Notes under the pieces: model-generated | Seen by the model: the letters and a program-made list of their open reading frames with translations, nothing else | Told to the model about the DNA's origin: nothing | Database searches by the model: none | Translations under genes and position numbers: made by a program | Assembly: GCF_053078305.1 (NCBI RefSeq) | Contig: NZ_CP166879.1 | DNA length: 64,000 bases | Strand: one strand, 5' to 3' | In this document: positions 1 through 64,000 of the stretch, piece by piece | How the letters are laid out: each line of letters opens with the position of its first letter | Numbering within the stretch: the first letter of the stretch is position 1

Positions 1-2607
1 GAGCTGGATATCAACGTTAAACCCGAGCTTGCGGGCCAGCGCCACCATGCCACGATTGTTTGGCATCGTAATACCATTCAGACGTTGTAGTCCGTGATCT
101 CGCGTATAGGTAATCAACTTTTCCATTAAGCGTCGACCTAAGCCTAACCCTTTGAGATCCGAGCGAACCAGCACGGCAAATTCGGCATCGATGTTATCAG
201 GGTCGGAGATCGCACGCGTGACGCCGAGGATCTCTTCCGTTTGATCAATACGTCGTACCGCTACAAACGCCATTTCCCGATCGTAGTCGATCTGCGTCAT
301 GTTGGCTAAATCTTCATGGGTAAATTCGTTGATCTCGCTAAAGTAGCGGTAATAAAGATCTTCTTTGGTGACTCGCGAAATGAATTGCTGAAGTTGTGGC
401 TCATCTTCTGGCAAAATCGGGCGGAACAAGCAGCGTTCACCGTTTTTCAATTCTACCCATTCTTCCAGCTGATGCGGATAAGGGCGCACTGCCAGCCGAC
501 TCTCGTTATCGCCTTCAAACGGCGCGATATCCAGCGTGACATCCAGCGCGGTAAATTCACTGCCAGAAGCCAGCAAAGGATGAATATCCAGACGCTGAAT
601 TTCCGGGCAATCGACAATCAAGTTGGAAACCTGCACCAGAAGCTGGCTCAAGCCTGCAACATCCAATGGGCGTAGCGCACTGCGCGCACGAATCTTTTTA
701 CTTTTGATCCCCTGAATAACCAGATAGCGGGCCAGGTTCATATTCAGCGGCGGCAGTGCGACGACGGCTTGATCTTCAGGACGCCACTCCACACCGCCTT
801 CACCCAGCATGATCAACGGCCCAAAAACCGGATCGTGCTCAACCACAACCCGCAACTCCTGAGCGCCAGCACGGTTAGCCATACTTTGCACCAACAGGCC
901 GTGGACCCGCGCCTGCGGCCAGGTCATTTTTACGCGATCGAAAATAGCGTTTGCCGCTTGCTGGACTTCATTGGCTGTACGCAGGTACAGCATGACGCCC
1001 TGAACTTCCGATTTATGTGGAATATCCGGCGAACGCAATTTCAGCGCCACCGGATAACCAATCTGTTCGGCAATATGCACCGCTTCGGTGCTATCACTGG
1101 CAATCCAGGTAGGGAGCGTGTTCATGCCATACGCTTGCAGGATGGGCTGAACTTCATGGGTATCGAGCGACGTAGCCCCTTCGGCAATCGCCTGTTGCAA
1201 TAGAAGATGCGCTTTTGCGGTATTGGAAGTCAGATTGCTGGGCAACGCCGGCGTTTCGCGTAGTTGCTTCTGATTACGCCGGTACTCCACCATATGCATA
1301 AAAGCAGTGATGGTTCCTTCCGGGGTACGGTAGGTCGGCAGCCCGGCTTCGCTGAATAAACGTCGTGCCTCTTGCGAGGAGTGCTCGCCGCACCAGTTCG
1401 TCAGCAGAGAAACATACTTGCTGCGGGGATGATGCTTTACCGCTTCAATTAATGCTTGCGCACTTTCTGTTGCGGGAGCAGCGGCGCTGGGCGAATGAAT
1501 AACCATCAGCGCATCAAAATCCTGGCTATGGAGCAGAATGTCCAGCGTTTTGACATAATGCTCGCTGCTGGCGTCATCGCGCAGATCGAGCGGGTTAGAG
1601 ATTGCCACATGTCCTGGCAGTGCATCACGCAGTTTCTGGCAGGTTTCTTCGCTTAGTGTTGCCAGCTTGCCATTGCGTGACCATAAGGCATCCAGCGCCA
1701 GCGCGGCAGGCGCAGCACCGTTGCTGATAATCATCAACCGGTCGCCACGCAGCGGGCGCATATGGCTAAGGGTTTCTACCGCCGAAAACAGTTCGTGGGT
1801 GTCCTGTACCCGCAACAAACCGGCACGCTGAATAGCCGCATCCCATGCCGGGTCCATTCCTGCCGTCGTGTTGAGCAGTCGCTGTGCCGCCGGGCTACGT
1901 CCGCTTTTAATCACCAGAATCGGTTTATTACGCGAGGCACTACGGGCCGCCGAAACAAAGCGTCGCGCGTCGCTTAACTGTTCGAGATAGAGCAGGATGG
2001 CGCTGGTTTTACTGTCGCGTGCCAGATAGTCAAGCAATTCATCAACGTCGATATCCAGGCTGTCGCCGAGCGCAATAAAGTAGGAAAAGCCCATCTCACG
2101 CTGTTGCGCCCAGTCGAGGATGGTGTTGGAGACGGCAGCCGATTGTGAAATAAACGCCAGCTTGCCGCGTTTAATAGGTACCGGCGAAAAGCTGGCATTC
2201 AGACCTTGCCAGGGAGCCAGTAAACCCAGACTGTTTGGTCCAAGCAGGCGCATGTTATGGCGCAGGGCGCAGGCGCGGAGATCTTCGTGTTGCGATGCCG
2301 GGGCGGAAAGAATAATGCAGGTTTTACAGCCTTTCTCGCCGAGCTCTTCCAGAAGAGCAAGATTACGGCTGGCATTGGTACATAAAACCGCAAGGTCGGG
2401 TGTAAAGGGCAAGCTGGCAATATCCGGCCAGGCCAACACACCCAACACCGCTTTCCAGGCTGGCGTCACCGGGAGTACCGGTCCGTTAAAGCCTCCCGCC
2501 AGCAGGTTACGCATCATCAGGTAACCTGCGCGATTGGGTTTCATCGACGCGCCAATTACCGCTATCGATTTTGGTCGCAGTAGTGCTTCCAGTCCTCGCT
2601 GACTCAT
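1..2607 (-). CDS. patZ: Protein lysine acetyltransferase Pka/PatZ (YfiQ); 3' end runs off window start
   Basis: Minus-strand translation from ATG at 2607..2605 reads MSQRGLEALLRPKSIAVIGAS... and continues open to position 1 with a GNAT-like C-terminal region; absent from ORF track because its stop lies outside the window. Confidence 0.85.
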   Translation of the reverse strand, partial: MSQRGLEALLRPKSIAVIGASMKPNRAGYLMMRNLLAGGFNGPVLPVTPAWKAVLGVLAWPDIASLPFTPDLAVLCTNASRNLALLEELGEKGCKTCIILSAPASQHEDLRACALRHNMRLLGPNSLGLLAPWQGLNASFSPVPIKRGKLAFISQSAAVSNTILDWAQQREMGFSYFIALGDSLDIDVDELLDYLARDSKTSAILLYLEQLSDARRFVSAARSASRNKPILVIKSGRSPAAQRLLNTTAGMDPAWDAAIQRAGLLRVQDTHELFSAVETLSHMRPLRGDRLMIISNGAAPAALALDALWSRNGKLATLSEETCQKLRDALPGHVAISNPLDLRDDASSEHYVKTLDILLHSQDFDALMVIHSPSAAAPATESAQALIEAVKHHPRSKYVSLLTNWCGEHSSQEARRLFSEAGLPTYRTPEGTITAFMHMVEYRRNQKQLRETPALPSNLTSNTAKAHLLLQQAIAEGATSLDTHEVQPILQAYGMNTLPTWIASDSTEAVHIAEQIGYPVALKLRSPDIPHKSEVQGVMLYLRTANEVQQAANAIFDRVKMTWPQARVHGLLVQSMANRAGAQELRVVVEHDPVFGPLIMLGEGGVEWRPEDQAVVALPPLNMNLARYLVIQGIKSKKIRARSALRPLDVAGLSQLLVQVSNLIVDCPEIQRLDIHPLLASGSEFTALDVTLDIAPFEGDNESRLAVRPYPHQLEEWVELKNGERCLFRPILPEDEPQLQQFISRVTKEDLYYRYFSEINEFTHEDLANMTQIDYDREMAFVAVRRIDQTEEILGVTRAISDPDNIDAEFAVLVRSDLKGLGLGRRLMEKLITYTRDHGLQRLNGITMPNNRGMVALARKLGFNVDIQL

Positions 2608-2638
2608 ACCGGTCTCCCGCAGAAGTGACCGAATGATT

Positions 2639-3337
2639 TTAAACGCTTTCTAACTGTTCTGCTGTGATGCTACCCAGATGTTGCGTTTTTCCTGCCAGAT
2701 AGCGTGTTTTAAAGCGGGTAAAATGCTCGCCTAACCCTGCTGCCGCCCCGGTATCGCCGGCCATATCTAACAGTGCGATGGCTACCTCGGCAGTACAATA
2801 TTGGCCTTCAGCCTGGGCTTCACGCAGGCGATAGGCAGAAAGCCGGGAAAGATCGACGGAAATGACGGGAAGATTATCCAGATACGGACTTTTACGAAAC
2901 ATCTTGCGAGCTTCCGGCCAGGTACCATCGAGCATGATAAACAGCGGTGGCTTACCGGCAGGTGGTGTGAAGATCACTTCCCGTTGCTCATCAGCATACG
3001 AGGCGGGAAAGACCACCATTGGCTGATAATCCGGGTTTTGTACCAGATCCAGCAAATCCTGCGAGGGTTCGGTACGCGACCATTGAAACGCAACGGTATC
3101 AGGCAAAATATCAGCAATCAGACGCCCGGTATTACTGGGCTTCATTGGCTCGGTGTCGAACATCAGCAAACAGAAGCGACTTTTTGCTTCCGCTGGCGTG
3201 ATTGTTGAACAGAGACATAATTTCTCTGGCAAAAGACAGCGTTGGCAGCGACGAACGCGATTACCGCGGGCAAGAAAAGGACGTGTTGCGCGCGCAATAC
3301 GTTCGGCGCGTAACTGGAGAACAGCGTTTTCGGTCAT
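2639..3337 (-). CDS. yfiP: DTW-domain tRNA-uridine aminocarboxypropyltransferase (YfiP/TapT)
   Basis: ORF 2639..3388 contains MTENAVLQLRAERIA... and a DGTW motif; start chosen at internal Met to give 232 aa as in K-12. Confidence 0.8.
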   Translation of the reverse strand: MTENAVLQLRAERIARATRPFLARGNRVRRCQRCLLPEKLCLCSTITPAEAKSRFCLLMFDTEPMKPSNTGRLIADILPDTVAFQWSRTEPSQDLLDLVQNPDYQPMVVFPASYADEQREVIFTPPAGKPPLFIMLDGTWPEARKMFRKSPYLDNLPVISVDLSRLSAYRLREAQAEGQYCTAEVAIALLDMAGDTGAAAGLGEHFTRFKTRYLAGKTQHLGSITAEQLESV

Positions 3338-3405
3338 AAGAGAGCGTCGAAAAAACGCCATTGTCGCAGAGGAGAAAACGGGGCACAAGATGCGCCCCGG
3401 TAAGA

Positions 3406-3825
3406 TTAAAGAGATTCGTTCAACCAGCTGTCGAACGGCGCTTTCGGCACTGCGCCATTAAGCATGTCGACAACCTGACCGTTTTTGAAAATCATGATCG
3501 TCGGAATACTGCGAATACCAAAGCGGCTGCTTAATTCACGTTCAGCTTCGGTATTCACTTTCACAAAGCGCACTTTACCGCTACGCTCTTGCGCGACATC
3601 TTCAAAAATTGGTGCGAAATTACGGCAGGGGCCGCACCACGGTGCCCAGAAGTCGATCACCACTGGTAGATCATCTTTCAGCAATTTGTCGAGCGTTTCA
3701 CCGGTCGCATTAATCACCTCTCCGTCAAACAAGTCGTGACCGCAGCGTCCGCATTTTGCCGCATCTTCGATCCGATCGTCGGGAATGCGATTGATGGCCT
3801 GACAATGGGTACAAACGGTATTCAT
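3406..3825 (-). CDS. trxC: Thioredoxin 2
   Basis: 139 aa with N-terminal CxxC...CxxC zinc finger and WCGPC active site. Confidence 0.92.
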
Positions 3826-4031
3826 AACTAACCTCGGGATGAGTAAGGAGACTTATCGGCAACGACGCCGGTATGTTTCTAATATGTTACATATTATCGG
3901 GGACATTGTTCTAGACAACAATCTGTTTTATTCAATAGGTATGATAGTCGCAGGCTTTGGTACGAAATCATGGCGAACCGCGCGGACTTCGGGTAATCTG
4001 CGCGCTTCGCGCAGCGCTGGTGGAGAAAAGC

Positions 4032-5069
4032 ATGAACGATGAAATGAAAGGTAAAAGCGGCAAGGTCAAAGTGATGTATGTCCGCAGTGATGATGATTCT
4101 GATAAACGTACCCACAACCCGCGTACCGGGAAAGGGGGCGGGCGTCCAGGAAAATCTCGTGCTGACGGTGGCCGTCGCCCCGCCCGCGATGACAAACAGA
4201 GTCAGCCCCGTGACCGCAAGTGGGAAGAGTCGCCGTGGCGCACGGTTTCCCGCGCGCCGGGTGATGAGACGCCGGAAAAGGCCGATCACGGTGGTATCAG
4301 TGGTAAAAGTTTTATTGATCCGGAAGTGTTGCGTCGTCAGCGTGCGGAAGAAACCCGCGTCTACGGCGAAAATGCATGTCAGGCACTGTTCCAGAGCCGT
4401 CCGGAAGCGATTGTTCGCGCCTGGTTTATCCAGAGCGTAACGCCACGTTTTAAAGAAGCCTTGCGCTGGATGGCGGCAAACCGCAAAGCGTACCATGTGG
4501 TGGATGAAGCGGAATTGACAAAAGCGTCAGGCACGGAACATCACGGCGGCGTTTGCTTCCTGATCAAAAAGCGTAATGGCACAACCGTGCAGCAGTGGGT
4601 AAGCCAGGCAGGTGCGCAGGATTGCGTTCTGGCACTGGAAAACGAATCTAACCCGCATAACCTGGGTGGCATGATGCGCAGCTGCGCGCACTTCGGCGTG
4701 AAAGGCGTTGTGGTGCAGGATGCGGCACTGCTGGAGTCGGGTGCGGCTATCCGTACCGCAGAAGGCGGCGCAGAACACGTTCAGCCGATTACTGGCGACA
4801 ACATTGTTAACGTGCTGGATGATTTCCGTCAGGCGGGTTACACCGTAGTGACAACTTCCAGCGAGCAGGGTAAACCGCTGTTCAAAACCAGCCTGCCAGC
4901 GAAAATGGTACTGGTGCTGGGTCAGGAATATGAAGGGTTACCGGATGCCGCACGCGATCCGAACGATCTGCGCGTGAAGATTGACGGTACGGGCAACGTT
5001 GCCGGGCTGAATATCTCTGTTGCAACAGGCGTTTTGCTTGGTGAATGGTGGCGTCAGAATAAAGCCTGA
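4032..5069 (+). CDS. yfiF: SpoU/TrmH-family RNA methyltransferase YfiF
   Basis: ORF 3957..5069; internal start [17 protein letters not shown] gives 345 aa; basic N-terminal region then SpoU-type methylase domain. Confidence 0.8.
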
Positions 5070-5116
5070 TAAATCAGCCGGGTGGCAACTCTGCCATCCG
5101 GCATTTTCCCGCAAAT

Positions 5117-5806
5117 TTACTCACTCTCTGCCGGTAATACTGGCATCCAGTCAATCGGCGTCTCGCCATGTTGTTCCAGCCACTGATTTGCCAGCACAAA
5201 ATGGTTACAGCCAAAGAATCCACGATGCGCAGAAAGCGGTGACGGATGCGGTGCTTTCAGTACGTGATGGCGTTGCTTATCTATAATCGCCCCTTTCTTT
5301 TGCGCATGCGATCCCCACAACAAAAACACCACGCCTTCGCGATGCTGGTTAATCAGGCTGATTACTTTATCGGTGAAGGTTTCCCAGCCGAGGCTGGCGT
5401 GGGAATGCGCCTGACCTGCGCGTACCGTCAACACAGTATTGAGTAGCAGAACGCCCTGACGCGCCCAGCTTTCAAGATAACCATGATTAGGGCGGGTGAA
5501 GCCCGGAATAGTATTTTCCAGCTCTTTATACATATTCAGCAGTGACGGAGGAGTGGCGATTCCGGGGCGAACGGAAAATGCCAGCCCATGCGCCTGTCCC
5601 GGTCCGTGATAAGGATCCTGGCCGAGAATCACCACTTTAACGTCACCCAACTCGGTAAAGCGGAACGCGTTAAAGACATCTTTTTGTGGTGGATAGATAG
5701 TGACGCCGGACTGCCGCTCGCTGGCGACGGTCTGAAGGGTATTAAGAAAATAGGGTTGCTGCTTCTCTTCAGCCAGCACGTCATGCCAGGTTAATTCGTT
5801 AGCCAT
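5117..5806 (-). CDS. ung: Uracil-DNA glycosylase
   Basis: 229 aa, [11 protein letters not shown]..., [18 protein letters not shown] motif. Confidence 0.95.
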
Positions 5807-5935
5807 CTCGCTCTCCTGCGAATCTTCAATCCGCCTAGCTTAACTGCTTCTTTCTACAGAACAAAATCATGCTCATTTTTTAGACTTAAACGAGTGCAAA
5901 AAAATGTAAATTGGTAAAATTTCACACCCGCATAA

Positions 5936-6003
5936 GTTGATGTAAAACAATAAAATCCATTTGCGACCACAATCGATGTGTGGTTTTTGTTGATTTAAAT
6001 CAA
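5936..6003 (+). promoter_or_regulatory. grcA promoter region with two FNR-type sites (TTGAT-N4-ATCAA at 5990..6003; weaker TTGAT-N4-AACAA at 5936..5949)
   Basis: Exact match to the FNR consensus at 5990..6003 upstream of grcA; grcA is a known FNR-activated gene. Confidence 0.5.
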
Positions 6004-6110
6004 AGAATCAAGGGGGTTTGAGGAGTATATATACACTCAAGCAACAATGGTTTTACCAATTGGCCGCGACAGGCTGAACAAATCAAATAATTTTGCCGGG
6101 GAGGCATCAC

Positions 6111-6494
6111 ATGATTACAGGTATCCAGATTACTAAAGCCGCTAACGACGATCTGCTGAACTCTTTCTGGCTGCTGGACAGCGAAAAAGGCGAAGCACGT
6201 TGCATCGTTGCGAAAGCAGGTTTTGCAGAAGACGAAGTGGTTGCAGTAAGCAAACTGGGTGACATTGAGTACCGTGAAGTTCCAGTAGAAGTGAAACCAG
6301 AAGTTCGCGTTGAAGGTGGTCAGCACCTGAACGTTAACGTTCTGCGTCGTGAAACTCTGGAAGATGCAGTTAAGCATCCGGAAAAATATCCGCAGCTGAC
6401 CATCCGTGTATCCGGTTATGCAGTTCGCTTTAACTCTCTGACTCCGGAACAGCAGCGCGACGTTATCGCTCGTACCTTTACTGAAAGCCTGTAA
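6111..6494 (+). CDS. grcA: Autonomous glycyl radical cofactor GrcA (YfiD)
   Basis: [20 protein letters not shown]... 127 aa with C-terminal glycyl-radical motif RVSGYAV. Confidence 0.92.
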
Positions 6495-6516
6495 GGCTTA
6501 AGTAGCAAGTTACTAA

Positions 6517-6547
6517 GCGGAAGAGGGCGACCTCTTCCGCTTTTTTT
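6517..6547 (+). terminator. Rho-independent terminator after grcA
   Basis: Hairpin gcggaagagg-gcga-cctcttccgc followed by a run of seven T. Confidence 0.7.
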
Positions 6548-6549
6548 CA

Positions 6550-7137
6550 TTAATAGAAAATGCGTACCGCGCAATAGATCAGTAGCAGCGCCAGCACGAT
6601 ATTTAACTGGCGACCATACTGGCGAAACAATCGCTGAAACAGATGCCCCGCCAGCGCCCAGCACACATTACCAAACGTCCCAATCATTGCCAGCAAAACG
6701 CTGACGCCAACTACCCAGCTTAACGCCTGTGTTTGCGGCAGAACAAATGTCGACAGTGCCGTAACACCGTACAAAATGATTTTGACGTTCACAAACTGCA
6801 AAGCAAAGCTGGCCCAAAAACTGATTGGTTTTGTCTGAAGCCCGTCTTCCTTTGTTGGACTGGTAGCGATTTTCCACGCCAGCCAGACAATATATGCCGC
6901 CCCCGCCCAACTCAACAGATGCACAGCTGCCGGGTCGATAACAGCCAGTGAAAACGAAATGCCCGCACACAGCAACATGACGATTAAAAATCCCAGACTC
7001 ATCCCTGCCAGCACGCGGGTACTCTGATGAAATCCGTGCGTTGTGGCTGAGCTAAGGGCGAGAATATTGTTCGGTCCTGGCGTCATGGCGGTAATCAGGG
7101 TGTAAGTCCAAAAAGCACTTAAAAGGGTCGGTGTCAC
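6550..7137 (-). CDS. eamB: Cysteine/O-acetylserine exporter EamB (YfiK), LysE/RhtB family
   Basis: 195 aa multi-pass membrane protein MTPTLLSAFWTYTLITAMTPGPNN... typical RhtB-family N-terminus. Confidence 0.85.
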   Translation of the reverse strand: MTPTLLSAFWTYTLITAMTPGPNNILALSSATTHGFHQSTRVLAGMSLGFLIVMLLCAGISFSLAVIDPAAVHLLSWAGAAYIVWLAWKIATSPTKEDGLQTKPISFWASFALQFVNVKIILYGVTALSTFVLPQTQALSWVVGVSVLLAMIGTFGNVCWALAGHLFQRLFRQYGRQLNIVLALLLIYCAVRIFY

Positions 7138-7239
7138 TTGTTATCTCCTCTGTTTTGGTAGACAGTACCCGACACGGAATATTTAAAAAAATGAATGTTT
7201 TTACATTCTAAATTCGATATTTTCGATAGGTTTGGGGTT

Positions 7240-8121
7240 ATGGATCTGCGCCGTTTTATTACGCTTAAAACCGTGGTGGAAGAGGGTTCCTTTTTGCGAG
7301 CTTCGCAAAAATTGTGCTGTACACAATCGACGGTGACTTTTCATATTCAGCAGCTTGAGCAGGAGTTCTCAGTCCAGTTATTTGAGAAAATTGGCCGACG
7401 GATGTGCCTCACTCGCGAAGGTAAAAAGCTGCTGCCGCACATTTATGAACTCACCAGAGTGATGGATACCCTTCGTGAGGCTGCCAAAAAGGAGTCGGAT
7501 CCAGACGGGGAACTACGCGTTGTTTCGGGCGAAACGTTGCTCTCTTACCGAATGCCGCAGGTGTTGCAGCGTTTTCGGCAACGCGCCCCAAAAGTGCGTT
7601 TATCGTTGCAGTCTCTGAACTGTTACGTGATCCGTGATGCGCTATTGAATGATGAGGCCGATGTCGGGGTTTTTTATCGCGTAGGGAATGATGATGCCCT
7701 GAACCGACGAGAATTGGGTGATCAATCGCTGGTGCTGGTAGCTTCACCGCAAATTGCAGATGTCGATTTTACTGAGCCGGGAAGACATAACGCCTGTAGC
7801 TTTATTATCAACGAACCGCAATGTGTATTCCGGCAGATATTTGAGAGCACGCTGCGCCAGCGGCGGATCACGGTGGAAAATACCATTGAGCTGTTAAGCA
7901 TTGAAAGTATCAAACGTTGTGTCGCGGCGAATATCGGTGTCAGTTACTTGCCCCGCTTTGCGGTGGAAAAAGAGCTTGAGAGCGGAGAATTAATTGAATT
8001 GCCTTTTGGCGAACACTCGCAGACCATTACGGCAATGTGCGCTCACCATGCCGGAAAAGCGGTTAGCCCGGCGATGCACACTTTTATTCAGTGTGTTGAA
8101 GATTGTTTTTTGCCGGGATAA
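7240..8121 (+). CDS. yfiE: LysR-family transcriptional regulator YfiE
   Basis: MDLRRFITLKTVVEEGSF... HTH plus LysR substrate-binding domain; 293 aa from internal Met of ORF 7195..8121. Confidence 0.8.
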   Translation: MDLRRFITLKTVVEEGSFLRASQKLCCTQSTVTFHIQQLEQEFSVQLFEKIGRRMCLTREGKKLLPHIYELTRVMDTLREAAKKESDPDGELRVVSGETLLSYRMPQVLQRFRQRAPKVRLSLQSLNCYVIRDALLNDEADVGVFYRVGNDDALNRRELGDQSLVLVASPQIADVDFTEPGRHNACSFIINEPQCVFRQIFESTLRQRRITVENTIELLSIESIKRCVAANIGVSYLPRFAVEKELESGELIELPFGEHSQTITAMCAHHAGKAVSPAMHTFIQCVEDCFLPG

Positions 8122-8123
8122 AA

Positions 8124-8150
8124 ATAATGCCGGGCTTAAACCCGGCATTG
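8124..8150 (-). terminator. Hairpin terminator between convergent yfiE and srmB
   Basis: aatgccgggc-ttaaa-cccggcatt palindrome; U-rich tract follows on the minus-strand transcript. Confidence 0.55.
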
Positions 8151-8153
8151 AGA

Positions 8154-9488
8154 TTACTCTTCTGTCGTTTGCGGTGGCACGCCCGTTCCGCTTGGTTTAC
8201 GGCGCTTACCAATATTTTTGGTATCGCGATGGCGTTTTTTCACCCGCGGCTTCTCTTTCTCTTTAGCTTTTTTCTTCTCGGCGCGTTTTGCCAGTACTTT
8301 CTTCGATGGCTTGCCGGTCTGCTTCTCGCTTGGTGCACGCGTTTTCGGGCGTAACTCATCAATTACGCGAGCTTTAATTGGCTCTTCAATATAGCGACCA
8401 ACTTTGCCCAGCAGCAGATGGTCATGGGCTTCTACCAGCGAAATTGCGGTGCCTTTACGACCGGCGCGCGCGGTACGTCCGATACGGTGCAAATAAGTAT
8501 CGCCACTGCGCGGCATATCGAAGTTAAAGACGTGGCTGACGTCAGGAATGTCGATACCGCGCGCAGCAACATCGGTTGCAACCAGTACGTTTACGCGACC
8601 TTCGGTCAAACGCTTGATCGCTTCGTTACGCTTGCCTTGTACCATCTCACCTTCGAGATAGCAGTTGTTGATGCCCGCTTCGCGCAGCCAGTTTGCCAGC
8701 TCATGCACACGCTCACGCTTACGCACAAACACAATTGAGCGGGTCGCTTCCGGCTGTTTTAACAGATGCACCAGCAATGCGGTTTTATGTTCCAGGTCAT
8801 CGGCGCGGTAATACCACTGATGAATTTTTTTGCGCTCACGGGTGGACGGATTGGCAGAAACCTCCACCGGATCTTCCAGCAGACGCTCGGCAAAGTCCTG
8901 AATCGCATCGCCTTCCAGAGTTGCCGAAAAGAGCAGGGTCTGTTTACGCCAGCGCGTTTCGCCAGCAATATGTTCGATATCCTGAGCGAAGCCCATATCC
9001 AGCATACGGTCTGCTTCGTCGAGGATCAGCGTTTCAACCGCGCGGCAATCGAAGTTCTCTTCTTTTATGTATTGCAGCAGACGTCCGGTCGTGGCGACCA
9101 CGATGTCCTGATTTTCGCTGAACACTTCCGCGTGGTTCATATAGGCTACGCCGCCGGTGATGGTGGCGATATCCAGATGCGTATGTTTCGCCAGTTCGCG
9201 GGCATGATCGGCCACCTGCATCGCCAGCTCGCGAGTTGGGGTGAGGATCAAAATACGCGGCGGACCGGATTTCTTACGCGGGAAATCGAGCAGGTGCTGC
9301 AACGCTGGCAGCAGATACGCCGCCGTTTTACCGGTGCCTGTCGGCGCAGAACCGAGTACATCACGGCCATCGAGCGCAGGCGGAATGGCGGCAGCCTGAA
9401 TGGCGGTCGGGCGAGTGAAACCTTTATCCTGGAGGGCTTCCAGCAGGCTTTCGTCGAGTTCAAGTTCGGAAAAAGTCGTTACAGTCAT
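8154..9488 (-). CDS. srmB: DEAD-box ATP-dependent RNA helicase SrmB
   Basis: 444 aa, [11 protein letters not shown]alker A, DEAD motif (LILDEADRM), basic C-terminal tail. Confidence 0.95.
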
Positions 9489-9619
9489 GTTCTACCTCTG
9501 TGTGGGGCGCTGATTATAGACGTTACGGCTGCAATCTTCATCTGTTTGTATGGATATCGCTTCTCGGGTATTGTTCTCACCCGGTGCTATCGCCGTTTTT
9601 CCTGCAAGGTTTTATTTTC

Positions 9620-11973
<2,354 letters not shown>

Positions 11974-12261
11974 TTAATTTACTAAACACGGTTTGGTCAG
12001 CATAGCATCATGTTGTGCGAATAAACACCTGCTATTTTAATATTTGTTACAGTGGCTAAACACGCTGACGCAGGGCGGCGAGAAAAAGAGAAGTTACTGG
12101 CTGGTGGAGGATTAGGTGGTGAAATAAAAAGGCCGTTGGGTTACTCTTCAGGCAGTTAAATGGGCATTTCTACACAGATAATGCGATGTTCAGATTCTGT
12201 AGACTTATAATGATAGATAATGATCCGTCTACAGCATGACAAACAAAAACAGATGCGTTAC

Positions 12262-12289
12262 GGAACTTTACAAAAACGAGACACTCTAA
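12262..12289 (+). promoter_or_regulatory. Sigma-E-dependent rpoE promoter
   Basis: GGAACTT (12262..12268) and TCTAA (12285..12289) match the sigma-E -35/-10 consensus upstream of rpoE. Confidence 0.6.
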
Positions 12290-12371
12290 CCCTTTGCTTG
12301 CTCAAATTGCAGCTAATGGAGTGGCGTTTCGATAGCGCGTGGAAATTTGGTTTGGGGAGACTTTACCTCGG

Positions 12372-12947
12372 ATGAGCGAGCAGTTAACGGACCAGGTCCT
12401 GGTTGAACGGGTCCAGAAGGGAGATCAGAAAGCCTTTAACTTACTGGTAGTGCGCTATCAGCATAAAGTGGCGAGTCTGGTTTCCCGCTATGTGCCGTCG
12501 GGTGATGTTCCCGATGTGGTACAAGAAGCTTTTATTAAAGCCTATCGTGCGCTGGATTCGTTCCGGGGAGATAGCGCTTTTTATACATGGCTGTATCGGA
12601 TTGCTGTAAATACAGCGAAAAATTACCTGGTTGCTCAGGGGCGTCGTCCACCTTCCAGTGATGTGGATGCCATTGAAGCTGAAAACTTCGAAAGTGGCGG
12701 CGCGTTGAAAGAAATTTCGAACCCTGAGAACTTAATGTTGTCAGAAGAACTGAGACAGATAGTTTTCCGAACTATTGAGTCCCTCCCGGAAGATTTACGC
12801 ATGGCAATAACCTTGCGGGAGCTGGATGGCCTGAGCTATGAAGAGATAGCCGCTATCATGGATTGTCCGGTAGGTACGGTGCGTTCACGTATCTTCCGAG
12901 CGAGGGAAGCTATTGATAACAAAGTTCAACCGCTTATCAGGCGTTGA
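12372..12947 (+). CDS. rpoE: RNA polymerase sigma-E factor
   Basis: MSEQLTDQVLVERVQKGDQKAFNLLVVRYQHKV...; 191 aa from internal Met of ORF 12339..12947. Confidence 0.95.
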   Translation: MSEQLTDQVLVERVQKGDQKAFNLLVVRYQHKVASLVSRYVPSGDVPDVVQEAFIKAYRALDSFRGDSAFYTWLYRIAVNTAKNYLVAQGRRPPSSDVDAIEAENFESGGALKEISNPENLMLSEELRQIVFRTIESLPEDLRMAITLRELDGLSYEEIAAIMDCPVGTVRSRIFRAREAIDNKVQPLIRR

Positions 12948-12979
12948 CGATAGCGGGATACTGGATAAGGGTATTAGGC

Positions 12980-13630
12980 ATGCAGAAAGAACAACTTTCC
13001 GCTTTAATGGATGGCGAAACGCTGGATAGTGAGCTGCTTAACGAACTGGCTCATAACCCAGAAATGCAGAAAACCTGGGAAAGCTATCACTTAATCCGTG
13101 ACTCAATGCGGGGTGATACTCCCGAGGTGCTCCATTTCGATATCTCTTCACGCGTGATGGCCGCCATTGAAGAAGAGCCAGTACGTCAACCGGCGACATT
13201 GATCCCGGAAGCCCAGCCTGCGCCGCATCAATGGCAGAAAATGCCATTCTGGCAGAAAGTACGTCCGTGGGCGGCACAGCTTACCCAAATGGGCGTAGCC
13301 GCATGCGTATCGCTTGCAGTTATCGTTGGCGTCCAGCACTATAATGGACAATCTGAAACGTCCCAGCAGCCCGAAACACCGGTATTTAATACACTGCCGA
13401 TGATGGGTAAAGCCAGCCCGGTTAGCCTGGGAGTACCTTCTGAAGCGACCGCAAATAATGGTCAACAGCAGCAGGTACAGGAGCAGCGTCGTCGCATTAA
13501 TGCAATGTTGCAGGATTACGAACTGCAACGCCGACTCCACTCTGAACAGCTTCAGTTTGAGCAGGCGCAAACCCAGCAAGCCGCTGTACAGGTGCCAGGA
13601 ATTCAAACTTTAGGAACGCAATCGCAGTAA
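12980..13630 (+). CDS. rseA: Anti-sigma-E factor RseA
   Basis: MQKEQLSALMDGETLDSELLNELAHNPEMQKTWESYHLIRD...; single TM segment; 216 aa. Confidence 0.9.
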   Translation: MQKEQLSALMDGETLDSELLNELAHNPEMQKTWESYHLIRDSMRGDTPEVLHFDISSRVMAAIEEEPVRQPATLIPEAQPAPHQWQKMPFWQKVRPWAAQLTQMGVAACVSLAVIVGVQHYNGQSETSQQPETPVFNTLPMMGKASPVSLGVPSEATANNGQQQQVQEQRRRINAMLQDYELQRRLHSEQLQFEQAQTQQAAVQVPGIQTLGTQSQ

Positions 13631-14586
13631 TGAAGCAACTTTGGTTTGCCATGTCATTAGTGACAGGTAGCCTGTTATTCTCTGCTAACGCCTCGGCCAC
13701 TCCCGCGTCCGGGGCGTTATTACAGCAGATGAACCTGGCCAGTCAGTCACTGAATTACGAGCTGTCATTCATCAGCATCAATAAACAGGGTGTTGAGTCT
13801 CTGCGTTATCGACATGCACGCCTCGATAACCGTCCTCTTGCACAATTGTTGCAAATGGATGGCCCGCGCCGGGAAGTGGTACAGCGCGGCAATGAAATCA
13901 GCTATTTTGAACCGGGCCTTGAACCGTTTACTCTTAATGGCGATTACATTGTTGATTCTCTGCCATCGCTCATCTATACCGATTTCAAACGCCTTTCTCC
14001 TTACTACGACTTTATCTCCGTCGGGCGCACGCGTATTGCTGATCGTCTTTGTGAAGTTATTCGCGTGGTTGCTCGTGATGGCACACGCTACAGCTACATC
14101 GTGTGGATGGACACCGAATCGAAATTACCGATGCGGGTTGATCTTCTTGATCGCGATGGTGAAACGCTGGAACAATTTCGCGTGATTGCTTTTAACGTCA
14201 ATCAGGATATCAGCAGCAGTATGCAGACGCTGGCGAAGGCAAATTTGCCGCCGTTGCTTTCTGTTCCTGTAGGTGAAAAAGCTAAATTCAGCTGGACGCC
14301 AACCTGGTTGCCACAGGGTTTTAGCGAAGTTTCCAGTAGTCGACGTCCGCTACCGACGATGGACAACATGCCTATCGAATCACGTCTCTATTCCGACGGA
14401 TTATTCAGCTTCTCGGTAAACGTTAACCGCGCTACGCCATCGAGCACCGATCAGATGTTGCGCACCGGACGCAGAACCGTCAGTACAAGCGTACGTGATA
14501 ACGCTGAAATCACCATTGTCGGTGAACTGCCGCCGCAAACGGCGAAACGCATTGCCGAGAATATTAAGTTCGGGGCAGCGCAATGA
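13630..14586 (+). CDS. rseB: Sigma-E regulatory protein RseB
   Basis: 318 aa with signal peptide MKQLWFAMSLVTGSLLFSANASA; operon position after rseA. Confidence 0.9.
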   Translation: MKQLWFAMSLVTGSLLFSANASATPASGALLQQMNLASQSLNYELSFISINKQGVESLRYRHARLDNRPLAQLLQMDGPRREVVQRGNEISYFEPGLEPFTLNGDYIVDSLPSLIYTDFKRLSPYYDFISVGRTRIADRLCEVIRVVARDGTRYSYIVWMDTESKLPMRVDLLDRDGETLEQFRVIAFNVNQDISSSMQTLAKANLPPLLSVPVGEKAKFSWTPTWLPQGFSEVSSSRRPLPTMDNMPIESRLYSDGLFSFSVNVNRATPSSTDQMLRTGRRTVSTSVRDNAEITIVGELPPQTAKRIAENIKFGAAQ

Positions 14587-15062
14587 TCAAAGAGTGGGCT
14601 ACCGTCGTCTCCTGGCAAAACGGGCAGGCGCTGGTCAGTTGTGATGTTAAAGCCTCATGCAGCAGCTGCGCTTCACGCGCCGGTTGCGGTAGCCGCGTGT
14701 TGAATAAACTTGGCCCGCAAACCACGCATACCATTGTCGTACCCTGTGATGAGCCGTTAGTGCCGGGGCAAAAAGTGGAATTGGGGATCGCCGAAGGCAG
14801 CCTGCTTAGCTCCGCATTACTGGTTTATATGTCGCCGCTGGTGGGATTATTCCTCATCGCTTCGCTATTTCAGCTACTCTTTGCTTCTGACGTCGCAGCA
14901 TTATGTGGTGCGGTCCTCGGCGGTATTGGCGGGTTCCTGATTGCGCGTGGCTACTCGCGTAAGTTTGCTGCCCGGGCAGAATGGCAACCGATCATCTTAA
15001 GCGTGGCATTGCCGCCTGGCCTTGTGCGATTTGAAACATCTTCGGAAGACGCGAGCCAGTGA
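14583..15062 (+). CDS. rseC: RseC (SoxR-reducing system component)
   Basis: 159 aa, Cys-rich N-terminus and two TM helices; overlaps rseB stop. Confidence 0.88.
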   Translation: MIKEWATVVSWQNGQALVSCDVKASCSSCASRAGCGSRVLNKLGPQTTHTIVVPCDEPLVPGQKVELGIAEGSLLSSALLVYMSPLVGLFLIASLFQLLFASDVAALCGAVLGGIGGFLIARGYSRKFAARAEWQPIILSVALPPGLVRFETSSEDASQ

Positions 15063-15259
15063 TTTCACTGGCTTTGTTGCATTTTGCATAACAAATGCGA
15101 GGACGTTTCCAGATACCACAATCCATACGGTATGAACATTTCCTCGCCTCAATGTTGTAGTGTAGAATGCGGCGTTTCTATTAATACAGACGTTAAGCTC
15201 AGAACAGCGACTTCTAAAAGCCTGGTTAACCGGGCATTAAGGCACAATAATCATACTTT

Positions 15260-17059
<1,800 letters not shown>

Positions 17060-17074
17060 CCCTTAGGAGTTGGC

Positions 17075-18049
17075 ATGGCGAATATGTTTGCCCTGATTCT
17101 GGTGATTGCCACACTGGTGACGGGCATTTTATGGTGCGTGGATAAATTCTTTTTCGCACCTAAACGGCGGGAACGTCAGGCAGCGGCGCAGGCGGCTGCC
17201 GGTGACTCACTGGATAAAGCAACGTTGAAAAAGGTTGCGCCGAAGCCTGGCTGGCTGGAAACCGGTGCTTCTGTTTTTCCGGTACTGGCTATCGTATTGA
17301 TTGTGCGTTCGTTTATTTATGAACCGTTCCAGATCCCGTCAGGTTCGATGATGCCGACTCTGTTAATCGGTGATTTTATTCTGGTAGAGAAGTTTGCTTA
17401 TGGCATTAAAGATCCTATCTACCAGAAAACGCTGATCGAAACCGGTCATCCGAAACGCGGCGATATCGTGGTCTTTAAATATCCGGAAGATCCAAAGCTT
17501 GATTACATCAAGCGCGCGGTGGGTTTACCGGGCGATAAAGTCACTTACGATCCGGTCTCAAAAGAGCTGACGATTCAACCGGGATGCAGTTCCGGCCAGG
17601 CGTGTGAAAACGCGCTGCCGGTCACCTACTCAAACGTGGAACCGAGCGATTTCGTTCAGACCTTCTCACGCCGTAATGGTGGGGAAGCGACCAGCGGATT
17701 CTTTGAAGTGCCGAAAAACGAAACCAAAGAAAATGGAATTCGTCTTTCCGAGCGTAAAGAGACACTGGGTGATGTGACGCACCGCATTCTGACAGTGCCG
17801 ATTGCGCAGGATCAGGTGGGGATGTATTACCAGCAGCCAGGGCAACAACTGGCAACCTGGATTGTTCCTCCGGGACAATACTTCATGATGGGCGACAACC
17901 GCGACAACAGCGCGGACAGCCGTTACTGGGGCTTTGTGCCTGAAGCGAATCTGGTCGGTCGGGCAACGGCTATCTGGATGAGCTTCGATAAGCAAGAAGG
18001 CGAATGGCCGACAGGTGTGCGCTTAAGTCGCATTGGCGGCATCCATTAA
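17075..18049 (+). CDS. lepB: Signal peptidase I
   Basis: 324 aa, two N-terminal TM segments, SGSMMPTL active-site Ser region. Confidence 0.95.
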   Translation: MANMFALILVIATLVTGILWCVDKFFFAPKRRERQAAAQAAAGDSLDKATLKKVAPKPGWLETGASVFPVLAIVLIVRSFIYEPFQIPSGSMMPTLLIGDFILVEKFAYGIKDPIYQKTLIETGHPKRGDIVVFKYPEDPKLDYIKRAVGLPGDKVTYDPVSKELTIQPGCSSGQACENALPVTYSNVEPSDFVQTFSRRNGGEATSGFFEVPKNETKENGIRLSERKETLGDVTHRILTVPIAQDQVGMYYQQPGQQLATWIVPPGQYFMMGDNRDNSADSRYWGFVPEANLVGRATAIWMSFDKQEGEWPTGVRLSRIGGIH

Positions 18050-18064
18050 TAGCTCATCTTCGTT

Positions 18065-18100
18065 CACGTTGTCGCCGTTATGGCGACAACGTGAATTATT
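18065..18100 (+). terminator. Hairpin after lepB
   Basis: cacgttgtcgcc-gttat-ggcgacaacgtg 12-bp stem followed by an A/T-rich tract. Confidence 0.55.
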
Positions 18101-18189
18101 TATGAGATAAATCTCCCGTGGCTAACGACATCCCCCGTCGTTGTGTATAGAATATTCCCCCGAAGTTTAAGGTTGGCACCTCCAGGTTG

Positions 18190-19904
<1,715 letters not shown>

Positions 19905-19915
19905 GAGTAACTCCG

Positions 19916-20644
19916 ATGGAAGGCTGGCAGCGCGCATTTGTCCTGCATAGTCGCCCGTGGAGCGAAACCAGCCTGATGCTGGACGTCTTCACGGAGGAAT
20001 CGGGTCGCGTGCGTCTGGTTGCCAAAGGCGCACGCTCTAAACGCTCTACCCTGAAAGGTGCATTACAGCCTTTCACCCCTCTCTTGCTACGTTTTGGCGG
20101 GCGTGGCGAAGTCAAAACGCTGCGCAGTGCTGAAGCTGTCTCGCTGGCGCTGCCATTAAGCGGTATCACGCTTTACAGCGGTCTGTACATCAACGAACTT
20201 CTCTCCCGCGTACTGGAATACGAGACGCGCTTCTCTGAACTCTTTTTCGATTACTTGCACTGCATTCAGTCTCTTGCAGGGGTCACTGGTACGCCAGAAC
20301 CCGCGCTGCGCCGCTTTGAACTGGCACTGCTCGGGCATCTGGGTTATGGCGTCAATTTTACCCATTGTGCGGGTAGCGGCGAGCCGGTAGATGACACCAT
20401 GACGTATCGTTATCGCGAAGAAAAAGGGTTTATCGCAAGCGTCGTTATCGACAATAAAACGTTCACCGGAAGGCAGTTGAAAGCGTTACACGTGCGGGAA
20501 TTTCCTGACGCAGACACACTGCGCGCCGCGAAACGCTTTACCCGCATGGCGCTTAAGCCGTATCTTGGCGGTAAACCTTTAAAGAGCAGGGAACTGTTCC
20601 GGCAATTTATGCCTAAGCGAACGGTGAAAACACATTATGAATGA
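19916..20644 (+). CDS. recO: DNA repair protein RecO
   Basis: 242 aa, [28 protein letters not shown]... Confidence 0.95.
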
Positions 20645-20655
20645 TGAGGATTGTC

Positions 20656-21387
20656 ATGGCTGAATTACTGTTAGGCGTCAACATTGACCATATCGCTACG
20701 CTGCGCAACGCGCGCGGTACCGCTTACCCGGATCCGGTGCAGGCCGCGTTTATTGCCGAGCAGGCGGGGGCGGACGGCATTACCGTGCATTTACGTGAAG
20801 ATCGCCGCCACATTACTGACCGCGATGTGCGCATCCTGCGTCAGACGCTGGATACCCGCATGAATCTGGAGATGGCGGTGACCGAAGAGATGCTGGCGAT
20901 CGCGGTTGAGACGAAGCCGCATTTTTGCTGCCTGGTACCAGAAAAGCGTCAGGAAGTAACAACCGAAGGCGGCCTGGACGTTGCAGGGCAGCGTGAAAAA
21001 ATGCGCAATGCCTGCAAACGTCTGGCGGATGCCGGGATTCAGGTTTCTCTGTTTATCGACGCCGATGAAGAGCAGATCAAAGCTGCGGCAGAGGTTGGCG
21101 CACCGTTTATCGAGATCCACACCGGTTGCTATGCTGATGCCAAAACTGACGCCGAACAGGCGCAAGAGCTGGCGCGTATCGCCAAAGCCGCGACCTTTGC
21201 CGCTAGTCTCGGTTTGAAAGTTAACGCCGGACACGGTCTGACCTATCACAACGTAAAAGCCATTGCCGCCATCCCTGAGATGCACGAACTGAATATCGGT
21301 CATGCCATTATTGGTCGTGCAGTGATGACCGGACTGAAAGATGCGGTGGCAGAAATGAAGCGCCTGATGCTGGAAGCGCGTGGCTAA
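20656..21387 (+). CDS. pdxJ: Pyridoxine 5'-phosphate synthase
   Basis: [22 protein letters not shown]...; 243 aa from internal Met. Confidence 0.92.
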
Positions 21388-21767
21388 TGGCAATATTAGG
21401 TTTAGGCACGGATATCGTCGAGATCGCTCGCATAGAAGCAGTGATCGCCCGATCCGGTGAGCGCCTGGCACGCCGCGTATTAAGCGATAACGAATGGGAA
21501 ATTTGGAAAACGCACCACCAGCCGGTGCGTTTTCTGGCGAAACGCTTTGCCGTAAAAGAAGCCGCAGCAAAAGCGTTTGGCACCGGGATCCGCAATGGTC
21601 TGGCGTTTAATCAGTTTGAAGTATTTAACGATGAGCTTGGTAAGCCACGGCTGCGACTGTGGGGCGAGGCATTAAAACTGGCGGAAAAGCTGGGCGTTGC
21701 AAATATGCATGTGACGCTGGCCGATGAGCGCCACTATGCTTGCGCCACGGTAATTATTGAAAGTTAA
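21387..21767 (+). CDS. acpS: Holo-ACP synthase
   Basis: 126 aa [17 protein letters not shown]... Confidence 0.95.
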
Positions 21768-21793
21768 AAATAATACCGTTCTCTTTAAAAAGT

Positions 21794-21826
21794 AAAACCC
21801 CCGAACTGGTAAGGAACGGGGGTTTT
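21794..21826. terminator. Bidirectional hairpin terminator (acpS operon / ohsC)
   Basis: aaaaccccc-g...c-gggggtttt perfect palindrome with flanking A/T runs on both strands. Confidence 0.7.
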
Positions 21827-21890
21827 ACTTTGTAACTTTAATTTAGTGCAGCACGCACCCTCAACAACAGCGATTATGGATCAGGGTAGT
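21795..21890 (-). ncRNA. ohsC: Putative OhsC antitoxin sRNA of the shoB/ohsC type I toxin-antitoxin locus (boundaries approximate)
   Basis: Lies divergently upstream of shoB, ends at the palindromic terminator, and contains tgcagcacgcaccctcaacaa, a near-copy of tgcagcatgcaccctcaataa in the shoB 5' UTR (22094..22114). Confidence 0.4.
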
Positions 21891-22187
21891 TATCTTTTAC
21901 AAGCAACTTGCAATCTTTATCATAAAAACTCGAGCCTTTACGAAGAAAGCGATATTGATGGCAAGATTAACGTGACCGCCAATTCGTAAGTACATTAAAA
22001 TTGGTTTCGTTATTGGCGATTTTGCTGTGCTTTACACCATGCCACAGAATTCCCCCATTGAAACGAGTGGTGTCGTCAAAGCTCTGGTGTGGAGTGCAGC
22101 ATGCACCCTCAATAACTCGCACGTTCAGTTTTGGGGAGATGTAAGGGCTAATCTGAACGGCTGCATTCCTTGTTTAAGGAAAAACGA

Positions 22188-22268
22188 ATGACTGATTGCC
22201 GATACCTTATTAAACGGGCCATCAAAATCATCATTGCTGTTTTACAGCTGATCCTTCTGTTCTTATAA
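22188..22268 (+). CDS. shoB: Type I toxin ShoB (26-aa hydrophobic peptide)
   Basis: ATG at 22188 encodes MTDCRYLIKRAIKIIIAVLQLILLFL then TAA; not in ORF track because under 60 aa. Confidence 0.75.
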   Translation: MTDCRYLIKRAIKIIIAVLQLILLFL

Positions 22269-22285
22269 CACAAGGAAACGTACTT

Positions 22286-22322
22286 AAGGTGCGTCCGGTG
22301 AACCAGTCGGACGCACCTTTAA
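22286..22322 (+). terminator. Hairpin after shoB
   Basis: aggtgcgtccg ... cggacgcacct 11-bp inverted repeat followed by ttaataa. Confidence 0.5.
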
Positions 22323-22462
22323 TAACTATAAATAAGTGTCTGGGCAGATACTATATAAATTAACTTAGTGAATGTTTATGCTAATAATCATCAATTAAAT
22401 AAATATAATAGCGTTAAGGTTTCCCTATAAAATAATTAATACTCTACTTCAGGAGCAGAATA

Positions 22463-22732
<270 letters not shown>

Positions 22733-22937
22733 TTACCGTTAAATTATTTTAAAATCAGTAAGTTGTATCGAGTTTGTATGCTTTACAGTTATTAACTTAC
22801 TGTATGTTGATCCAGTGTATTTAACCTTGATAAACTCAGTCCAGCAACACAAAACCGCAACACATTGCATTTTGTCCCGTAGAAAAGACTTGTATGTGTG
22901 AGCTTGTTTTCTGCGCCTACGCAGATAAGGATTGAGA

Positions 22938-24335
22938 ATGCCGCGCACTGTAACACATAATCCGGATAGCCCCAATAATGACGATGTTTTAGCCGCATCT
23001 GAAAAATGGGACGCCTGTAAACCCCCCTATACCAGCGCACACATAAAAATCTGTGTTGCTGCCGCCAAAATCATCCTCGCAGCTTCCGGCGTGGCTCGCC
23101 GTTCCAAATACGAAAAAGAGAACTATCTCCGTATCGATTTCAGCAAAGCCGGTAAGGTTACATTTTACGCCGAGTTTCCAAAAAAGATGGGCCTCAAGGG
23201 TAAAAAGCTCGGCGAGTGGCCGGAGCTCGCTATCCAGCTGGCGCGCGAAAAAGCGCTAGGTATGGCTGACTGTGGCTTGCGGGCAGAGTCCGTACATGCA
23301 GCGCTGGAAATGTACCGGGATGACCTCAAAGCCAAAGTCGCCCGGCAGAAGCTGAGCCCGGACAGTTTCACAACCTACGGGGTGCGTATCGACCGGATTA
23401 AAGCAACGTTCGGCGAGCGTGAGGTGTTCAGCGACGTAACATACAATCGGCTAGTGGAAGTGCTGGACGAGTGGATCGCCACTCGCTCGAACAATAACGC
23501 CCTGGAGTTGTTTGCCGAGCTCCGTCGGTTCTGGAAGTTCTGCGCACCTACTCTTTGTAACGGTCGCAATGTTGCTGCCAGTCTGCCAGATGATTATGTT
23601 TCCTCCCGCGTACAGAAACCCACCCCCACACGGCTTTTTACCGATATTGAGTCAATCGCCCGGCTCTGGCTCAATGTTGCCGCCTGCACCTCTGTACACC
23701 AGAAGAATGCTGTTCGCTTCATGATCATCACCGGCGTTCGTCCGATTAATGTCCATAACCTGCGCTGGGACTACGTTCACGAGGAGACTGGCGAAATTGT
23801 TTATCCTGAAGGGGTTATCGGCATGCGAGGGGCTATGAAAACACAAAAGGCTTTCCGCCTGCCAATAACGCCGGAGATCCGGCGGATTATCGACGAGCAG
23901 AAAGCATGGCGTGATTCAGTTCCTGAGTGCAACAGGGATTATGTATTTTTGCAGCCGCGTGATCCAATGCAGCCATTTTCAAAACGATCACTGGATAAGC
24001 TAGTGAAAACATACAGCCCGGATGGGGCTGTAAAAGGATTAAAACATGATGGGACTGTTAAAGGGAAAGACGGTGCATTTAATACGATGTGCCGTAAATT
24101 CCTTAAGAGCAATGTTATTGCCTTGATGAAGGAAAGAGGCTATTCCCGATCAGACCGAAGGGAAATCAGCCTCCTTTGCCTTCACCACTCCAGCAAGTCA
24201 GATGACCCGATGGCAGAACATTACGACTTTTCTGATGAGATTTTGCAGGAAGAGATTGCGTTAAAGCGCGAAGCTTTCGAGGCTCACGAGCGGAGCATAC
24301 TTGCGCAGGTGGCATTGCTACGGCGGCGAGGTTAA
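22938..24335 (+). CDS. int: Phage integrase, tyrosine recombinase family
   Basis: Adjacent to attL; C-terminal region with R...H..R...Y-type catalytic signature (ITGVRP..., LHHSSKSD..., AEHY); ATG at 22938 preceded by aagga. Confidence 0.8.
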   Translation: MPRTVTHNPDSPNNDDVLAASEKWDACKPPYTSAHIKICVAAAKIILAASGVARRSKYEKENYLRIDFSKAGKVTFYAEFPKKMGLKGKKLGEWPELAIQLAREKALGMADCGLRAESVHAALEMYRDDLKAKVARQKLSPDSFTTYGVRIDRIKATFGEREVFSDVTYNRLVEVLDEWIATRSNNNALELFAELRRFWKFCAPTLCNGRNVAASLPDDYVSSRVQKPTPTRLFTDIESIARLWLNVAACTSVHQKNAVRFMIITGVRPINVHNLRWDYVHEETGEIVYPEGVIGMRGAMKTQKAFRLPITPEIRRIIDEQKAWRDSVPECNRDYVFLQPRDPMQPFSKRSLDKLVKTYSPDGAVKGLKHDGTVKGKDGAFNTMCRKFLKSNVIALMKERGYSRSDRREISLLCLHHSSKSDDPMAEHYDFSDEILQEEIALKREAFEAHERSILAQVALLRRRG

Positions 24336-24532
24336 TACCGGCTGCGACACTTTTGAATAAAAGCGTCGACATTGCGGCGCTCATAACGAACTACTTTTGC
24401 ACTGAAACGAATTGGTGCCAGGATAGCCCGATGACGATGCTTAATATTCCACTCACATAGCGTTTTCTGTGTAATACCTAACTTTTGGCATACTTCATCC
24501 GGGGTGAGTAAATCGTCGGGTTTCTCGCTCAT
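24332..24532 (-). CDS. AlpA-like HTH DNA-binding protein (putative excisionase/regulator)
   Basis: 66 aa, LLTPDEVCQKLGITQKTLCEWN helix-turn-helix; next to integrase. Confidence 0.6.
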   Translation of the reverse strand: MSEKPDDLLTPDEVCQKLGITQKTLCEWNIKHRHRAILAPIRFSAKVVRYERRNVDAFIQKCRSRY

Positions 24533-25923
24533 GCTATACCTCTCTTTTTCATGGCATCGAGCAGGATGTCCTGCACTGTTCGTTTTGAGTTGCGCCGCTC
24601 CATCACCATTTCGTCCATAGTGTCGGCAGCAATAATGTGGTGAATAAATACCGGACGATTGTGTCCGGCTTGTATCTGCCTGGTGGGGCCGATACGTTCA
24701 ATAATTTGCTGATATTGCTCCAGGTCCCACCAGTGTGAGAAAAATACCAGTATATTTCCGCCGTCTTGCATGTTCAGGCCGTGGCCCGCGCTGGCTGGGT
24801 GTGCAAAGAGAACAGGAATCTTTCCGGAATTCCAGTCGCGCAGTGTCTGTGGATCCTGGTCGAGGTGACGACCGCGAGGGAATGCTTTAAGCAAGCGTTC
24901 AAGATCGTGTTTCCAGTGATAAGCAACCAGCACAGGTGCGCCAGCTGCTTCGGCCAGTATGCTGTCCAGCGCCTGTAGTTTGGTGTCATGCAGTTCTGAC
25001 CAACTTCCGGTGTCGTCTGTGTATACTGCGCCACTGGCGATTTGAAGACACTTCAGTGTCTTTGCCGCGGCGTTCGGTGCTTCGATGCCTTCGCCATTCA
25101 GCTCGAGGAACATTTCCTTTTCCATTTCACGATACTGCTGACGGGCCTTCGGGGGCATATCCACGCGGATTACGTTATGGATGGGGTCTTTGATATCGAA
25201 CCAGTCGGCCGCATCCAGCGAGAGGGTCACATCGGCTAACGCTCGCTGTATTTCACCCTGTGAGTGAGCAAAAGGCTCCAGTTTGGTCCAGCTCTGCCCC
25301 GGAAACTGTATCGATTTGAACCAGCGTGAGGTAAATGCGCCGTAAGTGCGCCCGAGACGTTGCCCCAGGTCCACAAACCACGATTGTCCCCACAAATCTA
25401 CCAGGCCGTTCGGTGCTGGCGTACCGGTGAGATTTATCCAGCGCCGGACATACTTGTGCGCCACTTTGCCCAGCGCCGCCGCGCGCTTACCACCACCTCG
25501 CAGCCGGAAGGATTTTAGCCGGGTGCTTTCATCTGGAATGACAGTACCGAACGGCCATCGTTCTCCCAATTCCTCAACCAGCCAGACAAGGTTATCGTAG
25601 TTGATGGTGAACACGCTCGCGTTGTTGTTCGCCAACGCTGCAGAGCGCGCTTTGGCATTACCAACAATTGGTTGTACCTCGATATTGCGCAAATGCCCCC
25701 ACTTCAGTGCTTCATCCGGCCAGGTGTTTGCTGCAACGCGTAGCGGCGCGAGGACCAGCGCGGGGCGTGTTTCTGCTCCAGCCATGAAAAGATCTTCCAG
25801 CGTGGTGAGTGTCGCTACGGTTTTACCCATCCCCATCCCTGCCCAGATGTTGCCGCGCAGAATGTCGGTTTGGTGATTGATTATGAGGTTTTGATAAAGT
25901 CGGGGGTGGAATATGTTATTCAT
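24529..25923 (-). CDS. Superfamily-2 (SNF2/DEAD-like) helicase
   Basis: GMGKTVATL Walker A, DEST(R) motif II, C-terminal helicase domain; start placed at MNNIFHPRLYQ (ORF extends to 25998). Confidence 0.7.
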   Translation of the reverse strand: MNNIFHPRLYQNLIINHQTDILRGNIWAGMGMGKTVATLTTLEDLFMAGAETRPALVLAPLRVAANTWPDEALKWGHLRNIEVQPIVGNAKARSAALANNNASVFTINYDNLVWLVEELGERWPFGTVIPDESTRLKSFRLRGGGKRAAALGKVAHKYVRRWINLTGTPAPNGLVDLWGQSWFVDLGQRLGRTYGAFTSRWFKSIQFPGQSWTKLEPFAHSQGEIQRALADVTLSLDAADWFDIKDPIHNVIRVDMPPKARQQYREMEKEMFLELNGEGIEAPNAAAKTLKCLQIASGAVYTDDTGSWSELHDTKLQALDSILAEAAGAPVLVAYHWKHDLERLLKAFPRGRHLDQDPQTLRDWNSGKIPVLFAHPASAGHGLNMQDGGNILVFFSHWWDLEQYQQIIERIGPTRQIQAGHNRPVFIHHIIAADTMDEMVMERRNSKRTVQDILLDAMKKRGIA

Positions 25924-25985
25924 TAATACACCTATGGTAGAATATGTGTCAATTCTCTCTCTATATATAACTAACGGAGGCGGGT

Positions 25986-26783
25986 ATGCCCCTGGCAAAA
26001 ATACTTACAAAACAAGTTTCTTTATTAACTGTTTTTTCAGCGTTAGCTTATGTGATGGCATATTCTTTTCAGAAAGGTGTTGCATCGTATTATGGCTATC
26101 CAGCCCTTTTTATTAAAATAGATTTAAATACGCTATTGTATTCGGCTGTATGGCTTTTGTTTTTTAGTTTTTTATTTCTCGGTGCCTTATACGCGACATT
26201 GATGTTTGATTTGAAAGGGAAATATTATGTTCCATTTATTATATTTATAGTGGTTATGCTAATACCTAATTTTTACATAATAGGATTCCATTGGCCTTTT
26301 GGTTATTTCTCAGAAACCTCTGTGATGAGTGTTGGAGATATTTTATTATTTGCTCTGCTTTTGTTGAATTACCACAATGCGGTGTCCGCGTCAATCCATA
26401 GTAAGAGACACGAACATCATATGGATAGCATTAGAAAATTTGGGAGGCTTGCAGAGTATAAAGACGTATTTTATTATATCGATTTAAAAATCCTAAAATC
26501 AGCTTTTCCTTTAGGGGTGATGACATTATTGATATTGAGCTATACCTTCGGGAAGGTTACTGCATTTAAAAATAACGAATATTATATGGTAGATGGTAGT
26601 AATACTAAAGTGTTGCTCAATTCATTTGGTAGTGGTTTTGTTGTTGGTGATTGTGAGTCCAATAGCGCAAAATTTGAATTTGTTAATGATTTAAAAGGGA
26701 TGAAATTCACAGTCATGTCCTCTAAAAAGGAAATAGCTAAATTAAAAGAGTGTTTCGAAACACGTGTTAAAAATACGGATTAA
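25986..26783 (+). CDS. AT-rich multi-pass membrane protein of unknown function (cargo)
   Basis: 265 aa, at least four hydrophobic helices; strongly AT-rich codon usage versus neighbours; ggagg RBS 6 nt upstream; extended -10 TGgTAGAAT at 25945..25953. Confidence 0.5.
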   Translation: MPLAKILTKQVSLLTVFSALAYVMAYSFQKGVASYYGYPALFIKIDLNTLLYSAVWLLFFSFLFLGALYATLMFDLKGKYYVPFIIFIVVMLIPNFYIIGFHWPFGYFSETSVMSVGDILLFALLLLNYHNAVSASIHSKRHEHHMDSIRKFGRLAEYKDVFYYIDLKILKSAFPLGVMTLLILSYTFGKVTAFKNNEYYMVDGSNTKVLLNSFGSGFVVGDCESNSAKFEFVNDLKGMKFTVMSSKKEIAKLKECFETRVKNTD

Positions 26784-26795
26784 AGTATAAGTCTT

Positions 26796-27083
26796 TTATC
26801 TTTTATTGCGGCTTAAAATAATTTCCTCCAGATTTTTGCTATCCAGCACCACCACGGTAAAGCCCAGCTCGCGCAGCCGCTTGTGCTCGCGCAACTGGTC
26901 GGCGCGTGGTGCTTTGCCGGGTGCTTTGCATTCAACGAAAACAAGACGGCCGCCGGGTAGCAGAACAATGCGATCCGGTACCGAGCGGCGACCAGGTGAT
27001 ATGAACTTAAAGGCGACCCCACCAGCCTTTTTCACTTCGGCGACGAGATGCTTCTCGATTAGGTTTTCACGTTCATATATCAT
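26796..27083 (-). CDS. VRR-NUC domain nuclease
   Basis: 95 aa with PD-(D/E)xK-like DRIVLLP...VFVECK motif typical of VRR-NUC; commonly partnered with phage SF2 helicases. Confidence 0.7.
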   Translation of the reverse strand: MIYERENLIEKHLVAEVKKAGGVAFKFISPGRRSVPDRIVLLPGGRLVFVECKAPGKAPRADQLREHKRLRELGFTVVVLDSKNLEEIILSRNKR

Positions 27084-27125
27084 ATGACGTTTCCTTTAGC
27101 CCTCTAGTTTGAGGGCTGGGAATCT

Positions 27126-27677
27126 TTAGCGACGGCTGGGATGAATTTTTTCACGGAGAACTAAGGTTAGTTGTTCTAGTGTCAATGGCTCGCCAAAATT
27201 CTCATGAAATAATGGATTGAATACATGCATCATGCGTTCGTATGTTGCCAGCGAAGGCGTGTGAGAATTAAGATCTCTTAATTTGAATTCTTCAAATCTA
27301 TCCAGTTTATTGATGACGAAATCAGCGGCTGCAAGATACTCAGTTTCGTTATTTCCATCGAATCCTTTGAATATTGGATTTTTTCCAAATAACTCAACAT
27401 TTTCTTTTAACTTCTTTTTTTCTTCTTCTGTAAGTTCACTGTAGCTATATTCAATAACTCTCCACATATCTAGGATGTCTAGAACTTTTTTTACAACACG
27501 TGGAGTTTCGGTATTTTTAAATGGAATACCACTAAATTTCCAAGGGAGTGCCCATGTTTGGTTTTCGAATATAGCATCACGGACAAATGTGTGATCGATT
27601 TCGCCTTCAATCTCGTTTTTATCGTACAGGTCACACAGCATCATTAGAATTAGTTTTTCGCCATCTGAAAGTTGCAT
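27126..27677 (-). CDS. YfbU-family (UPF0304)-like protein, function unknown (cargo)
   Basis: 183 aa; blocks M.LSDGEKLILMML, VKKVLDILDMW, FKGFDGNNETEYL...RFEEF and YERMMHVF resemble E. coli YfbU as recalled from memory; AT-rich. Confidence 0.45.
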   Translation of the reverse strand: MQLSDGEKLILMMLCDLYDKNEIEGEIDHTFVRDAIFENQTWALPWKFSGIPFKNTETPRVVKKVLDILDMWRVIEYSYSELTEEEKKKLKENVELFGKNPIFKGFDGNNETEYLAAADFVINKLDRFEEFKLRDLNSHTPSLATYERMMHVFNPLFHENFGEPLTLEQLTLVLREKIHPSRR

Positions 27678-27682
27678 GTTTT

Positions 27683-28192
27683 TTATCCTTGAGTGTTAAA
27701 CGTTAAATCATCAACGAGTAGATCTATGTGAGGTTGAATAGCCAATATTTTTGCATGCAAAACTCTACCTGTTCTTAACTTTTCCGCAGGAGTTTTTGCA
27801 TCTGAAAGCTCAGAAATATTTTCCCTTATTTCAGCACAAAAATTTTCTGAGTCTATGCTCAATTTTACTTTATTGTTAGGTTTTATTGCTTGGGCTGCAA
27901 ATAAATCGATGAAATCCTCTATTTCAGAAATTATTGGTTCTAAACTTATGCCTCGAACATTTTCCTCATTCGAACCAGGACCAATTGCTCTTAGAGATTT
28001 TATGGCGGTTGATAACTTTCCATGAAGGTTGCCTGCGTCCCTTATACTACGTTGATAATTGACCGTAGCTAAAGCCTTTTGAGCTTCTGTGGCGGCATCC
28101 CGCGACTTTTTCCACCCCCATAGTGAACACATAGCACCAACTATGGTAACAAAAGTACCTATCCTTGATAGCCAGACATCTGTATTTTCCAT
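27683..28192 (-). CDS. Membrane-anchored protein of unknown function (cargo, upstream partner of the YfbU-like gene)
   Basis: 169 aa, single N-terminal TM helix (WLSRIGTFVTIVGAMCSLWGW) then soluble domain; 5-bp gap to downstream gene; AT-rich. Confidence 0.45.
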   Translation of the reverse strand: MENTDVWLSRIGTFVTIVGAMCSLWGWKKSRDAATEAQKALATVNYQRSIRDAGNLHGKLSTAIKSLRAIGPGSNEENVRGISLEPIISEIEDFIDLFAAQAIKPNNKVKLSIDSENFCAEIRENISELSDAKTPAEKLRTGRVLHAKILAIQPHIDLLVDDLTFNTQG

Positions 28193-28277
28193 TAAAGCAC
28201 CAAAAACAATCTGTTAAGGATAGCTATATGATACATATATCTTCAATGATGTCATGTATCTGATTTGTGAGCTGTGA

Positions 28278-30341
28278 TCAGTCCTTACGGTAGTGGTACG
28301 CCTCAAAACCGCCAGCGTTCAGTGGGATATCGGGCGCCCATTCGGGGTTAGTGGAGAGAAGCGCGGAAAGCGCTTTATCGTTGAAATCTTCTGTGTCAGG
28401 TGCTTCGGTGATCACCTCGTCGTGTACCGTCAGCACAATGCTGTAACCGGCATCTTCGATAAGCGGCATGTTTCCGGCCAGAACGTCGCGGGCGGCCGCT
28501 TGGGTGACGTTCTCCACCAGCTTTCCGCCGTAGGTTTTGAGTCGTTGCCATTTACGTGAATAAGAGTTAACACCCATATAGGTGATATTCCCTTTTTCGA
28601 TAATCGGAGACGGGTAGCATACAGCGCGTCCAGATGGCAGCTGTATGCGCAGCCACGCGCCATCACGTCGGATTTTAAGATAGCCGCAATACAATGTTTT
28701 TTGCGGTGTGGCGATTGCAGTGCGGACGGTGCGCTCCAGTTCGTACCAGAAATCACAGGTCGCGGGATGCGCCCGGCGCCAGAGACGTTTAAGTGAGTCG
28801 CAGGCGATAAATACCCGTTCAGAAAGCCCGTAGGTTGACTTGCGTTTAACCGATTCGTCGTACCAGCTTTTCGCCTCGCGGATAACATCGCGGGGAATGT
28901 TTGGTAGTGCGGCGTTCGCCAGCTCGTCGAGATCGAGACCGTAAACCAGTGCAAAAGTGATGAAGGCCGACACACCACCACCATAACCCAGACCGAGTTC
29001 CATGACTTTACCGATCTGACGCATGTGTTTATCAACATCATCTGGTGCAATATCGAAAGCTTTTGCATACGCCAGTTTATATAAGTCCGGACCCGTTCCG
29101 GCGTCGTACTCTCTGAATGCATTCAGTTTCCATTCTTCTCCCGCCAGCCATGCCAGCATACGGCCTTCAATGTTCGACAAGTCACTTACCACCAGCTTTT
29201 TGCCTGTTGGCGCGATAATGCAGCCACGTAACGCTGAACTGGTTAGTTCCATGATATTGTCAAACAGCAGGTCTGCACATCCGGCTTTCAGTGCTTCGAT
29301 GCCTTCGTCTATTTGTTCCTGTTTTAGTGAAGGGCGGGGAAGGTTCTGGGGCTGGAATAGCCGTCCGGCCCAACGACCGGTACGTGACGCCCCGCAGAAC
29401 TGTAGCGTACCGCGTAAGCGCCCGTCGTGGCTTACGCCTTTCATCAGTGCCTTGTATTTACTGGTGCTGGTAGTACTGGCCTGCAGGCGGATAGCCAGCA
29501 GTTCTTTCACGGCAGATGGTAAATCGGGGTCGGCAATACGACGTTCCAGAGTACTGCGTTGCATGTCTGGTAGCTCCACACCGTAGGATTCAACAATGTG
29601 CTTAATCAACGCGTCTCGTTGTGTGGCTGCCTGCACTTCGCCATCAGTCATTTCCTGTGTACGCTTTGCCAGGCGCTTTTGTTCCTGGTCTACCGCGTCG
29701 ATCGCAGCGCGTGCGAGTTCCACGTCCATGCAGACGCCCCGGTCATTGATCTGCTGATCACGATGCCAGAGCGCCAGTTCTGTCCCCTGATAATTCCACT
29801 TCGGCAGACGTTTATAGACTTCGCGCATTGCCTCGATATCCAGTCCGGCGTAAGCAACAAAGCGCCGCCATTCTTCCGGGTGGGTTTTGCTGGTGGCCCG
29901 GCGCAGTTTGCTGTTTTTCGGGCGTGGCTTACAGAACAGCTGGATCAGCGCTTTACCTTCTTTGTCCTTCGCTTTGTCTTGCGGGACGCCTAGTACTTCG
30001 CAGAGTTCCCCCAGAGACCCCGGGAGACCGTGCGCCAGCGCCTGCACCATTGTGTCGCGCCAACGTTCGACTGGCGGTGCCAGGCGCGGCATTGCATAAC
30101 GCAGAACGGTGCGGTCGAAGTGAGAGTTATGGAAATAAAGCAGGGTTTCAGGGTCTGCGATTGCTTCGTATAAGCCGTGTGGAATACCACCACCGGCAGT
30201 GATATCCCACACGTTTACTGGCCCGTCGTTGATAGCCCATGCGAAAAGCATCACTTCAACGCCTTCGGCATACGCATGGGTACCGTTCGTAATAGGGATT
30301 TCGCAATAGGTTTCCAGGTCGCCCCATAGTATATTGGACAT
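28278..30341 (-). CDS. Family-A (Pol I-like) DNA polymerase
   Basis: 687 aa; motif B-like [16 protein letters not shown] and motif C-like [12 protein letters not shown]-terminal region consistent with a 3'-5' exonuclease domain. Confidence 0.72.
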
Positions 30342-30387
30342 GTGTTTACCTTGGTTTTTATTCTATTAACTGATTAAAAGATTAATT

Positions 30388-31017
30388 ATGCATATGATCC
30401 AATACTTGATTGACCATACAGAGCATCTGGAGAAAATAGCTGGATATATTTTTTCATGTTTGATTGTTATGGGAGTCTGGATAAGAAAGATCATTTTTAA
30501 TTATAAGTATAAAGAGCCTAAATATGTCAAGAAGTTAATTTTATATTTAGTTAAGTATGAACGTTATCTGGATGAGGAGGATAAGAGTGCCATAGAAAAA
30601 AGAATAAATGATAAAATTATTCGTGATGCGCTGAAATTGCAATCCTCTTATAACCGAAGAGATGTTATTTACATTTGCAATAGATTAGAAAAAAGACAGT
30701 ATATAAATCAGTTGATTAAGCTTCAGAATTATATAGAGAAAGATAACGGAGTGTTTTTTATTAATGTTGATTTTTCAGGTTTTTTATTTATTATTAGTCG
30801 TCTGTTTTCCTTTCTGTGTTTTGTGCTGTTTACCCTTTTTTCTATTATCTGCATTATTTCCATAGGGCAAAATGAAGGCCTTTTAAATTATCTTGTGTAT
30901 ATGGTTATGATAATAGTTTTAGAGACTGTTGGTTTTTGGATGTATGATACTTTCCCGTCTAAGAAAAAGATCTGTGAACTAAATAAAGAATTGAGAAAGA
31001 TTAAGATTCCTGAGTGA
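30388..31017 (+). CDS. AT-rich membrane protein of unknown function (cargo)
   Basis: 209 aa, one N-terminal and two C-terminal hydrophobic helices, K/E-rich middle; very AT-rich; divergent from polymerase gene. Confidence 0.5.
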   Translation: MHMIQYLIDHTEHLEKIAGYIFSCLIVMGVWIRKIIFNYKYKEPKYVKKLILYLVKYERYLDEEDKSAIEKRINDKIIRDALKLQSSYNRRDVIYICNRLEKRQYINQLIKLQNYIEKDNGVFFINVDFSGFLFIISRLFSFLCFVLFTLFSIICIISIGQNEGLLNYLVYMVMIIVLETVGFWMYDTFPSKKKICELNKELRKIKIPE

Positions 31018-31033
31018 TTATACGCCTAATCAG

Positions 31034-31058
31034 TAGCCCGGTGTTTAACCGGGCGTCT
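31034..31058. terminator. Hairpin between convergent genes
   Basis: gcccggt-gttta-accgggc 7-bp stem; no strong U-tract. Confidence 0.35.
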
Positions 31059-31069
31059 ATGAAGTAGGG

Positions 31070-31618
31070 TTAAATTAGTGCTTCAGCATCAGCACCTTCG
31101 CTGATATCGTCGAAATCGTCAGCGCTTGCCACTCCGCCGCCAGCGAATGCATCGCCGTCTCGCAGGAACTGGACTCCGCCGAGTGAGGCATTAATGCGTT
31201 TACCGAAATTATTGTCCTGTGCCCAGATATCGATAACGGCGTTTACATAGCACCCTGCATAGGGACGTCCGTCAGCCTGAATAAGTGGCGAACGATCGCG
31301 ATCAAGAACAGCTGGGCGCGCTTTGTTAGCAGCATTCAGGAAGAAATTACCGGGGAAGCCTTCATACTCTGCTTTTTCATCACCATCATGCAGGCACAGA
31401 TTGAGTTTTTTCTCCAGCTGGTTATAAATGGGCTCCCACTTCTCTCCCCATTTTTCCTTCGCTACCTGCTTCATAGCTTTACGGATTTCTTCCAGTTGTG
31501 GGTGTTTGGGAGACATTAAAAATACTGCGGAGAAACGCGGATCGCCTTCGCCGTTTACAGTTTTAGCTTCAAACAGAGACGGGAAGGCCAGACGAACATT
31601 GTTCAGCTTCAGTTTCAT
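31070..31618 (-). CDS. Putative phage ssDNA-binding protein (DUF2815-like)
   Basis: 182 aa with acidic C-terminal tail (DDFDDISEGADAEALI) typical of SSB-like proteins; co-occurs with the downstream nuclease in phage replication modules. Confidence 0.55.
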   Translation of the reverse strand: MKLKLNNVRLAFPSLFEAKTVNGEGDPRFSAVFLMSPKHPQLEEIRKAMKQVAKEKWGEKWEPIYNQLEKKLNLCLHDGDEKAEYEGFPGNFFLNAANKARPAVLDRDRSPLIQADGRPYAGCYVNAVIDIWAQDNNFGKRINASLGGVQFLRDGDAFAGGGVASADDFDDISEGADAEALI

Positions 31619-31633
31619 GGGTATTTCCTTAAA

Positions 31634-32935
31634 TCAGATGAGGTCTGCGGTTAGCGTATCGTCGGATACGTCGTCGAAATCATTTACAGGGTTGATATTG
31701 AGTGCGGGGCGTGGGTCTGACTCGGGAACGACGGTTGGTTTACCATCAGCTCGTGTTATCAGTGCCTCGACTTTTGACCAACGGCGTGGACTGGCCTTTT
31801 TGATAAGTTTTTCGGCTTTTGTGGGACTAATAAGTTTAAAGTCGAATACTTCTTCAGTTTTGTACCTGAACTGGTCCTTCAGAAGTGCGCGAGCTGCCTC
31901 TTCATCACTCCAGGCCCGGTTACCTTGTTTTCCTGTTACCAGTTTAAACCCCGGTACCGGATGTCCGGCATTGAGTTCATTGTGAACCCGGTCCCGTACT
32001 GCCTTTAGCCAGGATTCAATAAAGTCGGCCTGGCTATAGATCTCCGCAAGCTGCTCAATGGTTAACAGAGGTACACGTGCGCTGGCATTGGTGATTATTT
32101 CGCTGACAGGCTTTGTCAGATCTTCAAAATCGCTGGCCGCTGTTTGTAAATGCTGCATTTTCTGGGCAGTGCAAATAGCTTTTGCTTTACAGAAGCGGCA
32201 CTGTTTTTCTCCAGGTATGAAGTTTTCCAGCGGTAGTGTCTCAATGCCTTCGCATTCAGCAATATTGAGAACAAGGATCGCACTGGTTGCGGCCTCCTGT
32301 GCCCGTTCACCGAAAGACTGAAGTTCCTGTACGGTTAACGACCATTCTGAAACGTGGTTGAGCCTTGGCTGGTGAATAAATAATCTTACAGTCTCAAAGT
32401 CATACAGCATGCTGAATTGTTCGAGCGCACCCAGAGCATACAGTTGTAGTTGCTCATTTTGTTCTGCATCAATGCGGACGCCTTTGCCATATTTCAGGTC
32501 GTGGATTTGTAATTCGTTACCAGCGATGATTATGCCGTCGGCAGTTCCGAAAGATTCTTCCACCCCCGTTATATGTGAGAAATCAACACGTTGTTCAACC
32601 AATAGTTCATTATTCTGTGCAAGAGTCCAGACCGTATCAACATACCGGCCAACGGCTTCGACCATTTCATCATCCACCTGTGGGCCAGATGTATCATCAG
32701 GATTTTCGCGAAGGGGGTATGAGCCGAGAAACATAGAAACATTGCATCCGGCGTAGTGTTCCGGGTGGCTTTGCCTGTTTCGTAGAACTTTTTCAGCAAG
32801 CGCGTGCGCTGCAGTGCCCTCGATTGCAAAAGTTGTTTCTTTATCCGGTTGTGTGGCCTCCAGCGCCAGACTTCCTGGGCAGCGCATCCATCGATGCGCT
32901 GATGATGGAGAAAGTTGTGCATGAACGTCTGGCAT
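31634..32935 (-). CDS. PD-(D/E)XK nuclease, Cas4/RecB-like (DUF2800-like)
   Basis: 433 aa; C-terminal cysteine cluster [10 protein letters not shown] plus additional Cys residues resembling a Cas4-type Fe-S motif. Confidence 0.6.
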
Positions 32936-32937
32936 GA

Positions 32938-33840
32938 TTAACCCTCCAGTGCTTTTTCAGCCAGGGTGATTACTTCAGCGAGATTTTCATCCGTTACTTC
33001 ACCAAGTTTCCTGGCTCCCTGTTTTTCCAGAATTGCAATAGCTTCTGCCCGGTAACCCCCTTTTGCTAACTGGAGGATCAACCCTTCAGCTTGTTTGCGT
33101 AGTGCCGCGAAATCAATTGTATGGTCATCTTTGGCGTCATTATTCTGGCTGGAATTTGCTGCGTCTCTGCGTGCAAATTCTTCCTGCAGCTGAAGGTACT
33201 CAACACGGTTGATCTCGATATGGCCTTTTTTAAGCATCTCGTTCAACTTGCGTAAGGTGTGGAGTTCACTGGCTGCTGTGCCGGATACATTTTTGACGTA
33301 AAACGGCCCCGTGCGTTCTCCATCTTTGTTACTGGCCTTTTTCGGCTTAACTTCATCACGCCCATCTGCAGGTGCATCAAGTAGTTGCTCGGCAAAAGCA
33401 CGTCGCTCGCCGATGGTTGGCAGGTCGTCCCAGAACTTAAGAATGTTACGGGACAGGTCCAGAAGAGCGGGTTTATGCAGTGCCCTGGCTCGTTTGACGC
33501 CCTGCAATGCGCTGTCGAGAGCATCAATCTGAACTACTCGTTTATCGCCTTCAGCATCACGGTAGGCAACAGCACGTTGCAGCATGTCTTCTGTGATAGG
33601 GGTGGCTACCGGGTAGAAACCAGCCAGTGCGATAACGTCGCTGAACTCCAGATCATCCAGTGTCATTGCCGCTGACATATTTTCAGTTTCAGTTGCTGTA
33701 TCCCGACATTCCTGCACTCGTGAAATCGTGTCAGGATGCATAACAATACCTGATGCCATTGTGCGGATAAGACGTTCAAGCAGCGCATTATGTTGTGCCA
33801 GAAGTTGATTATTAAGTTCGAGACTGGTTTCTAAACTCAT
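32938..33840 (-). CDS. Hypothetical protein (replication module)
   Basis: 300 aa ORF, stop overlaps start of downstream gene; no recognisable motif. Confidence 0.45.
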
Positions 33841-33986
33841 ACTGTGGTCCTCGCAACAAGGAGAATGAAAGTGATGATCAGACCGAGCGCAGTGGCAACG
33901 GCCAGACCGGTCATCAAATCGAAGTTTTTACGGCGATAACGGAGAACATCGCGCCCCGTCAGTCGATAGAGGTGTTCAGGTTTCAT
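33837..33986 (-). CDS. Small hydrophobic protein (49 aa)
   Basis: ATG at 33986..33984; [49 protein letters not shown]; stop overlaps ATG of gene 32938..33840. Confidence 0.35.
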   Translation of the reverse strand: MKPEHLYRLTGRDVLRYRRKNFDLMTGLAVATALGLIITFILLVARTTV

Positions 33987-34102
33987 CGGTTGTATTCCTT
34001 TTTTCATATCGGGGAGCGCGCTGTTGCGAGTGCGCTTTCAGACATAAAAAAGCCCGTCACTTGCGGCGGGCAAAGACTACACACAGCAATTACATGGATG
34101 AT

Positions 34103-34297
34103 TCAGTTGGTATTGTGCGTACGTGGTACCACAAGGTTGAAGCGGACACGCCAGTGCGTTGCAATGGTATGCAGGAAAGCACCACATCCAGGGCAGTGCT
34201 CATAACATTCGTTGATTTGGTATCGTTTTGGCTTTGGTGTCTGAAGCTGTGTTTGGCAAGCAGGGCATTCACCTTTGAGCGGTTTATATGTTTTCAC
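34103..34297 (-). CDS. Small Cys-rich putative zinc-finger protein
   Basis: 64 aa with CPAC...C..HCPGC arrangement; weak support. Confidence 0.3.
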   Translation of the reverse strand: MKTYKPLKGECPACQTQLQTPKPKRYQINECYEHCPGCGAFLHTIATHWRVRFNLVVPRTHNTN

Positions 34298-34576
34298 GCC
34301 GTTTCCTCATTCAGTTCACTTTGGTGGTTCGGCGGCTTCGACTTGTATCAGTAGGCAGTGCTTCGCCGCACCCCAAAGGGAACTTACTGACCCGTATTGC
34401 CGACATCCTGTCCCGCCACGGTCCCGACGCATGGTTTAGAGTCGCGCCGTTCGACTTGTGGCTAAAGATACAATTTGAGTTGTATTGTGTAAACCACAAA
34501 CGTGGTATTTTGTGGGGTGTGAATACTACTTTATTGATATTTAAGTGAATTTAATTTGTAAGACTTTACAAATGGG

Positions 34577-34600
34577 GTAAGGGAGGCTGTTACGCCTCCC
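34577..34600 (-). terminator. Hairpin downstream of repressor gene
   Basis: gggaggc-tgttac-gcctccc 7-bp stem directly 3' of the cI-like gene on the minus strand. Confidence 0.4.
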
Positions 34601-34619
34601 GATATTTACGGTGGGAATA

Positions 34620-35243
34620 CTAACGTTTACGGCGGTAAATACGGTGTTCGATCATTACACCTATGATCTGTAAGTTCATATCTGCACTACGAAAAATAGG
34701 GTAATCAGGATTTAGGGGGATTAATTCAAAGTCGTCGATGCCGATTCCTAATGGACGGTATTTTTTAAATGTAGCTTCGTGACCGTCGTTTTTGGCGACA
34801 ACAAACTCCCCTGGTGCAGGACATAGTTCAGGATCGATGATAACAATGTCTCCTTCTTTAAACTCTGGTTGCATGCTGTCGCCATCAATACGTAATGCGA
34901 AGCATGTTTCTGGAATGTCAGAGTCTGCCAAAATATATTCAAATTCCCCTGTCAGATCTGTTATGTCTCTTGCTTCTGTAAGCTCTCCTGCCTGAACGTA
35001 ACTTAATATAGGTATGCGTCTGGTACTTATCTCCGCGAGAGGCATAATATTTTTACCGTTCAGTAGCCAGTCTGGGCTACATTTCAAGGCCTTAGCCAGA
35101 TCCAGAAGATTGCGTGGCTTTCTGGTTCGTCCACTTTCGATGGATTCTATGGATTGTTGGCTAACCCCTGCAGAATTCGCTACTTCCACTTGAGTCATTC
35201 CTAATTCCAAACGACGTGCTTTAAAACGGGCTGCGAGAGACAT
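34620..35243 (-). CDS. cI-like prophage repressor (HTH_XRE plus S24 LexA-like peptidase)
   Basis: N-terminal HTH (LGMTQVEVANSAGVSQQSIESIESG) and C-terminal GDSM...K catalytic dyad; start at MSLAARF. Confidence 0.85.
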   Translation of the reverse strand: MSLAARFKARRLELGMTQVEVANSAGVSQQSIESIESGRTRKPRNLLDLAKALKCSPDWLLNGKNIMPLAEISTRRIPILSYVQAGELTEARDITDLTGEFEYILADSDIPETCFALRIDGDSMQPEFKEGDIVIIDPELCPAPGEFVVAKNDGHEATFKKYRPLGIGIDDFELIPLNPDYPIFRSADMNLQIIGVMIEHRIYRRKR

Positions 35244-35363
35244 GGGATTAGTCCTTCTGGGTTGTATTAATGTGTATACCCACATTAAAAACAATTTTTG
35301 TTGTATTTGACAAACCTCATTTGTTGTTGCTAAATACCACTAAAATTGTATGAGGTGAAAGCA
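35244..35363. promoter_or_regulatory. Divergent repressor/cro control region with operator palindrome
   Basis: Perfect 8-bp inverted repeat ttaatgtg-N6-cacattaa at 35267..35288; TTGACA at 35307..35312 and TAAATA at 35331..35336 oriented toward cro. Confidence 0.5.
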
Positions 35364-35576
35364 ATGACCTTAGCGACCCGAGTAAAAGAACGACGTAAAG
35401 AACTCAAAATGACGCAAGTTACGTTGGCTGAGCTCACAGGAGTGAGCCAGCAGGCAATAAACAGAATTGAAAGTGGTGTTATTGCTCGGCCACGTTATCT
35501 TCTTGAAATGTCTATAGCATTGGATTGCGACCCTAATTGGCTGTTGTATGGCTCACAAAACGATAAAAAGGCTTAA
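35364..35576 (+). CDS. Cro-like HTH regulator
   Basis: MTLATRVKERRKELKMTQVTLAELTGVSQQAINRIESG; gaggtga RBS before ATG at 35364. Confidence 0.7.
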   Translation: MTLATRVKERRKELKMTQVTLAELTGVSQQAINRIESGVIARPRYLLEMSIALDCDPNWLLYGSQNDKKA

Positions 35577-35579
35577 CCC

Positions 35580-37772
35580 ATGTCCGATAGCAAACCATGG
35601 GGAGCTACGCCTGATGAGTGGTTTCATTTCGACCTGGTATTGGGGAGAACTGATCATCTTCTCCCAGTTGTATGTAACCCCGGTGCGACCATATCCCCTG
35701 ATAGTAAACTGAAAGCGCTGGGTAAGACGCCAAGTCGCTATAACCGGGACCGCCAGGTCACCGGTATTGCTCAATGGACCGGGTATGTTGTTACTGAGCA
35801 TGATTTTGCCCGCTGGTCGAATGAACCGGATTATGGCATCTGCGTGCGTACAGGCCATGGCTGGCTGGCGCTGGACGGCGATAGCGAAGATGAAGACATT
35901 CAGGCAGATATTCGCAAAACGCTTGTGCAACTTCTGGGGGAGTTGCCGCCGCGACGCTGGCGAGCAAACAGTAATAAGTGTCTGTATCTGCTGGCCGTTG
36001 ATGGTGATTTCCGTAAGCGTATCCATCGCCTGGCGGGGGATATGGGCATTATCGAGTTGCTGGCGAACGGGCAGCAGTTCGTTGCCTGTGGTACGCACAG
36101 CAGCGGCGCGCGTATTGAATGGGACGGTGGTTTGCCGGATGAACCTCCGGCTATTACTGGTGAGCAGCTTGAAACGCTGTGGCAGCGCCTGGCTGAACAA
36201 CTCCCTGTGTCGGTAACCACCGAAGCGGGCAACACGAAGATGCGCGACCGATCAGCATTCACGCCCGGCGCGACGGATGATACAGCTGAATATCTTGATG
36301 CCAATGGCTGGACGCTGCTGGATGGCGCAAATGGTGAACGATATATCCGCTGTCCGTTTGAAGACGGCCACAGTAGCGGGGGCGATCCAACAAGCACAGC
36401 TTATTTTCCTGCGGGAACCGCGGGCTTTGAGCAGGGGCATTTTAAATGCCTGCATGCCAGTTGTGCGCATCGTGATGACGGAGATTTCCTTAATGCCATC
36501 GGGATCCGCAACGACGATTTCGAAGATCTGACCAGCACCGAAGTGGCGGAACCTTTACCGCTGCCTGCTTTCGAGCGTGATAAATGGGGGCGTATCGAGG
36601 CAACCATCAGCAACGCAGCCAAAGCAGTAGTACGCCCTGATTTTGTGGACATCGATATTCGCTTTGACCAGTTCCGCGACGAAATCATGTTTGCCTCTGC
36701 AGGATCCGGACAATGGCGAGCATTCACCGATGCGGATTATGCGCGCCTGCGCATCACGATGGAAAAGCGGGGATTTAAACCTGTTGGTCGTGAACTTATT
36801 CGCGATGTGGTGTTACTTGCAGCCGATGAACAACCATTCGATTCAGCGATTACCTGGCTGAACGGGCTGGAGTGGGATGGCGTGCCGCGCATCGAATGTT
36901 TCTACCATACGCACTTCGGTACAGCCGACACGCCTTATACCCGTGCGGTGTCTATGTACATGTGGACCGCGTTGGCGGGGCGAGTACTGGAGCCAGGCAT
37001 CAAAGCGGATATGGTGCCGATCCTCGTTGGTCCGCAGGGCTGCGGTAAGTCTTCCGGAGTGGAGGCACTGAGCCCTGATCCTGCGTTTTTTACTGAAATC
37101 TCTTTTGCCGAAAAAGACGATGATCTCGCTCGAAAAATGCGTGGTCGGCTGGTGGCAGAGATTGGTGAACTGCGCGGACTTAATACCAAAGAGCTGGAGT
37201 CAATCAAAGCGTTTGTGACGCGTACTCACGAAAACTGGATCCCGAAATACCGGGAGTTCGCCACCCAGTTTCCTCGTCGCCTGGTGTTCGTTGGTACCAC
37301 CAATGAGGACGAATTCCTTGCGGACAAGACTGGTAACCGTCGCTGGCTCCCCGTGGAAGTGTCGAAAGTCGACGTGAAAGCGATAAAAAGAGATCTCCTT
37401 TTACTTTGGGCTGAGGCTCGTGAGGTGTTTCAGCGTCTGGGGGGTATCCAGTTCCGTGAGGCTGAACAACTGGCAGCGAGTGTCCATGAACAGTACACCA
37501 TCAAGGATGCTTGGCTTGAAACGGTAGAGAAATGGCTCGACACGCCAGACCTGATGACTAATGAACTTCCGCGAAATTGCGAATTTTTACGCGCAAGTGA
37601 TGTTTTGCGTGATGCGATTGGGCTAAATCCTGACCGCATCGGAAAACGCGAAGAAATGCGAATTAGTAATGTTTTGCAAAATTGCGGGTATAAGCGTGTC
37701 CAAAGGCGAATTGGGGGGAAAATGACTCGAATTTTTGAGGCGGTGTCCCAACCTGTACCAGCCTCAAAATAG
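35580..37772 (+). CDS. Phage replication primase-helicase (primase domain plus D5/VirE-like P-loop NTPase)
   Basis: 730 aa; Walker A GPQGCGKSS and downstream motif LVFVGTTNE; Cys/His cluster (CLHASCAH) in N-terminal half. Confidence 0.72.
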   Translation: MSDSKPWGATPDEWFHFDLVLGRTDHLLPVVCNPGATISPDSKLKALGKTPSRYNRDRQVTGIAQWTGYVVTEHDFARWSNEPDYGICVRTGHGWLALDGDSEDEDIQADIRKTLVQLLGELPPRRWRANSNKCLYLLAVDGDFRKRIHRLAGDMGIIELLANGQQFVACGTHSSGARIEWDGGLPDEPPAITGEQLETLWQRLAEQLPVSVTTEAGNTKMRDRSAFTPGATDDTAEYLDANGWTLLDGANGERYIRCPFEDGHSSGGDPTSTAYFPAGTAGFEQGHFKCLHASCAHRDDGDFLNAIGIRNDDFEDLTSTEVAEPLPLPAFERDKWGRIEATISNAAKAVVRPDFVDIDIRFDQFRDEIMFASAGSGQWRAFTDADYARLRITMEKRGFKPVGRELIRDVVLLAADEQPFDSAITWLNGLEWDGVPRIECFYHTHFGTADTPYTRAVSMYMWTALAGRVLEPGIKADMVPILVGPQGCGKSSGVEALSPDPAFFTEISFAEKDDDLARKMRGRLVAEIGELRGLNTKELESIKAFVTRTHENWIPKYREFATQFPRRLVFVGTTNEDEFLADKTGNRRWLPVEVSKVDVKAIKRDLLLLWAEAREVFQRLGGIQFREAEQLAASVHEQYTIKDAWLETVEKWLDTPDLMTNELPRNCEFLRASDVLRDAIGLNPDRIGKREEMRISNVLQNCGYKRVQRRIGGKMTRIFEAVSQPVPASK

Positions 37773-47935: not shown

Positions 47936-48308
47936 TTTTCGCCGCGACTTCCCGCAGTTTGCTGACCCTGCCAAATATCCCGAAGCGCAAATCCAGTTTC
48001 GTCTGAATCTGGCCGATGAACTGCTGAGCGAAAACGTCACCGGCAAAAAGTTGTTTCCGTACTTTGCCGGGTTGTTCGTTGCGCACTACATGACGCTCTG
48101 GGCGGCAGACAGCCGGGCGATGCTGGCTGGCGAGCCGGGCGGTTCAACCAATGGAGTTCAGTCCTCAAAGTCCGTGGATAAGGTAAGCGTCAGTTATGAC
48201 ACCAGCGCGACGCTGAATCCTGATGCAGGTTTCTGGAATAACACCCGATATGGCGCTGAATTTTATCAGTTGATCACGATGTTCGGTGCAGGTGGTCGCC
48301 AGCTATGA
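47901..48308 (+). CDS. Putative head-tail connector/adaptor
   Basis: 135 aa; overlapping operon organisation. Confidence 0.4.
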
Positions 48309-48859
48309 GTTTCAAAAGCGGTGTAACAACGAGGGTGGATAACGCTAAGGCTATTCTGGATGCGCTCAGGTCGTTAACCAAAAAAGATGTGCTGGTCGGC
48401 ATCCCTTCGGAAGACAGCGAGCGGGATGATGTTCCGTTTGGTAATGCGGGCATCGGTTACCTCAACGAATACGGCTCACCAGAGCAGAACATCCCGCCAC
48501 GACCTCACCTGGTCCCCGGCGTTAAATCGGCAGAAGAGCAGACGGTGCCGCAGCTCAAAGCCGCGGCGCAGGCTGCACTTGATGGTAATGCTGCGGGAGC
48601 AGAAAGCGCACTCAACCGTGCCGGAACACTGGCCGCTAATGGCGTCAGGCGTTACATGACCATTACCGGCTTTACGCCGCTTGCTGACAGTACTGTTGAA
48701 GCCCGGGCTCGTCGGGGGCGCAAGGGGGCAACACTGGAACTTGCCCGGCGTGCTGCTGGCGAATCCCCGGGAACCGAACTGGCGAAACCATTAATTGACA
48801 CCGGGCAATATCGCAGAGCGATTACCCATGTTGTGAGGGATAAAAATGCCGACTCTTGA
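48305..48859 (+). CDS. Putative head completion protein
   Basis: 184 aa; overlapping starts/stops. Confidence 0.4.
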
Positions 48860-49235
48860 TGTAACAGATGTGCTTTTTGACCCCGATTTTTGCGACTTCA
48901 ATTTGTGGGTAACACGCCGTGTGCAAACGGTGGATGAGGACGGGATCGGCAGCGACAGCGAAGTTAAAAAGCAGTTTGCCGGAGTCGTAACTGTTGATCG
49001 CTCTCTGGAAAACCGTCGTATGCAGGCCGGGCAGGTAATCAGCGGTGCAATTCTGATTGTGACGACTGAGCGACTGACGCAGGGACAGACTGGCCGTGAT
49101 GCCGATATCGTGACGTATCAGGGCCGTGATTATCGTGTGACTTTCGTCGACCCGTATACAGCGTATGGTGCCGGATTCGTTCAGGCGCATTGTGAGTTGC
49201 TGCCGTTTGATGGGGGAATTCCGGTTGAGCAATAA
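48846..49235 (+). CDS. Putative tail completion/neck protein
   Basis: 129 aa. Confidence 0.4.
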   Translation: MPTLDVTDVLFDPDFCDFNLWVTRRVQTVDEDGIGSDSEVKKQFAGVVTVDRSLENRRMQAGQVISGAILIVTTERLTQGQTGRDADIVTYQGRDYRVTFVDPYTAYGAGFVQAHCELLPFDGGIPVEQ

Positions 49236-49773
49236 CACCAGCACAGAGCGCGGATGGCTGATACCAACCAGTGGCGATCCGGATTATGACGAAGCGCTCG
49301 ACAGGCTGTTAAGCCAGTGGATGCGTAACGTTTCCGGTCTGTCTGCCGGGATGGTTCGCCCGCGCTGGCAGAAAGAGCAGCCGCCACTGCTACCGGCTGA
49401 AACGAACTGGTGTGCGTTTGGGGTTATCGGATGGTCAGGTGATGACAGTCCGGCATTCACCAGACAGACTGATGATGGCTCTCAGCTCTGGCGGCATGAA
49501 ACGATTGAGTGTATGGCTTCGTTTTATGGTCCGGCGGGGATGGTGTATGCGTCCCGGTTTCGTGACGGTATATCTGTACCGCAGAACAACGCAGCACTGA
49601 ATGTGCTGGGGCTGTCTCTTGGCGATTACACAGGTCTGACTCCCTTCCCTGAACTTATTAATCAGCAATGGGTCCGCCGCTACGATATGACGGTGCGTCT
49701 GCGCCGGAAGGTTGTGCGCGAGTACGGTATTAAATCGCTGGTGGAAGCACCAGTCATCTTTTTCGGAGATTAA
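49165..49773 (+). CDS. Putative tail terminator/neck protein
   Basis: 202 aa; precedes sheath gene. Confidence 0.4.
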   Translation: MVPDSFRRIVSCCRLMGEFRLSNNTSTERGWLIPTSGDPDYDEALDRLLSQWMRNVSGLSAGMVRPRWQKEQPPLLPAETNWCAFGVIGWSGDDSPAFTRQTDDGSQLWRHETIECMASFYGPAGMVYASRFRDGISVPQNNAALNVLGLSLGDYTGLTPFPELINQQWVRRYDMTVRLRRKVVREYGIKSLVEAPVIFFGD

Positions 49774-49776
49774 GCT

Positions 49777-50922
49777 ATGGCACAGGGCTTGCCTGTATCA
49801 AACGTTGTTAATGTTGATGTGATCATGTCGCCGCGTGCAGCATCAGGGCGAAATTTTGGTGCATTACTCATTCTCGGCCCGTCCACAATCATTCCGGTAA
49901 GTGAGCGCATTCGCCGTTATTCTGCCGCGGAAGATATTGGAAAAGATTTTGGCGTGGAATCACCAGAATATAAGGCTGCGCAGGTGTTTTTCTCTCAATC
50001 ACCGAAACCTCAGGAGGTTTTTGTTGGTCGTTGGGTGAAAACGAAGGGAGACAGCGAACAGGCCACGCCTGAGACGCTGGAGCAGGCTGTGAATGCCATG
50101 CTCGATTATACTTCATGGTATGGGCTGGGGATTGCAGACGATGCAGATATTCCGGATGCAGACTGGCTGAAAGTGGCTGCGGCGATCGAATCCTCTTCTG
50201 TAAGCCGTATTCTGGCGATTACGACAAGCGATGAGAAATGCCTGCAGACTGCATCCAGCGATGATTTGGCATCAAAACTGAAAACCGCCGGATATTCACG
50301 CAGTTTTATTCAGTATTCATCGGGTAATAAATACGCTGCGTTATCTGCATTTGGCCGGGCATTCACGGTTAATTTCAATGGCAGTAATACCGCGATTACG
50401 CTCAAGTTTAAGCAGGCGCCGGGCGTCGGGTATGAAACACTGACAGTCAGCCAGGCATCGGCACTTGATGCAAAAAACTGCAATGTGTTCGTGTACTACC
50501 AGAATGATACGGCTATCCTCCAGCAGGGAGTGATGGCTAACGGCGATTTCTTTGATGAACGCCACGGCCTGGACTGGTTACAGAATTATGTGCAGACCAA
50601 CCTCTATAACCTGCTTTATACCAGCACCACGAAAGTACCCCAGACTGAAGCCGGTATTACCAGACTGTTATCAAGTGTTGAAAAATCACTGGATCAGGCC
50701 GTTCAGAATGGACTGATTGCTCCGGGCGTATGGAACGGTGGCGACCTGGGTCAGTTGTCATCAGGTGACACGCTGCCCAAAGGTTATTACGTATACGCCC
50801 AGCCACTGGATGAACAGGCACAATCAGAACGTGAAGCCCGTAAGGCTCCGGTGATTCAGGCTGCAATAAAACTTGCAGGCGCGGTTCATTACGCTGACGT
50901 ACAGATTAACGTTGTTCGCTAA
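49777..50922 (+). CDS. Tail sheath protein
   Basis: 381 aa, first of the sheath-tube-chaperone-tape measure gene order. Confidence 0.6.
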
Positions 50923-50932
50923 GGGGAAGTGA

Positions 50933-51373
50933 ATGTCTACCTATTCTTTTATGGATGTCACTGCGACGCTGACCGGGCCGACCGGTTCGATTGACCTCGG
51001 GTACGGTTCGGCAAGTTCTGAAGAGGGGATTGTGGTTGCGATGGGCGGTCCTAAAAACACCATGACCATCGGTGCTGATGGCGAAGTGATGCACAGTCTC
51101 CATGCAGATAAAAGCGGGACGATTACCGTTAACCTTCTGAAGACATCACCGACAAATAAAAAATTGTCGCTGGCGTATAACGCACAGAGCCAGTCTTCTG
51201 CCACATGGGGGAATAACGTTATCGTGATCCGCAACAAGGTCAGCGGCGACATCATCACGGCACGCAGTGTTGCGTTCCAGAAACAACCGGATAACGCCAA
51301 CGCTAAAACCGGTAATACGATGCCGTGGGTGTTTGACTGCGGCAAGATTGACCAGGTTCTCGGGGAGTTTTAA
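50933..51373 (+). CDS. Tail tube protein
   Basis: 146 aa following sheath. Confidence 0.55.
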   Translation: MSTYSFMDVTATLTGPTGSIDLGYGSASSEEGIVVAMGGPKNTMTIGADGEVMHSLHADKSGTITVNLLKTSPTNKKLSLAYNAQSQSSATWGNNVIVIRNKVSGDIITARSVAFQKQPDNANAKTGNTMPWVFDCGKIDQVLGEF

Positions 51374-51376
51374 TAC

Positions 51377-51829
51377 ATGGAGTTCGAAATCAAAGGCGTG
51401 AAATATCGCGTGGCAAAACTCAGCGTTTTTGACCAGCTGAAAGTGACCCGCAAACTTCTGCCGGTGCTGGCAGGAATGATGTCAGATTTCGGGAGCATTC
51501 GCTCCCGTTTGCCTGCTGATGGCAAAATCGACACCGTGAAATTCGAGCAGTTAAAACCGGTGTTTGAAACCATGCTCCCGCGTATCGCTGAGGAACTGTC
51601 TTCCCTGACCGAAGATGACACCAGTGCGATTATTCATCCCTGTCTTGCGGTGGTATCGCGGCGTCATATGGACGGATGGGTTCCGGTATTTACCCAGGGC
51701 GAACTGATGTTTGATGATATTGACTTGCTGGTCATGCTGCAGCTGGTGGCGCGGGTGGTCGCCGATTCGCTGGGAAATTTTTTGCCTACACCCCTTACCA
51801 GCACGACGCAGAGCCTGCAACAGGGCTGA
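51377..51829 (+). CDS. Tail assembly chaperone (probable -1 frameshift extension to about 52017)
   Basis: 150 aa before tape measure; T-rich slippery run aaatttttttg at 51775..51785; -1 frame open for 80 codons to TGA at 52015..52017. Confidence 0.5.
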   Translation: MEFEIKGVKYRVAKLSVFDQLKVTRKLLPVLAGMMSDFGSIRSRLPADGKIDTVKFEQLKPVFETMLPRIAEELSSLTEDDTSAIIHPCLAVVSRRHMDGWVPVFTQGELMFDDIDLLVMLQLVARVVADSLGNFLPTPLTSTTQSLQQG

Positions 51830-52006
51830 CGTTTAACAGCCTGCCGGACGGGCTGTCCTACCTTCTCAATCCGGTTGACGCCGGGTTAATTCCTTATACA
51901 GCACTTAAAGATGGCTCTGTCGATTTGTACGATATTGCTCTTTTGAATGACCATCTGGCGGTAAAAGCGGATAACCAGCGGCGCATTGAGAAATGGAGAG
52001 AGGATA

Positions 52007-53995
52007 ATGAACGCTGAAACTATTAAAGATTTCCTCGTCTCGCTTGGCTTCAGTGTGGATGATGCAGGAGCGAAAAAGTTCGGTTCTGTCCTCGCCGGTA
52101 CAACTGCAAATGTCATCAAAATGGGGCTGGCCGTTGAAGGAGCCGCGCTGTCCGTGGTGGCCTTCACGGCTAAGATCGCCTCCGGTCTGGATAATCTTTA
52201 CTGGGCGTCACAGCGCACTGGAGCGACAGTCCAGGGAATTCAGTCTATTGGCTATGCGGTTTCGCAGGTTGGCGGCAGCGTGGACGCTGCGCGATCTTCT
52301 CTGGAAAGCCTCTCCCGGTTTATTCGTAATAATCCCGGTGCAGAGGGATTTCTGAATCGCCTGGGGGTACAGACACGGGATGCCAGCGGTAACATGCGTG
52401 ACATGGCCGCTATTTTTACAGGTGTAGGCCAGAAGCTCAGCGGCATGCCGTATTACCGGGCTAACCAGTATGCGCAGATGCTGGGCATTGACGAAAATAC
52501 CCTTATGGCGATGCGTCGGGGTGTGGGTGGTTTCTCCGGGCAGTACAGCGCAATGGCGAAAGCTATCGGCTTCAATGCTGACGAGGCGGCCAGAAGCTCC
52601 AACAAATTTATGACCTCCCTGCGTGAGTTTAGCGCGATGGCAGGCATGGCCCGTGACAAAATCGGCTCTAATCTTGCGGGTGGACTTGCGGGGTCGCTGG
52701 ACACCCTGCGCCGCCATATCCTGGACAACTTCCCGCGCATCGAGCAGACTCTGACGAAAGCCATAAAAGGCATTCTGGCGCTCGGGGATATTATCGGGCG
52801 GCTGTTCTTCAGACTGATTGAGGGGACATCAGGCCTTATCACCTGGTGGCAATCGCTGGATAAGCAAACGCGGGAGTTGATCTCGCTGTTTGGCGCACTG
52901 ACGATTGCGCTGCGCATTCTGAACAGTACGTTCTGGATGTCGCCGATTGGCCTCATTACCGCGCTGGCGGCGGGGATTGCCCTCCTGTGGGAGGACTATC
53001 AGACCTGGAAGGAAGGCGGCGACAGCCTGATTGACTGGGGCAAGTGGAAACCGGAGGTCGATGCCGCGCTGAAGATGGTTCGTGACCTTAAAACAACCGT
53101 TAACGACCTGGTGAAAGCGCTGGCGAAACTGCTCAATATTGACCTCAAATCATGGTCCCTGAAGTGGGATTTCAGCAACTTCATCGACCAGATGGGCGAA
53201 TTCAGCAAAATGCTGAACATGATCGCCGACCTGCTCAACGCTATCAAAGATGGCCGCTGGGCTGATGCCGTCAGCATCGGCAAACAGATACTTAATCAGG
53301 GCAGCGAAAATCCGTCAGCGATGCCGATGGTTACAGACAGCGCTAACAGTACTGCCGACTGGATTAAAGAGCACTGGGGATTCGATCCCCGCAGCGTGGG
53401 CCGGACGGTACGCGGCTGGTTTGGTGATGATGAGCCGGAACAACATGCACAGGCTACGAAACGAGGAGAACGGAATAACAATCCGGGAAACCTTAATTTT
53501 GCTGGTCAGGCAGGGGCTTCTCTTGAACGCCCGGGCGGGCGATTTGCCAGATTTGAAACTGCCTTTGATGGATTACGGGCTCTTGCTCGTCAGTTAATGC
53601 TGTACGCCGGACGGGGAATAAACAGTGTGGAGAAAATTATCTCTACCTGGGCACCTGCGTCTGATAATAACAACACAACTGCGTATATCAGGGCTGTATC
53701 GCAACGACTGGGAGTGGATCCCCGGGCTGCCCTGAATATGAGCGATCCGCAAACCATGTCAGCATTGATGAGCAGCATTATCCAGCATGAAAATGGAAGA
53801 AATATCTATTCTCGAGAGCTGATTAATAAGGCTGCCGTGGCGGGAATTAGTGGCAAAATGACAGAGGTTAACCAGCAAAATACTTACCACATTTACGGTG
53901 GCGGAGATCCGCACGCTGTCGGTAATGAGGTTGCACGTCGGCAACAGTCTGCAAATGCTCAGGTCATGCGAAGTAATCAGGTGAGGGTGGGTTAG
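52007..53995 (+). CDS. Tail tape measure protein
   Basis: About 660 aa, Ala/Gly/Leu-rich helical protein with hydrophobic central segments; ATG at 52007 preceded by ggagagagga. Confidence 0.7.
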   Translation: MNAETIKDFLVSLGFSVDDAGAKKFGSVLAGTTANVIKMGLAVEGAALSVVAFTAKIASGLDNLYWASQRTGATVQGIQSIGYAVSQVGGSVDAARSSLESLSRFIRNNPGAEGFLNRLGVQTRDASGNMRDMAAIFTGVGQKLSGMPYYRANQYAQMLGIDENTLMAMRRGVGGFSGQYSAMAKAIGFNADEAARSSNKFMTSLREFSAMAGMARDKIGSNLAGGLAGSLDTLRRHILDNFPRIEQTLTKAIKGILALGDIIGRLFFRLIEGTSGLITWWQSLDKQTRELISLFGALTIALRILNSTFWMSPIGLITALAAGIALLWEDYQTWKEGGDSLIDWGKWKPEVDAALKMVRDLKTTVNDLVKALAKLLNIDLKSWSLKWDFSNFIDQMGEFSKMLNMIADLLNAIKDGRWADAVSIGKQILNQGSENPSAMPMVTDSANSTADWIKEHWGFDPRSVGRTVRGWFGDDEPEQHAQATKRGERNNNPGNLNFAGQAGASLERPGGRFARFETAFDGLRALARQLMLYAGRGINSVEKIISTWAPASDNNNTTAYIRAVSQRLGVDPRAALNMSDPQTMSALMSSIIQHENGRNIYSRELINKAAVAGISGKMTEVNQQNTYHIYGGGDPHAVGNEVARRQQSANAQVMRSNQVRVG

Positions 53996-54582
53996 TGGAT
54001 ATTCTCTCTACACTTTTTCATCAGCAGAGCAGAAAAATAGGAATGATTGTTCCCAGTGTTGTTATTTCAGAGAAGCATACAGATATGCTTGAAATAACAG
54101 AGCATCCGGTAGAGGTTGGGGCCGCTGTCGCTGATCATGCCTATAAAAAACCGTCAGAAGTGGTGATGGAGGTTGGTTTCGCCGGTGGCGGCGCATTGCT
54201 GGATTTTGCCAGTAATCTGACGGCTACCAGCCTGCTCGGCCTGAGTCCTCAGCAGACGTATCAGGAGCTACTGGATCTGCAGGAAAGCCGTATCCCCTTC
54301 GATGTGGTAACCGGTAAACGACTGTACAGCAACATGTTGATCCGGGCGTTGGAAGTGACGACGGACAAGACAACCGAAAACGTCCTGTCCGCCGTCCTCA
54401 CCCTGAGGGAGGTCATTATCTCCCGGACACAGCAGATTACCGTCGCGGATAAAACCAACATGAAGGAAGGGGCCAGCACGTCGGCGGTACAGAACAGCGG
54501 CAACAAAACCACAAAGCCTCCAGATACTTCACTGCTGAAAAGCATCACGGGTAACGTGGCGTCATTACTGGGGGGCGGCTAA
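53995..54582 (+). CDS. Putative tail/baseplate assembly protein
   Basis: 195 aa; module position only. Confidence 0.4.
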   Translation: MDILSTLFHQQSRKIGMIVPSVVISEKHTDMLEITEHPVEVGAAVADHAYKKPSEVVMEVGFAGGGALLDFASNLTATSLLGLSPQQTYQELLDLQESRIPFDVVTGKRLYSNMLIRALEVTTDKTTENVLSAVLTLREVIISRTQQITVADKTNMKEGASTSAVQNSGNKTTKPPDTSLLKSITGNVASLLGGG

Positions 54583-54884
54583 TGACAATTCAGGAAATTC
54601 CGCTGACAGCGGACAACCAGCAGTTCAGCATCGTCCTGGGGGGTGTCACCTGGCGGATTAGCATCATATGGCGCGATCTGTACTGGATTATGGACCTGCA
54701 GAACGACAGAGGGGAGCCGGTAATCTCCGGTATTCCTCTTGTCACTGGTGCTGACCTGCTGGCGCAGTACGCCTGTATGGGGCTTGGTTTTAAGCTGGTG
54801 GTGGTCTGTGATGACAACACACAGGATTACCCCACAAAAACTGACCTGGGCGGTCGCAGCCATTTACTGGTATCAACGGAGTAA
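54582..54884 (+). CDS. Putative tail protein
   Basis: 100 aa. Confidence 0.35.
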   Translation: MTIQEIPLTADNQQFSIVLGGVTWRISIIWRDLYWIMDLQNDRGEPVISGIPLVTGADLLAQYACMGLGFKLVVVCDDNTQDYPTKTDLGGRSHLLVSTE

Positions 54885-54886
54885 GC

Positions 54887-55951
54887 ATGTCACAGAACTG
54901 GATGAGACATTTCGAGCTGCAGCTTGTGGACGGGAACGGTCAGGGAATTGAGCTAAGTGATTTCAAAGTCACCTTTACGATCGACTGGTTCAACATCAGC
55001 AGCGCGTCCCGGGTAGGGACTATCAAAATTTATAACCTCTCGGCAGATACTGTGAACCGAATTACCGGGCAGGAGTTTTCGAAAGTGCGTCTGATTGCCG
55101 GTTACGACGGTATCGCGCCGGAGGTGTCAGCAAGCGACGTAGGGACCGTGCGGGGAGTTGACGCGGCGGACGTGGGCCAGAGAGATGGCCGCAACTACGG
55201 ACTGATTTTCAGCGGTGAAATTCGCTACTCGGTCACAGGAAAAGACAGTCCGGTTGATACCTACGTCCTGATTCAGGCAGCAGATACTGATCTGGCTTTT
55301 GCCACCAGTATAACCTCACAGACGCTGGCTGCCGGTTACACGGTCGCTGATGTGAACCGTGCGCTGATGAAAGACTTCGAAGCCAAAGGCGCGACCGAAG
55401 GCCTGACGCCTGAAATGCCTGCTACTGTATTCCCCCGGGGGCGGGTACTCTTTGGCATGACGCGGCATCTAATGGATAACGTAGCCGGACAATGTGGCGC
55501 AACATGGCAATTCGTGGACGGTCAGCGCCAGATGGTGGCGAATAACGAATATGTTCACGAAGCGATTGTGCTCAACAGCGCTACCGGGCTTATTGGCATG
55601 CCGCAGCAGACTATCGGTAACGGCGTAAACGTCCGCGCGCTTATTAATCCGAACATCCGGGTTAACGGGCTCATTCAGCTGGATCAGGCTTCCGTCTATC
55701 GTACCGCGTTGTCGAACAACGATATTGCGATGGCTGGTGGTCAGATCACCGACCAGAACACGGACGGAAATATCACGCTCAGCGGCACCACATCGCAGCC
55801 TGCCTGCATCGCAACGGATGGCGTTTATATTGTGCGCGGGATTATGTACACTGGCGACACAAGGGGCCAGGCGTGGTACATGGATATGATGTGTGAAGCG
55901 CGTGGCGCGGCGGATCTTGTTTCCTCATCAGCGAGGGAAAGAGGGCTTTAA
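54887..55951 (+). CDS. Putative baseplate hub / Mu P-like tail protein
   Basis: 354 aa; module position upstream of spike and wedge genes. Confidence 0.5.
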   Translation: MSQNWMRHFELQLVDGNGQGIELSDFKVTFTIDWFNISSASRVGTIKIYNLSADTVNRITGQEFSKVRLIAGYDGIAPEVSASDVGTVRGVDAADVGQRDGRNYGLIFSGEIRYSVTGKDSPVDTYVLIQAADTDLAFATSITSQTLAAGYTVADVNRALMKDFEAKGATEGLTPEMPATVFPRGRVLFGMTRHLMDNVAGQCGATWQFVDGQRQMVANNEYVHEAIVLNSATGLIGMPQQTIGNGVNVRALINPNIRVNGLIQLDQASVYRTALSNNDIAMAGGQITDQNTDGNITLSGTTSQPACIATDGVYIVRGIMYTGDTRGQAWYMDMMCEARGAADLVSSSARERGL

Positions 55952-56286
55952 TGAAACGGTTATGTTTGGCGTTAGTTATGATGGTTACTGCTCCGGCGAT
56001 GGCTGCAATTCAGTGCGGCAACTACACGATGACCGGTGACGGAATGACTGTTATTAACGGTGAAACTGTCACATCACAGAAGATAAAATTTCTGGGAAAA
56101 GATGGTGACTATTCAAACATGAAAATGGACATGGGCCTGATGCCTTCCCGTGATGGTAACAATTACGGCTTTGAGTTTGTGAAACGTAACGGAAAAGCTT
56201 TCCTGAACGTCCAGCTGCTGCAGAACAGCATGGACGCGCCGAAAATCATTGGATCTTTCCCGTGTAAAAAAGTGAGCAGCAAGTGA
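55951..56286 (+). CDS. Secreted small protein of unknown function (cargo inside baseplate operon)
   Basis: 111 aa with cleavable signal peptide MKRLCLALVMMVTAPAMA; start overlaps upstream stop (TAATGA). Confidence 0.45.
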   Translation: MKRLCLALVMMVTAPAMAAIQCGNYTMTGDGMTVINGETVTSQKIKFLGKDGDYSNMKMDMGLMPSRDGNNYGFEFVKRNGKAFLNVQLLQNSMDAPKIIGSFPCKKVSSK

Positions 56287-56795
56287 CAGTTGATGATGAT
56301 CCTTTGAATTCATTTCAAGACCCTGACTTTCAGGAACTTCTCGGCGGAATTGATATTACTCTTGTTATAAGGTTTTTTAATTATTTTTCGCGTTTCGAAT
56401 ATGCGTTAAAAAGAATTAATTTCAAAAAAACTGATCGTAGAAATTATCTAATCGGTGCTGACTGGAGCCGCTACGCTACTGATGATACGCGGCCTTTATA
56501 TCCTACTGGAAATAGAAATGTCGATAGGGCAGTTGAGTATCTATGTCAGCAACCTGTGAAGCAGCAGAGGCATGATTTTTCGTGGGAGGATAAACCTCCA
56601 ATCGAACCTCATTCTCTTGCTGAAGCATTAAAGCAGATCCCGTATATAAGAAATAATCTCTTTCACGGCGGGAAGTATTTACGTCCCGACCCCGTTCGTG
56701 ATGAAAAGTTATTGAAATACTCTATTTATTTGATGCAGTTGTGTTTGATAACTGATAATCAGCTTTCTGAATACTTTAATACTATCCACCGATAG
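56283..56795 (+). CDS. AT-rich protein of unknown function (cargo inside baseplate operon)
   Basis: 170 aa; markedly AT-rich versus flanking baseplate genes; followed by a hairpin plus T-run. Confidence 0.45.
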   Translation: MTVDDDPLNSFQDPDFQELLGGIDITLVIRFFNYFSRFEYALKRINFKKTDRRNYLIGADWSRYATDDTRPLYPTGNRNVDRAVEYLCQQPVKQQRHDFSWEDKPPIEPHSLAEALKQIPYIRNNLFHGGKYLRPDPVRDEKLLKYSIYLMQLCLITDNQLSEYFNTIHR

Positions 56796-56805
56796 TCATT
56801 CTTCA

Positions 56806-56840
56806 TGAGATAAAACCTGCCACCCGGCGGGTTTTTTGCT
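56806..56840 (+). terminator. Possible terminator after cargo gene
   Basis: accc-ggcg-gggt short stem followed by ttttttgcttttt. Confidence 0.4.
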
Positions 56841-56855
56841 TTTTGGAGCCTAACA

Positions 56856-57608
56856 ATGGCAGTAACTGACCAGACCCGCAGTGGCGATCTTGCCGAAACA
56901 TTTAAATCTGAACGGGAAACAACAAAGAACCAGATCCGTGTCGCCTTGCCTGGCATTATTCAGTCATTCGATCCTGACGCGGTGACGGCGGTTGTGCAGC
57001 CAGCTATCCGGTCGGTTGAAAAGGATAACGACGGTAACCGCATTACCAAAAATTACCCATTGCTGGTGGATGTGCCAGTGGTATTCCCGCGCGGCGGAGG
57101 CTGTACGTTGACTTTTCCGGTAAAAGCTGGGGATGAGTGTCTTGTCGTTTTTGCCGATCGTTGTATTGATTTCTGGTGGCAGAGCGGCGGGATACAGGAG
57201 ACGGTTGATGACAGAATGCATGATTTATCGGATGCGTTTTGTATTGTCGGTCCCCAGTCGCAGGCAAGGAAGATTAGCGGTATTAATACCAGTGCCACAC
57301 AGTTGCGTAGTGACGACGGCAGCACCTATTTTGAGCTTAATCCTGATACCCGGAAAATTAAAATTGTCGCTCCGGGGGGGCTTGATGTGGTTGCCCCCCT
57401 GGCTGATTTTTCTGAGAAAGTAACCATTCATGGCCTGTTAACCTGGATGGGGGGCATGGTGGGGTCTGTTGTTTCTGGTGTGGCTTCAAAAATCACTGGT
57501 GCTGTTGAGTTTTTGGGTAGCGTGAAGGCTAACGGCAAGCCAATCGATGATACGCACACTCATGGTGGTGTTCAGCGCGGTGGAAGCAATACCGACGGAG
57601 TAAACTGA
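56856..57608 (+). CDS. Baseplate spike/central needle protein (Mu gp45-like)
   Basis: 250 aa; Gly-rich C-terminal repeats and HTHGGVQRGGSNT tip motif. Confidence 0.55.
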   Translation: MAVTDQTRSGDLAETFKSERETTKNQIRVALPGIIQSFDPDAVTAVVQPAIRSVEKDNDGNRITKNYPLLVDVPVVFPRGGGCTLTFPVKAGDECLVVFADRCIDFWWQSGGIQETVDDRMHDLSDAFCIVGPQSQARKISGINTSATQLRSDDGSTYFELNPDTRKIKIVAPGGLDVVAPLADFSEKVTIHGLLTWMGGMVGSVVSGVASKITGAVEFLGSVKANGKPIDDTHTHGGVQRGGSNTDGVN

Positions 57609-57961
57609 TGCGATACAGACGTGAAGACGCCGATGGCGATTACACCTTTGGCAGCGGTGATGACACCTGGCTGATTAACTCACCGGAGGCCGTGGCGCAG
57701 GCGGTAAAAACGCGATTCGAATTGTGGTATGGGCAATGGTTTCTCGACACCACCGAGGGGACTCCGTGGATCCAGTCCGTACTCGGTAAGCAGAAGCCGG
57801 AAACCTACAACCTGGCGATCCGTAAGCGCATCCTCGAAACGCGGGGCGTTAAATCAATCCTCTCTTTCAATACGACGGTGGATACCACGACCCGACGTGT
57901 CATGTTTTCCGCTGAAATCGACACTCTTTATGGAATAACGACTGTTACATCGGAGGCGTAA
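57608..57961 (+). CDS. Baseplate wedge protein (gp25/W-like)
   Basis: 117 aa, precedes baseplate J. Confidence 0.5.
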   Translation: MRYRREDADGDYTFGSGDDTWLINSPEAVAQAVKTRFELWYGQWFLDTTEGTPWIQSVLGKQKPETYNLAIRKRILETRGVKSILSFNTTVDTTTRRVMFSAEIDTLYGITTVTSEA

Positions 57962-59160
57962 TGGCTCTGAACCTTGATTCTCTCGGTTTATCTGCAAAGG
58001 TAACCGCGGAGGGGATCAGTGCGCCTGATTATCAGACGATACTCAGCACCCTGATTAGCTATTTTCAGCAGATTTATGGCAGTGATGCCTACCTCGAACC
58101 GGACAGCAAAGACGGCCAGATGGTGGCTCTGATGGCGCTGGCGATTCATGATGCCAATAATATGGCGATAACTGTCTACAACTGTTTTTCACCGGCAACC
58201 GGCTATGGGGCTGCACTGACCAGTAACGTGAAAATAAATGGTATTTCACGTAAAGGCGCGACGAACTCTACGGTTGATTTGCTTCTTACAGGAACTGCCG
58301 GAACAACCATCATTAATGGCAGCGTGAAAGACAGTAATAATGTGATATGGCGTTTGCCTGCTTCAGTAGTGGTCGGCGTGGATGGTACAGTGATGGCGAC
58401 CGCAACATGTTCCGTCAGTGGTGCAGTGGCGGCGCTGGCTGGAACTATCACTGAAATTAATACGCCAACCCGTGGCTGGGTTTCGGTAACTAATCCTGCT
58501 GCGGCTACTGTGGGCACTCTGGCAGAAACTGACGCGGAGTTACGTATCCGTCAGTCGCAAAGTGTTGCGTTGCCATCAATAACCCCATTTGAAGCACTGG
58601 ATGGTGCTGTTTCTAATGTTACCGGTGTAACCCGCCACAAACTCTATGAAAACGATACTGGTTCGGAGGACGGTAACGGGTTACCGCCACACTCTGTTGC
58701 TGTAATTGTGGATGGCGGTGATGTGACGGATATTGCTCAGGCTATCAGAGGGAATAAAGGCCAGGGGACAGCCACTCACGGTACAACATCCGTTACGGTT
58801 CCGGATAAATACGGCAATCCCCATGTAATCAAATTCTCGCGTTCCAGTGATGTGCCTGTTTATGCCCGGATTAAATTAAAAGTTTTTACGGGTTATACCT
58901 CACAGATAGGGCAGCAGATCCAGCAGGCTATTTCCGACTATATCAATAGTTTGACGATTGGTGATTCGGTCCTTTTAAGTCGCATTTACTCACCGGCGAA
59001 TCTTGGCGTGGTGAGTGGCGGGAATGCACGCTATTACGATATTCAGGAACTGACGATTGGGAAATCCCCGGGGGCTTTGTCGTCATCAAACATTGATATC
59101 AGATACAACGAATCTGCGTCCTGTACCCCGGAAAATATCGTTATAACGGTGGAGTCATGA
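57961..59160 (+). CDS. Baseplate J-like protein
   Basis: 399 aa; size and position typical of baseplate J. Confidence 0.6.
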   Translation: MALNLDSLGLSAKVTAEGISAPDYQTILSTLISYFQQIYGSDAYLEPDSKDGQMVALMALAIHDANNMAITVYNCFSPATGYGAALTSNVKINGISRKGATNSTVDLLLTGTAGTTIINGSVKDSNNVIWRLPASVVVGVDGTVMATATCSVSGAVAALAGTITEINTPTRGWVSVTNPAAATVGTLAETDAELRIRQSQSVALPSITPFEALDGAVSNVTGVTRHKLYENDTGSEDGNGLPPHSVAVIVDGGDVTDIAQAIRGNKGQGTATHGTTSVTVPDKYGNPHVIKFSRSSDVPVYARIKLKVFTGYTSQIGQQIQQAISDYINSLTIGDSVLLSRIYSPANLGVVSGGNARYYDIQELTIGKSPGALSSSNIDIRYNESASCTPENIVITVES

Positions 59161-59837
59161 GCAAATACACCGAACTAATCACGAACTACCACGCCACCAA
59201 ACCTAAATTTCTTGCGCATGTTGATCTGATGACCCGGCCGCTTATTGATGTTGCGGCTGCCACCAGAGGGCTGATTACTGCATTTGATATTGACTCTGCG
59301 GTTGGTGTGCAACTTGACATTCTGGGATTGTGGATCGGACGTAGCCGTGTTGTCAGCCAGCCTATCTCAGGTGTCTATTTCAGCTGGGATACCGACGGGC
59401 TTGGATATGATCAGGGGGTATGGCAGGGACCATACGATCCTGATTCCGGATACATGTACCTCAGCGATGAAACTTATCGTGTCATTCTTAAAGCGAAGAT
59501 TGCGATTAATAACTGGGATGGACGGAATGATTCGCTTCCGGCAATTCTTGACGCTGCAACAGCAGGATCCGGGCTGCGAATGCAGATAGTCGATAACCAG
59601 GACATGACGATATCGGTCTGGGTCTTTCCTGATACTGATATTTCAGATGTATCGCGTGAGTTAATTGCGGCAATTAAACAGGGGTATCTCACAGTAAAAG
59701 CCGCCGGGGTATGGGCGGGTGGCATTGAAACACCTTCGGTGGAAACCCCATCGGAAGGCTCAAAATTTTTTGGTTTTGATATGGATAACGAATTCATCAG
59801 TGGTTTTGATGTAGGAGCATGGGGAGTATTACTCTGA
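59157..59837 (+). CDS. Baseplate wedge/tail fibre attachment protein (Mu gp48 / P2 I-like)
   Basis: 226 aa following baseplate J. Confidence 0.5.
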   Translation: MSKYTELITNYHATKPKFLAHVDLMTRPLIDVAAATRGLITAFDIDSAVGVQLDILGLWIGRSRVVSQPISGVYFSWDTDGLGYDQGVWQGPYDPDSGYMYLSDETYRVILKAKIAINNWDGRNDSLPAILDAATAGSGLRMQIVDNQDMTISVWVFPDTDISDVSRELIAAIKQGYLTVKAAGVWAGGIETPSVETPSEGSKFFGFDMDNEFISGFDVGAWGVLL

Positions 59838-60292
59838 TGGCGAAAAATGACTTTAAAGCGTTTGCAACGGATCGAAATGCCAATGTTATATCGCAGGAGG
59901 AATGGGAAGCGTTGCCCGCGCTTTTATCCGGATTTACAGCAGGGAAAGCCTCCAGTGCGCAAGTCAATAAGGTTATTCGGCAGGTCAGCTTTATTGCTGC
60001 AGCTCTGGCCCAGTTTGTAAGTGATAAAACGCAACGGGATGTGCTTGATAATGGTGATCTGCCCGGTTTTGTTGAATTGCTGGGATCGGGGTTTGCTGTT
60101 GAATACCTGAGCCGCAAGAATCCGTTTGGTGATATCAAATCGGATGGCACGGTGAAAACGGCTCTCGAAAACCTTGGTTTGGGAGAAGAGCACAGCGTTA
60201 AGCCGGGTTGTTTCTGCCTGCGTCAGCTTCCGCCCGGCCTGCAATTTCAGCTGAATCAGACTAATGGAAGCCATAGCCGCATCAATCAGTGA
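59819..60292 (+). CDS. Tail fibre, constant N-terminal part; truncated in the present orientation of the invertible segment
   Basis: ORF crosses the left recombination site at 60174 (…ALENLGLGE) and then reads antisense to tfa for about 40 codons to a stop. Confidence 0.55.
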   Translation: MGSITLMAKNDFKAFATDRNANVISQEEWEALPALLSGFTAGKASSAQVNKVIRQVSFIAAALAQFVSDKTQRDVLDNGDLPGFVELLGSGFAVEYLSRKNPFGDIKSDGTVKTALENLGLGEEHSVKPGCFCLRQLPPGLQFQLNQTNGSHSRINQ

Positions 60293-60715
60293 CTGGCGCC
60301 GTACTTCTGCCGCGTCTACTGCGGCGTTATGCTGTGCCTCAGTGTCGGTCACCCATTTCTCACCATCCCATTTATCGTATGACGTTAACGGGGCGATAGT
60401 GGTTGTATTTTCAGGGTAATCACCCGGAACTGTGATTTCTTTTGATTCTCCTGTTTCGGTGCTATAGACGATTTCACCGCGATGGTCTGGCACATATTCC
60501 CATGAGTTAAAATCTGCAGAACGGCAAATTGCATAACCAGCTTTATATGAGCCAGGAGCATCTAAACAGGAACATGCCGGGATACCGACACCCACAGCAA
60601 GATATTCAGTTGATGTGGAAATATATTCCCGTGTTTCACCATCATAATTATAAACGGTAATGTCTCCGGCCTTTGTGGCGATGAGTTCATTATTTAATAC
60701 AGCTTTACTTATCAT
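59924..60715 (-). CDS. Tail fibre assembly protein (Tfa/U-like); ORF currently reads through the left recombination site
   Basis: N-terminal 180 aa inside the segment resemble Tfa proteins (…SWEYVPDHRGEIVYSTETGESKEITVPGDYPENTTTIAPLTSYDKWDGEKWV…); last 83 codons lie outside the segment, antisense to the fibre gene. Confidence 0.6.
   Translation of the reverse strand: MISKAVLNNELIATKAGDITVYNYDGETREYISTSTEYLAVGVGIPACSCLDAPGSYKAGYAICRSADFNSWEYVPDHRGEIVYSTETGESKEITVPGDYPENTTTIAPLTSYDKWDGEKWVTDTEAQHNAAVDAAEVRRQSLIDAAMASISLIQLKLQAGRKLTQAETTRLNAVLFSQTKVFESRFHRAIRFDITKRILAAQVFNSKPRSQQFNKTGQITIIKHIPLRFITYKLGQSCSNKADLPNNLIDLRTGGFPCCKSG
60162..60187. repeat. Left recombination site of invertible segment (gix/hix-like, 26 bp)
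   Basis: ctctcgaaaacc-tt-ggtttgggagaa: two 12-bp quasi-palindromic half-sites around a 2-bp core, inverted copy at 61171..61196. Confidence 0.65.
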
Positions 60716-61184
60716 GCAGCCCTCACAATATAATTAAAGGCGATGTTACGGGAGCGGGTTTCAGATGCTGTGCGAACTGAGCGAGATGCGTCGAATGTCC
60801 AGTTATAAGCGCCATAACCCTCAATAATTTCGGCTTCCTTTAGACCTGTAGATAATACTTGCCCATGTTGACTAAATGGCCCTGAACTAAGTACGTCTCT
60901 AAAAAGCTGGGTACGCCCAAAAGAACCAACAATATTCTGAATTGCATCATTCTGTGCAGATAATAAGTTACGACCAGAGTCAATCCCGCGCCCATCATCC
61001 CAGCCACGAATAAATTCACCGCGTAAATCTGGTAATTTTAATGTTGGGTAAGCCTTTGCCAGATTTGGGTACTTTTCAGAAGAAAATACTGCTCCGTTAC
61101 ATTTTAGCCACCCCATTGGCGGAGTGGCTGAAGGCCACGGAACAGGCACACCAACCGGTAATGCAGAGCCTTCTCCCAAACCAA
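60174..61184. other. Invertible DNA segment (about 1 kb) carrying one tail-fibre C-terminus plus tfa cassette
   Basis: Flanked by inverted 26-bp sites (21 of 24 positions identical); invertase gene immediately adjacent. Confidence 0.65.
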
Positions 61185-61224
61185 CGTTTATGAAAATGCA
61201 GAAATAACGAGCAAATGGCATCAT
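60712..61224 (-). CDS. Tail fibre variable C-terminal cassette (tail-collar-like domain), silent in current orientation
   Basis: Open frame begins within the right recombination site (…NVGLGEGSALP…); GWLKCNGAVFSSEKYPNLAKAYPTLKLPDLRGEFIRGWDDGRGIDSGRNLLSAQNDAIQN resembles the phage tail collar domain. Confidence 0.6.
   Translation of the reverse strand: MMPFARYFCIFINVGLGEGSALPVGVPVPWPSATPPMGWLKCNGAVFSSEKYPNLAKAYPTLKLPDLRGEFIRGWDDGRGIDSGRNLLSAQNDAIQNIVGSFGRTQLFRDVLSSGPFSQHGQVLSTGLKEAEIIEGYGAYNWTFDASRSVRTASETRSRNIAFNYIVRAA
61171..61196. repeat. Right recombination site of invertible segment
   Basis: ttctcccaaacc-aa-cgtttatgaaaa, inverted copy of the left site. Confidence 0.65.
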
Positions 61225-61250
61225 TCCTGCTTTTGTCAGGGAGATCTACC

Positions 61251-61805
61251 ATGCTTATTGGCTATGTACGCGTATCAACAAATGACCAGAATACCGATCT
61301 ACAACGTAATGCGTTGAACTGTGCAGGATGCGAGCTGATTTTTGAAGACAAGATAAGCGGTACAAAGTCCGAAAGGCCGGGACTGAAAAAACTGCTCAGG
61401 ACATTATCGGCAGGTGACACTCTGGTTGTCTGGAAGCTGGATCGGCTGGGGCGTAGTATGCGGCATCTGGTCATTCTGGTTGAGGAGTTGCGCGAACGTG
61501 GCGTTAATTTTCGCAGCCTGACGGATGCTATTGATACCAGCACACCGATGGGGCGTTTTTTCTTTCATGTGATGGGGGCCCTGGCTGAAATGGAACGAGA
61601 ACTGATTGTTGAACGAACAAAAGCTGGACTGGAAGCTGCTCGCGCACAGGGACGAATTGGTGGACGTCGTCCCAAACTTACACCAGAACAATGGGCGCAG
61701 GCCGGGCGACTAATTGCATCAGGAGTTCCTCGCCAGAAGGTGGCGATCATTTATGATGTTGGCGTATCGACTTTGTATAAGAAGTTTCCGGTCGGAGATA
61801 AATGA
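61251..61805 (+). CDS. pin: Serine DNA invertase (Pin/Gin/Hin family)
   Basis: MLIGYVRVSTNDQNTDLQRNAL... with catalytic Ser and C-terminal HTH; closely resembles e14 Pin as recalled; ATG at 61251 after aggga. Confidence 0.88.
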   Translation: MLIGYVRVSTNDQNTDLQRNALNCAGCELIFEDKISGTKSERPGLKKLLRTLSAGDTLVVWKLDRLGRSMRHLVILVEELRERGVNFRSLTDAIDTSTPMGRFFFHVMGALAEMERELIVERTKAGLEAARAQGRIGGRRPKLTPEQWAQAGRLIASGVPRQKVAIIYDVGVSTLYKKFPVGDK

Positions 61806-61885
61806 AACCGTAGCACGTCGTATGCAAGAACGTGCCACGGCTGGCTGATAAGCTTGTAAAAATATTGAACAGGGAGTGGAGCATT

Positions 61886-62533
61886 CTATGAAGCTAATTT
61901 GTTTAATTTCATTTGTAGTGACTTTACTTCTTGGTCGATAATGTCGAATCCCTTATTGACAGCATCTCTTAGCTCTGCATCAATATTTTTTATCCCTTGA
62001 GCATAATCTACCATTATATTTATTTTTGCATCATGTAATCTCTTATACATGGTTTTATTTTTGTTATTGTCTGCCATGCCAATAAGGATTTTTTCATAAT
62101 CCTCAATGAGTTTGTTGTTTCCTTTAAATGATTGTATTAATGAGCGTGAATATGTGTATATGTTAATTATTGAGTCTCTAGCAGAATCATTTAGTTTTGC
62201 AATGACATTCGCATTTTGCTCATAGAATGTGAAATTATCATCCCCTACAGGGAATGTGAGAATCAACATTTGTCCCGGTTTTATATTATCAATGTGTGTT
62301 TTCATCCTTTTATTATATAAATTGATTAGGGTGAAAACTTCTCCCTTAACTCCTTTTAATACTGAAAGTTGTAATTCAAGGGATTCTCTTTCTGTCTCTA
62401 CTTTAGACAGCTTAGCTTGTTGGGTAACTCCTTTTAGGGTAAACCATCCGCCAATAAGAGTACCAACTAGAGCTGTGAGGGAGGAGGATAACCATCCAGG
62501 TATGCTATTTAAAAGATTACTAAATTCACTCAT
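61886..62533 (-). CDS. Membrane-anchored protein of unknown function (cargo at prophage right end)
   Basis: 215 aa; N-terminal TM helix (WLSSSLTALVGTLIGGWFTL), predicted coiled coil, N/K-rich soluble domain; AT-rich. Confidence 0.45.
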   Translation of the reverse strand: MSEFSNLLNSIPGWLSSSLTALVGTLIGGWFTLKGVTQQAKLSKVETERESLELQLSVLKGVKGEVFTLINLYNKRMKTHIDNIKPGQMLILTFPVGDDNFTFYEQNANVIAKLNDSARDSIINIYTYSRSLIQSFKGNNKLIEDYEKILIGMADNNKNKTMYKRLHDAKINIMVDYAQGIKNIDAELRDAVNKGFDIIDQEVKSLQMKLNKLAS

Positions 62534-62593
62534 TATAAGTACTCGCTAATATTGAACGATATATATATATCAAATTATTATAAAACTCGTCAG

Positions 62594-62935
62594 CTACTGG
62601 AGAAGGCTACCTGAACTTCGATCTATTCCTGCATCCATATAGTTGATGGTCTTCTGGAGCTCTTCGATTAGGGCAACAGCTTTTGCTCGAGAAATGCATA
62701 TTAGTTGATCCGGAAATTCTTGTAAGGGCCAGTTTGGTATACAGGCCATGTTATCAATGAAGGATGCAGACAAGTAAACTTCATTGGTAACCAGAGAATA
62801 GCTTACCTCAAAATTGGTGAGTTCCGGCAAACTGCTAACGTTTGACTCTTTTCTGCGCATAATATTATCCATGACTGTAATTATGTACAGGTGATGGTCT
62901 TCAATTTCGAAGAGGGAGTCAAGGGGGAGTCTCAA
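62594..62935 (-). CDS. Protein of unknown function (cargo, upstream partner)
   Basis: 113 aa, AT-rich, same strand as and 60 bp upstream of the 215-aa gene. Confidence 0.45.
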   Translation of the reverse strand: MRLPLDSLFEIEDHHLYIITVMDNIMRRKESNVSSLPELTNFEVSYSLVTNEVYLSASFIDNMACIPNWPLQEFPDQLICISRAKAVALIEELQKTINYMDAGIDRSSGSLLQ

Positions 62936-63062
62936 ATGAACCGTTATAGAAAAAGGGGGGGGATCTTTGTGTTGCTGAACTTATGCAAAATTTTTTTGCA
63001 CCATAAATCCAACAACACATTCAATAACACATTGCTGTATCACTATGAAAATAAATGTGTTT

Positions 63063-63119
63063 TTATTTGATTTCACACATATCACAATTGATGCATTTTT
63101 TAGTGATTAACAGCGCCAT
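63063..63119 (-). pseudogene. yfhL: Remnant of original yfhL 5' end (19 codons) at attR
   Basis: Minus-strand ATG at 63119 encodes [18 protein letters not shown] then stop; first 16 residues match YfhL N-terminus; diverges at the att core. Confidence 0.6.
63072..63089. repeat. attR core (18-bp direct repeat)
   Basis: ttcacacatatcacaatt identical to 22676..22693. Confidence 0.6.
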
Positions 63120-63174
63120 AAGGAAACTCTCAAAACAACACAAACCGGGCGGGCATTATACGCGCATTCTTTAC

Positions 63175-64000
63175 TCAGACCAGTTTTTTCACCAGCGCTT
63201 CACTATGACGAATACGTTCTGGTGCCAGTTCCAGATCCTGCTGAATCAGCGCAATGAACAGCAAATCCGTTAACATTCCCTGCGCGTGACAAGCAGAGAT
63301 TGAAGCACTGTTTGTCGCTTGTTCTTCGGCAATGGTATACAGGCAATGAGAAGCACGCTGTTGCAGGGCATTGGGAGTAAAGCCGGTAATCGCCAGCACT
63401 TTTCCGCCCACTCGCAGCATCTCATCTGCCGCCAGGTTTAACTCGCGTCGTACACCGGTGTAAGAAATGGCTAATAACAGATCGTCAGGGGACGACGCCT
63501 GTACGGTAGCGAGTAGCGCATGCATATCGCGCACTGCGGCAGCATTGAAGCCAATCTTCATCAGCTTCCAGGCAAAGTTTTGCGCCACCAGACCCGAAGC
63601 GCCAATACCGGTCAGAATTATCCGCCGCGCAGAGCGCAACATTGTTACGCATTCATGCAGTTTCTCTTCACTATTAACGTTTAGCGTTGCGTACATAGCG
63701 GCAGTATTTTCTTTAATCAGTTTTTCGCCGACCAGCCGTAACGGATCATCACCGCGGATTTGGTTATGAATGGGCACGGAGGGCGATTCCGGCTGGCTTG
63801 CCAGCGCTTCACTCAACGCCAACTTAAGCGCCGGAAAACCTTTATAGCCGAGTTTTTGCGCGAACTTCACGACGCTGGACTGACTGACTCCGGCTTCGTT
63901 GGCCAGTTGCTGAGAGCTTAAATGGCGCGCCGTATCAGGTTGTAGCAGCAGATAATCCGCCAGTTTTTTATCACTCTGGGCAAGCCCCTGGTAACGCTGA
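63175..64000 (-). CDS. yfhH: RpiR/MurR-family transcriptional regulator (YfhH-like); 5' end runs off window
   Basis: HTH region …LSSQQLANEAGVSQSSVVKFAQKLGYKGFPALKLALSEAL… followed by SIS domain; reading frame still open at window end. Confidence 0.8.
   Translation of the reverse strand, partial: QRYQGLAQSDKKLADYLLLQPDTARHLSSQQLANEAGVSQSSVVKFAQKLGYKGFPALKLALSEALASQPESPSVPIHNQIRGDDPLRLVGEKLIKENTAAMYATLNVNSEEKLHECVTMLRSARRIILTGIGASGLVAQNFAWKLMKIGFNAAAVRDMHALLATVQASSPDDLLLAISYTGVRRELNLAADEMLRVGGKVLAITGFTPNALQQRASHCLYTIAEEQATNSASISACHAQGMLTDLLFIALIQQDLELAPERIRHSEALVKKLV

Follow-up and report, generated by a model that had tools for sequence, protein, structure and literature searches.

The two FNR-type motifs upstream of grcA in the 64-kb window, by which we mean the whole stretch of DNA analysed, are already known: they are the long-studied pair of FNR sites of the Escherichia coli grcA (yfiD) promoter. 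We read the region as the native E. coli grcA promoter, activated by FNR in class II fashion, damped by a weaker site further upstream and reaching its peak at low oxygen, and we assign this reading a probability of about 95%. The sites themselves, their identity with the K-12 sequence, their spacing, their conservation and the geometry of the −10 element come from the present analysis, while the binding of FNR, its activating effect from −40.5 and down-regulating effect from −93.5, and the maximum of expression under microaerobic conditions are taken from the literature on K-12.

The promoter is located in the 304-bp intergenic region between ung (5117..5806, minus strand, start codon at 5806) and the divergently oriented grcA (6111..6494, plus strand), which encodes the autonomous glycyl radical cofactor of 127 aa. 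The open reading frame of grcA scored 233.9 bits on the TIGR04365 equivalog model (cut-off 170), and in further E. coli genomes with the identical DNA the gene is annotated as grcA by RefSeq. Positions 5780..6130 were matched in 5425 of the 5426 complete E. coli genomes, each time as a single chromosomal copy with ung and grcA annotated, which identifies the window as part of an E. coli chromosome. In a direct reading of 5500..6700, a Shine-Dalgarno sequence, GGAGG, was noted at 6100..6104 (plus strand), 6 nt 5' of the ATG, and is kept in an alignment of ten genera. Downstream of the gene, a strong intrinsic terminator-like hairpin with a 12-bp stem including seven GC pairs and a subsequent TTTTT run occupies 6515..6542 (plus strand), so that grcA is monocistronic. 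A search of Rfam gave no match in the grcA leader or in the intergenic region. Elsewhere in the window, matches above the gathering threshold were obtained for AsrC, the antisense RNA of rseC (14547..15378, minus strand), for the cis-regulatory element rncO (18162..18376, plus strand) and for the antitoxin sRNA ohsC (21789..21865, minus strand).

A preliminary description of this DNA had placed an exact TTGAT-N4-ATCAA site at 5990..6003 and a degenerate copy about 54 bp upstream, both ahead of grcA. Pattern search confirmed the former, as TTGATTTAAATCAA at 5990..6003 (no strand assigned, centre 5996.5; FNR I) agrees with TTGATNNNNATCAA (TTGAT-N4-ATCAA) at zero mismatches and is the sole exact match in the 64-kb window. 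The degenerate copy is likewise present, namely TTGATGTAAAACAA at 5937..5950 (no strand assigned, centre 5943.5; FNR II), which deviates from the FNR consensus by one mismatch (AACAA for ATCAA); its distance to FNR I, however, amounts to 53 bp from centre to centre, and the region begins at 5937 instead of 5936, one base later than described. Both sites lie inside the ung–grcA intergenic region and do precede grcA.

Exact consensus sites are expected 0.15 times per shuffle of the window, with at least one occurring in 15 of 100 shuffles, and sites with at most one mismatch were found five times compared to 2.65 expected, a window-wide number that is not striking by itself. The other one-mismatch matches, located at 1724..1737, 13768..13781 and 32459..32472, are within chance in number. 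The non-random feature is the pairing of an exact with a one-mismatch site. In first-order Markov simulations based on the composition of the 304-bp, 62% A+T ung–grcA intergenic region, 14 of 200,000 trials produced an exact site accompanied by a second one with no more than one mismatch, and a single one of 200,000 had such a pair at a spacing of 52–54 bp. Simulation of the whole window yielded a pair within 70 bp in 0 of 300 runs.

Alignment with K-12 MG1655 (NC_000913.3) revealed that both 14-mers are base-for-base identical. Six substitutions separate the two sequences over 341 aligned bases, all of them outside the FNR cores and within a 43-bp stretch around FNR I: four of them (5973, 5975, 5977 and 5989) fall into the spacer between the sites, and the remaining two (6007 and 6015) into the segment that links FNR I with the −10 element. 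Identity of at least 99% over 5900..6113 was found in 35 of 5425 E. coli genomes, and the promoter allele of the window is thus rare. An FNR ChIP-seq peak at 2,714,605 (U00096.2), converted with an offset of +1978 that we take to apply between U00096.2 and U00096.3, corresponds to approximately position 5977 of the window, between the two sites.

FNR sites at −40.5 and −93.5 of the yfiD promoter are credited to Green et al. 1998 in two later papers (PMC3688515, PMC11264516), and since the observed 53 bp equal 93.5 minus 40.5, FNR I and FNR II fit the published class II activating and down-regulating positions, respectively. In Myers et al. 2013 (PMC3688515), yfiD counts among the operons under direct activation by FNR; a ChIP-seq peak is given for it, together with a site at −40.5 for which Green 1998 is again cited. 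The title of the work of Green, Baldwin and Richardson from 1998 already places a further FNR site, one that down-regulates, at −93.5, and FNR bound at this position was stated to suppress activation despite occupancy of the downstream site (PMC3445967; PMC11264516, from 2024), in the case of yfiD without involvement of the alpha-CTD (Lee and Busby 2012, PMC3445967).

Further support comes from a metabolic-engineering paper of 2023 (PMC10208419), the 129-bp wild-type promoter of which corresponds to window positions 5926..6054. Under full anaerobiosis this fragment showed low activity, and of all promoters tested the one with the FNR II point mutation was the strongest. The mutant primer m097 in the supplement converts TTGAT to TTTAT and AACAA to AAAAA, thereby changing exactly the G and the C of TTGAT/AACAA at 5937..5950, while the 78-bp 'P1' promoter, which carries FNR I only, begins 3' of FNR II. 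The two 14-mers of the window are both found in the primers published for these constructs. According to Marshall et al. 2001, as cited in the same paper, microaerobic activity exceeds anaerobic activity. The FNR regulation of grcA suggested in the preliminary description is hence supported by the identity with K-12, the published positions −40.5 and −93.5, the ChIP-seq data and the FNR II mutant primers, and the comparison with the characterised yfiD/grcA promoter that it proposed was carried out, both sites and the 53-bp spacing being in agreement. What had been missed is that the upstream site is a down-regulating one and not a second activator site.

The core promoter has the geometry of class II activation, with a consensus site over the −35 position, a −10 element about 29–30 bp from the site centre and no −35 hexamer of its own. 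A sigma-70 consensus scan over 5700..6700 returned no −35/−10 pair, in keeping with an activator site, FNR I, taking the −35 position. The −10 element TATATA (6026..6031, plus strand) starts 29.5 bp from the centre of FNR I. Its TATA at 6026..6029 reached maximal information content when 62 distinct sequences were stacked with FNR I as the anchor, and is invariant in the alignment of ten genera. From the published −40.5 and the conserved position of the −10 element, we infer that transcription in the strain of the window starts at about 6037 (plus strand), i.e. at the FNR I centre plus 40.5, which would leave a 5' UTR of 74 nt. The −10 position is compatible with a start 40.5 bp 3' of the FNR I centre, and the implied +1 is a T, less usual than a purine. 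A literature search for the transcription start site of grcA in combination with FNR gave no match, and among the entries listed in the genome-wide start site supplements of Kim 2012 and Ettwiller 2016 there was none near the expected grcA coordinates.

To place the arrangement in a wider context, 80 loci from species-representative genomes encoding GrcA were covered in a single scan. Two FNR-like sites 53 bp apart are present upstream of grcA in 55 of these loci and sites 52 bp apart in six more (61/80), all of which belong to the Enterobacterales. The genera concerned are Escherichia, Citrobacter, Enterobacter, Klebsiella, Kosakonia, Cedecea, Hafnia and Edwardsiella as well as Yersinia, Serratia, Rahnella, Dickeya, Pectobacterium, Brenneria and Erwinia. 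Almost all of the 61 loci match the consensus at the proximal site or deviate from it by at most one mismatch, a Mixta locus having two mismatches. In the distal site, TTGAT is kept and the other arm is almost always AACAA or AACAT, so that the mismatch expected to weaken this site is conserved in its own right. In the stack of 62 sequences, information content peaks at both FNR sites, the −10 element and a PdhR-like box, and is highest at FNR I. The ten-genus alignment shows the two sites, the −10 element, the PdhR-like box and the Shine-Dalgarno sequence to be invariant, while the sequence of the spacer varies at constant length. Within E. coli, both sites are invariant in a spread sample of genomes that included the most divergent match, with polymorphism confined to 5928..5930, 5957..5989, 6007..6018 and parts of the leader.

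Outside these 61 loci, the architecture upstream of grcA differs from the enterobacterial 52–53 bp layout in the Pasteurellaceae, where seven loci contain two FNR-like sites 42–44 bp apart, i.e. four helical turns, at approximate locus positions 1330..1500 upstream of the gene. Downstream of the two sites, these loci also share a conserved promoter-like element, TTGAAA-N16/17-TGaTAAAAT, about 35–37 bp from the centre of the proximal site. Three Pantoea loci carry a single FNR-like site (at most two mismatches) upstream of grcA, which is nearer to the start codon (−83 to −107), and the tandem layout seems to have been lost there.

These data bear on the role of the upstream site, which could in principle serve the divergent ung or co-activate grcA instead of damping it. 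The two genes share the intergenic region, in which the site is 137 bp away from the start codon of ung, and at other promoters a further activator site placed in tandem upstream often increases transcription (PMC3445967). On the other hand, the conserved quantity is the 52–53 bp spacing to FNR I and not the distance to ung, the FNR regulon paper (PMC3688515) makes no mention of ung, and the 129-bp grcA fragment, from which ung is absent, gives a higher anaerobic output once FNR II is deleted or point-mutated (PMC10208419). As upstream FNR is, moreover, stated to suppress activation (PMC3445967, PMC11264516), we consider both variants very unlikely.

The same low likelihood attaches to the idea that the sites are bound mainly by CRP, the paralogue of FNR, and that the promoter follows carbon source and not oxygen. 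A consensus scan for TGTGA-N6-TCACA with up to two mismatches matched neither site, and a CRP-dependent promoter was rejected on this basis. Both sites carry TTGAT, the FNR-specific half-site, and not GTGA. In addition, FNR ChIP-seq and FNR-dependent expression have been published for yfiD (PMC3688515).

Finally, that both motifs arose by chance in an A+T-rich intergenic region and play no regulatory role would be in line with the unenriched number of sites in the window (5 vs 2.65) and the exact site in 15/100 whole-window shuffles, but this least probable of the explanations is effectively refuted by conservation and published data, as the pair is very improbable at local composition (14/200,000, and 1/200,000 at the observed spacing), Enterobacterales have kept both sites at their spacing, including the mismatch, while the spacer sequence drifts, and ChIP-seq and mutagenesis support function.

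Beyond the FNR sites, a PdhR-like palindrome, AATGGTTTTACCAAT, occupies 6046..6060 (no strand assigned), at approximately +10 to +24 of the inferred transcript, and is one mismatch away from ATTGGTNNNACCAAT (ATTGGT-N3-ACCAAT). This box is invariant across the ten genera and coincides with one of the information-content peaks of the 62-sequence stack. It is probably an operator of the pyruvate-responsive repressor PdhR, an assignment of our own that is made plausible by the published repression of yfiD by PdhR, stated in PMC3181329 with reference to Wyborn 2002. Inputs of ArcA, PdhR and Fis to grcA have been reported in the literature, and of these we could place the PdhR-like box alone. A scan for ArcA sites (TGTTA-N6-TGTTA, at most two mismatches) gave no match between ung and grcA, nor was the window enriched in such sites.

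The 39-bp spacer between the FNR sites (5951..5989, no strand assigned) is fixed in length and variable in sequence. It contains ACCACA-N7-TGTGGT, a semi-conserved inverted repeat, and then a T5 run (5965..5989); this element was flagged as terminator-like and has a predicted RNA minimum free energy of −7.6 kcal/mol. Across the 61 enterobacterial spacers, folding energies are modestly below those of shuffled sequences (mean z −1.1; z below −2 in 14 of them), and several genera share GTGTGGTTTTT immediately 5' of FNR I. The hairpin at 5965..5985 was rejected as a terminator because it is located upstream of the grcA start, and no plus-strand gene reads into it; the repeat more probably serves as a site for a protein or acts through DNA shape.

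Combining these observations with the K-12 literature, the promoter may be pictured as follows. Under oxygen limitation, dimeric [4Fe-4S] FNR would bind FNR I (5990..6003), which replaces a −35 element, and bring RNA polymerase to TATATA at 6026..6031 by class II activation, with transcription beginning near 6037. FNR II (5937..5950), five helical turns upstream, would be filled only when active FNR is abundant and would then damp the activation exerted from FNR I, so that expression of grcA should peak when FNR activity is intermediate, the state expected under microaerobiosis, with oxygen low but not absent. The PdhR-like operator just 3' of the start would add control by pyruvate. GrcA acts as a replacement glycyl-radical domain for pyruvate formate-lyase damaged by oxygen (PMC10208419, PMC3181329), and a microaerobic peak fits this role in repair, as low oxygen would be the condition under which GrcA is needed to rescue the oxygen-cleaved enzyme.

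Among known systems, the closest is the K-12 yfiD (grcA) promoter itself (Green 1998; Marshall 2001; Wyborn 2002), which represents the same locus with the gene order ung / grcA / eamB / yfiE / srmB and has identical FNR sites, 53-bp spacing, −10 element and PdhR-like box, differing from that of the window in the six substitutions outside the FNR cores. With the class II FNR promoters of narG, dmsA, nirB and pflB P6 (site at −41.5/−40.5), it shares a consensus site over the −35 position, the lack of a −35 hexamer and a −10 element starting about 29.5 bp from the site centre. Unlike these canonical representatives, grcA possesses a repressing FNR site in addition, located five helical turns further upstream, an arrangement described as being otherwise a feature of FNR-repressed promoters (PMC11264516). 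In tandem CRP promoters, an upstream protein of the same family likewise lowers activation by the proximal dimer, but there repression proceeds via the alpha-CTD of RNA polymerase, whereas yfiD manages without it (Lee and Busby 2012, PMC3445967).

The yfiD/grcA promoter has been dissected since 1998 and serves as an oxygen-responsive part in metabolic engineering. A more tentative and rather doubtful extension would combine three proposals: that an ancestral 'band-pass' promoter of the Enterobacterales consisted of a consensus site and a weakened site five turns upstream, that the Pasteurellaceae have in its stead their 42–44 bp layout, placed before a full −35/extended −10 promoter, and that 5965..5989 is the operator of a further regulator. 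The cross-species survey makes a small addition to what was known, namely that many enterobacterial genera keep the spacing of 53 bp as well as the one mismatch that weakens the upstream site. Because both are conserved in this way, the sequence comparison supports the view that the damping site is selected for, and may serve peak expression of grcA under microaerobic conditions, and is not incidental.

Follow-up and report, generated by a model that had tools for sequence, protein, structure and literature searches.

A complete chromosomal shoB/ohsC type I toxin-antitoxin module between acpS and yfhL of Escherichia coli, and comparative support for its predicted OhsC-shoB pairing

Region 21795-22322 of the stretch of E. 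coli DNA analysed here (64,000 nucleotides of NZ_CP166879.1; hereafter the window) is almost certainly an ordinary chromosomal shoB/ohsC type I toxin-antitoxin module, complete and apparently expressible. The locus is already described and occupies its usual position between acpS and yfhL, so that the label of known biology given to it in the preliminary description was appropriate. What the present analysis adds is solely the comparative support for pairing between the antitoxin RNA OhsC and shoB, together with a two-allele structure of the pairing seed.

The identification of the locus was borne out by an Rfam match, by identity and synteny with K-12, by the RefSeq annotation of identical DNA and by agreement of its promoters and ribosome-binding site (RBS) with a published survey (PMC11264685). 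When the whole window was scanned with Rfam, the family ohsC_RNA (RF02495, gathering score 50 bits) matched at 21865..21789 on the minus strand with 103.1 bits (E = 9.4e-16), over positions 1-77 of the 77-position model. Alignment with the shoB-ohsC region of K-12 MG1655, which had been proposed as the check, gave ~96% identity over 691 bp (96.4% for K-12-type strains) with the ohsC 5′ end shared; the ohsC feature of the K-12 RefSeq record (2700520-2700598) begins at the same G as the OhsC of the window (21865). That record annotates ohsC (b4608) and shoB (b4687) between acpS and yfhL, and the gene order pdxJ-acpS-ohsC-shoB-yfhL was the same in the window, K-12, XH990 and every other strain sampled. 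The loci of XH990 and 95-3192 were 100% identical to the window in DNA, and the RefSeq name there is 'type I toxin-antitoxin system toxin ShoB' (WP_000128773.1). All four promoter hexamers and the RBS AAGGAA were exactly those tabulated for shoB/ohsC in Table 2 of PMC11264685, which surveyed over 2000 E. coli genomes and reports this RBS as 100% conserved and the locus as single copy in nearly all E. coli. Of 5426 complete E. coli genomes, 5425 had the locus, the match falling on an annotated shoB, and the allele of the window over a 290-bp core was shared at ≥99% identity by 119 of the 5372 genomes that matched this core. In K-12, the type I function is reported through the abolition of ShoB toxicity by OhsC (Fozo et al. 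2008, as summarised in PMC5668327); by analogy with this K-12 literature, the same toxicity and repression would be expected of the allele in the window.

Some further features were seen in the course of these searches. E. coli SCPM-O-B-9504 (NZ_CP144930.1) carries an IS5-like ISKpn26 element at the expected place of shoB (L013, 1501-2979); ohsC and the promoter region are kept, the match covers query nt 1-201 only, which makes it one of the 'antitoxin-only' strains such as PMC11264685 mentions. The Rfam scan of the window also returned AsrC, the antisense RNA of rseC, at 14547-15378 on the minus strand (514 bits) and the rnc leader element rncO at 18162-18376 on the plus strand (259 bits), as one would expect of the rseC-lepA-lepB-rnc-era region that lies upstream of shoB/ohsC.

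The ORF list and its translation placed the shoB ORF exactly where it had been claimed, at 22188..22268 on the plus strand (ATG at 22188, stop included), encoding the 26-aa hydrophobic toxin MTDCRYLIKRAIKIIIAVLQLILLFL. ShoB of the window was identical to K-12 ShoB in 25 of 26 residues, the sole change being V11A, and a Shine-Dalgarno (SD) sequence AAGGAA was present at 22176-22181, 6 nt before the ATG. Neither Pfam nor NCBIfam has an HMM that matches ShoB, whose identity therefore depends on aligning it directly and on what RefSeq annotates on identical DNA. An extension of shoB to 32 aa from a TTG start was rejected as a gene, the curated start being the ATG at 22188 with its RBS; ORFs of 47, 51 and 54 aa within the UTR were likewise rejected as genes, no supporting evidence having been found for them.

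The antitoxin gene ohsC lies at 21787..21865 on the minus strand. The Rfam model makes its RNA 77 nt long (21865..21789), and carrying over the K-12 feature, with a 3′ end at 21787, makes it 79 nt. In a promoter scan, the ohsC promoter was located at 21873..21902 on the minus strand, with −35 TTGTAA at 21902..21897, an 18-nt spacer and −10 CATAAT at 21878..21873; the +1 at 21865 falls 7 nt downstream of the −10, and this promoter stands 248 bp upstream of the OhsC target site and diverges from shoB. The same scan gave the shoB promoter at 21972..22001 on the plus strand (−35 GTGACC at 21972-21977, 18-nt spacer, −10 TAAAAT at 21996-22001). From promoter spacing and K-12 reports, the shoB +1 is probably at ~22008-22009. 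Promoter, terminator and published size together point to a shoB primary transcript of ~320 nt at 22008..22327 on the plus strand with a 5′ UTR of ~180 nt, in agreement with the published full-length size (PMC5668327). The position assumed for the shoB processing site is a putative one, transferred from K-12 reports.

A bidirectional intrinsic terminator hairpin at 21785..21835, common to acpS (+) and ohsC (−), was evident as an inverted repeat of 19-nt arms with a C5/G5 core and 95% complementarity, and in the OhsC structure of Rfam it appears as the 3′ stem. The shoB terminator hairpin at 22281..22324 (+) is an inverted repeat of 88% complementarity whose arms, 22281-22297 and 22308-22324, are 17 nt each; UUUAAUAA comes after it, and the hairpin forms a 13-bp stem in the minimum free energy (MFE) fold. 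A simple terminator scan of 21700-22500 called neither hairpin, because one has a long loop and that of shoB a weak T-run. As to existing annotation, the PGAP-annotated E. coli genomes sampled list shoB and no ohsC ncRNA feature, the curated K-12 record alone having ohsC, and for the 290-bp core spanning the ohsC 5′ end the annotated features were 'none'.

We then come to the repeat by which the two genes are connected. An exact string search found the shoB-side 21-mer tgcagcatgcaccctcaataa at 22095-22115 and the ohsC-side 21-mer tgcagcacgcaccctcaacaa at 21847-21867; both copies were thus present as the preliminary description had said, but its positions, 22094..22114 and 21849..21869 respectively, had to be corrected by 1-2 nt. 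With a repeat finder, the match was a direct repeat of 24 nt between 21845-21868 and 22093-22116, identical at 22 of 24 positions. This repeat is far beyond chance: 22/24 was the best direct 24-mer match in an 800-nt region, for which 200 dinucleotide shuffles gave a mean of 16.6 (sd 0.7, maximum 19), and when the 20-nt target was looked for throughout the 64 kb of the window, with as many as 3 mismatches allowed, only these two sites came up, against 0.00 expected from 100 shuffles. It is also clear that the repeat is part of OhsC. Both Rfam and K-12 put the OhsC 5′ end at 21865, so that the reverse complement of 21845-21865 makes up OhsC nt 1-21, and bases 21866-21867, with which the ohsC-side 21-mer ends, lie upstream of the OhsC +1.

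The two copies are direct repeats in the DNA but are read from opposite strands, and the RNAs are therefore complementary. The repeat had been proposed as the antisense pairing determinant of divergent partners, and this was borne out, the 5′ end of OhsC being complementary to the shoB 5′ UTR. Repeat, duplex prediction and covariation all mark OhsC nt 1-21 (21845..21865, minus strand) as the 5′ pairing determinant, and the shoB-side copy at 22093..22113 (plus strand), 75-95 nt upstream of the AUG, as its target site. When OhsC 5′-GUUGAGGGUGCGUGCUGCACU was set against shoB mRNA 22113..22093, 21 pairs were predicted with −42.2 kcal/mol. The two mismatches of the DNA repeat appear in this duplex as a G·U wobble in its interior (OhsC G12 with U22102) and another at the OhsC +1 (G1 with U22113). 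These energies were obtained with OhsC nt 1-24 and a 34-nt target; folding of whole OhsC with the whole shoB mRNA produced a meaningless 76-nt interaction and was dropped in favour of the short segments. In the literature, OhsC had been predicted to act via its 5′ end, which is complementary to the shoB 5′ UTR over 19 nt (PMC3919570), and the 2024 survey describes the pairing across strains as highly variable, with validation pending (PMC11264685).

The K-12 locus (genes formerly ryfB/ryfC) shares with the window its position in acpS-ohsC-shoB-yfhL, its divergence, promoter hexamers, RBS, ORF length and terminators. It differs, apart from the V11A change in ShoB, at two bases of OhsC. The change A12>G in the window turns an A-U pair into G·U, and A21>U adds a terminal A-U pair where K-12 has an A·A clash at position 21, so the K-12 duplex, with A12-U in Watson-Crick form, has 20 pairs and −41.4 kcal/mol. 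With 21 pairs and an energy equal to or slightly better than this, the duplex of the window is predicted not to be weakened relative to K-12.

A third partial copy of the repeat, GCACCTTTAATAACT, was noticed at 22313-22327, identical to 22103-22117 at 13 of 15 positions, where it provides the shoB terminator with its 3′ arm and tail. A base-by-base reading by hand suggests that OhsC nt 1-11 could pair with this copy via three G·U pairs, which may be chance. Beside it, AAUAAC at 22321-22326 pairs with the mRNA 5′ end GUUAUU (22009-22014) in the full-length MFE fold.

The pairing was also compared across Escherichia, using 22 loci at which both sites could be read and which gave 8 distinct pairing haplotypes. 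Over these haplotypes, 94% of the cells of the 21-pair duplex were standard pairs, and sliding the register by 1-3 columns reduced this to 23-51%. Five adjacent pairs (OhsC nt 5-9) were changed on both sides. At duplex position 12 A-U, G·U and G-C all occur, at position 10 G-C and G·U, and at position 1 G·U and A-U. One-sided differences were of four kinds, all C/T, each of them giving G·U or A-U and never A·C, which points to constraint at the level of RNA and not of DNA identity, with four cases only to go by. This covariation supports, at the level of sequence comparison, the OhsC-shoB pairing that the literature calls predicted.

A contig scan with a 20-mer from the shoB start gave 6 Escherichia loci and 4 chance matches in unrelated taxa; at the loci of E. 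albertii and E. whittamii the upstream sequence stopped short of ohsC, and the shoB-side sites alone were readable. Two transitions, U22102>C and C22106>U, set the shoB-side target of E. albertii NBRC 107761 apart from that of the window. The E. albertii change U22166>C would turn the 22094:22166 G·U of the alternative pairing described below into G-C and would weaken a terminal pair of the SD hairpin.

The complementarity of the RNAs would be incidental if the repeat were a DNA-level feature, either a duplicated binding site of the CpxR type or a relic of gene conversion. The copies are indeed direct repeats in DNA, and gene conversion could for this reason homogenise them in principle; the 5-nt block ACCCT>GATTC, found in both copies of one allele class (class B, below), is simply explained by copying, and CpxR has been reported at two boxes in the ohsC-shoB intergenic region (PMC9600279; PMC11264685). 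However, the shoB-side copy lies ~85 nt inside the transcribed UTR and not in the promoter region, and a search of 21860-22020 for the CpxR box GTAAA-N5-GTAAA found none with ≤2 mismatches. The constant orientation of the one-sided C/T differences, to G·U or A-U and never to A·C, also speaks against a DNA-level origin, as do the reports that OhsC expression rescues ShoB toxicity (PMC5668327), OhsC having been supplied from a plasmid in PMC3919570. We regard the DNA-level explanation as highly improbable and retain the antisense pairing of the two RNAs.

The pairing determinant of E. coli probably exists as two co-evolved allele classes of poor predicted cross-reactivity, with the five adjacent seed positions compensated on both sides. 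Class A, in which OhsC begins with GUUGAGGGUGC, was found in K-12, BL21, the E. coli W derivative KO11FL, the window and cryptic-clade Escherichia. Class B, in which OhsC begins with GUUGGAAUCGU and meets the matching target CGAUUCCAAU, was found in O157:H7, ST131, UTI89 and O18:H1. The five adjacent compensatory changes separate just these two classes and hence amount to approximately one evolutionary event. The class B duplex contains one internal U·U mismatch in its middle, so that perfect pairing is not required. Cognate pairs were predicted at −34 to −42 kcal/mol and mixed A/B pairs at −18 to −24 kcal/mol, a loss of 10-22 kcal/mol for non-cognate partners. Identity over the ohsC-shoB intergenic core was bimodal, at ~96% or ~85% with few intermediates; by identity bands of the 290-bp core among the 5372 matching genomes, ~3650 were class-A-like (~68%) and 1696 class-B-like (31.6%), the latter proportion agreeing with the 33.1% reported for the TTGTAC −35 variant in PMC11264685. 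The window itself belongs to a minority class A haplotype (119 genomes), with the G·U state at position 12 and one added terminal A-U pair.

To see how pairing at this site might control translation, the inferred shoB mRNA was folded with ViennaRNA. In the full-length 320-nt fold, the SD (22176-22181) is paired with the anti-SD UUCCUU (22166-22171) in a translation-control hairpin at 22160..22181 (+) and has a probability of 0.12 of being unpaired; across all modelled states this probability was 0.08-0.17. The 5′ half of the OhsC site is paired with 22023-22033 in the full-length fold, and its 3′ half (22105-22113) is open. In silico removal of 41 nt from the 5′ end raised the accessibility of the 5′ half from 0.07 to 0.46. 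The SD becomes wholly free in an alternative 10-bp pairing of 22091-22100 to 22160-22169, at a cost of 6.7 kcal/mol for the full-length RNA (fraction 2e-5) and only 0.4 kcal/mol for the +42 form (fraction ~0.1); these energetics hold for 5′ ends from 22045 to 22052. The MFE structure of the processed RNA is still SD-closed, with an open fraction of ~10%, and the OhsC site overlaps the segment corresponding to element 2 of dinQ, all of this in silico.

These folds may be read together with published observations on K-12. There, shoB transcripts of ~320 nt and ~280 nt have been described, of which the processed one alone is translated (PMC5668327); a second 5′ end lies 41 nt downstream of the first, and only the shorter form gave reporter activity (PMC5066626; PMC5668327). 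A dinQ-like switch of four elements was proposed for shoB by Kristiansen et al. (PMC5066626). Along these lines, the primary transcript of the window would keep the 5′ half of the target paired with its own 5′ end (22023-22033), leaving the SD-open conformer negligible. Loss of ~41 nt from the 5′ end, as published for K-12, would free this segment, and the freed 22091-22100 would then be able to engage 22160-22169, the anti-SD region, and so set the SD free, giving the translatable form. OhsC, whose nt 1-7 are single-stranded, would use them to seed on the 3′ half of the target, which is accessible, and the duplex would zip up to 21 bp. Since 22093-22100 belongs to the segment that forms the SD-opening pairing, its capture in the duplex would remove the open conformer; the SD hairpin would re-form and ShoB would not be made. 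Cleavage of the OhsC-shoB duplex by RNase III is plausible by analogy with zorO/OrzO.

The divergent sRNA and the long structured 5′ UTR are features that shoB/ohsC has in common with dinQ/agrB of E. coli (PMC5066626). So is the behaviour of the transcripts, the primary one being inert and the 5′-processed one active (+44 in dinQ, ~+41 in shoB; PMC5066626). Four elements in dinQ allow the SD to be either closed or open in folds that exclude one another, element 2 being the one bound by the sRNA (PMC5066626), and the modelled folds of the shoB mRNA of the window appear to reproduce this logic. On the other hand, the peptide and sRNA sequences of dinQ/agrB are unrelated to those of shoB/ohsC, shoB is not reported as LexA-controlled, and the switch is experimentally shown for dinQ whereas for shoB it is modelled.

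A second way of repression would be the one that IstR-1 uses on tisB mRNA, namely to block a ribosome standby site: the SD would always be closed, and OhsC would occupy ~22093-22113 where the 30S subunit preloads. The tisB/istR-1 and zorO/orzO systems resemble shoB/ohsC as 'unconventional' type I systems with a divergent antitoxin, 18-21 nt of pairing by the sRNA 5′ end and a target far upstream of the RBS (PMC3919570; PMC5668327), and reviews place shoB with tisB and zorO (PMC5668327). The shoB target at 75-95 nt upstream of the AUG is comparable to the ~100 nt given for tisB in the account of PMC7708055. The closed SD in all modelled states (0.08-0.17 unpaired) and the gain in accessibility of the target's 5′ half on removal of the 5′ end are also as a standby mechanism would have it, and a standby block fits equally well because the SD is mostly closed even in the processed model. 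However, tisB and zorO act through a defined standby site, and none is defined for shoB (PMC5668327). Repression can be explained without any standby site, since the SD-opening 10-bp pairing is nearly isoenergetic in the processed RNA and shares sequence with the OhsC site. Two further differences are that tisB is SOS-induced and that zor/orz varies in copy number, shoB/ohsC being single copy in nearly all E. coli (PMC11264685). A standby block thus seems to us possible though not probable for shoB. While the assignment to type I is virtually beyond question, the choice between a dinQ-like switch and a standby block is not secure.

The locus had further been described as lying about 400 bp from a prophage junction, which is correct. 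A prophage of ~40.4 kb occupies 22676-63089 of the window, inserted in the 5′ end of yfhL between two copies of the 18-bp att core TTCACACATATCACAATT (22676-22693 and 63072-63089); BLAST of the prophage-free XH990 against the window showed the chromosome resuming at 63072. The distance to the attL core is 408 bp counted from the stop codon of shoB and 352 bp counted from the end of its terminator stem. The insert begins with an integrase-sized ORF at 22932-24335; in a 24-kb query, 65% of which was aligned, it showed 97.7% identity to Escherichia phages vB_EcoM-689R2, -611R5 and -606R2. It sits in the first codons of yfhL and supplies a surrogate 5′ end, by which YfhL stays at 86 aa with A2S and K8R, and the promoter region of yfhL is now phage DNA upstream.

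Proximity, with attL only 352-408 bp away, is all that would suggest that shoB/ohsC belongs to this prophage or came with it, for instance in the role of an addiction or defence module linked to the phage. Among the 5426 complete E. coli genomes, all but one (5425) have the locus, but the prophage junction is common to only 159 of them (O55:H7 CB9615 included). Moreover, XH990 and 95-3192 carry the 100% identical locus with yfhL-yfhH uninterrupted, and the locus lies outside the att-bounded element. A role for shoB/ohsC as prophage cargo was rejected on account of these prophage-free genomes with the identical locus, and the chance of a prophage origin is practically nil. The adjacency is a coincidence without bearing on shoB/ohsC, since the identical locus occurs in the prophage-free XH990 and lies wholly outside the element.

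Taken as a whole, the original finding is correct and already known, and it matters little beyond proper annotation. Because NCBI annotation lacks ohsC at the sampled loci, it is useful bookkeeping to mark OhsC and its target site explicitly, along with the promoters and terminators. The covariation backs the in vivo relevance of a pairing that has been based on prediction, and it should be of modest interest to workers on toxin-antitoxin systems of type I. The two allele classes, if true, would provide natural covariation evidence for a pairing that PMC11264685 calls not yet validated across strains, and they would constitute a natural pair of orthogonal sRNA/target specificities.

Follow-up and report, generated by a model that had tools for sequence, protein, structure and literature searches.

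A BPP-1/APSE-type replication-recombination module in the early region of a temperate E. coli prophage

We are fairly confident that an intact temperate E. coli myovirus, probably inducible by the SOS response, sits between yfhL and yfhH, and that the region studied here, part of a 64-kb stretch of DNA (the window), is its early region, with the widespread BPP-1/APSE-type replication-recombination module. The literature that we counted toward this explanation comprises PMC8093625, PMC6302109, PMC8579659 and PMC10201439. Judged by sequence comparison, the gene set is an ordinary one, because temperate phages such as APSE-1 and BPP-1 have been known for some twenty-five years to carry the same genes in the same order. 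The original prediction had identified the SF2 helicase, VRR-NUC nuclease, family A polymerase, SSB, Cas4-like nuclease and primase-helicase correctly: all six genes are present with domain matches; five of them occupy the minus strand of 24529-33840, and the sixth, for the primase-helicase, sits on the far side of the immunity region (Table 1). The same interval holds five genes that had not been listed: four are low-GC cargo, and the fifth encodes a conserved 300-aa protein, whose AF2 model was confident and gave no informative match in the fold comparison.

Table 1. Positions of the prophage features in the window and the matches that identify them
Feature	Position	Strand	Evidence or remark
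Putative attL core TTCACACATATCACAATT	22676..22693	.	Longest exact match between both prophage ends
Tyrosine integrase	22932..24335	+	PF00589 E=5.5e-7; RefSeq 'tyrosine-type recombinase/integrase', same position
Xis-like HTH protein, 66 aa	24332..24532	-	PF12728 HTH_17 E=1.3e-5, just under Pfam cut-off
SNF2-family SF2 helicase, 463 aa from ATG	24529..25920	-	PF00176 E=1.7e-12; phrog_62 E=3e-154
Cargo slot A: 265-aa multi-pass membrane protein	25986..26783	+ (opposite to operon)	GC 0.33
Stand-alone VRR-NUC-type PD-(D/E)XK nuclease, 95 aa	26796..27083	-	phrog_93 E=1e-29; PDB 4QBO E=7e-15
Cargo slot B gene 2: YfbU-family protein, 183 aa	27126..27677	-	GC 0.36; PF03887 E=5e-21
Cargo slot B gene 1: 169-aa protein, hydrophobic N-terminus	27683..28192	-	GC 0.38
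Family A DNA polymerase, 687 aa, 3'-5' exonuclease, without 5' nuclease domain	28278..30341	-	PF00476; phrog_17 E=6e-127
Cargo slot C: 209-aa membrane protein, four TM segments	30388..31017	+ (opposite to operon)	GC 0.29; phrog_10579 E=3e-108, function unknown
gp2.5/Enc34-type ssDNA-binding and annealing protein (DUF2815)	31070..31618	-	PF10991 E=7.6e-44; phrog_112
DUF2800 Cas4-like PD-(D/E)XK exonuclease	31634..32935	-	PF10926 E=3.8e-110; PF12705
Conserved 300-aa protein, function unknown	32938..33840	-	phrog_6784; dN/dS 0.04-0.11
CI-like repressor (HTH and S24 autopeptidase)	34620..35294	-	PF01381, PF00717
Cro-like HTH protein	35346..35576	+	PF01381 E=2e-14
Initiator/primase-helicase: AEP Prim-Pol, Cys/His cluster, VapE (SaPI Rep-like) helicase, predicted C-terminal winged helix	35580..37772	+	
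Candidate replication origin	37743..37925	.	CTGTACCA(A/G)C iterons, three direct and three inverted, around AT-rich core ACCCCATATATATATATAAGTCG
Q-type antiterminator, late region begins	38054..38476	+	PF06530 E=5e-42
Putative attR, identical copy of TTCACACATATCACAATT	63072-63089		

Replication genes and the candidate origin

The polymerase has the exonuclease motifs D8/E10, N72/F75 and Y164/D168 and the polymerase motifs A (D387/E392), B (R441/K445/L449) and C (H640/D641/E642), with a dN/dS of 0.05-0.08. The leucine of motif B is of the Leu762 type, and such polymerases are associated with a temperate lifestyle of the phage and with RecB-like and SNF2 genes nearby (Nasko et al., PMC6302109). 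The SNF2 helicase (dN/dS 0.07-0.12) matches Snf2/Rad54 cores in the PDB, and its Walker A residues G30/G32/K33, DE 130-131, TP 167-168 and Q405/R409 are invariant in seven phages; an upstream TTG start would lengthen its ORF to 25998. The VRR-NUC-type nuclease reached only 14.7 bits against Pfam VRR_NUC, under the family cut-off, and its residues D37, E51 and K53 are invariant in the seven phages, as are C19, C246, C249, C255, D133, D146-L-K148 and Q162/Y166 of the DUF2800 nuclease. The DUF2815 protein, with PDB matches to 4JG2, 5ODJ and 4KLK, is 100% identical across six related prophages.

The primase-helicase combines Prim-Pol (PF09250, E=4.8e-9) and VapE (PF05272, E=2.3e-60) domains, and the sole PDB sequence match of its helicase part is SaPI1 Rep1-DNA (7PDS, E=7e-34). 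By its predicted topology the C-terminus would be a winged helix: the AF2 model shows a helix-helix-helix-hairpin arrangement (pLDDT 86-92), and the Foldseek matches are winged-helix domains, none at E<=0.001. A replication origin, which the original prediction did not include, likely lies beside this gene, among the less expected features of the prophage. The candidate begins at the primase-helicase stop codon, its AT-rich core is conserved, and additional iteron copies overlap the 3' end of the gene. Eight matches to CTGTACCA were found window-wide, five of them inside 172 bp, against an expectation of 1.28 in the whole 64 kb. The same layout of iterons and AT-rich DNA at the initiator stop codon was seen in nine loci (eight related loci and the prophage) with six iteron types, and covariation was seen between the iteron sequence and residues assigned to the predicted C-terminal wing of the initiator. 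YeP4 and Xfas53 likewise have an iteron/AT-rich structure 3' of the primase gene; nothing comparable was seen at this place in BPP-1.

Exactly this layout, with iterons right after the ORF, split by AT-rich DNA and pointing in opposite directions, is that of the SaPI Rep origins, and the helicase domain is homologous to that of SaPI Pri/Rep (Qiao et al. 2022, PMC9371898), with primase and helicase fused as in SaPI5 PriRep5. Both proteins have a C-terminal DNA-binding domain; that of the prophage is predicted and, at the sequence level, was not aligned with the winged helix of Rep. Unlike the SaPI satellite, the prophage is a complete phage that brings its own polymerase, and its iterons measure 9-10 bp, whereas those of SaPIs measure 5-6 bp.

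These families suggest how the module may work. Cleavage of the CI-like repressor would allow the rightward operon to yield the Prim-Pol/VapE protein which, by analogy with SaPI Rep homologues, would bind the iterons 3' of its own gene via the C-terminal winged helix, then melt the AT-rich core, load itself as the helicase and make primers. From what is known of their families, the proofreading polymerase of the leftward operon would elongate these primers, the gp2.5-like protein would coat and anneal ssDNA, and the DUF2800 nuclease would resect ends so that annealing-driven recombination can proceed and concatemers form. Branched DNA would be resolved by the VRR-NUC nuclease ahead of packaging, and the SNF2 helicase may remodel forks or branches.

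It seems unlikely that the leftward genes serve mainly recombination and repair, with host Pol III, recruited by the primase-helicase, responsible for bulk synthesis and the family A polymerase for gap filling or fork restart. Such a division of labour would fit the recombination-type activities of the DUF2800, gp2.5-like, VRR-NUC and SNF2 families, the lack of any identified processivity factor (clamp, clamp loader or thioredoxin-binding insertion), and the effect of the Leu762 change in Taq polymerase, which as cited in PMC6302109 made the enzyme slower and more accurate. However, the same polymerase is the only one in virulent 43-kb Jersey-like phages, its proofreading domain is intact and its constraint equals that of the primase-helicase, although none of these points is decisive.

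As a replication-recombination module, the set has the functional inventory of T7 (gp4, gp5, gp2.5, gp6, gp3), since primase-helicase, proofreading family A polymerase, gp2.5-type SSB/annealing protein, exonuclease and junction-resolving endonuclease occur in both. The SSB family (phrog_112) is common to them, but most parts are non-orthologous: AEP primase with SaPI Rep-like helicase in the prophage versus TOPRIM with DnaB-like helicase in T7, Cas4-like versus FEN-like exonuclease, VRR-NUC versus endonuclease I as resolvase, and Leu versus Tyr at polymerase position 762, with no thioredoxin-binding domain identified in the prophage. Beyond T7, the prophage has the SNF2 helicase and is temperate.

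Relatives of the module

YeP4 (Yersinia), BPP-1 (Bordetella; bbp29-bbp50), APSE-1 (Hamiltonella; P38-P53) and Xfas53 (Xylella), all temperate like the prophage, share with it the order int, xis, SNF2, VRR-NUC, PolA, gp2.5-like SSB, DUF2800, cI / cro, primase, in the same orientation; the 66-aa Xis-like gene occupies the excisionase position of BPP-1, APSE-1 and Xfas53. Identity to these phages is 57-74% for PolA and for SNF2, 55-66% for the SSB and 44-59% for DUF2800. For integrase, CI, Cro and Q the relation is weak or not detectable, the primases of BPP-1 and Xfas53 match the primase-helicase only in part, and the four cargo genes are missing from all four phages. The five leftward genes are collinear in these phages, in Jersey and in phiSa2wa. 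The set is thus not the unusually complete one that had been proposed: the same six genes in the same order occur in BPP-1, APSE-1, YeP4, Xfas53, virulent Jersey-like phages and temperate S. aureus phages.

A 'duf2800-gp2.5-polA module' was already named for Firmicutes phages (Steczkiewicz et al. 2021, PMC8093625). The S. aureus Triavirus phiSa2wa is temperate as well, with adjacent genes for Cas4-like nuclease, DUF2815 and PolA, and also has VirE/VapE primase-helicase, VRR-NUC and SNF2 genes. It differs from the prophage in that identity is only 32-38% (the SSB was not detected by tblastn), its genes all share a single strand and follow the immunity region downstream, and the primase-helicase gene stands between PolA and VRR-NUC.

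Most classical lambdoid phages are without a polymerase, homologues of the same genes occur in virulent Jersey-like and Chi-like phages, and the myovirus late region is unlike that of the closest early-region relatives, all of which would suit a replisome of lytic-phage origin recently captured by a lambdoid or Mu-like temperate phage to give an unusual hybrid. We nevertheless regard this origin as decidedly improbable. The nearest neighbours of the polymerase are in temperate phages (57-74% identity in YeP4, BPP-1, APSE and Xfas53), whereas virulent-phage homologues are more distant (40%); synteny with temperate phages reaches through int, xis, cI, cro and primase; the polymerase bears the Leu762 signature; and the GC content of the core genes (0.49-0.54) fits that of the remaining prophage (0.49). 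A lytic-style replisome under lambdoid regulation, as first suggested, is not what we found, as every replisome gene has its nearest relatives in temperate phages with the identical int-to-cI/cro-primase arrangement.

The proposed mosaic origin stood in part. The genome is indeed mosaic: its closest early-region relatives have podovirus virions of the BPP-1 or P22 type, whereas the prophage encodes a contractile tail (tail sheath, tape measure, baseplate J). However, in APSE early 'Bordetella-Bcep-Xylella-like' genes were already described as joined to P22-like late genes (PMC8579659), and the junction thus lies where the early module meets the virion module, not between replisome and regulation.

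Bounds and integrity of the prophage

The 18-bp direct repeats at 22676 and 63072 delimit a prophage of 40.4 kb, with the host genes rnc-era-recO-pdxJ-acpS-shoB-yfhL at the left flank in the syntenic CB9615 locus. The late region is complete, with lysis, packaging, head and tail genes all found. The module is carried by 158 of 5,426 complete E. coli genomes at ~98% identity. A check for frameshifts and lost catalytic motifs, the signs of decay named in the original prediction, revealed none: the core ORFs in the window are all full length, and the motifs checked are all kept and invariant across seven phages. The dN/dS of the core replication genes against E. coli relatives (0.04-0.14) indicates purifying selection. 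That the module is a decaying remnant of a cryptic prophage which has lost its function is very hard to reconcile with these ORFs, motifs and dN/dS values and with the att repeats and complete late genes, even though a relative in strain XH993 has IS1 inside DUF2800, accessory genes are frameshifted in some relatives and the SNF2 gene is truncated in a Citrobacter-like locus.

No experimental work on this prophage family came to light, and a literature search for vB_EcoM-606R2 gave no match. The GenBank 'phage' records include host genes and may represent predictions rather than induced phages.

Cargo genes in the leftward operon

Three slots inside the leftward operon hold low-GC cargo (0.29-0.38), with alleles that differ between genomes; together with the candidate origin, this cargo is the less expected part of the region. 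The cargo is foreign and exchangeable, probably with a role in anti-phage defence or exclusion, and its genes are probably expressed in the lysogen. The slot A protein had no match in Pfam, PHROG, NCBIfam or PADLOC; the allele of the window occurs in 16 of the 158 related prophages, and elsewhere the slot is occupied by Dcm, a BstA-C/PI-PLC-like protein, Rha+Arc or DUF6338. At slot C, the window's allele is found in 66 of the 158, its place being taken elsewhere by Nmad5, Ant/BRO-N or HNH.

Slot B holds a mobile two-gene YfbU cassette, probably an anti-phage system. The YfbU gene adjoins its upstream partner (149-169 aa) every time, in four unrelated contexts, and for the 169-aa partner in the window just 7 clusters were found among 5.8 billion proteins. 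Immediately upstream of the 169-aa gene, at 28255-28228, is the region's best sigma-70-like match, in a promoter scan that overall was not above chance. In lactococci, abortive infection has been validated for the gene of one YfbU-domain protein, Kamadhenu (Grafakou et al. 2024, PMC11381338). Compared by domain, size and setting, the slot B YfbU protein resembles it (183 versus 180 aa, both on mobile elements); unlike Kamadhenu, a single gene on lactococcal plasmids, the slot B YfbU gene has a partner gene.

Prophage layout and integrity of the replication genes

The prophage of about 40.4 kb lies in an E. coli chromosome and is bordered by an 18-bp direct repeat, TTCACACATATCACAATT. In the syntenic locus of O55:H7 CB9615 the left flank reads rnc-era-recO-pdxJ-acpS-shoB-yfhL, and the integration site has no tRNA gene. 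As the late region encodes a tail sheath, a tape measure, a baseplate hub and a baseplate J protein, in addition to a large terminase, a portal, a head-morphogenesis protein and a major head protein, the prophage is a myovirus.

Features of the prophage (window coordinates) and of loci of its relatives (own numbering of each locus)
Feature	Position	Strand	Remark
Direct repeat, left	22676		prophage border
Integrase	22932-24335	+	
Xis-like HTH protein	24332-24532	-	
SNF2 helicase	24529-25920	-	
265-aa membrane protein	25986-26783	+	slot A; opposite to replication operon
VRR-NUC-type nuclease	26796-27083	-	
YfbU-family protein, 183 aa	27126-27677	-	slot B
169-aa protein	27683-28192	-	slot B
Slot B cassette	27126-28192	-	
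Family A polymerase	28278-30341	-	
209-aa membrane protein	30388-31017	+	slot C; opposite to replication operon
gp2.5/Enc34-type SSB	31070-31618	-	
DUF2800 nuclease	31634-32935	-	
300-aa protein	32938-33840	-	56-aa ORF comes next in order
612-bp spacer	34008-34619		possible fourth slot
CI-like repressor	34620-35294	-	
Inverted repeat	35291-35349		likely operator
Cro	35346-35576	+	
Prim-Pol/VapE primase-helicase	35580-37772	+	
Candidate origin	37743-37925		
Q	38054-38476	+	
Direct repeat, right	63072		prophage border
Slot B cassette, L014	8001-9069		
Slot B cassette, L016	8001-9065		
Slot B cassette, L018	8001-9007		
Split DUF2800 nuclease gene, XH993 (L006)	8510-10588		
Opposite-strand gene at the equivalent of the 612-bp spacer, XH993 (L006)	11864-12433		
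Opposite-strand gene at the equivalent of the 612-bp spacer, O103:H2 129 (L009)	11657-12181		

The genes named in the original prediction were confirmed by domain matches, and the catalytic motifs checked are kept. The SNF2 helicase matches PF00176 above the cut-off and keeps Walker A (G30, G32, K33), DE 130-131, TP 167-168 and Q405/R409; the PADLOC matches of this protein to DpdE and ZorD reflect generic SNF2 similarity and do not count as evidence for a role in defence. The VRR-NUC-type nuclease scores 14.7 bits against Pfam VRR_NUC, below the 23.8-bit cut-off; it matches phrog_93 (E=1e-29) and the solved chain 4QBO (E=7e-15), and D37, E51 and K53 are kept. Pennell et al. 2014 described this chain and 4QBN, both dimers of stand-alone VRR-NUC proteins, which are reportedly Holliday-junction resolvases. 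The DUF2800 protein (PF10926, E=3.8e-110) is a PD-(D/E)XK nuclease in which the Cas4-like four-cysteine cluster (C19, C246, C249, C255) is invariant, as are D133, D146-L-K148 and Q162/Y166; a direct PDB sequence search with it gave nothing meaningful. Its gene is adjoined, 16 nt further on, by that of the DUF2815/gp2.5-like SSB (PF10991, E=7.6e-44; PDB 5ODJ and 4JG2).

The polymerase was aligned with Taq and six phage homologues. It keeps the exonuclease motifs ExoI (D8/E10), ExoII (N72/F75) and ExoIII (Y164/D168) and the polymerase motifs A (D387/E392), B (R441/K445) and C (H640-D641-E642), and it has no 5' nuclease domain. The residue at motif-B position 762 (B3) is a leucine, L449, which is invariant in the family as represented by these sequences. 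The core genes align without gaps or internal stops to those of five related prophages from E. coli, with dN/dS of 0.04-0.14. Decay of the module through frameshifts or lost catalytic motifs, the possibility raised beforehand, is therefore contradicted by intact ORFs and kept catalytic motifs, and, judged by its sequence, the module is intact in the window. Elsewhere, the DUF2800 nuclease gene of E. coli XH993 is split by an IS1 insertion, and Dcm and ANR genes are frameshifted in other relatives (loci L007 and L010), so some members of the family are decaying.

Affiliation with temperate-phage replication modules

The module had been described as unusually complete and as a lytic-style replisome, and neither description could be upheld. 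Its 9.3-kb interval was found in 158 of 5,426 complete E. coli genomes, always on the chromosome and with about 98% identity of the core genes. Three 'Escherichia phage vB_EcoM' records in GenBank match it as well; these contain host genes and may be predictions rather than phages that were induced. Our literature search found no paper mentioning the vB_EcoM-606R2 records. A homologue of the polymerase is encoded in 1,727 of 50,697 phage records. The polymerases of the three vB_EcoM records are near-identical to that of the window (98%), and the next-closest are those of Yersinia phages YeP4-6 (74%), Bordetella phages BPP-1/BMP-1/BIP-1 (68%) and Hamiltonella phages APSE (61-65%), with Acinetobacter phage 4316 (64%), Burkholderia BcepC6B and Xylella Xfas53 (57% each) as further close relatives.

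The records of YeP4, BPP-1, APSE-1 and Xfas53 contain integrase and repressor genes. By their annotations and a tblastn table against six phages, these four temperate podoviruses share with the window the order int, xis, helicase, nuclease, polymerase, SSB, DUF2800 nuclease, cI, cro and primase, with the early region divided between cI and cro. The five leftward genes are collinear also in the virulent Salmonella phage Jersey, at 30-50% identity, and in phiSa2wa, a temperate phage of S. aureus, all of them except the SSB gene could be detected (32-38%). A stand-alone VRR-NUC nuclease and an SNF2 helicase lie downstream of the polymerase, as in the BPP-1/APSE type. All five traits tested were found, and by gene content and order the early region of the window is a BPP-1/APSE-type (duf2800-gp2.5-polA) replication module.

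The name 'duf2800-gp2.5-polA module' was given by Steczkiewicz et al., who noted that phages of Gram-negative bacteria share this gene context (PMC8093625). Leu762 polymerases were reported by Nasko et al. to occur primarily in temperate phages, with RecB-like and SNF2-like genes as neighbours (PMC6302109), while Czernecki et al. 2023 described Leu-B3 clusters of phage and prophage polymerases, SPO2-like and KPP25-like (PMC10201439). In APSE, early genes like those of BPP-1/Bcep/Xfas53/YeP4 are joined to P22-like late genes (Boyd et al., PMC8579659). Because the shared gene order, the nearest polymerases and this literature agree, we conclude that the replisome is a temperate-phage heirloom rather than a lytic import, and that the mosaic junction is where the early region meets the virion module. 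The mosaicism proposed originally is thus real, but it does not separate a lytic replisome from lambdoid regulation. The observation behind the prediction is confirmed and its interpretation partly supported: the module belongs to a well-populated, previously described kind. Since a family A polymerase together with these accessory genes defines a common class of temperate phages that is already documented, the finding as posed changes little, and the added value is modest, consisting of the origin and specificity prediction and of the cargo slots with their YfbU pair.

In its regulation the prophage resembles lambdoid phages, with divergent CI-like (HTH + S24; PF00717/PF01381) and Cro-like (PF01381) genes and a Q antiterminator (PF06530) upstream of the lysis and late genes; a lambda-family holin is present. 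Unlike lambdoid phages, it has no O- or P-like gene of the DnaB/Pol III-dependent type, and the Prim-Pol/VapE gene sits where such genes stand in them. The 51-bp spacer of the divergent repressor and cro genes holds a 23-nt inverted repeat (83% complementary, 13-nt spacer), which is likely to be the operator. Mu relies on MuA/MuB transposition and random integration, whereas this prophage encodes a tyrosine integrase, is flanked by att repeats and occupies the same site, yfhL, in 158 genomes; no transposase was found among the examined ORFs between the att sites. The 'Mu-like tail' of the prediction describes the structural genes fairly well but nothing beyond them. Only the head-morphogenesis and baseplate proteins resemble those of the Mu type. 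T7, finally, has the TOPRIM primase-DnaB-like helicase gp4 in place of the AEP Prim-Pol and VapE domains found here, and polymerases of the T7 type carry Tyr, not Leu, at position 762.

Proposed replication functions, the initiator and a candidate origin

The roles of the leftward genes can be proposed from family analogy and from the parallel with T7 gp5, gp2.5, gp6 and gp3. The proofreading polymerase would extend primers, the gp2.5-like protein would coat and anneal ssDNA, and the DUF2800 nuclease would resect ends; the VRR-NUC nuclease would resolve branches ahead of packaging and the SNF2 helicase would remodel forks or branches. Alternatively, though less probably, the bulk of phage DNA synthesis may be carried out by host Pol III; no processivity factor was found for the phage replication set. 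The 300-aa protein (phrog_6784) is the product of the first gene of the leftward operon, which immediately precedes the DUF2800 nuclease gene, and is under purifying selection. Its C-terminal 60 residues, a three-helix bundle, are common to APSE-1 P53 and to the YeP4 protein at the same position. The protein belongs to a very small family, with only 69 relatives in 1.84 billion representatives, and its AF2 model, although confident, gave no informative fold match.

The rightward primase-helicase, whose homologues carry the name 'bifunctional DNA primase/polymerase', consists of an AEP Prim-Pol domain (PF09250, E=4.8e-9), a Cys/His cluster and a VapE helicase domain. The only PDB sequence match of the latter is 7PDS (E=7e-34, over residues 384-657), the SaPI1 Rep1-DNA complex (PMC9371898). 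Rep proteins are self-loading initiator-helicases. Through a winged helix at the C-terminus they bind iterons that directly follow the rep ORF, are split by an AT-rich region and run in opposite directions (PMC9371898). The segment at the end of the primase-helicase gene is built alike, with iterons after the ORF that are opposed across an AT-rich region. Two iteron-like copies lie within the final 30 nt of the gene, and an inverted copy follows closely. Next come the AT-rich stretch and three direct GTACCAAC(T/C) copies of 9-nt period, and then the core ACCCCATATATATATATAAGTCG and three inverted copies of 10-nt period. The motif CTGTACCA has 8 matches in the 64-kb window (1.28 expected), five of them inside 172 bp of this segment, and none of 100 shuffles reached 8. 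We take this segment as the candidate phage origin. Lambda O and the 'VR2' repeat of BPP-1 bbp36 suggested that the origin might instead lie within the 300-aa gene. This was rejected, as the gene contains neither tandem nor clustered repeats and its product bears no relation to Bbp36.

The same architecture, with other iteron sequences, was found in eight further loci: CB9615 (GGAACCAC), YeP4 (TAGACAACC), vB_EcoM-606R2 (GGTGACGG), Xfas53 (two copies of the structure, with repeats that differ between them), and contigs from Sodalis (GGAACCACC), Enterobacter hormaechei (TAGACAACC), Salmonella salamae (TGTA(T/A)CCAC) and a metagenome (TGTCCCAAC). In BPP-1, the region after the primase gene has no recognisable iteron structure. 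An alignment of the window with CB9615 shows no difference in the flanks or in the AT-rich core, and all iteron copies are changed alike; the two initiators show only five differences before residue 715 and diverge completely over the last 15 residues. Among related prophages, concerted replacement of every iteron copy goes with a change in these 15 residues.

In the AF2 model (pLDDT 86-92) the initiator C-terminus forms three consecutive helices followed by a beta-hairpin, and Foldseek retrieved winged-helix domains only (best E=0.024, none at E<=0.001). The three residues after a conserved Gly-Lys turn, in the modelled second hairpin strand, sort with the iteron type across seven loci: MTR or M-R with GT(A/C)CCAAC, KCK or KAK with GGAACCAC, QQR with TAGACAACC and VLK with GTA(T/A)CCAC. 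Three of these four classes occur in proteins that are just 65-86% identical elsewhere, and the putative recognition helix REEMRISNVLQNCGY barely changes across the seven loci. We hypothesize that the iteron specificity of the initiator is linked to the wing. We found no dissection of replication in the BPP-1/APSE early-region family in the literature. E. coli, the most tractable host, now gains a member of this family, which makes its polymerase, initiator and origin genetically testable, and the predicted origin together with the natural iteron and wing variants provides a ready-made specificity series.

Cargo slots and the YfbU gene pair

Three intergenic sites of the leftward operon hold cargo, namely slot A (helicase/nuclease gap), slot B (nuclease/polymerase gap) and slot C (polymerase/SSB gap). 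Their four genes have a GC content of 0.29-0.38, compared with 0.49-0.54 in the core; no homologue was found by tblastn in any of the six comparator phages, and none of the four proteins is covered by a PADLOC model. The alleles differ among the 158 E. coli prophages. That of the window is present in slot A in 16 genomes, in slot B in 4 and in slot C in 66. Alternatives in slot A are a Dcm methyltransferase, a RefSeq 'BstA C-terminal domain' or 'PI-PLC domain' protein, Rha with Arc, DUF6338, or nothing; slot B may hold a TIR-domain protein, an ATP-binding protein, a SAM methyltransferase, or DUF4406 or DUF7446 with an ANR regulator, and slot C Nmad5, Ant/BRO-N or HNH. The products of slots A and C are multi-pass membrane proteins that belong to no family of known function, the 209-aa protein matching phrog_10579 only. 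Given their low GC (0.33 and 0.29) and their orientation against the replication operon, the two genes look like morons, with a possible function in superinfection exclusion or defence.

The YfbU protein of slot B matches PF03887 over residues 1-171 (E=5e-21) and falls below the NCBIfam equivalog cut-off for chromosomal YfbU. Its 169-aa partner is rare (7 clusters in 5.8 billion proteins). In E. coli, in Morganella, on a Citrobacter-like contig and in a metagenomic island, the YfbU gene always follows a partner of 149-169 aa at a distance of 4-8 nt. The two genes form a tight cassette that is intact in three other settings. In Morganella it is flanked by icd on one side and on the other by the integrase of a lambdoid prophage unrelated to this one; in the integrative island from a metagenome its neighbours are AAA_23/MC2/CTD6 genes; and in a decayed relative, in the same slot, it lies beside MksBEF-type genes and a BrxR-like gene. 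A scan for promoters and terminators did not exceed chance (21 found, 16.8 expected), so its single best match, upstream of this cassette, is used as a hint only. Kamadhenu, a YfbU-domain protein described in 2024, confers abortive-infection-type phage resistance in Lactococcus (PMC11381338) and is outside the 2023 models of PADLOC. The slot B protein is similar in domain and size (about 180 aa). However, Kamadhenu is a single gene, whereas the YfbU gene of slot B needs, or at least always has, a partner. Because of its settings and of this precedent, we regard the cassette, by association, as a probable defence system, and the pair as likely an undescribed two-gene relative of Kamadhenu.

Taken together, and with rather less than even confidence, we propose that the origin and the specificity determinant of the initiator form one swappable cassette, and that the slots are sites of defence-gene exchange, with the slot B pair as a two-gene Kamadhenu relative. 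If the former were true, related prophages in one cell could keep separate replicons. With the slots, the list of prophage sites known for defence-gene exchange would come to include a hot spot within an essential operon, and they point to a candidate two-gene YfbU system.

In some genomes (e.g., E. coli STEC383, NZ_CP091026.1) the module is matched in two places. Such cells seem to harbour two related prophages, a setting in which differing iteron and initiator types would matter.

A stretch of 612 bp without an ORF of at least 100 aa separates the 56-aa ORF from the repressor gene. Its equivalent in XH993 and in O103:H2 129 carries an opposite-strand gene of 174-189 aa, and this stretch may be a fourth cargo slot, empty in the window.

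What the first reader, a model, noticed from the sequence alone, without database searches (positions are those of the whole stretch)
25924..26783. AT-rich multi-pass membrane protein with its own promoter wedged between helicase and VRR-NUC genes
The SF2 helicase and VRR-NUC nuclease usually sit side by side in phage replication modules. Here they are separated by an oppositely oriented, strongly AT-rich 265-aa membrane protein gene with a good RBS and an extended -10 element (TGgTAGAAT at 25945..25953). Orientation, composition and membrane localisation mark it as acquired cargo, possibly a superinfection-exclusion or abortive-infection effector.
Basis: partly seen in the sequence, partly recalled or inferred. 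Interest (0 to 1): 0.5.

Follow-up and report, generated by a model that had tools for sequence, protein, structure and literature searches.

The report
Swappable prophage membrane-protein cargo gene
An AT-rich gene for an inner-membrane protein of unknown function sits in a swap-prone slot of an E. coli prophage where related phages carry known anti-phage genes, so it is a plausible but untested phage-exclusion gene.

Summary
A 265-codon ORF lies at 25986-26783 (+), at 32% GC against about 54% in its flanks. It sits between a minus-strand SNF2 helicase and a VRR-NUC gene, with a GGAGG ribosome-binding site.

It is a real gene under purifying selection (dN/dS 0.12-0.25). The predicted protein has five membrane helices, N-terminus in and C-terminus out. 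A small SH3/Sm-like barrel with a covarying cysteine pair faces the periplasm.

The window is E. coli chromosome with a roughly 40-kb prophage next to yfhL. In related prophages the segment 25897-26816 is a cassette hotspot. It carries the validated abortive-infection gene BstA, candidate PDC-S42, DUF6338, Dcm, Rha/Arc, or three alleles of this family that align only weakly to one another.

The family also occurs in lambdoid and P2-like prophages. It carries the Pfam label PF27470 "TfpB"; its only named relative is an uncharacterised Moraxella pilin-inversion ORF. It is unrelated to the FimB/TfpY pilin accessory proteins.

Cargo status is well supported. The function is inferred only. Superinfection exclusion at the envelope is my leading guess, and abortive infection is the main rival. 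Interest is moderate.

The parts
25897..26816 (.). Slot-1 variable cassette. It is replaced wholesale in related prophages. It includes the first ~9 helicase codons, the 62-nt spacer, ORF265 and the last ~7-13 codons of VRR-NUC.
   Evidence: blastn of the window against 13 related loci: backbone identity (94-97% in E. coli) ends at 25896-25922 and resumes at 26815-26835.
25935..25943 (+). Extended -10 promoter element TGgTAGAAT (putative promoter of ORF265). It overlaps the helicase ribosome-binding region on the other strand.
   Evidence: Sequence. One of 4 TGNTANAAT matches in the window. Conserved in Raoultella, and the Yersinia allele has TGaTATTAT at the same offset. Not experimentally verified; no -35 hexamer.
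25976..25980 (+). Shine-Dalgarno GGAGG, 5 nt upstream of the ATG.
   Evidence: Sequence.
25986..26783 (+). ORF265: a 265-aa inner-membrane protein of the PF27470 'TfpB'-labelled family.
   Evidence: dN/dS is 0.12-0.25.
26013..26126 (+). TM1 (aa 10-36) plus the predicted periplasmic loop 1 (aa 37-47), carrying the family signature Y22..Y26.FQ.G31.....G37.P39..F42 I43..D46. This is the best-conserved part of the family.
   Evidence: Mean top-residue frequency is 0.46 and 0.58 here, against 0.15-0.32 elsewhere. It is the only region that aligns with the Moraxella ORF.
26376..26483 (+). Predicted cytoplasmic, K/R/H-rich loop (about aa 131-166). Poorly conserved and absent from many homologues.
   Evidence: 48% gaps and 0.15 conservation; 7 K/R residues.
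26571..26780 (+). Predicted periplasmic C-terminal domain: a five-strand SH3/Sm-like small barrel plus a helix. Cys223 is at 26652-26654 and Cys256 at 26751-26753.
24529..25923 (-). SNF2-family helicase (left backbone flank).
   Evidence: PHROG 62, E 3e-154; RefSeq annotation of the orthologue.
26796..27083 (-). VRR-NUC / PD-(D/E)XK nuclease (right backbone flank). It converges on ORF265 with a 12-nt gap.
   Evidence: PHROG 93, E 1e-29; RefSeq annotation.

Best explanation
ORF265 is a horizontally exchanged accessory gene (a moron) of a roughly 40-kb temperate phage integrated beside yfhL in E. coli.

It occupies a cassette hotspot between the helicase and VRR-NUC genes of the phage's leftward early/replication gene block. 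It points against that block, so it can be read from its own extended -10 promoter while the lytic genes are repressed.

The product is a five-helix inner-membrane protein, N-terminus in the cytoplasm. Its conserved parts are TM1, the following loop and a disulfide-stabilised SH3/Sm-like barrel. These lie in or near the membrane on the periplasmic side.

Most likely it protects the lysogen from other phages at the envelope. That would be superinfection exclusion: interference with genome delivery across the inner membrane or periplasm.

Shown: the gene is real and under selection; its topology; its cargo and hotspot status; its family membership; and known defence genes in the same slot.

Inferred: expression in lysogens and the exclusion activity itself. 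I put about 0.9 on the cargo-membrane-protein description and about 0.4-0.45 on exclusion at entry as the function.
For: Cargo and hotspot. 158 E. coli genomes have the helicase but none matches 80% or more of the 3.8-kb region, and 16 have ORF265. The breakpoints are sharp. Alternative slot contents are BstA alone or with Dcm, a PDC-S42 three-gene cassette, DUF6338, Rha/Arc, small proteins and two co-oriented ORFs in the isolated phage vB_EcoM-606R2. Slot 1 and slot 2 assort independently (L002).

One family, diversified in one slot. The L025-type (22 genomes) and L027-type (6 genomes) cargos match the family HMM at E 2e-37 and 5e-31. A Yersinia allele sits at the same junction at about 24-31% identity.

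Mobility between phage types. The family is found in lambdoid prophages and in a P2-like prophage between gpS and gpV. An intact copy sits among what look like leftover genes of the same prophage type.

Functional gene. dN/dS is 0.12-0.25, against 0.04-0.08 for the helicase.

Topology. K+R density is 0.179 in predicted cytoplasmic segments and 0.052 in predicted periplasmic loops, and 40 of 41 sequences agree. The Cys pair covaries 31/10/0. The model has pLDDT 91.6.

The conserved core is TM1 plus loop 1, while the largest cytoplasmic loop is dispensable. This points to action in the membrane or periplasm rather than cytoplasmic sensing.
Against: There is no experimental or homology link to any known exclusion or defence protein. 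PADLOC, NCBIfam and Pfam-A give nothing, and PHROGs gives only a weak hit to an unknown family.

Guilt by location is weak evidence, because the slot also holds non-defence-looking genes (Rha/Arc, Dcm).

DNA at 32% GC is a typical H-NS target in E. coli (established knowledge), so expression in lysogens is uncertain. The promoter lacks a -35 hexamer and no terminator follows the gene.

No isolated phage or plasmid in the collections carries the gene. The commonest E. coli allele of the family (L025-type) is truncated.
Confidence: 0.45

Rival explanations
1. It is an abortive-infection effector. The membrane protein stays inert until infection, then permeabilises or depolarises the inner membrane, killing the cell before the invading phage matures.
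For: The same slot carries BstA, a validated abortive-infection protein (PMC8585504). Multi-pass membrane effectors are common in abortive systems (general knowledge, e.g. RexB). The gene is a single-gene cassette with its own promoter.
Against: There is no partner sensor gene. The cytoplasm-facing parts are tiny and poorly conserved, and the 131-166 loop is missing in about half the family, which leaves little room for an intracellular trigger. No PADLOC match.
Confidence: 0.2
2. It is a lysogenic-conversion factor unrelated to phage defence. It would alter an envelope machine or surface structure, for example a pilus- or secretion-type machinery as hinted by the Moraxella relative embedded between pilin genes, or otherwise affect host fitness.
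For: The only named relative lies inside the Moraxella lacunata pilin inversion segment. A copy sits in the Serratia chromosome after proA with no phage genes nearby. An intact copy sits among what look like prophage leftovers. Fold relatives are widespread outside phages.
Against: No pilin or secretion genes lie near any enterobacterial copy. The protein is unrelated to the established pilin accessory family FimB/TfpY (hhalign probability 0.1%). Very deep divergence between alleles in a single slot of near-identical prophages is what conflict-driven genes usually show.
Confidence: 0.17
3. It is an accessory protein of the phage's own lytic cycle, for example membrane anchoring of replication or control of lysis timing.
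For: It lies inside the replication module.
Against: It is absent from most relatives and replaced by unrelated genes. It is oriented against the replication genes. It appears in quite different positions in lambdoid and P2-like prophages. It has no homology to replication or lysis families.
Confidence: 0.05
4. It is a spurious or decaying ORF in AT-rich junk DNA.
For: Annotated only as 'hypothetical protein'. One allele of the family in E. coli is truncated.
Against: The chance of an open frame of this length is about 7e-10. dN/dS is 0.12-0.25 over three orthologues. There are 48 family representatives at E<=1e-3. The AF2 model is confident. The Cys pair covaries.
Confidence: 0.02

Closest known systems
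Pfam PF27470 'TfpB'; I take the namesake to be the tfpB ORF of the Moraxella bovis/lacunata pilin inversion region (from memory of Fulks 1990 and Rozsa & Marrs 1991, not checked here)
   Same: Precomputed PF27470 hits appear on homologues P0006 and P0009 (unmarked), P0002 and P0007 (weak), and P0011 (faint). The Moraxella lacunata ORF between the pilin copies and piv (L094 4996-5583 plus 4800-5006) shares the N-terminal Y..AY...G.A.Y.GYP motif (hhalign probability 89%, E 2e-6). It also shares the multi-helix-plus-small-C-terminal-domain layout.
   Different: The similarity is confined to 47 N-terminal columns. The Moraxella ORF lacks the Cys pair and is frameshifted in this strain. It lies among pilin genes, whereas ORF265 lies in a prophage with no pilin nearby. 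Neither has a known function.
BstA, a prophage-encoded abortive-infection protein (Owen et al. 2021, PMC8585504)
   Same: It occupies exactly the same slot, in the same opposite-strand orientation, in sister prophages. It is a single-gene cargo.
   Different: There is no sequence relationship. BstA is a soluble KilA-N-like DNA-associated protein, and ORF265 is an integral membrane protein.
Classical membrane superinfection-exclusion proteins: P22 SieA, T4 Imm, HK97 gp15, phi80/N15 Cor (from general knowledge)
   Same: Prophage- or phage-encoded, small, envelope-located, single genes outside the essential modules.
   Different: No detectable homology; PHROGs gives only an unknown-function hit at E 0.004. 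ORF265 is larger, with five helices and a periplasmic barrel. Its activity is untested.
FimB/TfpY-like type IV pilin accessory proteins (PF27166; PMC11841053)
   Same: Similar size, N-terminal membrane helices and a periplasmic C-terminal domain.
   Different: A different Pfam family. hhalign probability is 0.1%. TfpY has three helices and a beta-alpha-beta domain (PMC11841053), against five helices and an all-beta barrel here. FimB homologues were found next to pilins in 26 ORFs among 85 pilin loci, while the ORF265 family HMM hit only the M. lacunata ORF.
DUF6338 membrane protein
   Same: An alternative occupant of the same slot. It is AT-rich (34% GC), with N-terminal membrane helices. The strand-rich look of its C-terminal half is my reading of the sequence only.
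   Different: Not significantly similar (family HMM E 0.03).

Membership tests
PF27470 (TfpB) | Match to the Pfam profile | tested here: inconclusive
   The Pfam-A library available to profile_search returned nothing even at E<=10, so it probably predates PF27470. Precomputed hits exist on homologues at 57-87% identity and on more distant ones. The 99%-identical cluster P0001 has no entry on record.
PF27470 (TfpB) | Homology to the Moraxella pilin-inversion ORF | tested here: met
   hhalign of the family alignment A1 against the L094 ORF: probability 89%, E 2e-6, 47 columns over the signature motif. The HMM alone gave E 0.006 with high bias.
PF27470 (TfpB) | Location next to type IV pilin genes | tested here: not met
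   No pilin genes appear in the window neighbourhood or in any enterobacterial locus examined.
FimB/TfpY pilin accessory proteins (PF27166) | Sequence homology | tested here: not met
   hhalign of A1 against D. nodosus FimB: probability 0.1%. FimB carries PF27166, not PF27470.
FimB/TfpY pilin accessory proteins (PF27166) | Three membrane helices plus a mixed beta-alpha-beta periplasmic domain | tested here: not met
   The model has five long helices, then five strands and one helix. The TfpY architecture is as described in PMC11841053.
Prophage moron / hotspot cargo | Variable presence at a fixed position among otherwise similar phages | tested here: met
Prophage moron / hotspot cargo | Deviant base composition | tested here: met
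   32.5% GC against 52-54% in the flanks.
Prophage moron / hotspot cargo | Own promoter and own terminator | tested here: inconclusive
   An extended -10 is present and positionally conserved. There is no -35 hexamer and no terminator was detected. Transcription was not measured.
Superinfection-exclusion proteins | Envelope location | tested here: met
   By prediction only: hydropathy, the positive-inside rule, Cys covariation and the AF2 model.
Superinfection-exclusion proteins | Expressed from the prophage in lysogens | not testable with these tools
   Needs RNA-seq or 5' RACE.
Superinfection-exclusion proteins | Blocks entry of superinfecting phage DNA without killing the cell | not testable with these tools
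   Needs phage challenge and DNA-entry assays.
Known anti-phage defence systems (PADLOC-DB 2.0) | Match to any defence-protein model | tested here: not met
   0 families at E<=1.

The most novel reading that the evidence does not exclude
The PF27470/TfpB-labelled proteins are a previously unrecognised, widespread family of single-gene, inner-membrane phage-exclusion determinants. They diversify by cassette exchange in the hotspots of several unrelated temperate-phage lineages (the yfhL-type, lambdoid and P2-like). Their conserved TM1-loop motif would engage a common host or phage entry component, and the variable helices and barrel would set specificity.
Probability: 0.3. Interest if true: 0.6.

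Novelty: new member of a known kind. Interest (0 to 1): 0.4.

Why it matters
If the family does exclude phages, it adds a new membrane-level defence class that current defence catalogues miss. It would also give a function to a Pfam family that has none.

Independently of that, the helicase|VRR-NUC junction and the neighbouring VRR-NUC|polymerase junction of this common E. coli prophage type are compact, well-delimited hotspots. They already hold BstA, a TIR-domain candidate (PDC-S35) and PDC-S42. The uncharacterised occupants are therefore a short, testable list of defence candidates. They are this family, DUF6338, the 106-108-aa proteins and the YfbU-like pair.

Tried and rejected
Searches that found nothing for ORF265:
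- PADLOC, NCBIfam and Pfam-A: no hits. PHROGs gave only a weak hit to an unknown-function family.
- Foldseek against PDB: nothing at E<=0.001.
- Foldseek against AFDB50: 59 hits at E<=0.001; every description in the 50 listed is 'uncharacterized' or DUF-only.
- tblastn against 50,697 phage records and 72,556 plasmids: no match.
- IMG/VR: only 92-100% relatives.
- Rfam: nothing in 22000-32000.
- Flanking repeats: no inverted repeats, and only short direct repeats of the kind that chance produces.
- Terminator after the ORF: none.
- Literature searches for PF27470, DUF6338 and the protein accessions: nothing useful.

Searches that could not run or added little:
- The profile re-search of the word-indexed protein database added nothing.

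Ideas rejected:
- 'TfpB' meaning the TfpY/FimB pilin accessory family. I located D. nodosus fimB through its pilin. It is PF27166 and unrelated.
- 'TfpB' meaning the Acinetobacter baylyi TfpB. That is a PilB-like ATPase (PMC8213720), so this is a name collision.
- The helicase start at TTG 25998, which would overlap ORF265. RefSeq orthologues start at the ATG at 25923.

Full report
**1. What is in the sequence**

The window is E. coli chromosome. The genes rnc-era-recO-pdxJ-acpS-shoB-yfhL run up to about 22.7 kb, as shown by near-identical annotated loci. A prophage begins with a tyrosine integrase at 22932-24335 (+).

Leftward from a CI/LexA-like repressor (34620-35294) runs a minus-strand block:
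- a 300-aa ORF
- DUF2800
- DUF2815/Enc34 single-strand-DNA-binding protein
- family-A DNA polymerase (28278-30341)
- VRR-NUC (26796-27083)
- SNF2 helicase (24529-25923)
- an AlpA-like gene

IMG/VR holds 40-kb versions of this element. The isolated phage vB_EcoM-606R2 shares the module, so this is a real temperate phage type.

The reported ORF is at 25986-26783 (+), ATG start, 265 aa. GC is 32.5%, against 52-54% in the flanking genes. GGAGG lies 5 nt before the ATG.

It has no -35 partner, and the two-hexamer scan did not list it. The motif TGNTANAAT occurs only four times in the window. It is conserved in the Raoultella orthologue, and a Yersinia allele has TGaTATTAT at the same offset.

The element overlaps the helicase ribosome-binding region on the other strand. 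No terminator follows the ORF. ORF265 and VRR-NUC converge with 12 nt between their stop codons.

**2. It is a real, selected gene**

- An open frame of 265 codons at this composition has a chance probability of about 7e-10 (my arithmetic).
- Against the IAI1 allele (94% nt) and the Raoultella allele (86.5% nt), dN/dS is 0.25 and 0.12. The helicase gives 0.08 and 0.04.
- An exhaustive HMMER search of 1.84 billion representatives gave 48 proteins at E<=1e-3, six of them at E<=1e-10.
- The named members are 'hypothetical proteins' of Serratia, Yersinia, Enterobacter, Raoultella and E. coli.

**3. The protein**

Hydropathy and an AlphaFold2 model (pLDDT 91.6, pTM 0.86) give five long helices: 13-36, 47-76, 81-98, 116-152 and 167-195. 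These are followed by five strands and a C-terminal helix.

Across 41 family members, K+R density is 0.179 in the segments predicted to be cytoplasmic. It is 0.052 in the predicted periplasmic loops, and 40 of 41 sequences agree.

The two cysteines of the C-terminal domain (C223, C256) are both present in 31 sequences, both absent in 10, and never present singly. This is the pattern expected of a disulfide, and hence of a periplasmic domain. The topology is therefore N-in, C-out.

Conservation is concentrated in TM1 and the loop after it: Y22, Y26, G31, G37, P39, I43, D46. G189 and the cysteines are also conserved. The 131-166 cytoplasmic loop is the least conserved part and is missing in about half the family.

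**4. Known families**

- PADLOC, NCBIfam and the available Pfam-A give nothing. PHROGs gives only a weak hit to an unknown family.
- Precomputed annotation labels homologues PF27470 'TfpB'.
- I tested what that name could mean. The Acinetobacter 'TfpB' is an ATPase, so this is a name collision (PMC8213720).
- The pilin accessory family FimB/TfpY (PMC11841053) is PF27166. I found this by locating D. nodosus fimB through its pilin. It is unrelated to ORF265 (hhalign probability 0.1%), and its published architecture differs.
- I scanned 85 pilin loci from genomes with the family HMM. The best hit, and the only one with an E-value below 0.01, was an ORF inside the Moraxella lacunata pilin inversion segment, between the two pilin copies and piv.
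- That ORF shares the N-terminal signature (hhalign probability 89%, E 2e-6). This matches my recollection of 'tfpB' in the Moraxella literature, which I could not check. Its function is unknown, so the label gives no mechanism.
- Fold relatives in AFDB50 number 59 at E<=1e-3 and span several phyla. Every description in the 50 listed is 'uncharacterized' or DUF-only.

**5. Cargo status and the hotspot**

Of 5426 complete E. coli genomes, 158 carry the helicase, and none matches 80% or more of the 3.8-kb region. ORF265 is in 16 genomes. Backbone homology stops at 25896-25922 and resumes at 26815-26835. The exchanged unit therefore includes the first helicase codons and the last VRR-NUC codons.

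In sister prophages the slot holds:
- BstA (PADLOC E 1.4e-115; PHROG 'BstA abortive infection system'), alone or with a Dcm methylase
- a three-gene cassette whose first gene is candidate PDC-S42
- a DUF6338 membrane protein
- Rha/Arc regulators
- 106-108-aa proteins
- two co-oriented small ORFs in the isolated phage

Two further E. coli cargos are members of the same family as ORF265, at E 2e-37 and 5e-31. I call them the L025-type (22 genomes) and the L027-type (6 genomes), after the loci where I found them. A Yersinia allele at about 24-31% identity sits at the same junction.

On these counts about 44 of 158 prophages of this type carry one of three deeply diverged alleles. The caveat is that I checked the slot position on representatives only.

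The neighbouring junction, VRR-NUC|polymerase (27078-28281), is a second hotspot that assorts independently (L002). It holds a TIR-domain PDC-S35 candidate or an ATP-binding protein in relatives.

**6. The family moves between phage types**

- Lambdoid prophages of Enterobacter, between dinI and the lambda-P-like gene, in opposite orientation.
- A lambdoid prophage whose close relatives in the protein cluster come from Serratia, between dnaB and Q.
- A P2-like Yersinia prophage, between gpS and gpV.
- An apparently phage-free site after proA in Serratia.
- An intact copy next to an 89-aa ORF and a short Enc34-like gene, which I read as leftovers of this prophage type.

**7. Mechanism**

The gene is a single-gene cassette oriented against the repressed early block and has a promoter of its own. 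Its conserved surfaces are in or beyond the membrane, and its cytoplasmic parts are dispensable. Its alleles diverge far more than their carriers do. It also alternates with proven and candidate defence genes.

The best-supported reading is prophage-conferred protection acting at the envelope, meaning superinfection exclusion at genome entry. I give that about 0.4-0.45. Abortive infection through membrane damage gets about 0.2. It is disfavoured because there is no evident cytoplasmic sensor.

A non-defence conversion role gets about 0.17, possibly tied to pilus-like machinery because of the Moraxella relative. A role in the phage's own lytic cycle gets about 0.05. An artefact gets about 0.02.

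Every functional step is inference. AT-rich DNA is also a usual H-NS target in E. coli, so expression is not assured.

**8. Verdict**

The cargo interpretation is well supported. The defence guess is reasonable and now better motivated, but unproven.

This is a new, uncharacterised member of a familiar kind of feature: hotspot cargo of temperate phages. Interest is moderate.

Noticed in passing
window 27078-28281 (ORFs 27126-27677 and 27683-28192, minus strand): A second AT-rich cassette (36-38% GC) lies between VRR-NUC and the DNA polymerase. It holds a YfbU-like protein (PHROG 6084 E 7e-42; NCBIfam YfbU E 2e-15, below the cutoff) and a 169-aa protein with an N-terminal hydrophobic stretch (my reading of the sequence). 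In relatives this slot holds a TIR-domain PDC-S35 candidate with an ANR regulator, or an ATP-binding protein. It assorts independently of slot 1.
   Followed up: partly
window 30388-31017 (+): A third AT-rich island (26-29% GC) lies between the polymerase and the DUF2815 gene. It holds an opposite-strand 209-aa ORF (PHROG 10579, unknown function, E 3e-108; no PADLOC hit). Relatives carry other genes here, for example an Nmad5-family protein.
   Followed up: partly
window 25923-25998: The mechanical ORF list starts the helicase at TTG 25998, which would overlap the ORF265 start. RefSeq orthologues start at the ATG at 25923 (464 aa). The first ~9 helicase codons differ between relatives because the cassette boundary lies inside the gene.
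   Followed up: yes
L025 1760-2347 (E. coli O111:H11 strain 8D and 21 other genomes): The commonest E. coli allele of the family is only 195 aa. It ends just after the first conserved cysteine, with 130 nt of non-coding DNA before VRR-NUC. A full-length 234-aa relative exists (P0025), so this allele looks truncated.
   Followed up: partly
L094 3048-6269 (Moraxella lacunata NCTC10359): This is the pilin inversion region: an expressed pilin, an ORF related to ORF265's family that is split by a frameshift (4996-5583 and 4800-5006), a partial second pilin in inverse orientation, and piv. A FimB-like fragment also lies nearby at 957-1283.
   Followed up: partly
window 59157-61805: Tail-fibre and tail-fibre-assembly genes lie in both orientations (59924-60715 and 60712-61224 on the minus strand, facing plus-strand ORFs), followed by a 196-aa ORF at 61215-61805. 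This looks like an invertible host-range segment of the Mu/P1/e14 kind. The invertase was not checked.
   Followed up: no
window 62001-63000: Another low-GC stretch (36%) lies near the far end of the prophage. Its 215-aa ORF (61886-62533, minus strand) has no PHROG match.
   Followed up: no
L116 4902-8845 (metagenome contig next to uvrC-pgsA): An intact 265-aa family member (57% identical) sits beside an unannotated 89-aa ORF in the position VRR-NUC normally takes and a 114-aa Enc34-like gene. No other prophage genes are seen, so the membrane gene may have outlived its phage.
   Followed up: no

Follow-up and report, generated by a model that had tools for sequence, protein, structure and literature searches.

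A mobile gene pair coupling a predicted membrane-anchored protein to a YfbU-family protein occupies a variable cargo slot in a yfhL prophage of Escherichia coli and is a candidate anti-phage cassette

The analysis of a 64,000-nucleotide stretch of DNA (hereafter, the window) showed that two adjacent prophage genes, coding for a 169-aa protein and a 183-aa YfbU-family protein, form a single two-gene unit, that this unit is a horizontally mobile cassette, and that it lies here as foreign cargo in a precise variable slot. As for its role, we give about an even chance to the leading reading, i.e., that this self-contained cassette protects the lysogen from other phages by a mechanism of the abortive-infection type, as a two-component relative of the Kamadhenu system.

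The E. coli chromosome in the window carries a prophage whose integration adjoins yfhL, and the early operon of this prophage, on the minus strand, codes for an SNF2 helicase, VRR-NUC, PolA, DUF2815, and DUF2800 proteins. The pair is found between two of these genes:

22932-24335, integrase of the prophage
26796-27083, minus strand, VRR-NUC gene, one flank of the pair
27126-27677, minus strand, YfbU-family gene, 183 aa, a member of the mobile 183-aa clade
27683-28192, minus strand, gene of the 169-aa protein (hereafter, the partner)
28278-30341, minus strand, PolA gene, the other flank of the pair

An earlier note on this DNA had described two co-directional open reading frames separated by 5 bp, and both were confirmed at exactly the given coordinates, in minus-strand orientation; the stop codon of the 169-aa frame (27683-27685) and the ATG of the YfbU gene (27677-27675) are 5 nt apart. 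The same note had called the pair AT-rich, and this was borne out by the GC content, which was 0.380 for the partner gene and 0.364 for the YfbU gene (0.36-0.38), versus 0.521 for VRR-NUC and 0.542 for PolA (0.52-0.54) and a window mean of 0.50; the GC3 values were 0.27 and 0.31 for the partner and YfbU genes, respectively. When compared with their orthologs, the genes of the pair showed dN/dS values of 0.09-0.26, indicating purifying selection on both, and full-length homologs of both proteins were found in many taxa. Therefore, both open reading frames are real genes.

The limits of the insert were established by blastn against related yfhL prophages (loci L020-L023), where 90-99% homology was observed up to position 27077 and again from positions 28267-28282. 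This comparison defined the first of the following features, and two further AT-rich slots are found in the vicinity:

27078-28266, no strand assigned, variable cargo slot, bounded by the PolA stop and the VRR-NUC start
25986-26783, plus strand, second AT-rich slot, coding for a hydrophobic protein, which varies independently of the pair slot
30388-31017, plus strand, third AT-rich slot, coding for a hydrophobic protein, which varies independently of the pair slot

The homology to the related prophages breaks exactly around the pair while the flanks are intact, in agreement with the earlier suggestion of a foreign two-gene cargo within a phage module. Megablast of positions 26700-28400 against 5426 complete E. 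coli genomes detected the flanks in 158 genomes and the pair in four of these 158, namely OkiPb01695, 2013C-4465, CB9615, and DEC5B, and a sensitive search of the 5426 genomes with the pair alone retrieved those four and no further ones. The comparison of homologous prophages that the earlier note had proposed thus found the pair to be far from uniform, as it was absent from 154 of the 158 with intact flanks. This presence/absence pattern largely refutes the idea that the pair is a component of the phage's own replication/recombination module. Its location between PolA and VRR-NUC would suit such a role, and so would the genetic link of Kamadhenu to single-strand annealing proteins, by which YfbU proteins touch recombination (PMC12184496); nonetheless, the foreign composition, the many non-phage contexts, and the lack of homology to replication proteins, together with the 154 prophages that do without the pair, make it extremely improbable. 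In agreement, neither protein had a replication homolog in PADLOC, NCBIfam, PHROGs, Pfam, and PDB searches, and the absence of an obvious replication role, also claimed before, stands.

Other prophages carry different genes in this slot. In IAI1, it contains a gene for a 253-aa TIR-domain protein, a hypothetical gene, and an ANR pseudogene; another occupant, a gene in the opposite orientation, codes for an ATP-binding protein of 342 aa, and the combinations DUF4406 plus ANR and DUF7446 plus ANR were found in other E. coli genomes. The neighboring slots carry Nmad5 and cytosine methyltransferase genes. The yfhL prophage family, which is widespread, thus has a three-slot cargo hotspot that could be mined for more defense or counter-defense genes. 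In a Citrobacter relative, the identical slot is likewise occupied by the pair, with 82-87% nucleotide identity over the pair and its flanks. This ruled out a recent one-off insertion and indicates that the pair has long been resident in one sub-lineage. The low GC content of the pair has been kept despite this long residence.

Two sequence elements delimit the pair on either side:

28228-28255, minus strand, sigma-70-type promoter-like site: -35 ATGACA (28255-28250), 16-nt spacer, -10 TATCAT (28233-28228)
27098-27117, minus strand, stem-loop AGCCCTC-AAACTA-GAGGGCT, 8 nt past the YfbU stop, with no U-tract, as read from the sequence

The arrangement ATGACA-16-TATCAT was the best promoter-like match within positions 25800-31200, with agreement at 10 of 12 positions, and identical hexamers at the same 16-nt spacing were found 5' of the partner gene in all six of the six enterobacterial contexts, where the spacers and surroundings differ. 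In the Morganella copy, the nucleotide homology runs from position 28256, exactly at the -35 element, to about position 27136, just before the YfbU stop. This phylogenetic footprint suggests that the conserved motif may have promoter activity. At the other end, the terminator scan did not call the stem-loop, whose function is putative. The Citrobacter copy retains it after YfbU, though the loop sequence differs; unrelated hairpins were found at the same post-YfbU position in loci L007, L009, and L016, and a hairpin directly followed the YfbU stop in each context compared. The conserved motif, the homology limits, and the hairpins together point to a mobile unit made of a putative promoter, the partner, YfbU, and a hairpin, which is the classic moron layout.

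These elements bear on whether the pair would instead benefit the phage during its lytic cycle, by counter-defense, host takeover, or competitor exclusion during replication rather than by lysogen immunity. The pair is embedded in the early replication operon and co-directional with it, read-through is likely because the hairpin past YfbU has no U-tract, and some genes in the slots, for nucleotide metabolism or modification, look phage-serving (DUF4406 in the same slot, Nmad5 and the cytosine methyltransferase in the neighboring ones). Still, a slim probability is all we assign to this explanation, as the pair has a conserved promoter motif of its own, is common outside phages (Vibrio integron cassettes, chromosomal islands, and plasmids), and has a validated YfbU-domain homolog that acts against phages. 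The shared direction of the pair and the phage early replication operon, which makes expression in the lytic cycle possible, is also a point against lysogen defense.

Next, the two proteins were analyzed separately. The assignment of the 183-aa protein to the YfbU/UPF0304 family, made in the earlier note, was correct, since Pfam PF03887 matched residues 1-171 to model positions 1-161 of 166 with E=6.3e-21. The protein also matched phrog_6084 (E=7e-42) and a PDB YfbU entry (E=1e-5), and it has the two-domain helical YfbU fold. It scored 57.3 bits against the NCBIfam equivalog NF003936, below the curated cut-off of 90 bits, its identity to the E. coli chromosomal YfbU was 26% over 98 aa, and in a neighbor-joining tree it fell in a clade separate from the chromosomal protein; these three results ruled it out as the chromosomal YfbU ortholog. 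The 183-aa clade has a constant length across Enterobacterales, Vibrio, Pseudomonas, Alcanivorax, Psychrobacter, Desulfobacterota, and even metagenome-assembled genomes of Bacillota, with 50-66% identity and 55 invariant columns, including GFDGNNE, NSH, and HP.

The partner had no match in Pfam, NCBIfam, PADLOC, PHROGs, or PDB sequences, and 17 diverse members of its family gave no significant match when searched against Pfam. With a cut-off of E<=1e-3, an exhaustive profile search retrieved 225 representative clusters, of which almost all are about 165 aa in length. Judged by its sequence, the partner is the founding member of an unannotated protein family, and a new, predicted membrane-anchored family of 225 representative clusters, without a Pfam model, is hereby defined. 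In the AlphaFold2 model (pLDDT 81), residues 2-67 form one long helix at the N-terminus, after which comes a helical bundle, and the predicted architecture is an N-terminal hydrophobic anchor (residues ~6-26) plus a four-helix bundle. The transmembrane prediction was made by hydropathy alone, and the single N-terminal transmembrane helix claimed in the earlier note found support at the family level, where the hydrophobic segment is kept in position with Kyte-Doolittle values of 1.16-2.42; in this copy, however, the call is borderline, as the highest-scoring 19-residue segment, residues 6-24, reached 1.53 and includes an Arg (position 10). This borderline value and the internal Arg are a point against the leading reading of the cassette. 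The N-terminal helix contains, family-wide, a IGSIASIGGAIWA-type small-xxx-small pattern followed by R/K, and by the positive-inside rule the bundle would face the cytoplasm.

Fold searches with the partner returned generic four-helix bundles and its own uncharacterized family, with no functional lead. Two of the AlphaFold database matches bear the UniProt labels DUF4760 and DUF2489, which were not reproduced by Pfam, and nothing was found in the literature on these labels. The possibility that the partner is a diverged YfbV (DUF412) was ruled out by an hhalign probability of 0.1; a phmmer search with YfbV gave a match in locus L024 only. The partner diverges faster than YfbU, since the Raoultella copies showed 47% identity for the partner versus 66% for YfbU, and in the Vibrio and Pseudomonas copies these values were 19-26% and 54-57%, respectively.

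To analyze the linkage of both genes, searches were run in two directions. On the YfbU side, one genome per species was taken, 80 loci were kept, and these were then subjected to local HMM searches, with the following distribution:

183-aa YfbU clade, 25 loci, of which 22 have the partner directly upstream in the same orientation (as a fragment in one case)
distant YfbU clade of about 167 aa, 9 loci, partner immediately downstream, i.e., with reversed gene order
fusions of an N-terminal ribbon-helix-helix (RHH) domain to YfbU, 23 loci, partner absent
remaining YfbU loci, 23 loci, partner absent (solo)

On the partner side, metagenome contigs were scanned with a narrow partner alignment, and 49 partner-bearing loci were found; five of these ran off the contig, three had no YfbU, and YfbU was directly downstream of the partner in 41 of the 44 evaluable loci, with gaps of -50 to +21 nt. 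All-against-all clustering of the neighbors in more than 100 loci showed that the partner is the sole family recurring across unrelated contexts, 34 times upstream and nine times downstream, and neither a third conserved gene nor an alternative adjacent membrane partner in the solo YfbU loci was found. The linkage, observed in both search directions and with either gene order, strongly supports a functional coupling of the pair. As YfbU is often partnerless and hardly any partner gene lacks YfbU, we regard YfbU as the core component and its partner as an accessory. In the neighbor-joining tree of the YfbU proteins, which is a rough distance tree, the architecture follows the clades. A modular layout is thus defined for the whole family: the partner gene lies upstream or downstream of YfbU, an RHH domain is fused to YfbU, or YfbU stands solo. 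The fusions contain the motif ERFEMRLD...SRAEAVRRL, and the Xanthomonas copy matched Pfam RHH_1 with E=1.2e-3.

The contexts of the pair are diverse. The copy in the Citrobacter prophage slot is close to an MksE/MksF/DUF7281 cluster, whereas the Morganella copy is at the integrase end of a lambdoid prophage at icd. The pair was also found in an integrase-bearing island adjoining an ABC-3C-type cluster (AAA_23, MC2, and CTD6 domains), on an IncFII plasmid of Raoultella, in superintegron cassettes of Vibrio, one of them near a ParE toxin gene, in Pseudomonas aeruginosa, and in an ICE of Lonsdalea. It adjoins an AIPR abortive-infection gene in Agarilytica, and in Alcanivorax a CAP12/PCTIR TIR gene is found two genes away; the defense labels of these neighborhoods were taken from precomputed Pfam annotation. 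Among viral sequences, IMG/VR contained 26 YfbU loci, three with the partner, about ten RHH fusions, and the rest solo, a P2-like Yersinia phage carried a solo close YfbU relative after gpD, and a search for the partner in sequenced phages gave no match. The restriction to prophages expected of superinfection-exclusion proteins was not observed, as the pair is also found in integron cassettes, a plasmid, an ICE, and chromosomal islands.

Such a distribution, on plasmids, integron cassettes, an ICE, and prophages, of a compact coupled two-gene operon would also suit a toxin-antitoxin-like addiction module that chiefly stabilizes its carrier elements, with phage defense being incidental. Like type II toxin-antitoxin systems, the pair is a small coupled operon (5-nt gap here; -50 to +21 nt in 41 loci), the sister clade fuses YfbU to RHH, a typical antitoxin DNA-binding fold, and the Xanthomonas RHH-YfbU copy adjoins a RelE/ParE toxin gene. 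In addition, the MazF-dependent death of E. coli that follows DNA damage requires yfbU, which has been called a "death gene" (PMC2646832). We nevertheless find this explanation rather improbable: the partner, a predicted membrane-anchored protein, has none of the antitoxin DNA-binding domains (RHH, HTH, or AbrB), and RHH is found only as a fusion to YfbU in the sister clade; both proteins exceed the size typical of type II pairs; the frequent solo YfbU genes imply that YfbU is not constitutively toxic; and the gene order is reversed in one clade.

The reading that we prefer, protection of the lysogen, draws on Kamadhenu being a validated abortive-infection system (PMC11381338, PMC12184496), on the defense-island neighborhoods, on the other cargo of the slot, and on the autonomous promoter motif. 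From these lines of evidence we infer expression in the lysogen, an anti-phage function, its trigger, and a division of labor between both proteins. The cytoplasmic YfbU core would respond to the DNA replication or recombination machinery of an incoming phage and halt the infection, a response suggested by the Kamadhenu escape mutants in a Sak-like single-strand annealing protein. The MazF-linked death phenotype of E. coli yfbU (PMC2646832) is a further point in favor of this reading. As YfbU proteins can act and spread without a partner, YfbU would be both the sensing and the killing core. The faster-evolving 169-aa protein may be a dedicated membrane-anchored adaptor, produced in step with YfbU, that would hold or gate it at the inner membrane, as a sensor or regulator. 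The KwaA-KwaB pair of Kiwa offers a model for a partner with such a role toward YfbU.

The main mechanistic rival to this Kiwa-like adaptor logic is a Rex-like one with the labor reversed, where YfbU is the cytoplasmic sensor and the membrane partner is the effector, which oligomerizes via its small-residue transmembrane helix and depolarizes the membrane. The IGSIASIGGAIWA small-xxx-small pattern, which is family-wide in the N-terminal helix and typical of transmembrane helix packing, would fit this arrangement, as would the tight translational coupling of the pair, and cytosolic sensors paired with membrane effectors are common, with lambda RexAB and the transmembrane effectors of CBASS and Pycsar as examples. 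We consider it unlikely, since YfbU-domain proteins suffice alone as abortive-infection systems (PMC11381338), many mobile YfbU genes have no membrane partner, and one marginal transmembrane helix is a weak pore candidate. That YfbU-domain proteins act alone implies that the effector must sit in, or be recruited by, YfbU.

In a broader and more doubtful generalization, the partner and YfbU would constitute a widespread, unrecognized two-component abortive-infection system, built on a YfbU core that is combined with a membrane partner (encoded up- or downstream), with a fused RHH domain, or with no accessory module, of which chromosomal yfbV-yfbU would be a domesticated analog. If this were true, an understanding of the cassette would supply a biochemical role for YfbU, a conserved protein of E. 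coli whose solved structure, an orphan fold, was released in 2004 and whose functional leads are the MazF "death gene" phenotype and Kamadhenu only. The locus in the window is a compact, E. coli-native version of YfbU that bears a promoter motif and a strictly linked partner, and it is open to standard coliphage panels.

Finally, the pair was compared with known systems. The statement of the earlier note that it is not a described system holds as regards both the pair and the membrane partner, and has to be amended for the YfbU half, whose domain family includes the single-gene Kamadhenu. PADLOC-DB 2.0.0, which dates from 2023 and predates Kamadhenu, gave no family at E<=1 for either protein, a point against the defense reading; PADLOC, NCBIfam, and PHROGs searches with the pair and the two neighboring AT-rich open reading frames returned only YfbU and PHROGs of unknown function, and no mention of the paired system, the partner family, or the RHH-YfbU fusions was found in the literature searched. 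The RHH-YfbU fusions, such as the 240-aa protein of Xanthomonas citri plasmid pXcaw58, are a sister clade of the mobile YfbU found on plasmids and prophages; unlike the pair, they have an N-terminal RHH domain instead of a separate membrane partner, and no conserved neighbor. The chromosomal YfbU (UPF0304; PDB 1WPB/4LR3) shares the Pfam family and the fold with the mobile 183-aa protein, and its gene is likewise preceded, in the same direction, by that of a small inner-membrane protein, yfbV (DUF412). This layout is an intriguing parallel to the mobile pair, although yfbV-yfbU is core rather than mobile and YfbV is unrelated to the partner. Lambda RexAB and Kiwa KwaAB are two-gene operons with their own promoter, coding for one membrane and one cytoplasmic protein; RexAB is prophage-borne, and RexA and KwaB have been linked to phage DNA replication/recombination intermediates. 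Their likeness to the pair is architectural only, with no sequence or fold relationship, and RexB and KwaA have four transmembrane helices each, in contrast to the single N-terminal anchor and soluble four-helix bundle predicted for the partner. Kamadhenu is the only mobile YfbU protein with experimental characterization; it is a 180-aa, single-gene YfbU-domain system on the Lactococcus plasmid pUCCL624 (protein pUCCL624_130) that confers an abortive-infection phenotype (PMC11381338), and the phages that escaped it were all altered at G22 of a Sak-like single-strand annealing protein (PMC12184496). Like Kamadhenu, the 183-aa protein is essentially a single YfbU domain (about 180 aa, 1WPB fold), and it is carried on mobile elements near other defense genes. 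Kamadhenu is, by contrast, a single gene from a different host phylum, with a kinship to the YfbU of the pair known at the domain and fold level only, whereas YfbU is here almost always coupled to a membrane-anchored partner (22 of 25 and 41 of 44 loci). Collectively, this comparison suggests that the pair can be read as a two-gene variant of the Kamadhenu kind, with a membrane partner previously unnamed.

The interval between the VRR-NUC and PolA genes, which holds the partner-YfbU pair in the window, was occupied by other cargo in related prophages: a 253-aa TIR-domain protein in that of E. coli IAI1 (L020:5813-6574) and a 342-aa ATP-binding protein in another relative (L022:5445-6473), either of which may likewise serve in defence or counter-defence. 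A DUF7446 gene was the alternative occupant of this slot in an additional E. coli prophage (L023:5272-5511), and a gene of the same family was located in a Lonsdalea ICE, within a few kb of the pair (L016:9660-9914). The finding of DUF7446 in both settings suggests that small cargo genes come from a common pool and move between phages and conjugative elements.

Two more AT-rich slots were detected in the early operon of the prophage:

25986-26783, plus strand: second cargo slot, GC 0.325, in the SNF2/VRR-NUC interval, on the strand opposite to both genes
30388-31017, plus strand: third slot, GC 0.29, in the PolA/DUF2815 interval

The product of the second slot is a hydrophobic, multi-pass protein of 265 aa, for which no family match was found. 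This version is common to the window and the IAI1-type relatives, and other relatives carry here a protein of 108 aa, or one of 309 aa together with a cytosine methyltransferase. The third slot codes for a protein of 209 aa whose C-terminal region is hydrophobic; it matched phrog_10579 (E=3e-108), a PHROG annotated as function unknown; in other relatives, an Nmad5 nucleotide-modification gene and a hypothetical gene were observed at this place.

When the SNF2 helicase ORF is taken at its greatest length (24529-25998, minus strand, 489 aa, TTG start), it runs into the beginning of the 265-aa ORF. Since the helicase is annotated as a shorter, 464-aa protein in RefSeq relatives, its true start probably lies downstream of the TTG, and the overlap would be an artefact of ORF calling. 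In the Citrobacter relative of the prophage (L004:7961-12450), the SNF2 gene was called at only 191 aa, and a DUF7281/MksF/MksE cluster comes directly after it; this may be a condensin-like defence insertion that disrupts the helicase gene.

YfbU was also found in two other arrangements:

L092, L093, L098-L104: reversed order, YfbU then partner; the YfbU proteins, of ~167 aa, belong to a distant clade
L018:3827-4549, L019:3737-4459 and 23 genome loci (e.g., L050-L090): RHH-YfbU fusions

In the former, whose hosts include Nitrospirota, Zixibacteria, Pseudomonas and Brevundimonas, the partner family lies immediately downstream of YfbU rather than upstream. The latter form a large sister clade of the mobile YfbU proteins, with an N-terminal ribbon-helix-helix domain fused to YfbU (motif ERFEMRLD...SRAEAVRRL), and no conserved neighbour gene was found for this clade; on the Xanthomonas plasmid pXcaw58, a RelE/ParE toxin gene is placed just upstream of the fusion. 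Integron carriage was also observed: the pair is a gene cassette in Vibrio, within superintegron-like arrays of small ORFs (L010-L013), and YfbU without the partner is a cassette in Desulfobacterales MAGs, adjoined by integron-type tyrosine recombinases (L041-L043).

On the E. coli chromosome (L024:1957-2989), yfbV, which encodes a small DUF412 membrane protein, lies 82 bp upstream of yfbU in the same direction. This order of a membrane-protein gene followed by yfbU parallels the mobile partner-YfbU pair; however, YfbV and the mobile partner are unrelated in sequence.

What the first reader, a model, noticed from the sequence alone, without database searches (positions are those of the whole stretch)
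30388..31017. Second AT-rich membrane-protein cargo gene divergent from the phage DNA polymerase
A 209-aa protein with an N-terminal TM helix, a K/E-rich soluble middle and two C-terminal TM helices is encoded on the opposite strand between the polymerase and SSB-like genes. It is very AT-rich, and a 7-bp-stem hairpin separates it from the convergent downstream gene. Same reasoning as for the other cargo loci.
Basis: partly seen in the sequence, partly recalled or inferred. Interest (0 to 1): 0.5.

Follow-up and report, generated by a model that had tools for sequence, protein, structure and literature searches.

The report
Swappable prophage membrane-protein cargo gene
This is a real, very AT-rich, stand-alone gene for a small inner-membrane protein of an uncharacterised family. 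It sits in a swap-prone slot of an E. coli prophage and most likely protects the lysogen against other phages, though that function is untested.

Summary
ORF 30388-31017 (+) encodes a 209-aa protein at 29% GC, against 54% for the polymerase gene. It diverges from the phage family-A polymerase gene and converges on the Gp2.5-like SSB gene, with a 7-bp hairpin at 31036-31054 in between.

It is cargo. 158 complete E. coli genomes carry the ≥95%-identical pol/SSB backbone, and homology breaks exactly at the pol start and SSB stop codons. The slot holds this gene in 66 genomes and a 199-aa remote homologue in 20. The rest carry unrelated cassettes (Nmad5, Ant/BRO-N, others).

The family is phrog_10579, function unknown. 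It has no significant hit in Pfam, NCBIfam, PADLOC or PDB. It is always solitary and AT-rich, and it occurs in other mobile-element slots, including the P2 S–V moron slot and a site upstream of a lambdoid Q gene.

The predicted layout is a marginal N-terminal TM helix, a ~90-aa cytoplasmic helical domain, a β-hairpin, a TM hairpin and a conserved cytoplasmic tail.

The best guess is a lysogen-expressed, single-gene membrane defence or exclusion protein, possibly SLATT-like. SLATT membership was tested and not met. The function is inferred, not shown.

The parts
30388..31017 (+). CDS for a 209-aa membrane protein of the phrog_10579 family (= WP_000551017.1). It has a marginal TM1 at about aa 17-37 and a cytoplasmic helical domain at aa 38-111. 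A β-hairpin at aa 116-125 carries the G-x-F-F-I motif. TM2 lies at about aa 132-160 and TM3 at about aa 165-188, with a conserved Glu179. The cytoplasmic tail carries the signature P190-x4-I195-x3-N199-x-E201-L202-x-K204.
30342..31069 (.). Cassette-specific DNA of 728 bp. Similarity to prophages carrying other cassettes ends exactly at the pol start codon (30341). On the other side it ends at the SSB stop codon (31070), or at 31037 in the Ant/BRO-N variants.
30335..30364 (+). The only sigma-70-like site upstream of the gene: TGGACA, 18 nt, TATTCT, 9 of 12 matches. The -35 element overlaps the first pol codons. The number of sites in the region is not above chance, so this is a candidate only.
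30350..30354 (-). Shine-Dalgarno-like AAGGT for the polymerase gene, 8 nt upstream of its ATG. It lies inside cassette-specific DNA, and each alternative cassette supplies its own equivalent.
   Evidence: read directly from the sequence
31036..31054 (.). Hairpin with a 7-bp G+C-rich stem and a 5-nt loop, between the convergent stop codons. No U-tract follows on either strand. A weaker 5-bp version is present behind the SSB gene in the Ant/BRO-N cassette variants.
28278..30341 (-). Flanking backbone gene: phage family-A DNA polymerase (phrog_17).
31070..31618 (-). Flanking backbone gene: DUF2815 / Gp2.5-like ssDNA-binding and annealing protein (phrog_112).

Best explanation
The gene is a horizontally mobile, single-gene accessory cassette (a moron) in a recombination-prone slot between the polymerase and SSB genes of a temperate E. 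coli myovirus. This part is shown.

It encodes a small inner-membrane protein. Its conserved ~90-aa helical domain and conserved C-terminal tail face the cytoplasm, and almost nothing faces the periplasm. This is predicted.

It lies antisense to the repressed early replication operon. It would therefore be expressed in the lysogen and silenced by read-through transcription after induction. This is inferred.

The mechanism I commit to is a stand-alone anti-phage module that acts at the inner membrane. The cytoplasmic domain senses an infection cue. The TM hairpin, which carries a conserved intramembrane Glu, then assembles to permeabilise or depolarise the membrane. That would be an abortive-infection effector resembling SLATT 2-3TM proteins, but with a built-in sensor instead of a partner enzyme. 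This is inferred.

My probabilities:
- Cargo or moron status: about 0.9.
- Any anti-phage or anti-mobile-element exclusion role: about 0.55.
- The specific SLATT-like abortive-infection mechanism: about 0.3.
For: Slot variability:
- 158 of 5426 complete E. coli genomes have the backbone. 66 carry this gene, 20 carry a 199-aa allele, and the rest carry Nmad5, Ant/BRO-N or other cassettes. Breakpoints fall at the flanking start and stop codons.
- The 199-aa protein in the same slot and orientation is a remote homologue. hhalign gives 96.5% probability, E 9e-10, 190 columns and 18% identity. Three unrelated membrane proteins used as controls gave 0.1-1.1%. AlphaFold2 gives the same order of secondary-structure elements for both proteins.

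Contexts of homologues. All are solitary, none has a recurrent partner, and GC is 28-40% against 41-55% in the flanks:
- The P2-like prophage S-V slot, one of three known P2 moron regions (PMC6823313).
- Upstream of a lambdoid Q antiterminator, beside GAPS4, HD and methylase-HNH genes.
- On the opposite strand beside recT.
- Near TraG_N in a conjugative-type element.
- At the end of a CP4-57-type island.
- In chromosomal islets.

Topology and conservation:
- K/R bias places the middle domain and the tail in the cytoplasm across the family.
- The cytoplasmic domain and the tail are the best-conserved segments, at 38% and 46% mean pairwise identity. The TM helices, N-terminus and periplasmic loop are at 25-31%.

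SLATT leads:
- A weak PADLOC RTasSLATT hit falls on the 199-aa allele, E 0.05-0.09.
- A weak DUF4231 hit covers the TM hairpin of P0005, E 3.7.
- SLATT proteins are described as mobile pore-forming effectors with 2-3 TM helices (PMC9226505).

Single TM-protein defence systems have precedent, for example Longwang (bioRxiv 10.1101/2024.12.27.630466).
Against: - No experimental evidence of expression or of any phenotype exists.
- No Pfam, NCBIfam, PADLOC or PDB match is significant.
- The SLATT labels come from third-party automatic names that I could not verify.
- Known SLATT effectors work with a partner (a cyclase, TIR, RT or RADAR). None is linked here.
- A constitutively expressed pore-former without a partner or antitoxin needs tight autoinhibition, which is unproven.
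- The candidate promoter is no better than chance, there is no obvious Shine-Dalgarno sequence, and there is no canonical terminator.
- At 29% GC the gene could be silenced by H-NS. This rests on general knowledge.
- pN/pS among near-identical alleles is uninformative: 0.24-1.7 on 6-13 differences.
Confidence: 0.35

Rival explanations
1. A superinfection-exclusion protein. This would be a constitutively made inner-membrane protein that blocks genome entry by incoming phages, or by conjugative DNA, without killing the cell. It would work like P22 SieA, T4 Imm, HK97 gp15 or the TraS/Eex entry-exclusion proteins.
For: - It is a solitary prophage-borne membrane protein oriented for expression in the lysogen.
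- It needs no partner in any context.
- Very divergent alleles are exchanged at one slot.
- One homologue lies beside conjugation genes.
- Known solitary prophage membrane proteins are often Sie proteins (general knowledge).
Against: - Predicted periplasmic exposure is only about 16 N-terminal residues and a 5-residue loop. The most conserved parts are cytoplasmic.
- There is no similarity to any PHROG annotated as superinfection exclusion.
- The Pfam TraS hit is not significant: E 0.084 in one member.
- P0004 is not in the TraS position downstream of traG.
Confidence: 0.22
2. A lysogenic-conversion or fitness factor unrelated to phage defence. This would be a membrane protein that changes a host envelope, transport or stress function and so benefits the lysogen in some niche.
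For: - Morons in the same kinds of slots can be niche fitness genes. PMC3573123 appeared in the P2-like moron literature search.
- Xenorhabdus and Pluralibacter homologues are chromosomal islets away from obvious phage genes.
- There is no match to any defence model.
Against: - Placement in phage and island hotspots next to defence genes recurs: GAPS4, HD and methylase-HNH, and TIR in the adjacent slot of relatives.
- No enzymatic or transport domain is present.
- The protein is small, with only 2-3 TM helices.
Confidence: 0.15
3. A phage-intrinsic function for this prophage's own cycle. Examples are membrane anchoring of the replication machinery, lysis timing, or control of the divergent polymerase gene.
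For: - The gene lies inside the replication module, 46 bp from the pol start.
- The cassette supplies the pol Shine-Dalgarno sequence.
- There is a weak holin-PHROG hit, E 0.37.
Against: - Prophages 98-99% identical in pol and SSB replace the gene with unrelated genes.
- Homologues occur in tail-gene, Q-proximal, island and chromosomal contexts with no replication genes.
- The orientation is antisense to the replication operon.
- The lysis cassette lies about 9 kb away.
Confidence: 0.05
4. A selfish or functionless passenger. This would be an AT-rich ORF kept by hitch-hiking in a recombination hotspot and largely silenced, with no benefit to phage or host.
For: - No promoter signal rises above chance and there is no Shine-Dalgarno sequence.
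- Truncated copies exist: P0002 at 158 aa and many partial calls.
- pN/pS is inconclusive.
Against: - Full-length architecture, length and a C-terminal signature motif are conserved down to about 18-25% identity across several enterobacterial genera.
- The ORF is intact in all 6 distinct alleles examined.
- The identical protein is found on 945 contigs.
Confidence: 0.08

Closest known systems
[quoted passage not shown]
   Same: - Small proteins of about 150-250 aa with 2-3 TM helices and cytoplasmic helical segments.
- Highly mobile and frequent in defence loci (PMC9226505; bioRxiv 10.64898/2026.04.29.721553).
- Some structural neighbours of this protein in AFDB50 carry the SLATT name.
- There are weak RTasSLATT and DUF4231 hits.
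   Different: - No significant HMM match to any SLATT model.
- No linked cyclase, TIR, RT or RADAR partner in any of nine contexts examined.
- The domain order here is TM1, cytoplasmic domain, β-hairpin, TM hairpin, conserved tail.
- Membership was tested and not met, so only the 'works like' analogy remains.
Prophage superinfection-exclusion membrane proteins (P22 SieA, T4 Imm, HK97 gp15)
   Same: - Solitary, small, phage-encoded inner-membrane proteins.
- Made in the lysogen or the infected cell to exclude other phages.
- Accessory and dispensable. This comparison rests on general knowledge.
   Different: - No sequence or profile similarity.
- The predicted periplasmic exposure is minimal.
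- The function is untested.
Morons of the P2 S-V (orf30) region and other prophage hotspots
   Same: - A 38%-identical homologue occupies exactly the P2-like S-V slot in Rahnella prophages and in four IMG/VR contigs.
- That slot is one of three known moron regions of P2-like phages (PMC6823313).
- P2 and P4 hotspots are reservoirs of anti-phage systems (PMC9122126).
   Different: - The slot here, between pol and SSB of a different phage type, has not been described as a hotspot in anything I found.
- The S-V slot genes are themselves of unknown function.
Single-gene transmembrane defence proteins (e.g. Longwang, a lone 2TM protein)
   Same: - One gene encoding TM helices plus a helical soluble part.
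- Proposed to act from the envelope (bioRxiv 10.1101/2024.12.27.630466).
   Different: - No homology was tested or known.
- The host lineage and the regulation are different.

Membership tests
Prophage moron / variable-slot cargo | Present or absent, or replaced by unrelated genes, among otherwise near-identical prophages, with sharp homology breakpoints | tested here: met
   158 genomes have the backbone and 66 have this gene. Other genomes carry alternative cassettes instead. Breakpoints are at 30341 and 31070.
Prophage moron / variable-slot cargo | Base composition deviates from the surrounding phage genes | tested here: met
   29.2% GC against 49-54% in the flanking genes. Homologues are 28-40% against 41-55% in their flanks.
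Prophage moron / variable-slot cargo | Own promoter and terminator, so that the gene is transcribed independently in the lysogen | tested here: inconclusive
   Opposite-strand orientation is confirmed. Only one 9/12 promoter-like site was found, not above chance, and there is no canonical terminator. The hairpin lacks a U-tract.
phrog_10579 (unknown function) | Significant match to the family HMM | tested here: met
   E 2.9e-108 over residues 28-209. All distant homologues also match, and the 199-aa allele matches weakly at E 7e-4.
SLATT 2TM effector superfamily | Significant match to a SLATT-clan model (Pfam SLATT_1-6, DUF4231; PADLOC RTasSLATT) | tested here: not met
   Pfam gave nothing at E<=0.1 for 14 members. 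The best hit was DUF4231 at E 3.7 in P0005. PADLOC RTasSLATT gave E 0.049 and 0.085, only on two near-identical 199-aa alleles. NCBIfam gave nothing.
SLATT 2TM effector superfamily | 2-3 TM helices plus cytoplasmic helices in a protein of about 150-250 aa | tested here: met
   Hydropathy, the Hessa scale and AlphaFold2 agree. The definition is taken from PMC9226505.
SLATT 2TM effector superfamily | Genomic association with a signal-generating or sensing partner (SMODS, TIR, RT or RADAR) | tested here: not met
   No recurrent neighbour appears in the nine contexts examined.
SLATT 2TM effector superfamily | Structural similarity to bona fide SLATT proteins | tested here: inconclusive
Superinfection-exclusion proteins (SieA, Imm, gp15 types) | Homology to a known Sie family | tested here: not met
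   No annotated Sie PHROG matched at E<=1. tblastn against 50,697 phage records found only three near-identical prophage-derived phages.
Superinfection-exclusion proteins (SieA, Imm, gp15 types) | Blocks phage DNA entry without killing the cell | not testable with these tools
   This needs infection assays.
Plasmid/ICE entry-exclusion proteins (TraS, Eex) | Match to the TraS model, or a position directly downstream of traG | tested here: not met
   Pfam TraS scored E 0.084 in one of 14 members. P0004 lies upstream of and divergent from the TraG_N operon, not in the TraS position.
Holin / lysis protein | Located in the lysis cassette, with a match to a holin family | tested here: not met
   Holin, endolysin and spanin genes lie about 9 kb downstream. 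The holin PHROG hit scored only E 0.37.

The most novel reading that the evidence does not exclude
The phrog_10579 family, comprising the 209-, 199-, 212- and 216-aa forms, may be a previously unrecognised class of stand-alone anti-phage membrane proteins. A cytoplasmic sensor domain would be fused to a SLATT-like TM hairpin, or the protein could act as a new kind of entry blocker. The family circulates as a one-gene cassette among prophage hotspots, islands and ICEs of Enterobacterales. The pol/SSB junction of this prophage lineage would then be a new defence hotspot.
Probability: 0.3. Interest if true: 0.6.

Novelty: new variant of a known kind. Interest (0 to 1): 0.45.

Why it matters
If the family proves to be a one-gene membrane defence or exclusion module, it would add a compact and easily testable system that current defence catalogues miss. 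It has no PADLOC hit, although it is present in about 1-2% of complete E. coli genomes and on about 1000 or more contigs.

It would also define the pol/SSB junction of a common E. coli prophage lineage as a cargo hotspot useful for discovery by guilt by association. The neighbouring nuclease/pol slot already holds TIR and ATPase genes in relatives.

A partner-less SLATT-like protein would also bear on an open question noted in the DRT10 preprint: how SLATT effectors are gated.

If the gene has no phenotype, it is simply one more hypothetical moron.

Tried and rejected
- **Family libraries.** Pfam on the protein, on two homologues and on all 14 alignment members gave no significant family. NCBIfam and PADLOC gave nothing significant. 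The single PDC-S47 hit for P0010 (E 4e-4) and the REase_II hits were not reproduced across members, so I treat them as noise.
- **Solved structures.** A PDB sequence-profile search gave only TM-composition noise at E>1.
- **Close-allele selection.** pN/pS on close alleles rested on too few differences to interpret.
- **Flanking repeats.** There are no flanking direct or inverted repeats that would mark a transposon-like insertion, only short AT-rich chance matches.
- **RNA families.** No Rfam family matched in 29800-31700.
- **Other cargo proteins.** Homology to the window's other membrane cargo proteins and to the 89-aa slot protein is rejected, at hhalign probability 0.1-1.1%.
- **Viral-contig scan.** A scan with the broad alignment failed for lack of conserved stretches. 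It worked with the four closest sequences.
- **Literature.** Searches for the accession and for the phage name found nothing. The original SLATT paper could not be retrieved.
- **Direct SLATT comparison.** A profile-profile test against true SLATT alignments could not be run, because no bona fide SLATT sequences or Pfam HMMs were available locally.

Full report
**1. The observation**

The ORF list shows a 209-aa ATG-initiated frame at 30388..31017 on the + strand. RefSeq annotates the identical CDS as a hypothetical protein, WP_000551017.1, in E. coli JNEC-KY175. There the locus lies in a prophage integrated next to yfhL.

The gene is 29.2% G+C. The divergent polymerase gene is 54.2%, the convergent SSB gene 49.2% and the whole window 50.2%.

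The flanking genes are:
- a family-A phage DNA polymerase, 28278..30341 on the - strand (phrog_17);
- a DUF2815/Gp2.5-like SSB, 31070..31618 on the - strand (phrog_112);
- a DUF2800 exonuclease beyond the SSB gene.

The spacers are 46 bp on the polymerase side and 52 bp on the SSB side.

The hairpin is real. It reads GCCCGGT-GTTTA-ACCGGGC at 31036-31054, with a folding energy of -15.2 kcal/mol and z = -4.3 against shuffles. No U-tract follows it on either strand, and the terminator scan found nothing. I would not call it an intrinsic terminator.

No Rfam family matches the region. No meaningful flanking repeats are present.

**2. The protein**

Kyte-Doolittle and Hessa-scale scans agree with an AlphaFold2 model built on 14 family sequences (pLDDT 75.7). 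Together they give these elements:

| Element | Residues | Note |
|---|---|---|
| Hydrophobic helix (TM1) | about 17-37 | marginal here, clearly membrane-spanning in Xenorhabdus homologues |
| Four helices | 45-111 | cytoplasmic domain |
| β-hairpin | 116-125 | carries a conserved G-x-F-F-I motif |
| TM2 | about 132-160 | long TM helix |
| TM3 | about 165-188 | contains a largely conserved Glu179 |
| Short helix | 192-202 | in the tail |

K/R counts place the middle domain (14-22 K/R across full-length members) and the tail (3-7 K/R) in the cytoplasm. Only about 16 N-terminal residues and a 5-residue loop are left outside.

The cytoplasmic domain and the tail are the best-conserved segments, at 38% and 46% mean pairwise identity. 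The other segments are at 25-31%.

N199 and L202 are invariant, within the signature P190-x4-I-x3-N-x-E-L-x-K.

The N-terminal 27 residues are conserved in the homologues, which supports the annotated start. The PHROG profile begins at Met28, which probably reflects truncated gene calls.

**3. Homology**

A search of 5.8 billion proteins found only near-identical E. coli and Enterobacteriaceae sequences. An exhaustive phmmer search of 1.84 billion cluster representatives found just 10 proteins at E ≤ 1e-3, with 25-43% identity among the full-length distant hits. Profile searches added Xenorhabdus, Enterobacter, Klebsiella and Pluralibacter members.

All of these match phrog_10579, whose function is unknown.

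Nothing significant was found in:
- Pfam;
- NCBIfam;
- PADLOC;
- PDB sequences;
- Foldseek against BFVD.

Foldseek against AFDB50 returned 19 hits at E ≤ 1e-3. All are enterobacterial proteins of about 200-250 aa and evidently belong to the family. Most are uncharacterised. [quoted passage not shown] Others are named DUF4239 or DUF2721.

There are also sub-threshold RTasSLATT hits on the 199-aa allele (E 0.05-0.09) and a DUF4231 hit on the TM hairpin of P0005 (E 3.7). Taken together these make a SLATT lead, not a demonstration.

**4. Cargo status**

The 728-bp cassette is present in 66 of 5426 complete E. coli genomes. It is always chromosomal and always single-copy. It is also present in three induced E. 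coli myoviruses.

A query with 1 kb of each flank hit 158 genomes. BLAST against representatives shows that similarity of 97-99% (94% for one SSB-side flank) ends exactly at the pol ATG (30341) and the SSB stop (31070). In the Ant/BRO-N variants it ends at 31037, inside the hairpin.

The alternative contents of the slot are:
- an 89-aa two-TM protein plus Nmad5;
- a 229-aa soluble protein plus Nmad5;
- a 199-aa membrane protein, alone or with Ant;
- a BRO-N protein.

The 199-aa protein has the same orientation and start position. It is a remote homologue of the 209-aa protein:
- hhalign gives 96.5% probability, E 9e-10, 190 aligned columns and 18% identity.
- Three unrelated membrane proteins used as controls give 0.1-1.1%.
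- Its AlphaFold2 model (pLDDT 80) has the same order of elements.

The 199-aa allele occupies the slot in 20 genomes, as two sub-alleles 80% identical at the DNA level. The family therefore fills about 54% of the slots, as deeply divergent and exchangeable alleles.

Each cassette carries its own Shine-Dalgarno sequence for pol. I could not find an empty slot in the 60 records sampled.

**5. Contexts of distant homologues**

| Homologue | Identity to the 209-aa protein | Context |
|---|---|---|
| P0005 | 38% | Between gpS and gpV of P2-like prophages in Rahnella and in four IMG/VR contigs |
| P0007 | 27% | Directly upstream of a lambdoid Q antiterminator, beside GAPS4-type PDDEXK, HD and methylase-HNH genes |
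| P0008 | 28% | Opposite strand, between PAPS-reductase and recT genes of a phage contig |
| P0004 | 43% | Near TraG_N genes |
| P0079 (199-aa form) | 21% | At the end of a CP4-57-type island carrying antirestriction, RadC and CbtA/CbeA genes |
| Xenorhabdus and Pluralibacter copies | 23-28% | Solitary chromosomal islets |

The S-V slot is one of the three recognised moron regions of P2-like phages (PMC6823313).

No neighbour recurs across these contexts. All copies but one are about 28-35% G+C (P0007 is 40%), each well below its flanks. The unit of function is therefore the single gene.

**6. Mechanism**

Shown: this is an exchangeable accessory gene, not part of the conserved replication module.

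Inferred:
- The early operon (SSB, then the cassette, then pol) must transcribe through the cassette antisense to this gene. No - strand promoter-like site was found inside the cassette.
- The gene is therefore best placed to be expressed when the operon is repressed, which means in the lysogen.
- It would be damped after induction.

The protein presents its conserved surfaces to the cytoplasm and has a TM hairpin with a buried Glu. I favour a stand-alone, membrane-acting anti-phage protein.

The specific proposal is a SLATT-like effector that permeabilises the membrane once its own cytoplasmic domain senses infection. SLATT proteins are described as mobile pore-forming effectors with 2-3 TM helices (PMC9226505; bioRxiv 10.64898/2026.04.29.721553). 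Lone TM-protein defence systems also exist (bioRxiv 10.1101/2024.12.27.630466).

The main rival is classical superinfection exclusion, in which DNA entry is blocked. I rate it only slightly lower. Non-defence lysogenic conversion, a phage-intrinsic role and a functionless passenger are less likely, for the reasons given under the rivals.

**7. Weak points**

- No expression data exist.
- The one promoter-like site (30335-30364) is no better than chance.
- There is no Shine-Dalgarno sequence upstream of the ATG.
- pN/pS among close alleles is uninformative.
- SLATT membership fails the HMM test and the partner test.
- The UniProt names behind the SLATT lead could not be checked.

**8. Verdict**

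The gene is an uncharacterised but coherent family of solitary, AT-rich, mobile membrane-protein genes. It is a reasonable and cheap candidate for phage-challenge testing. It is not a surprise in kind, because prophage hotspots with membrane morons are well known.

Interest is moderate. Novelty is 'new variant of a known kind'.

Noticed in passing
window 25986-26783 (+): Another AT-rich cargo-like gene (32.5% GC). It encodes a 265-aa multi-TM protein between the DEAD-box helicase and the PDDEXK nuclease. It has no PHROG, PADLOC or NCBIfam hit, is also present in JNEC-KY175, and is not related to the 209-aa family (hhalign 1.1%).
   Followed up: partly
window 27126-28192 (-): A two-gene AT-rich cassette (36-38% GC) between the nuclease and the polymerase. 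It encodes a 183-aa YfbU-like protein (NF003936, E 2e-15, below the cut-off; phrog_6084) and a 169-aa protein with an N-terminal TM helix and no hits. Relatives carry other genes in the same slot, which makes it a second variable hotspot. IAI1 and phage vB_EcoM-689R2 have a TIR-domain protein there. JNEC-KY175 has an ATP-binding protein, and O103:H2 12009 has an ANR regulator plus DUF4406.
   Followed up: partly
L003 1894-2532, L005 2243-2884 (same slot in other E. coli): Many relatives carry an Nmad5-family putative nucleotide-modification gene on the replication strand in the pol/SSB slot. It is paired with an 89-aa two-TM protein or with a 229-aa soluble protein on the opposite strand.
   Followed up: no
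L007 3213-3728; hit H48: An HNH endonuclease gene is inserted between the DUF2815 SSB gene and the DUF2800 exonuclease gene in some relatives. This looks like a homing-endonuclease-type insertion in the replication module.
   Followed up: no
window 30350-30354 and equivalents in L003-L006: The polymerase Shine-Dalgarno sequence lies in cassette-specific DNA, and every alternative cassette supplies its own. Cassette exchange therefore also swaps the pol translation-initiation region.
   Followed up: partly
window 30469 (Met28 of the ORF): The phrog_10579 profile (182 positions) starts at Met28. PHROG members were probably called from an internal start, which loses the N-terminal helix that is conserved across the family.
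   Followed up: partly
window 22001-23000, 56001-57000, 62001-63000: There are further AT-rich dips (GC 0.40, 0.43 and 0.36). The first is near the yfhL/integrase junction, and the other two lie in or beyond the late region. None was examined.
   Followed up: no
L007 1-1408: In E. coli O121 201805972 the polymerase CDS is annotated at 2835 bp instead of 2064 bp, and the annotated end nearest the cargo slot is displaced. This may be a different gene call or a fusion.
   Followed up: no
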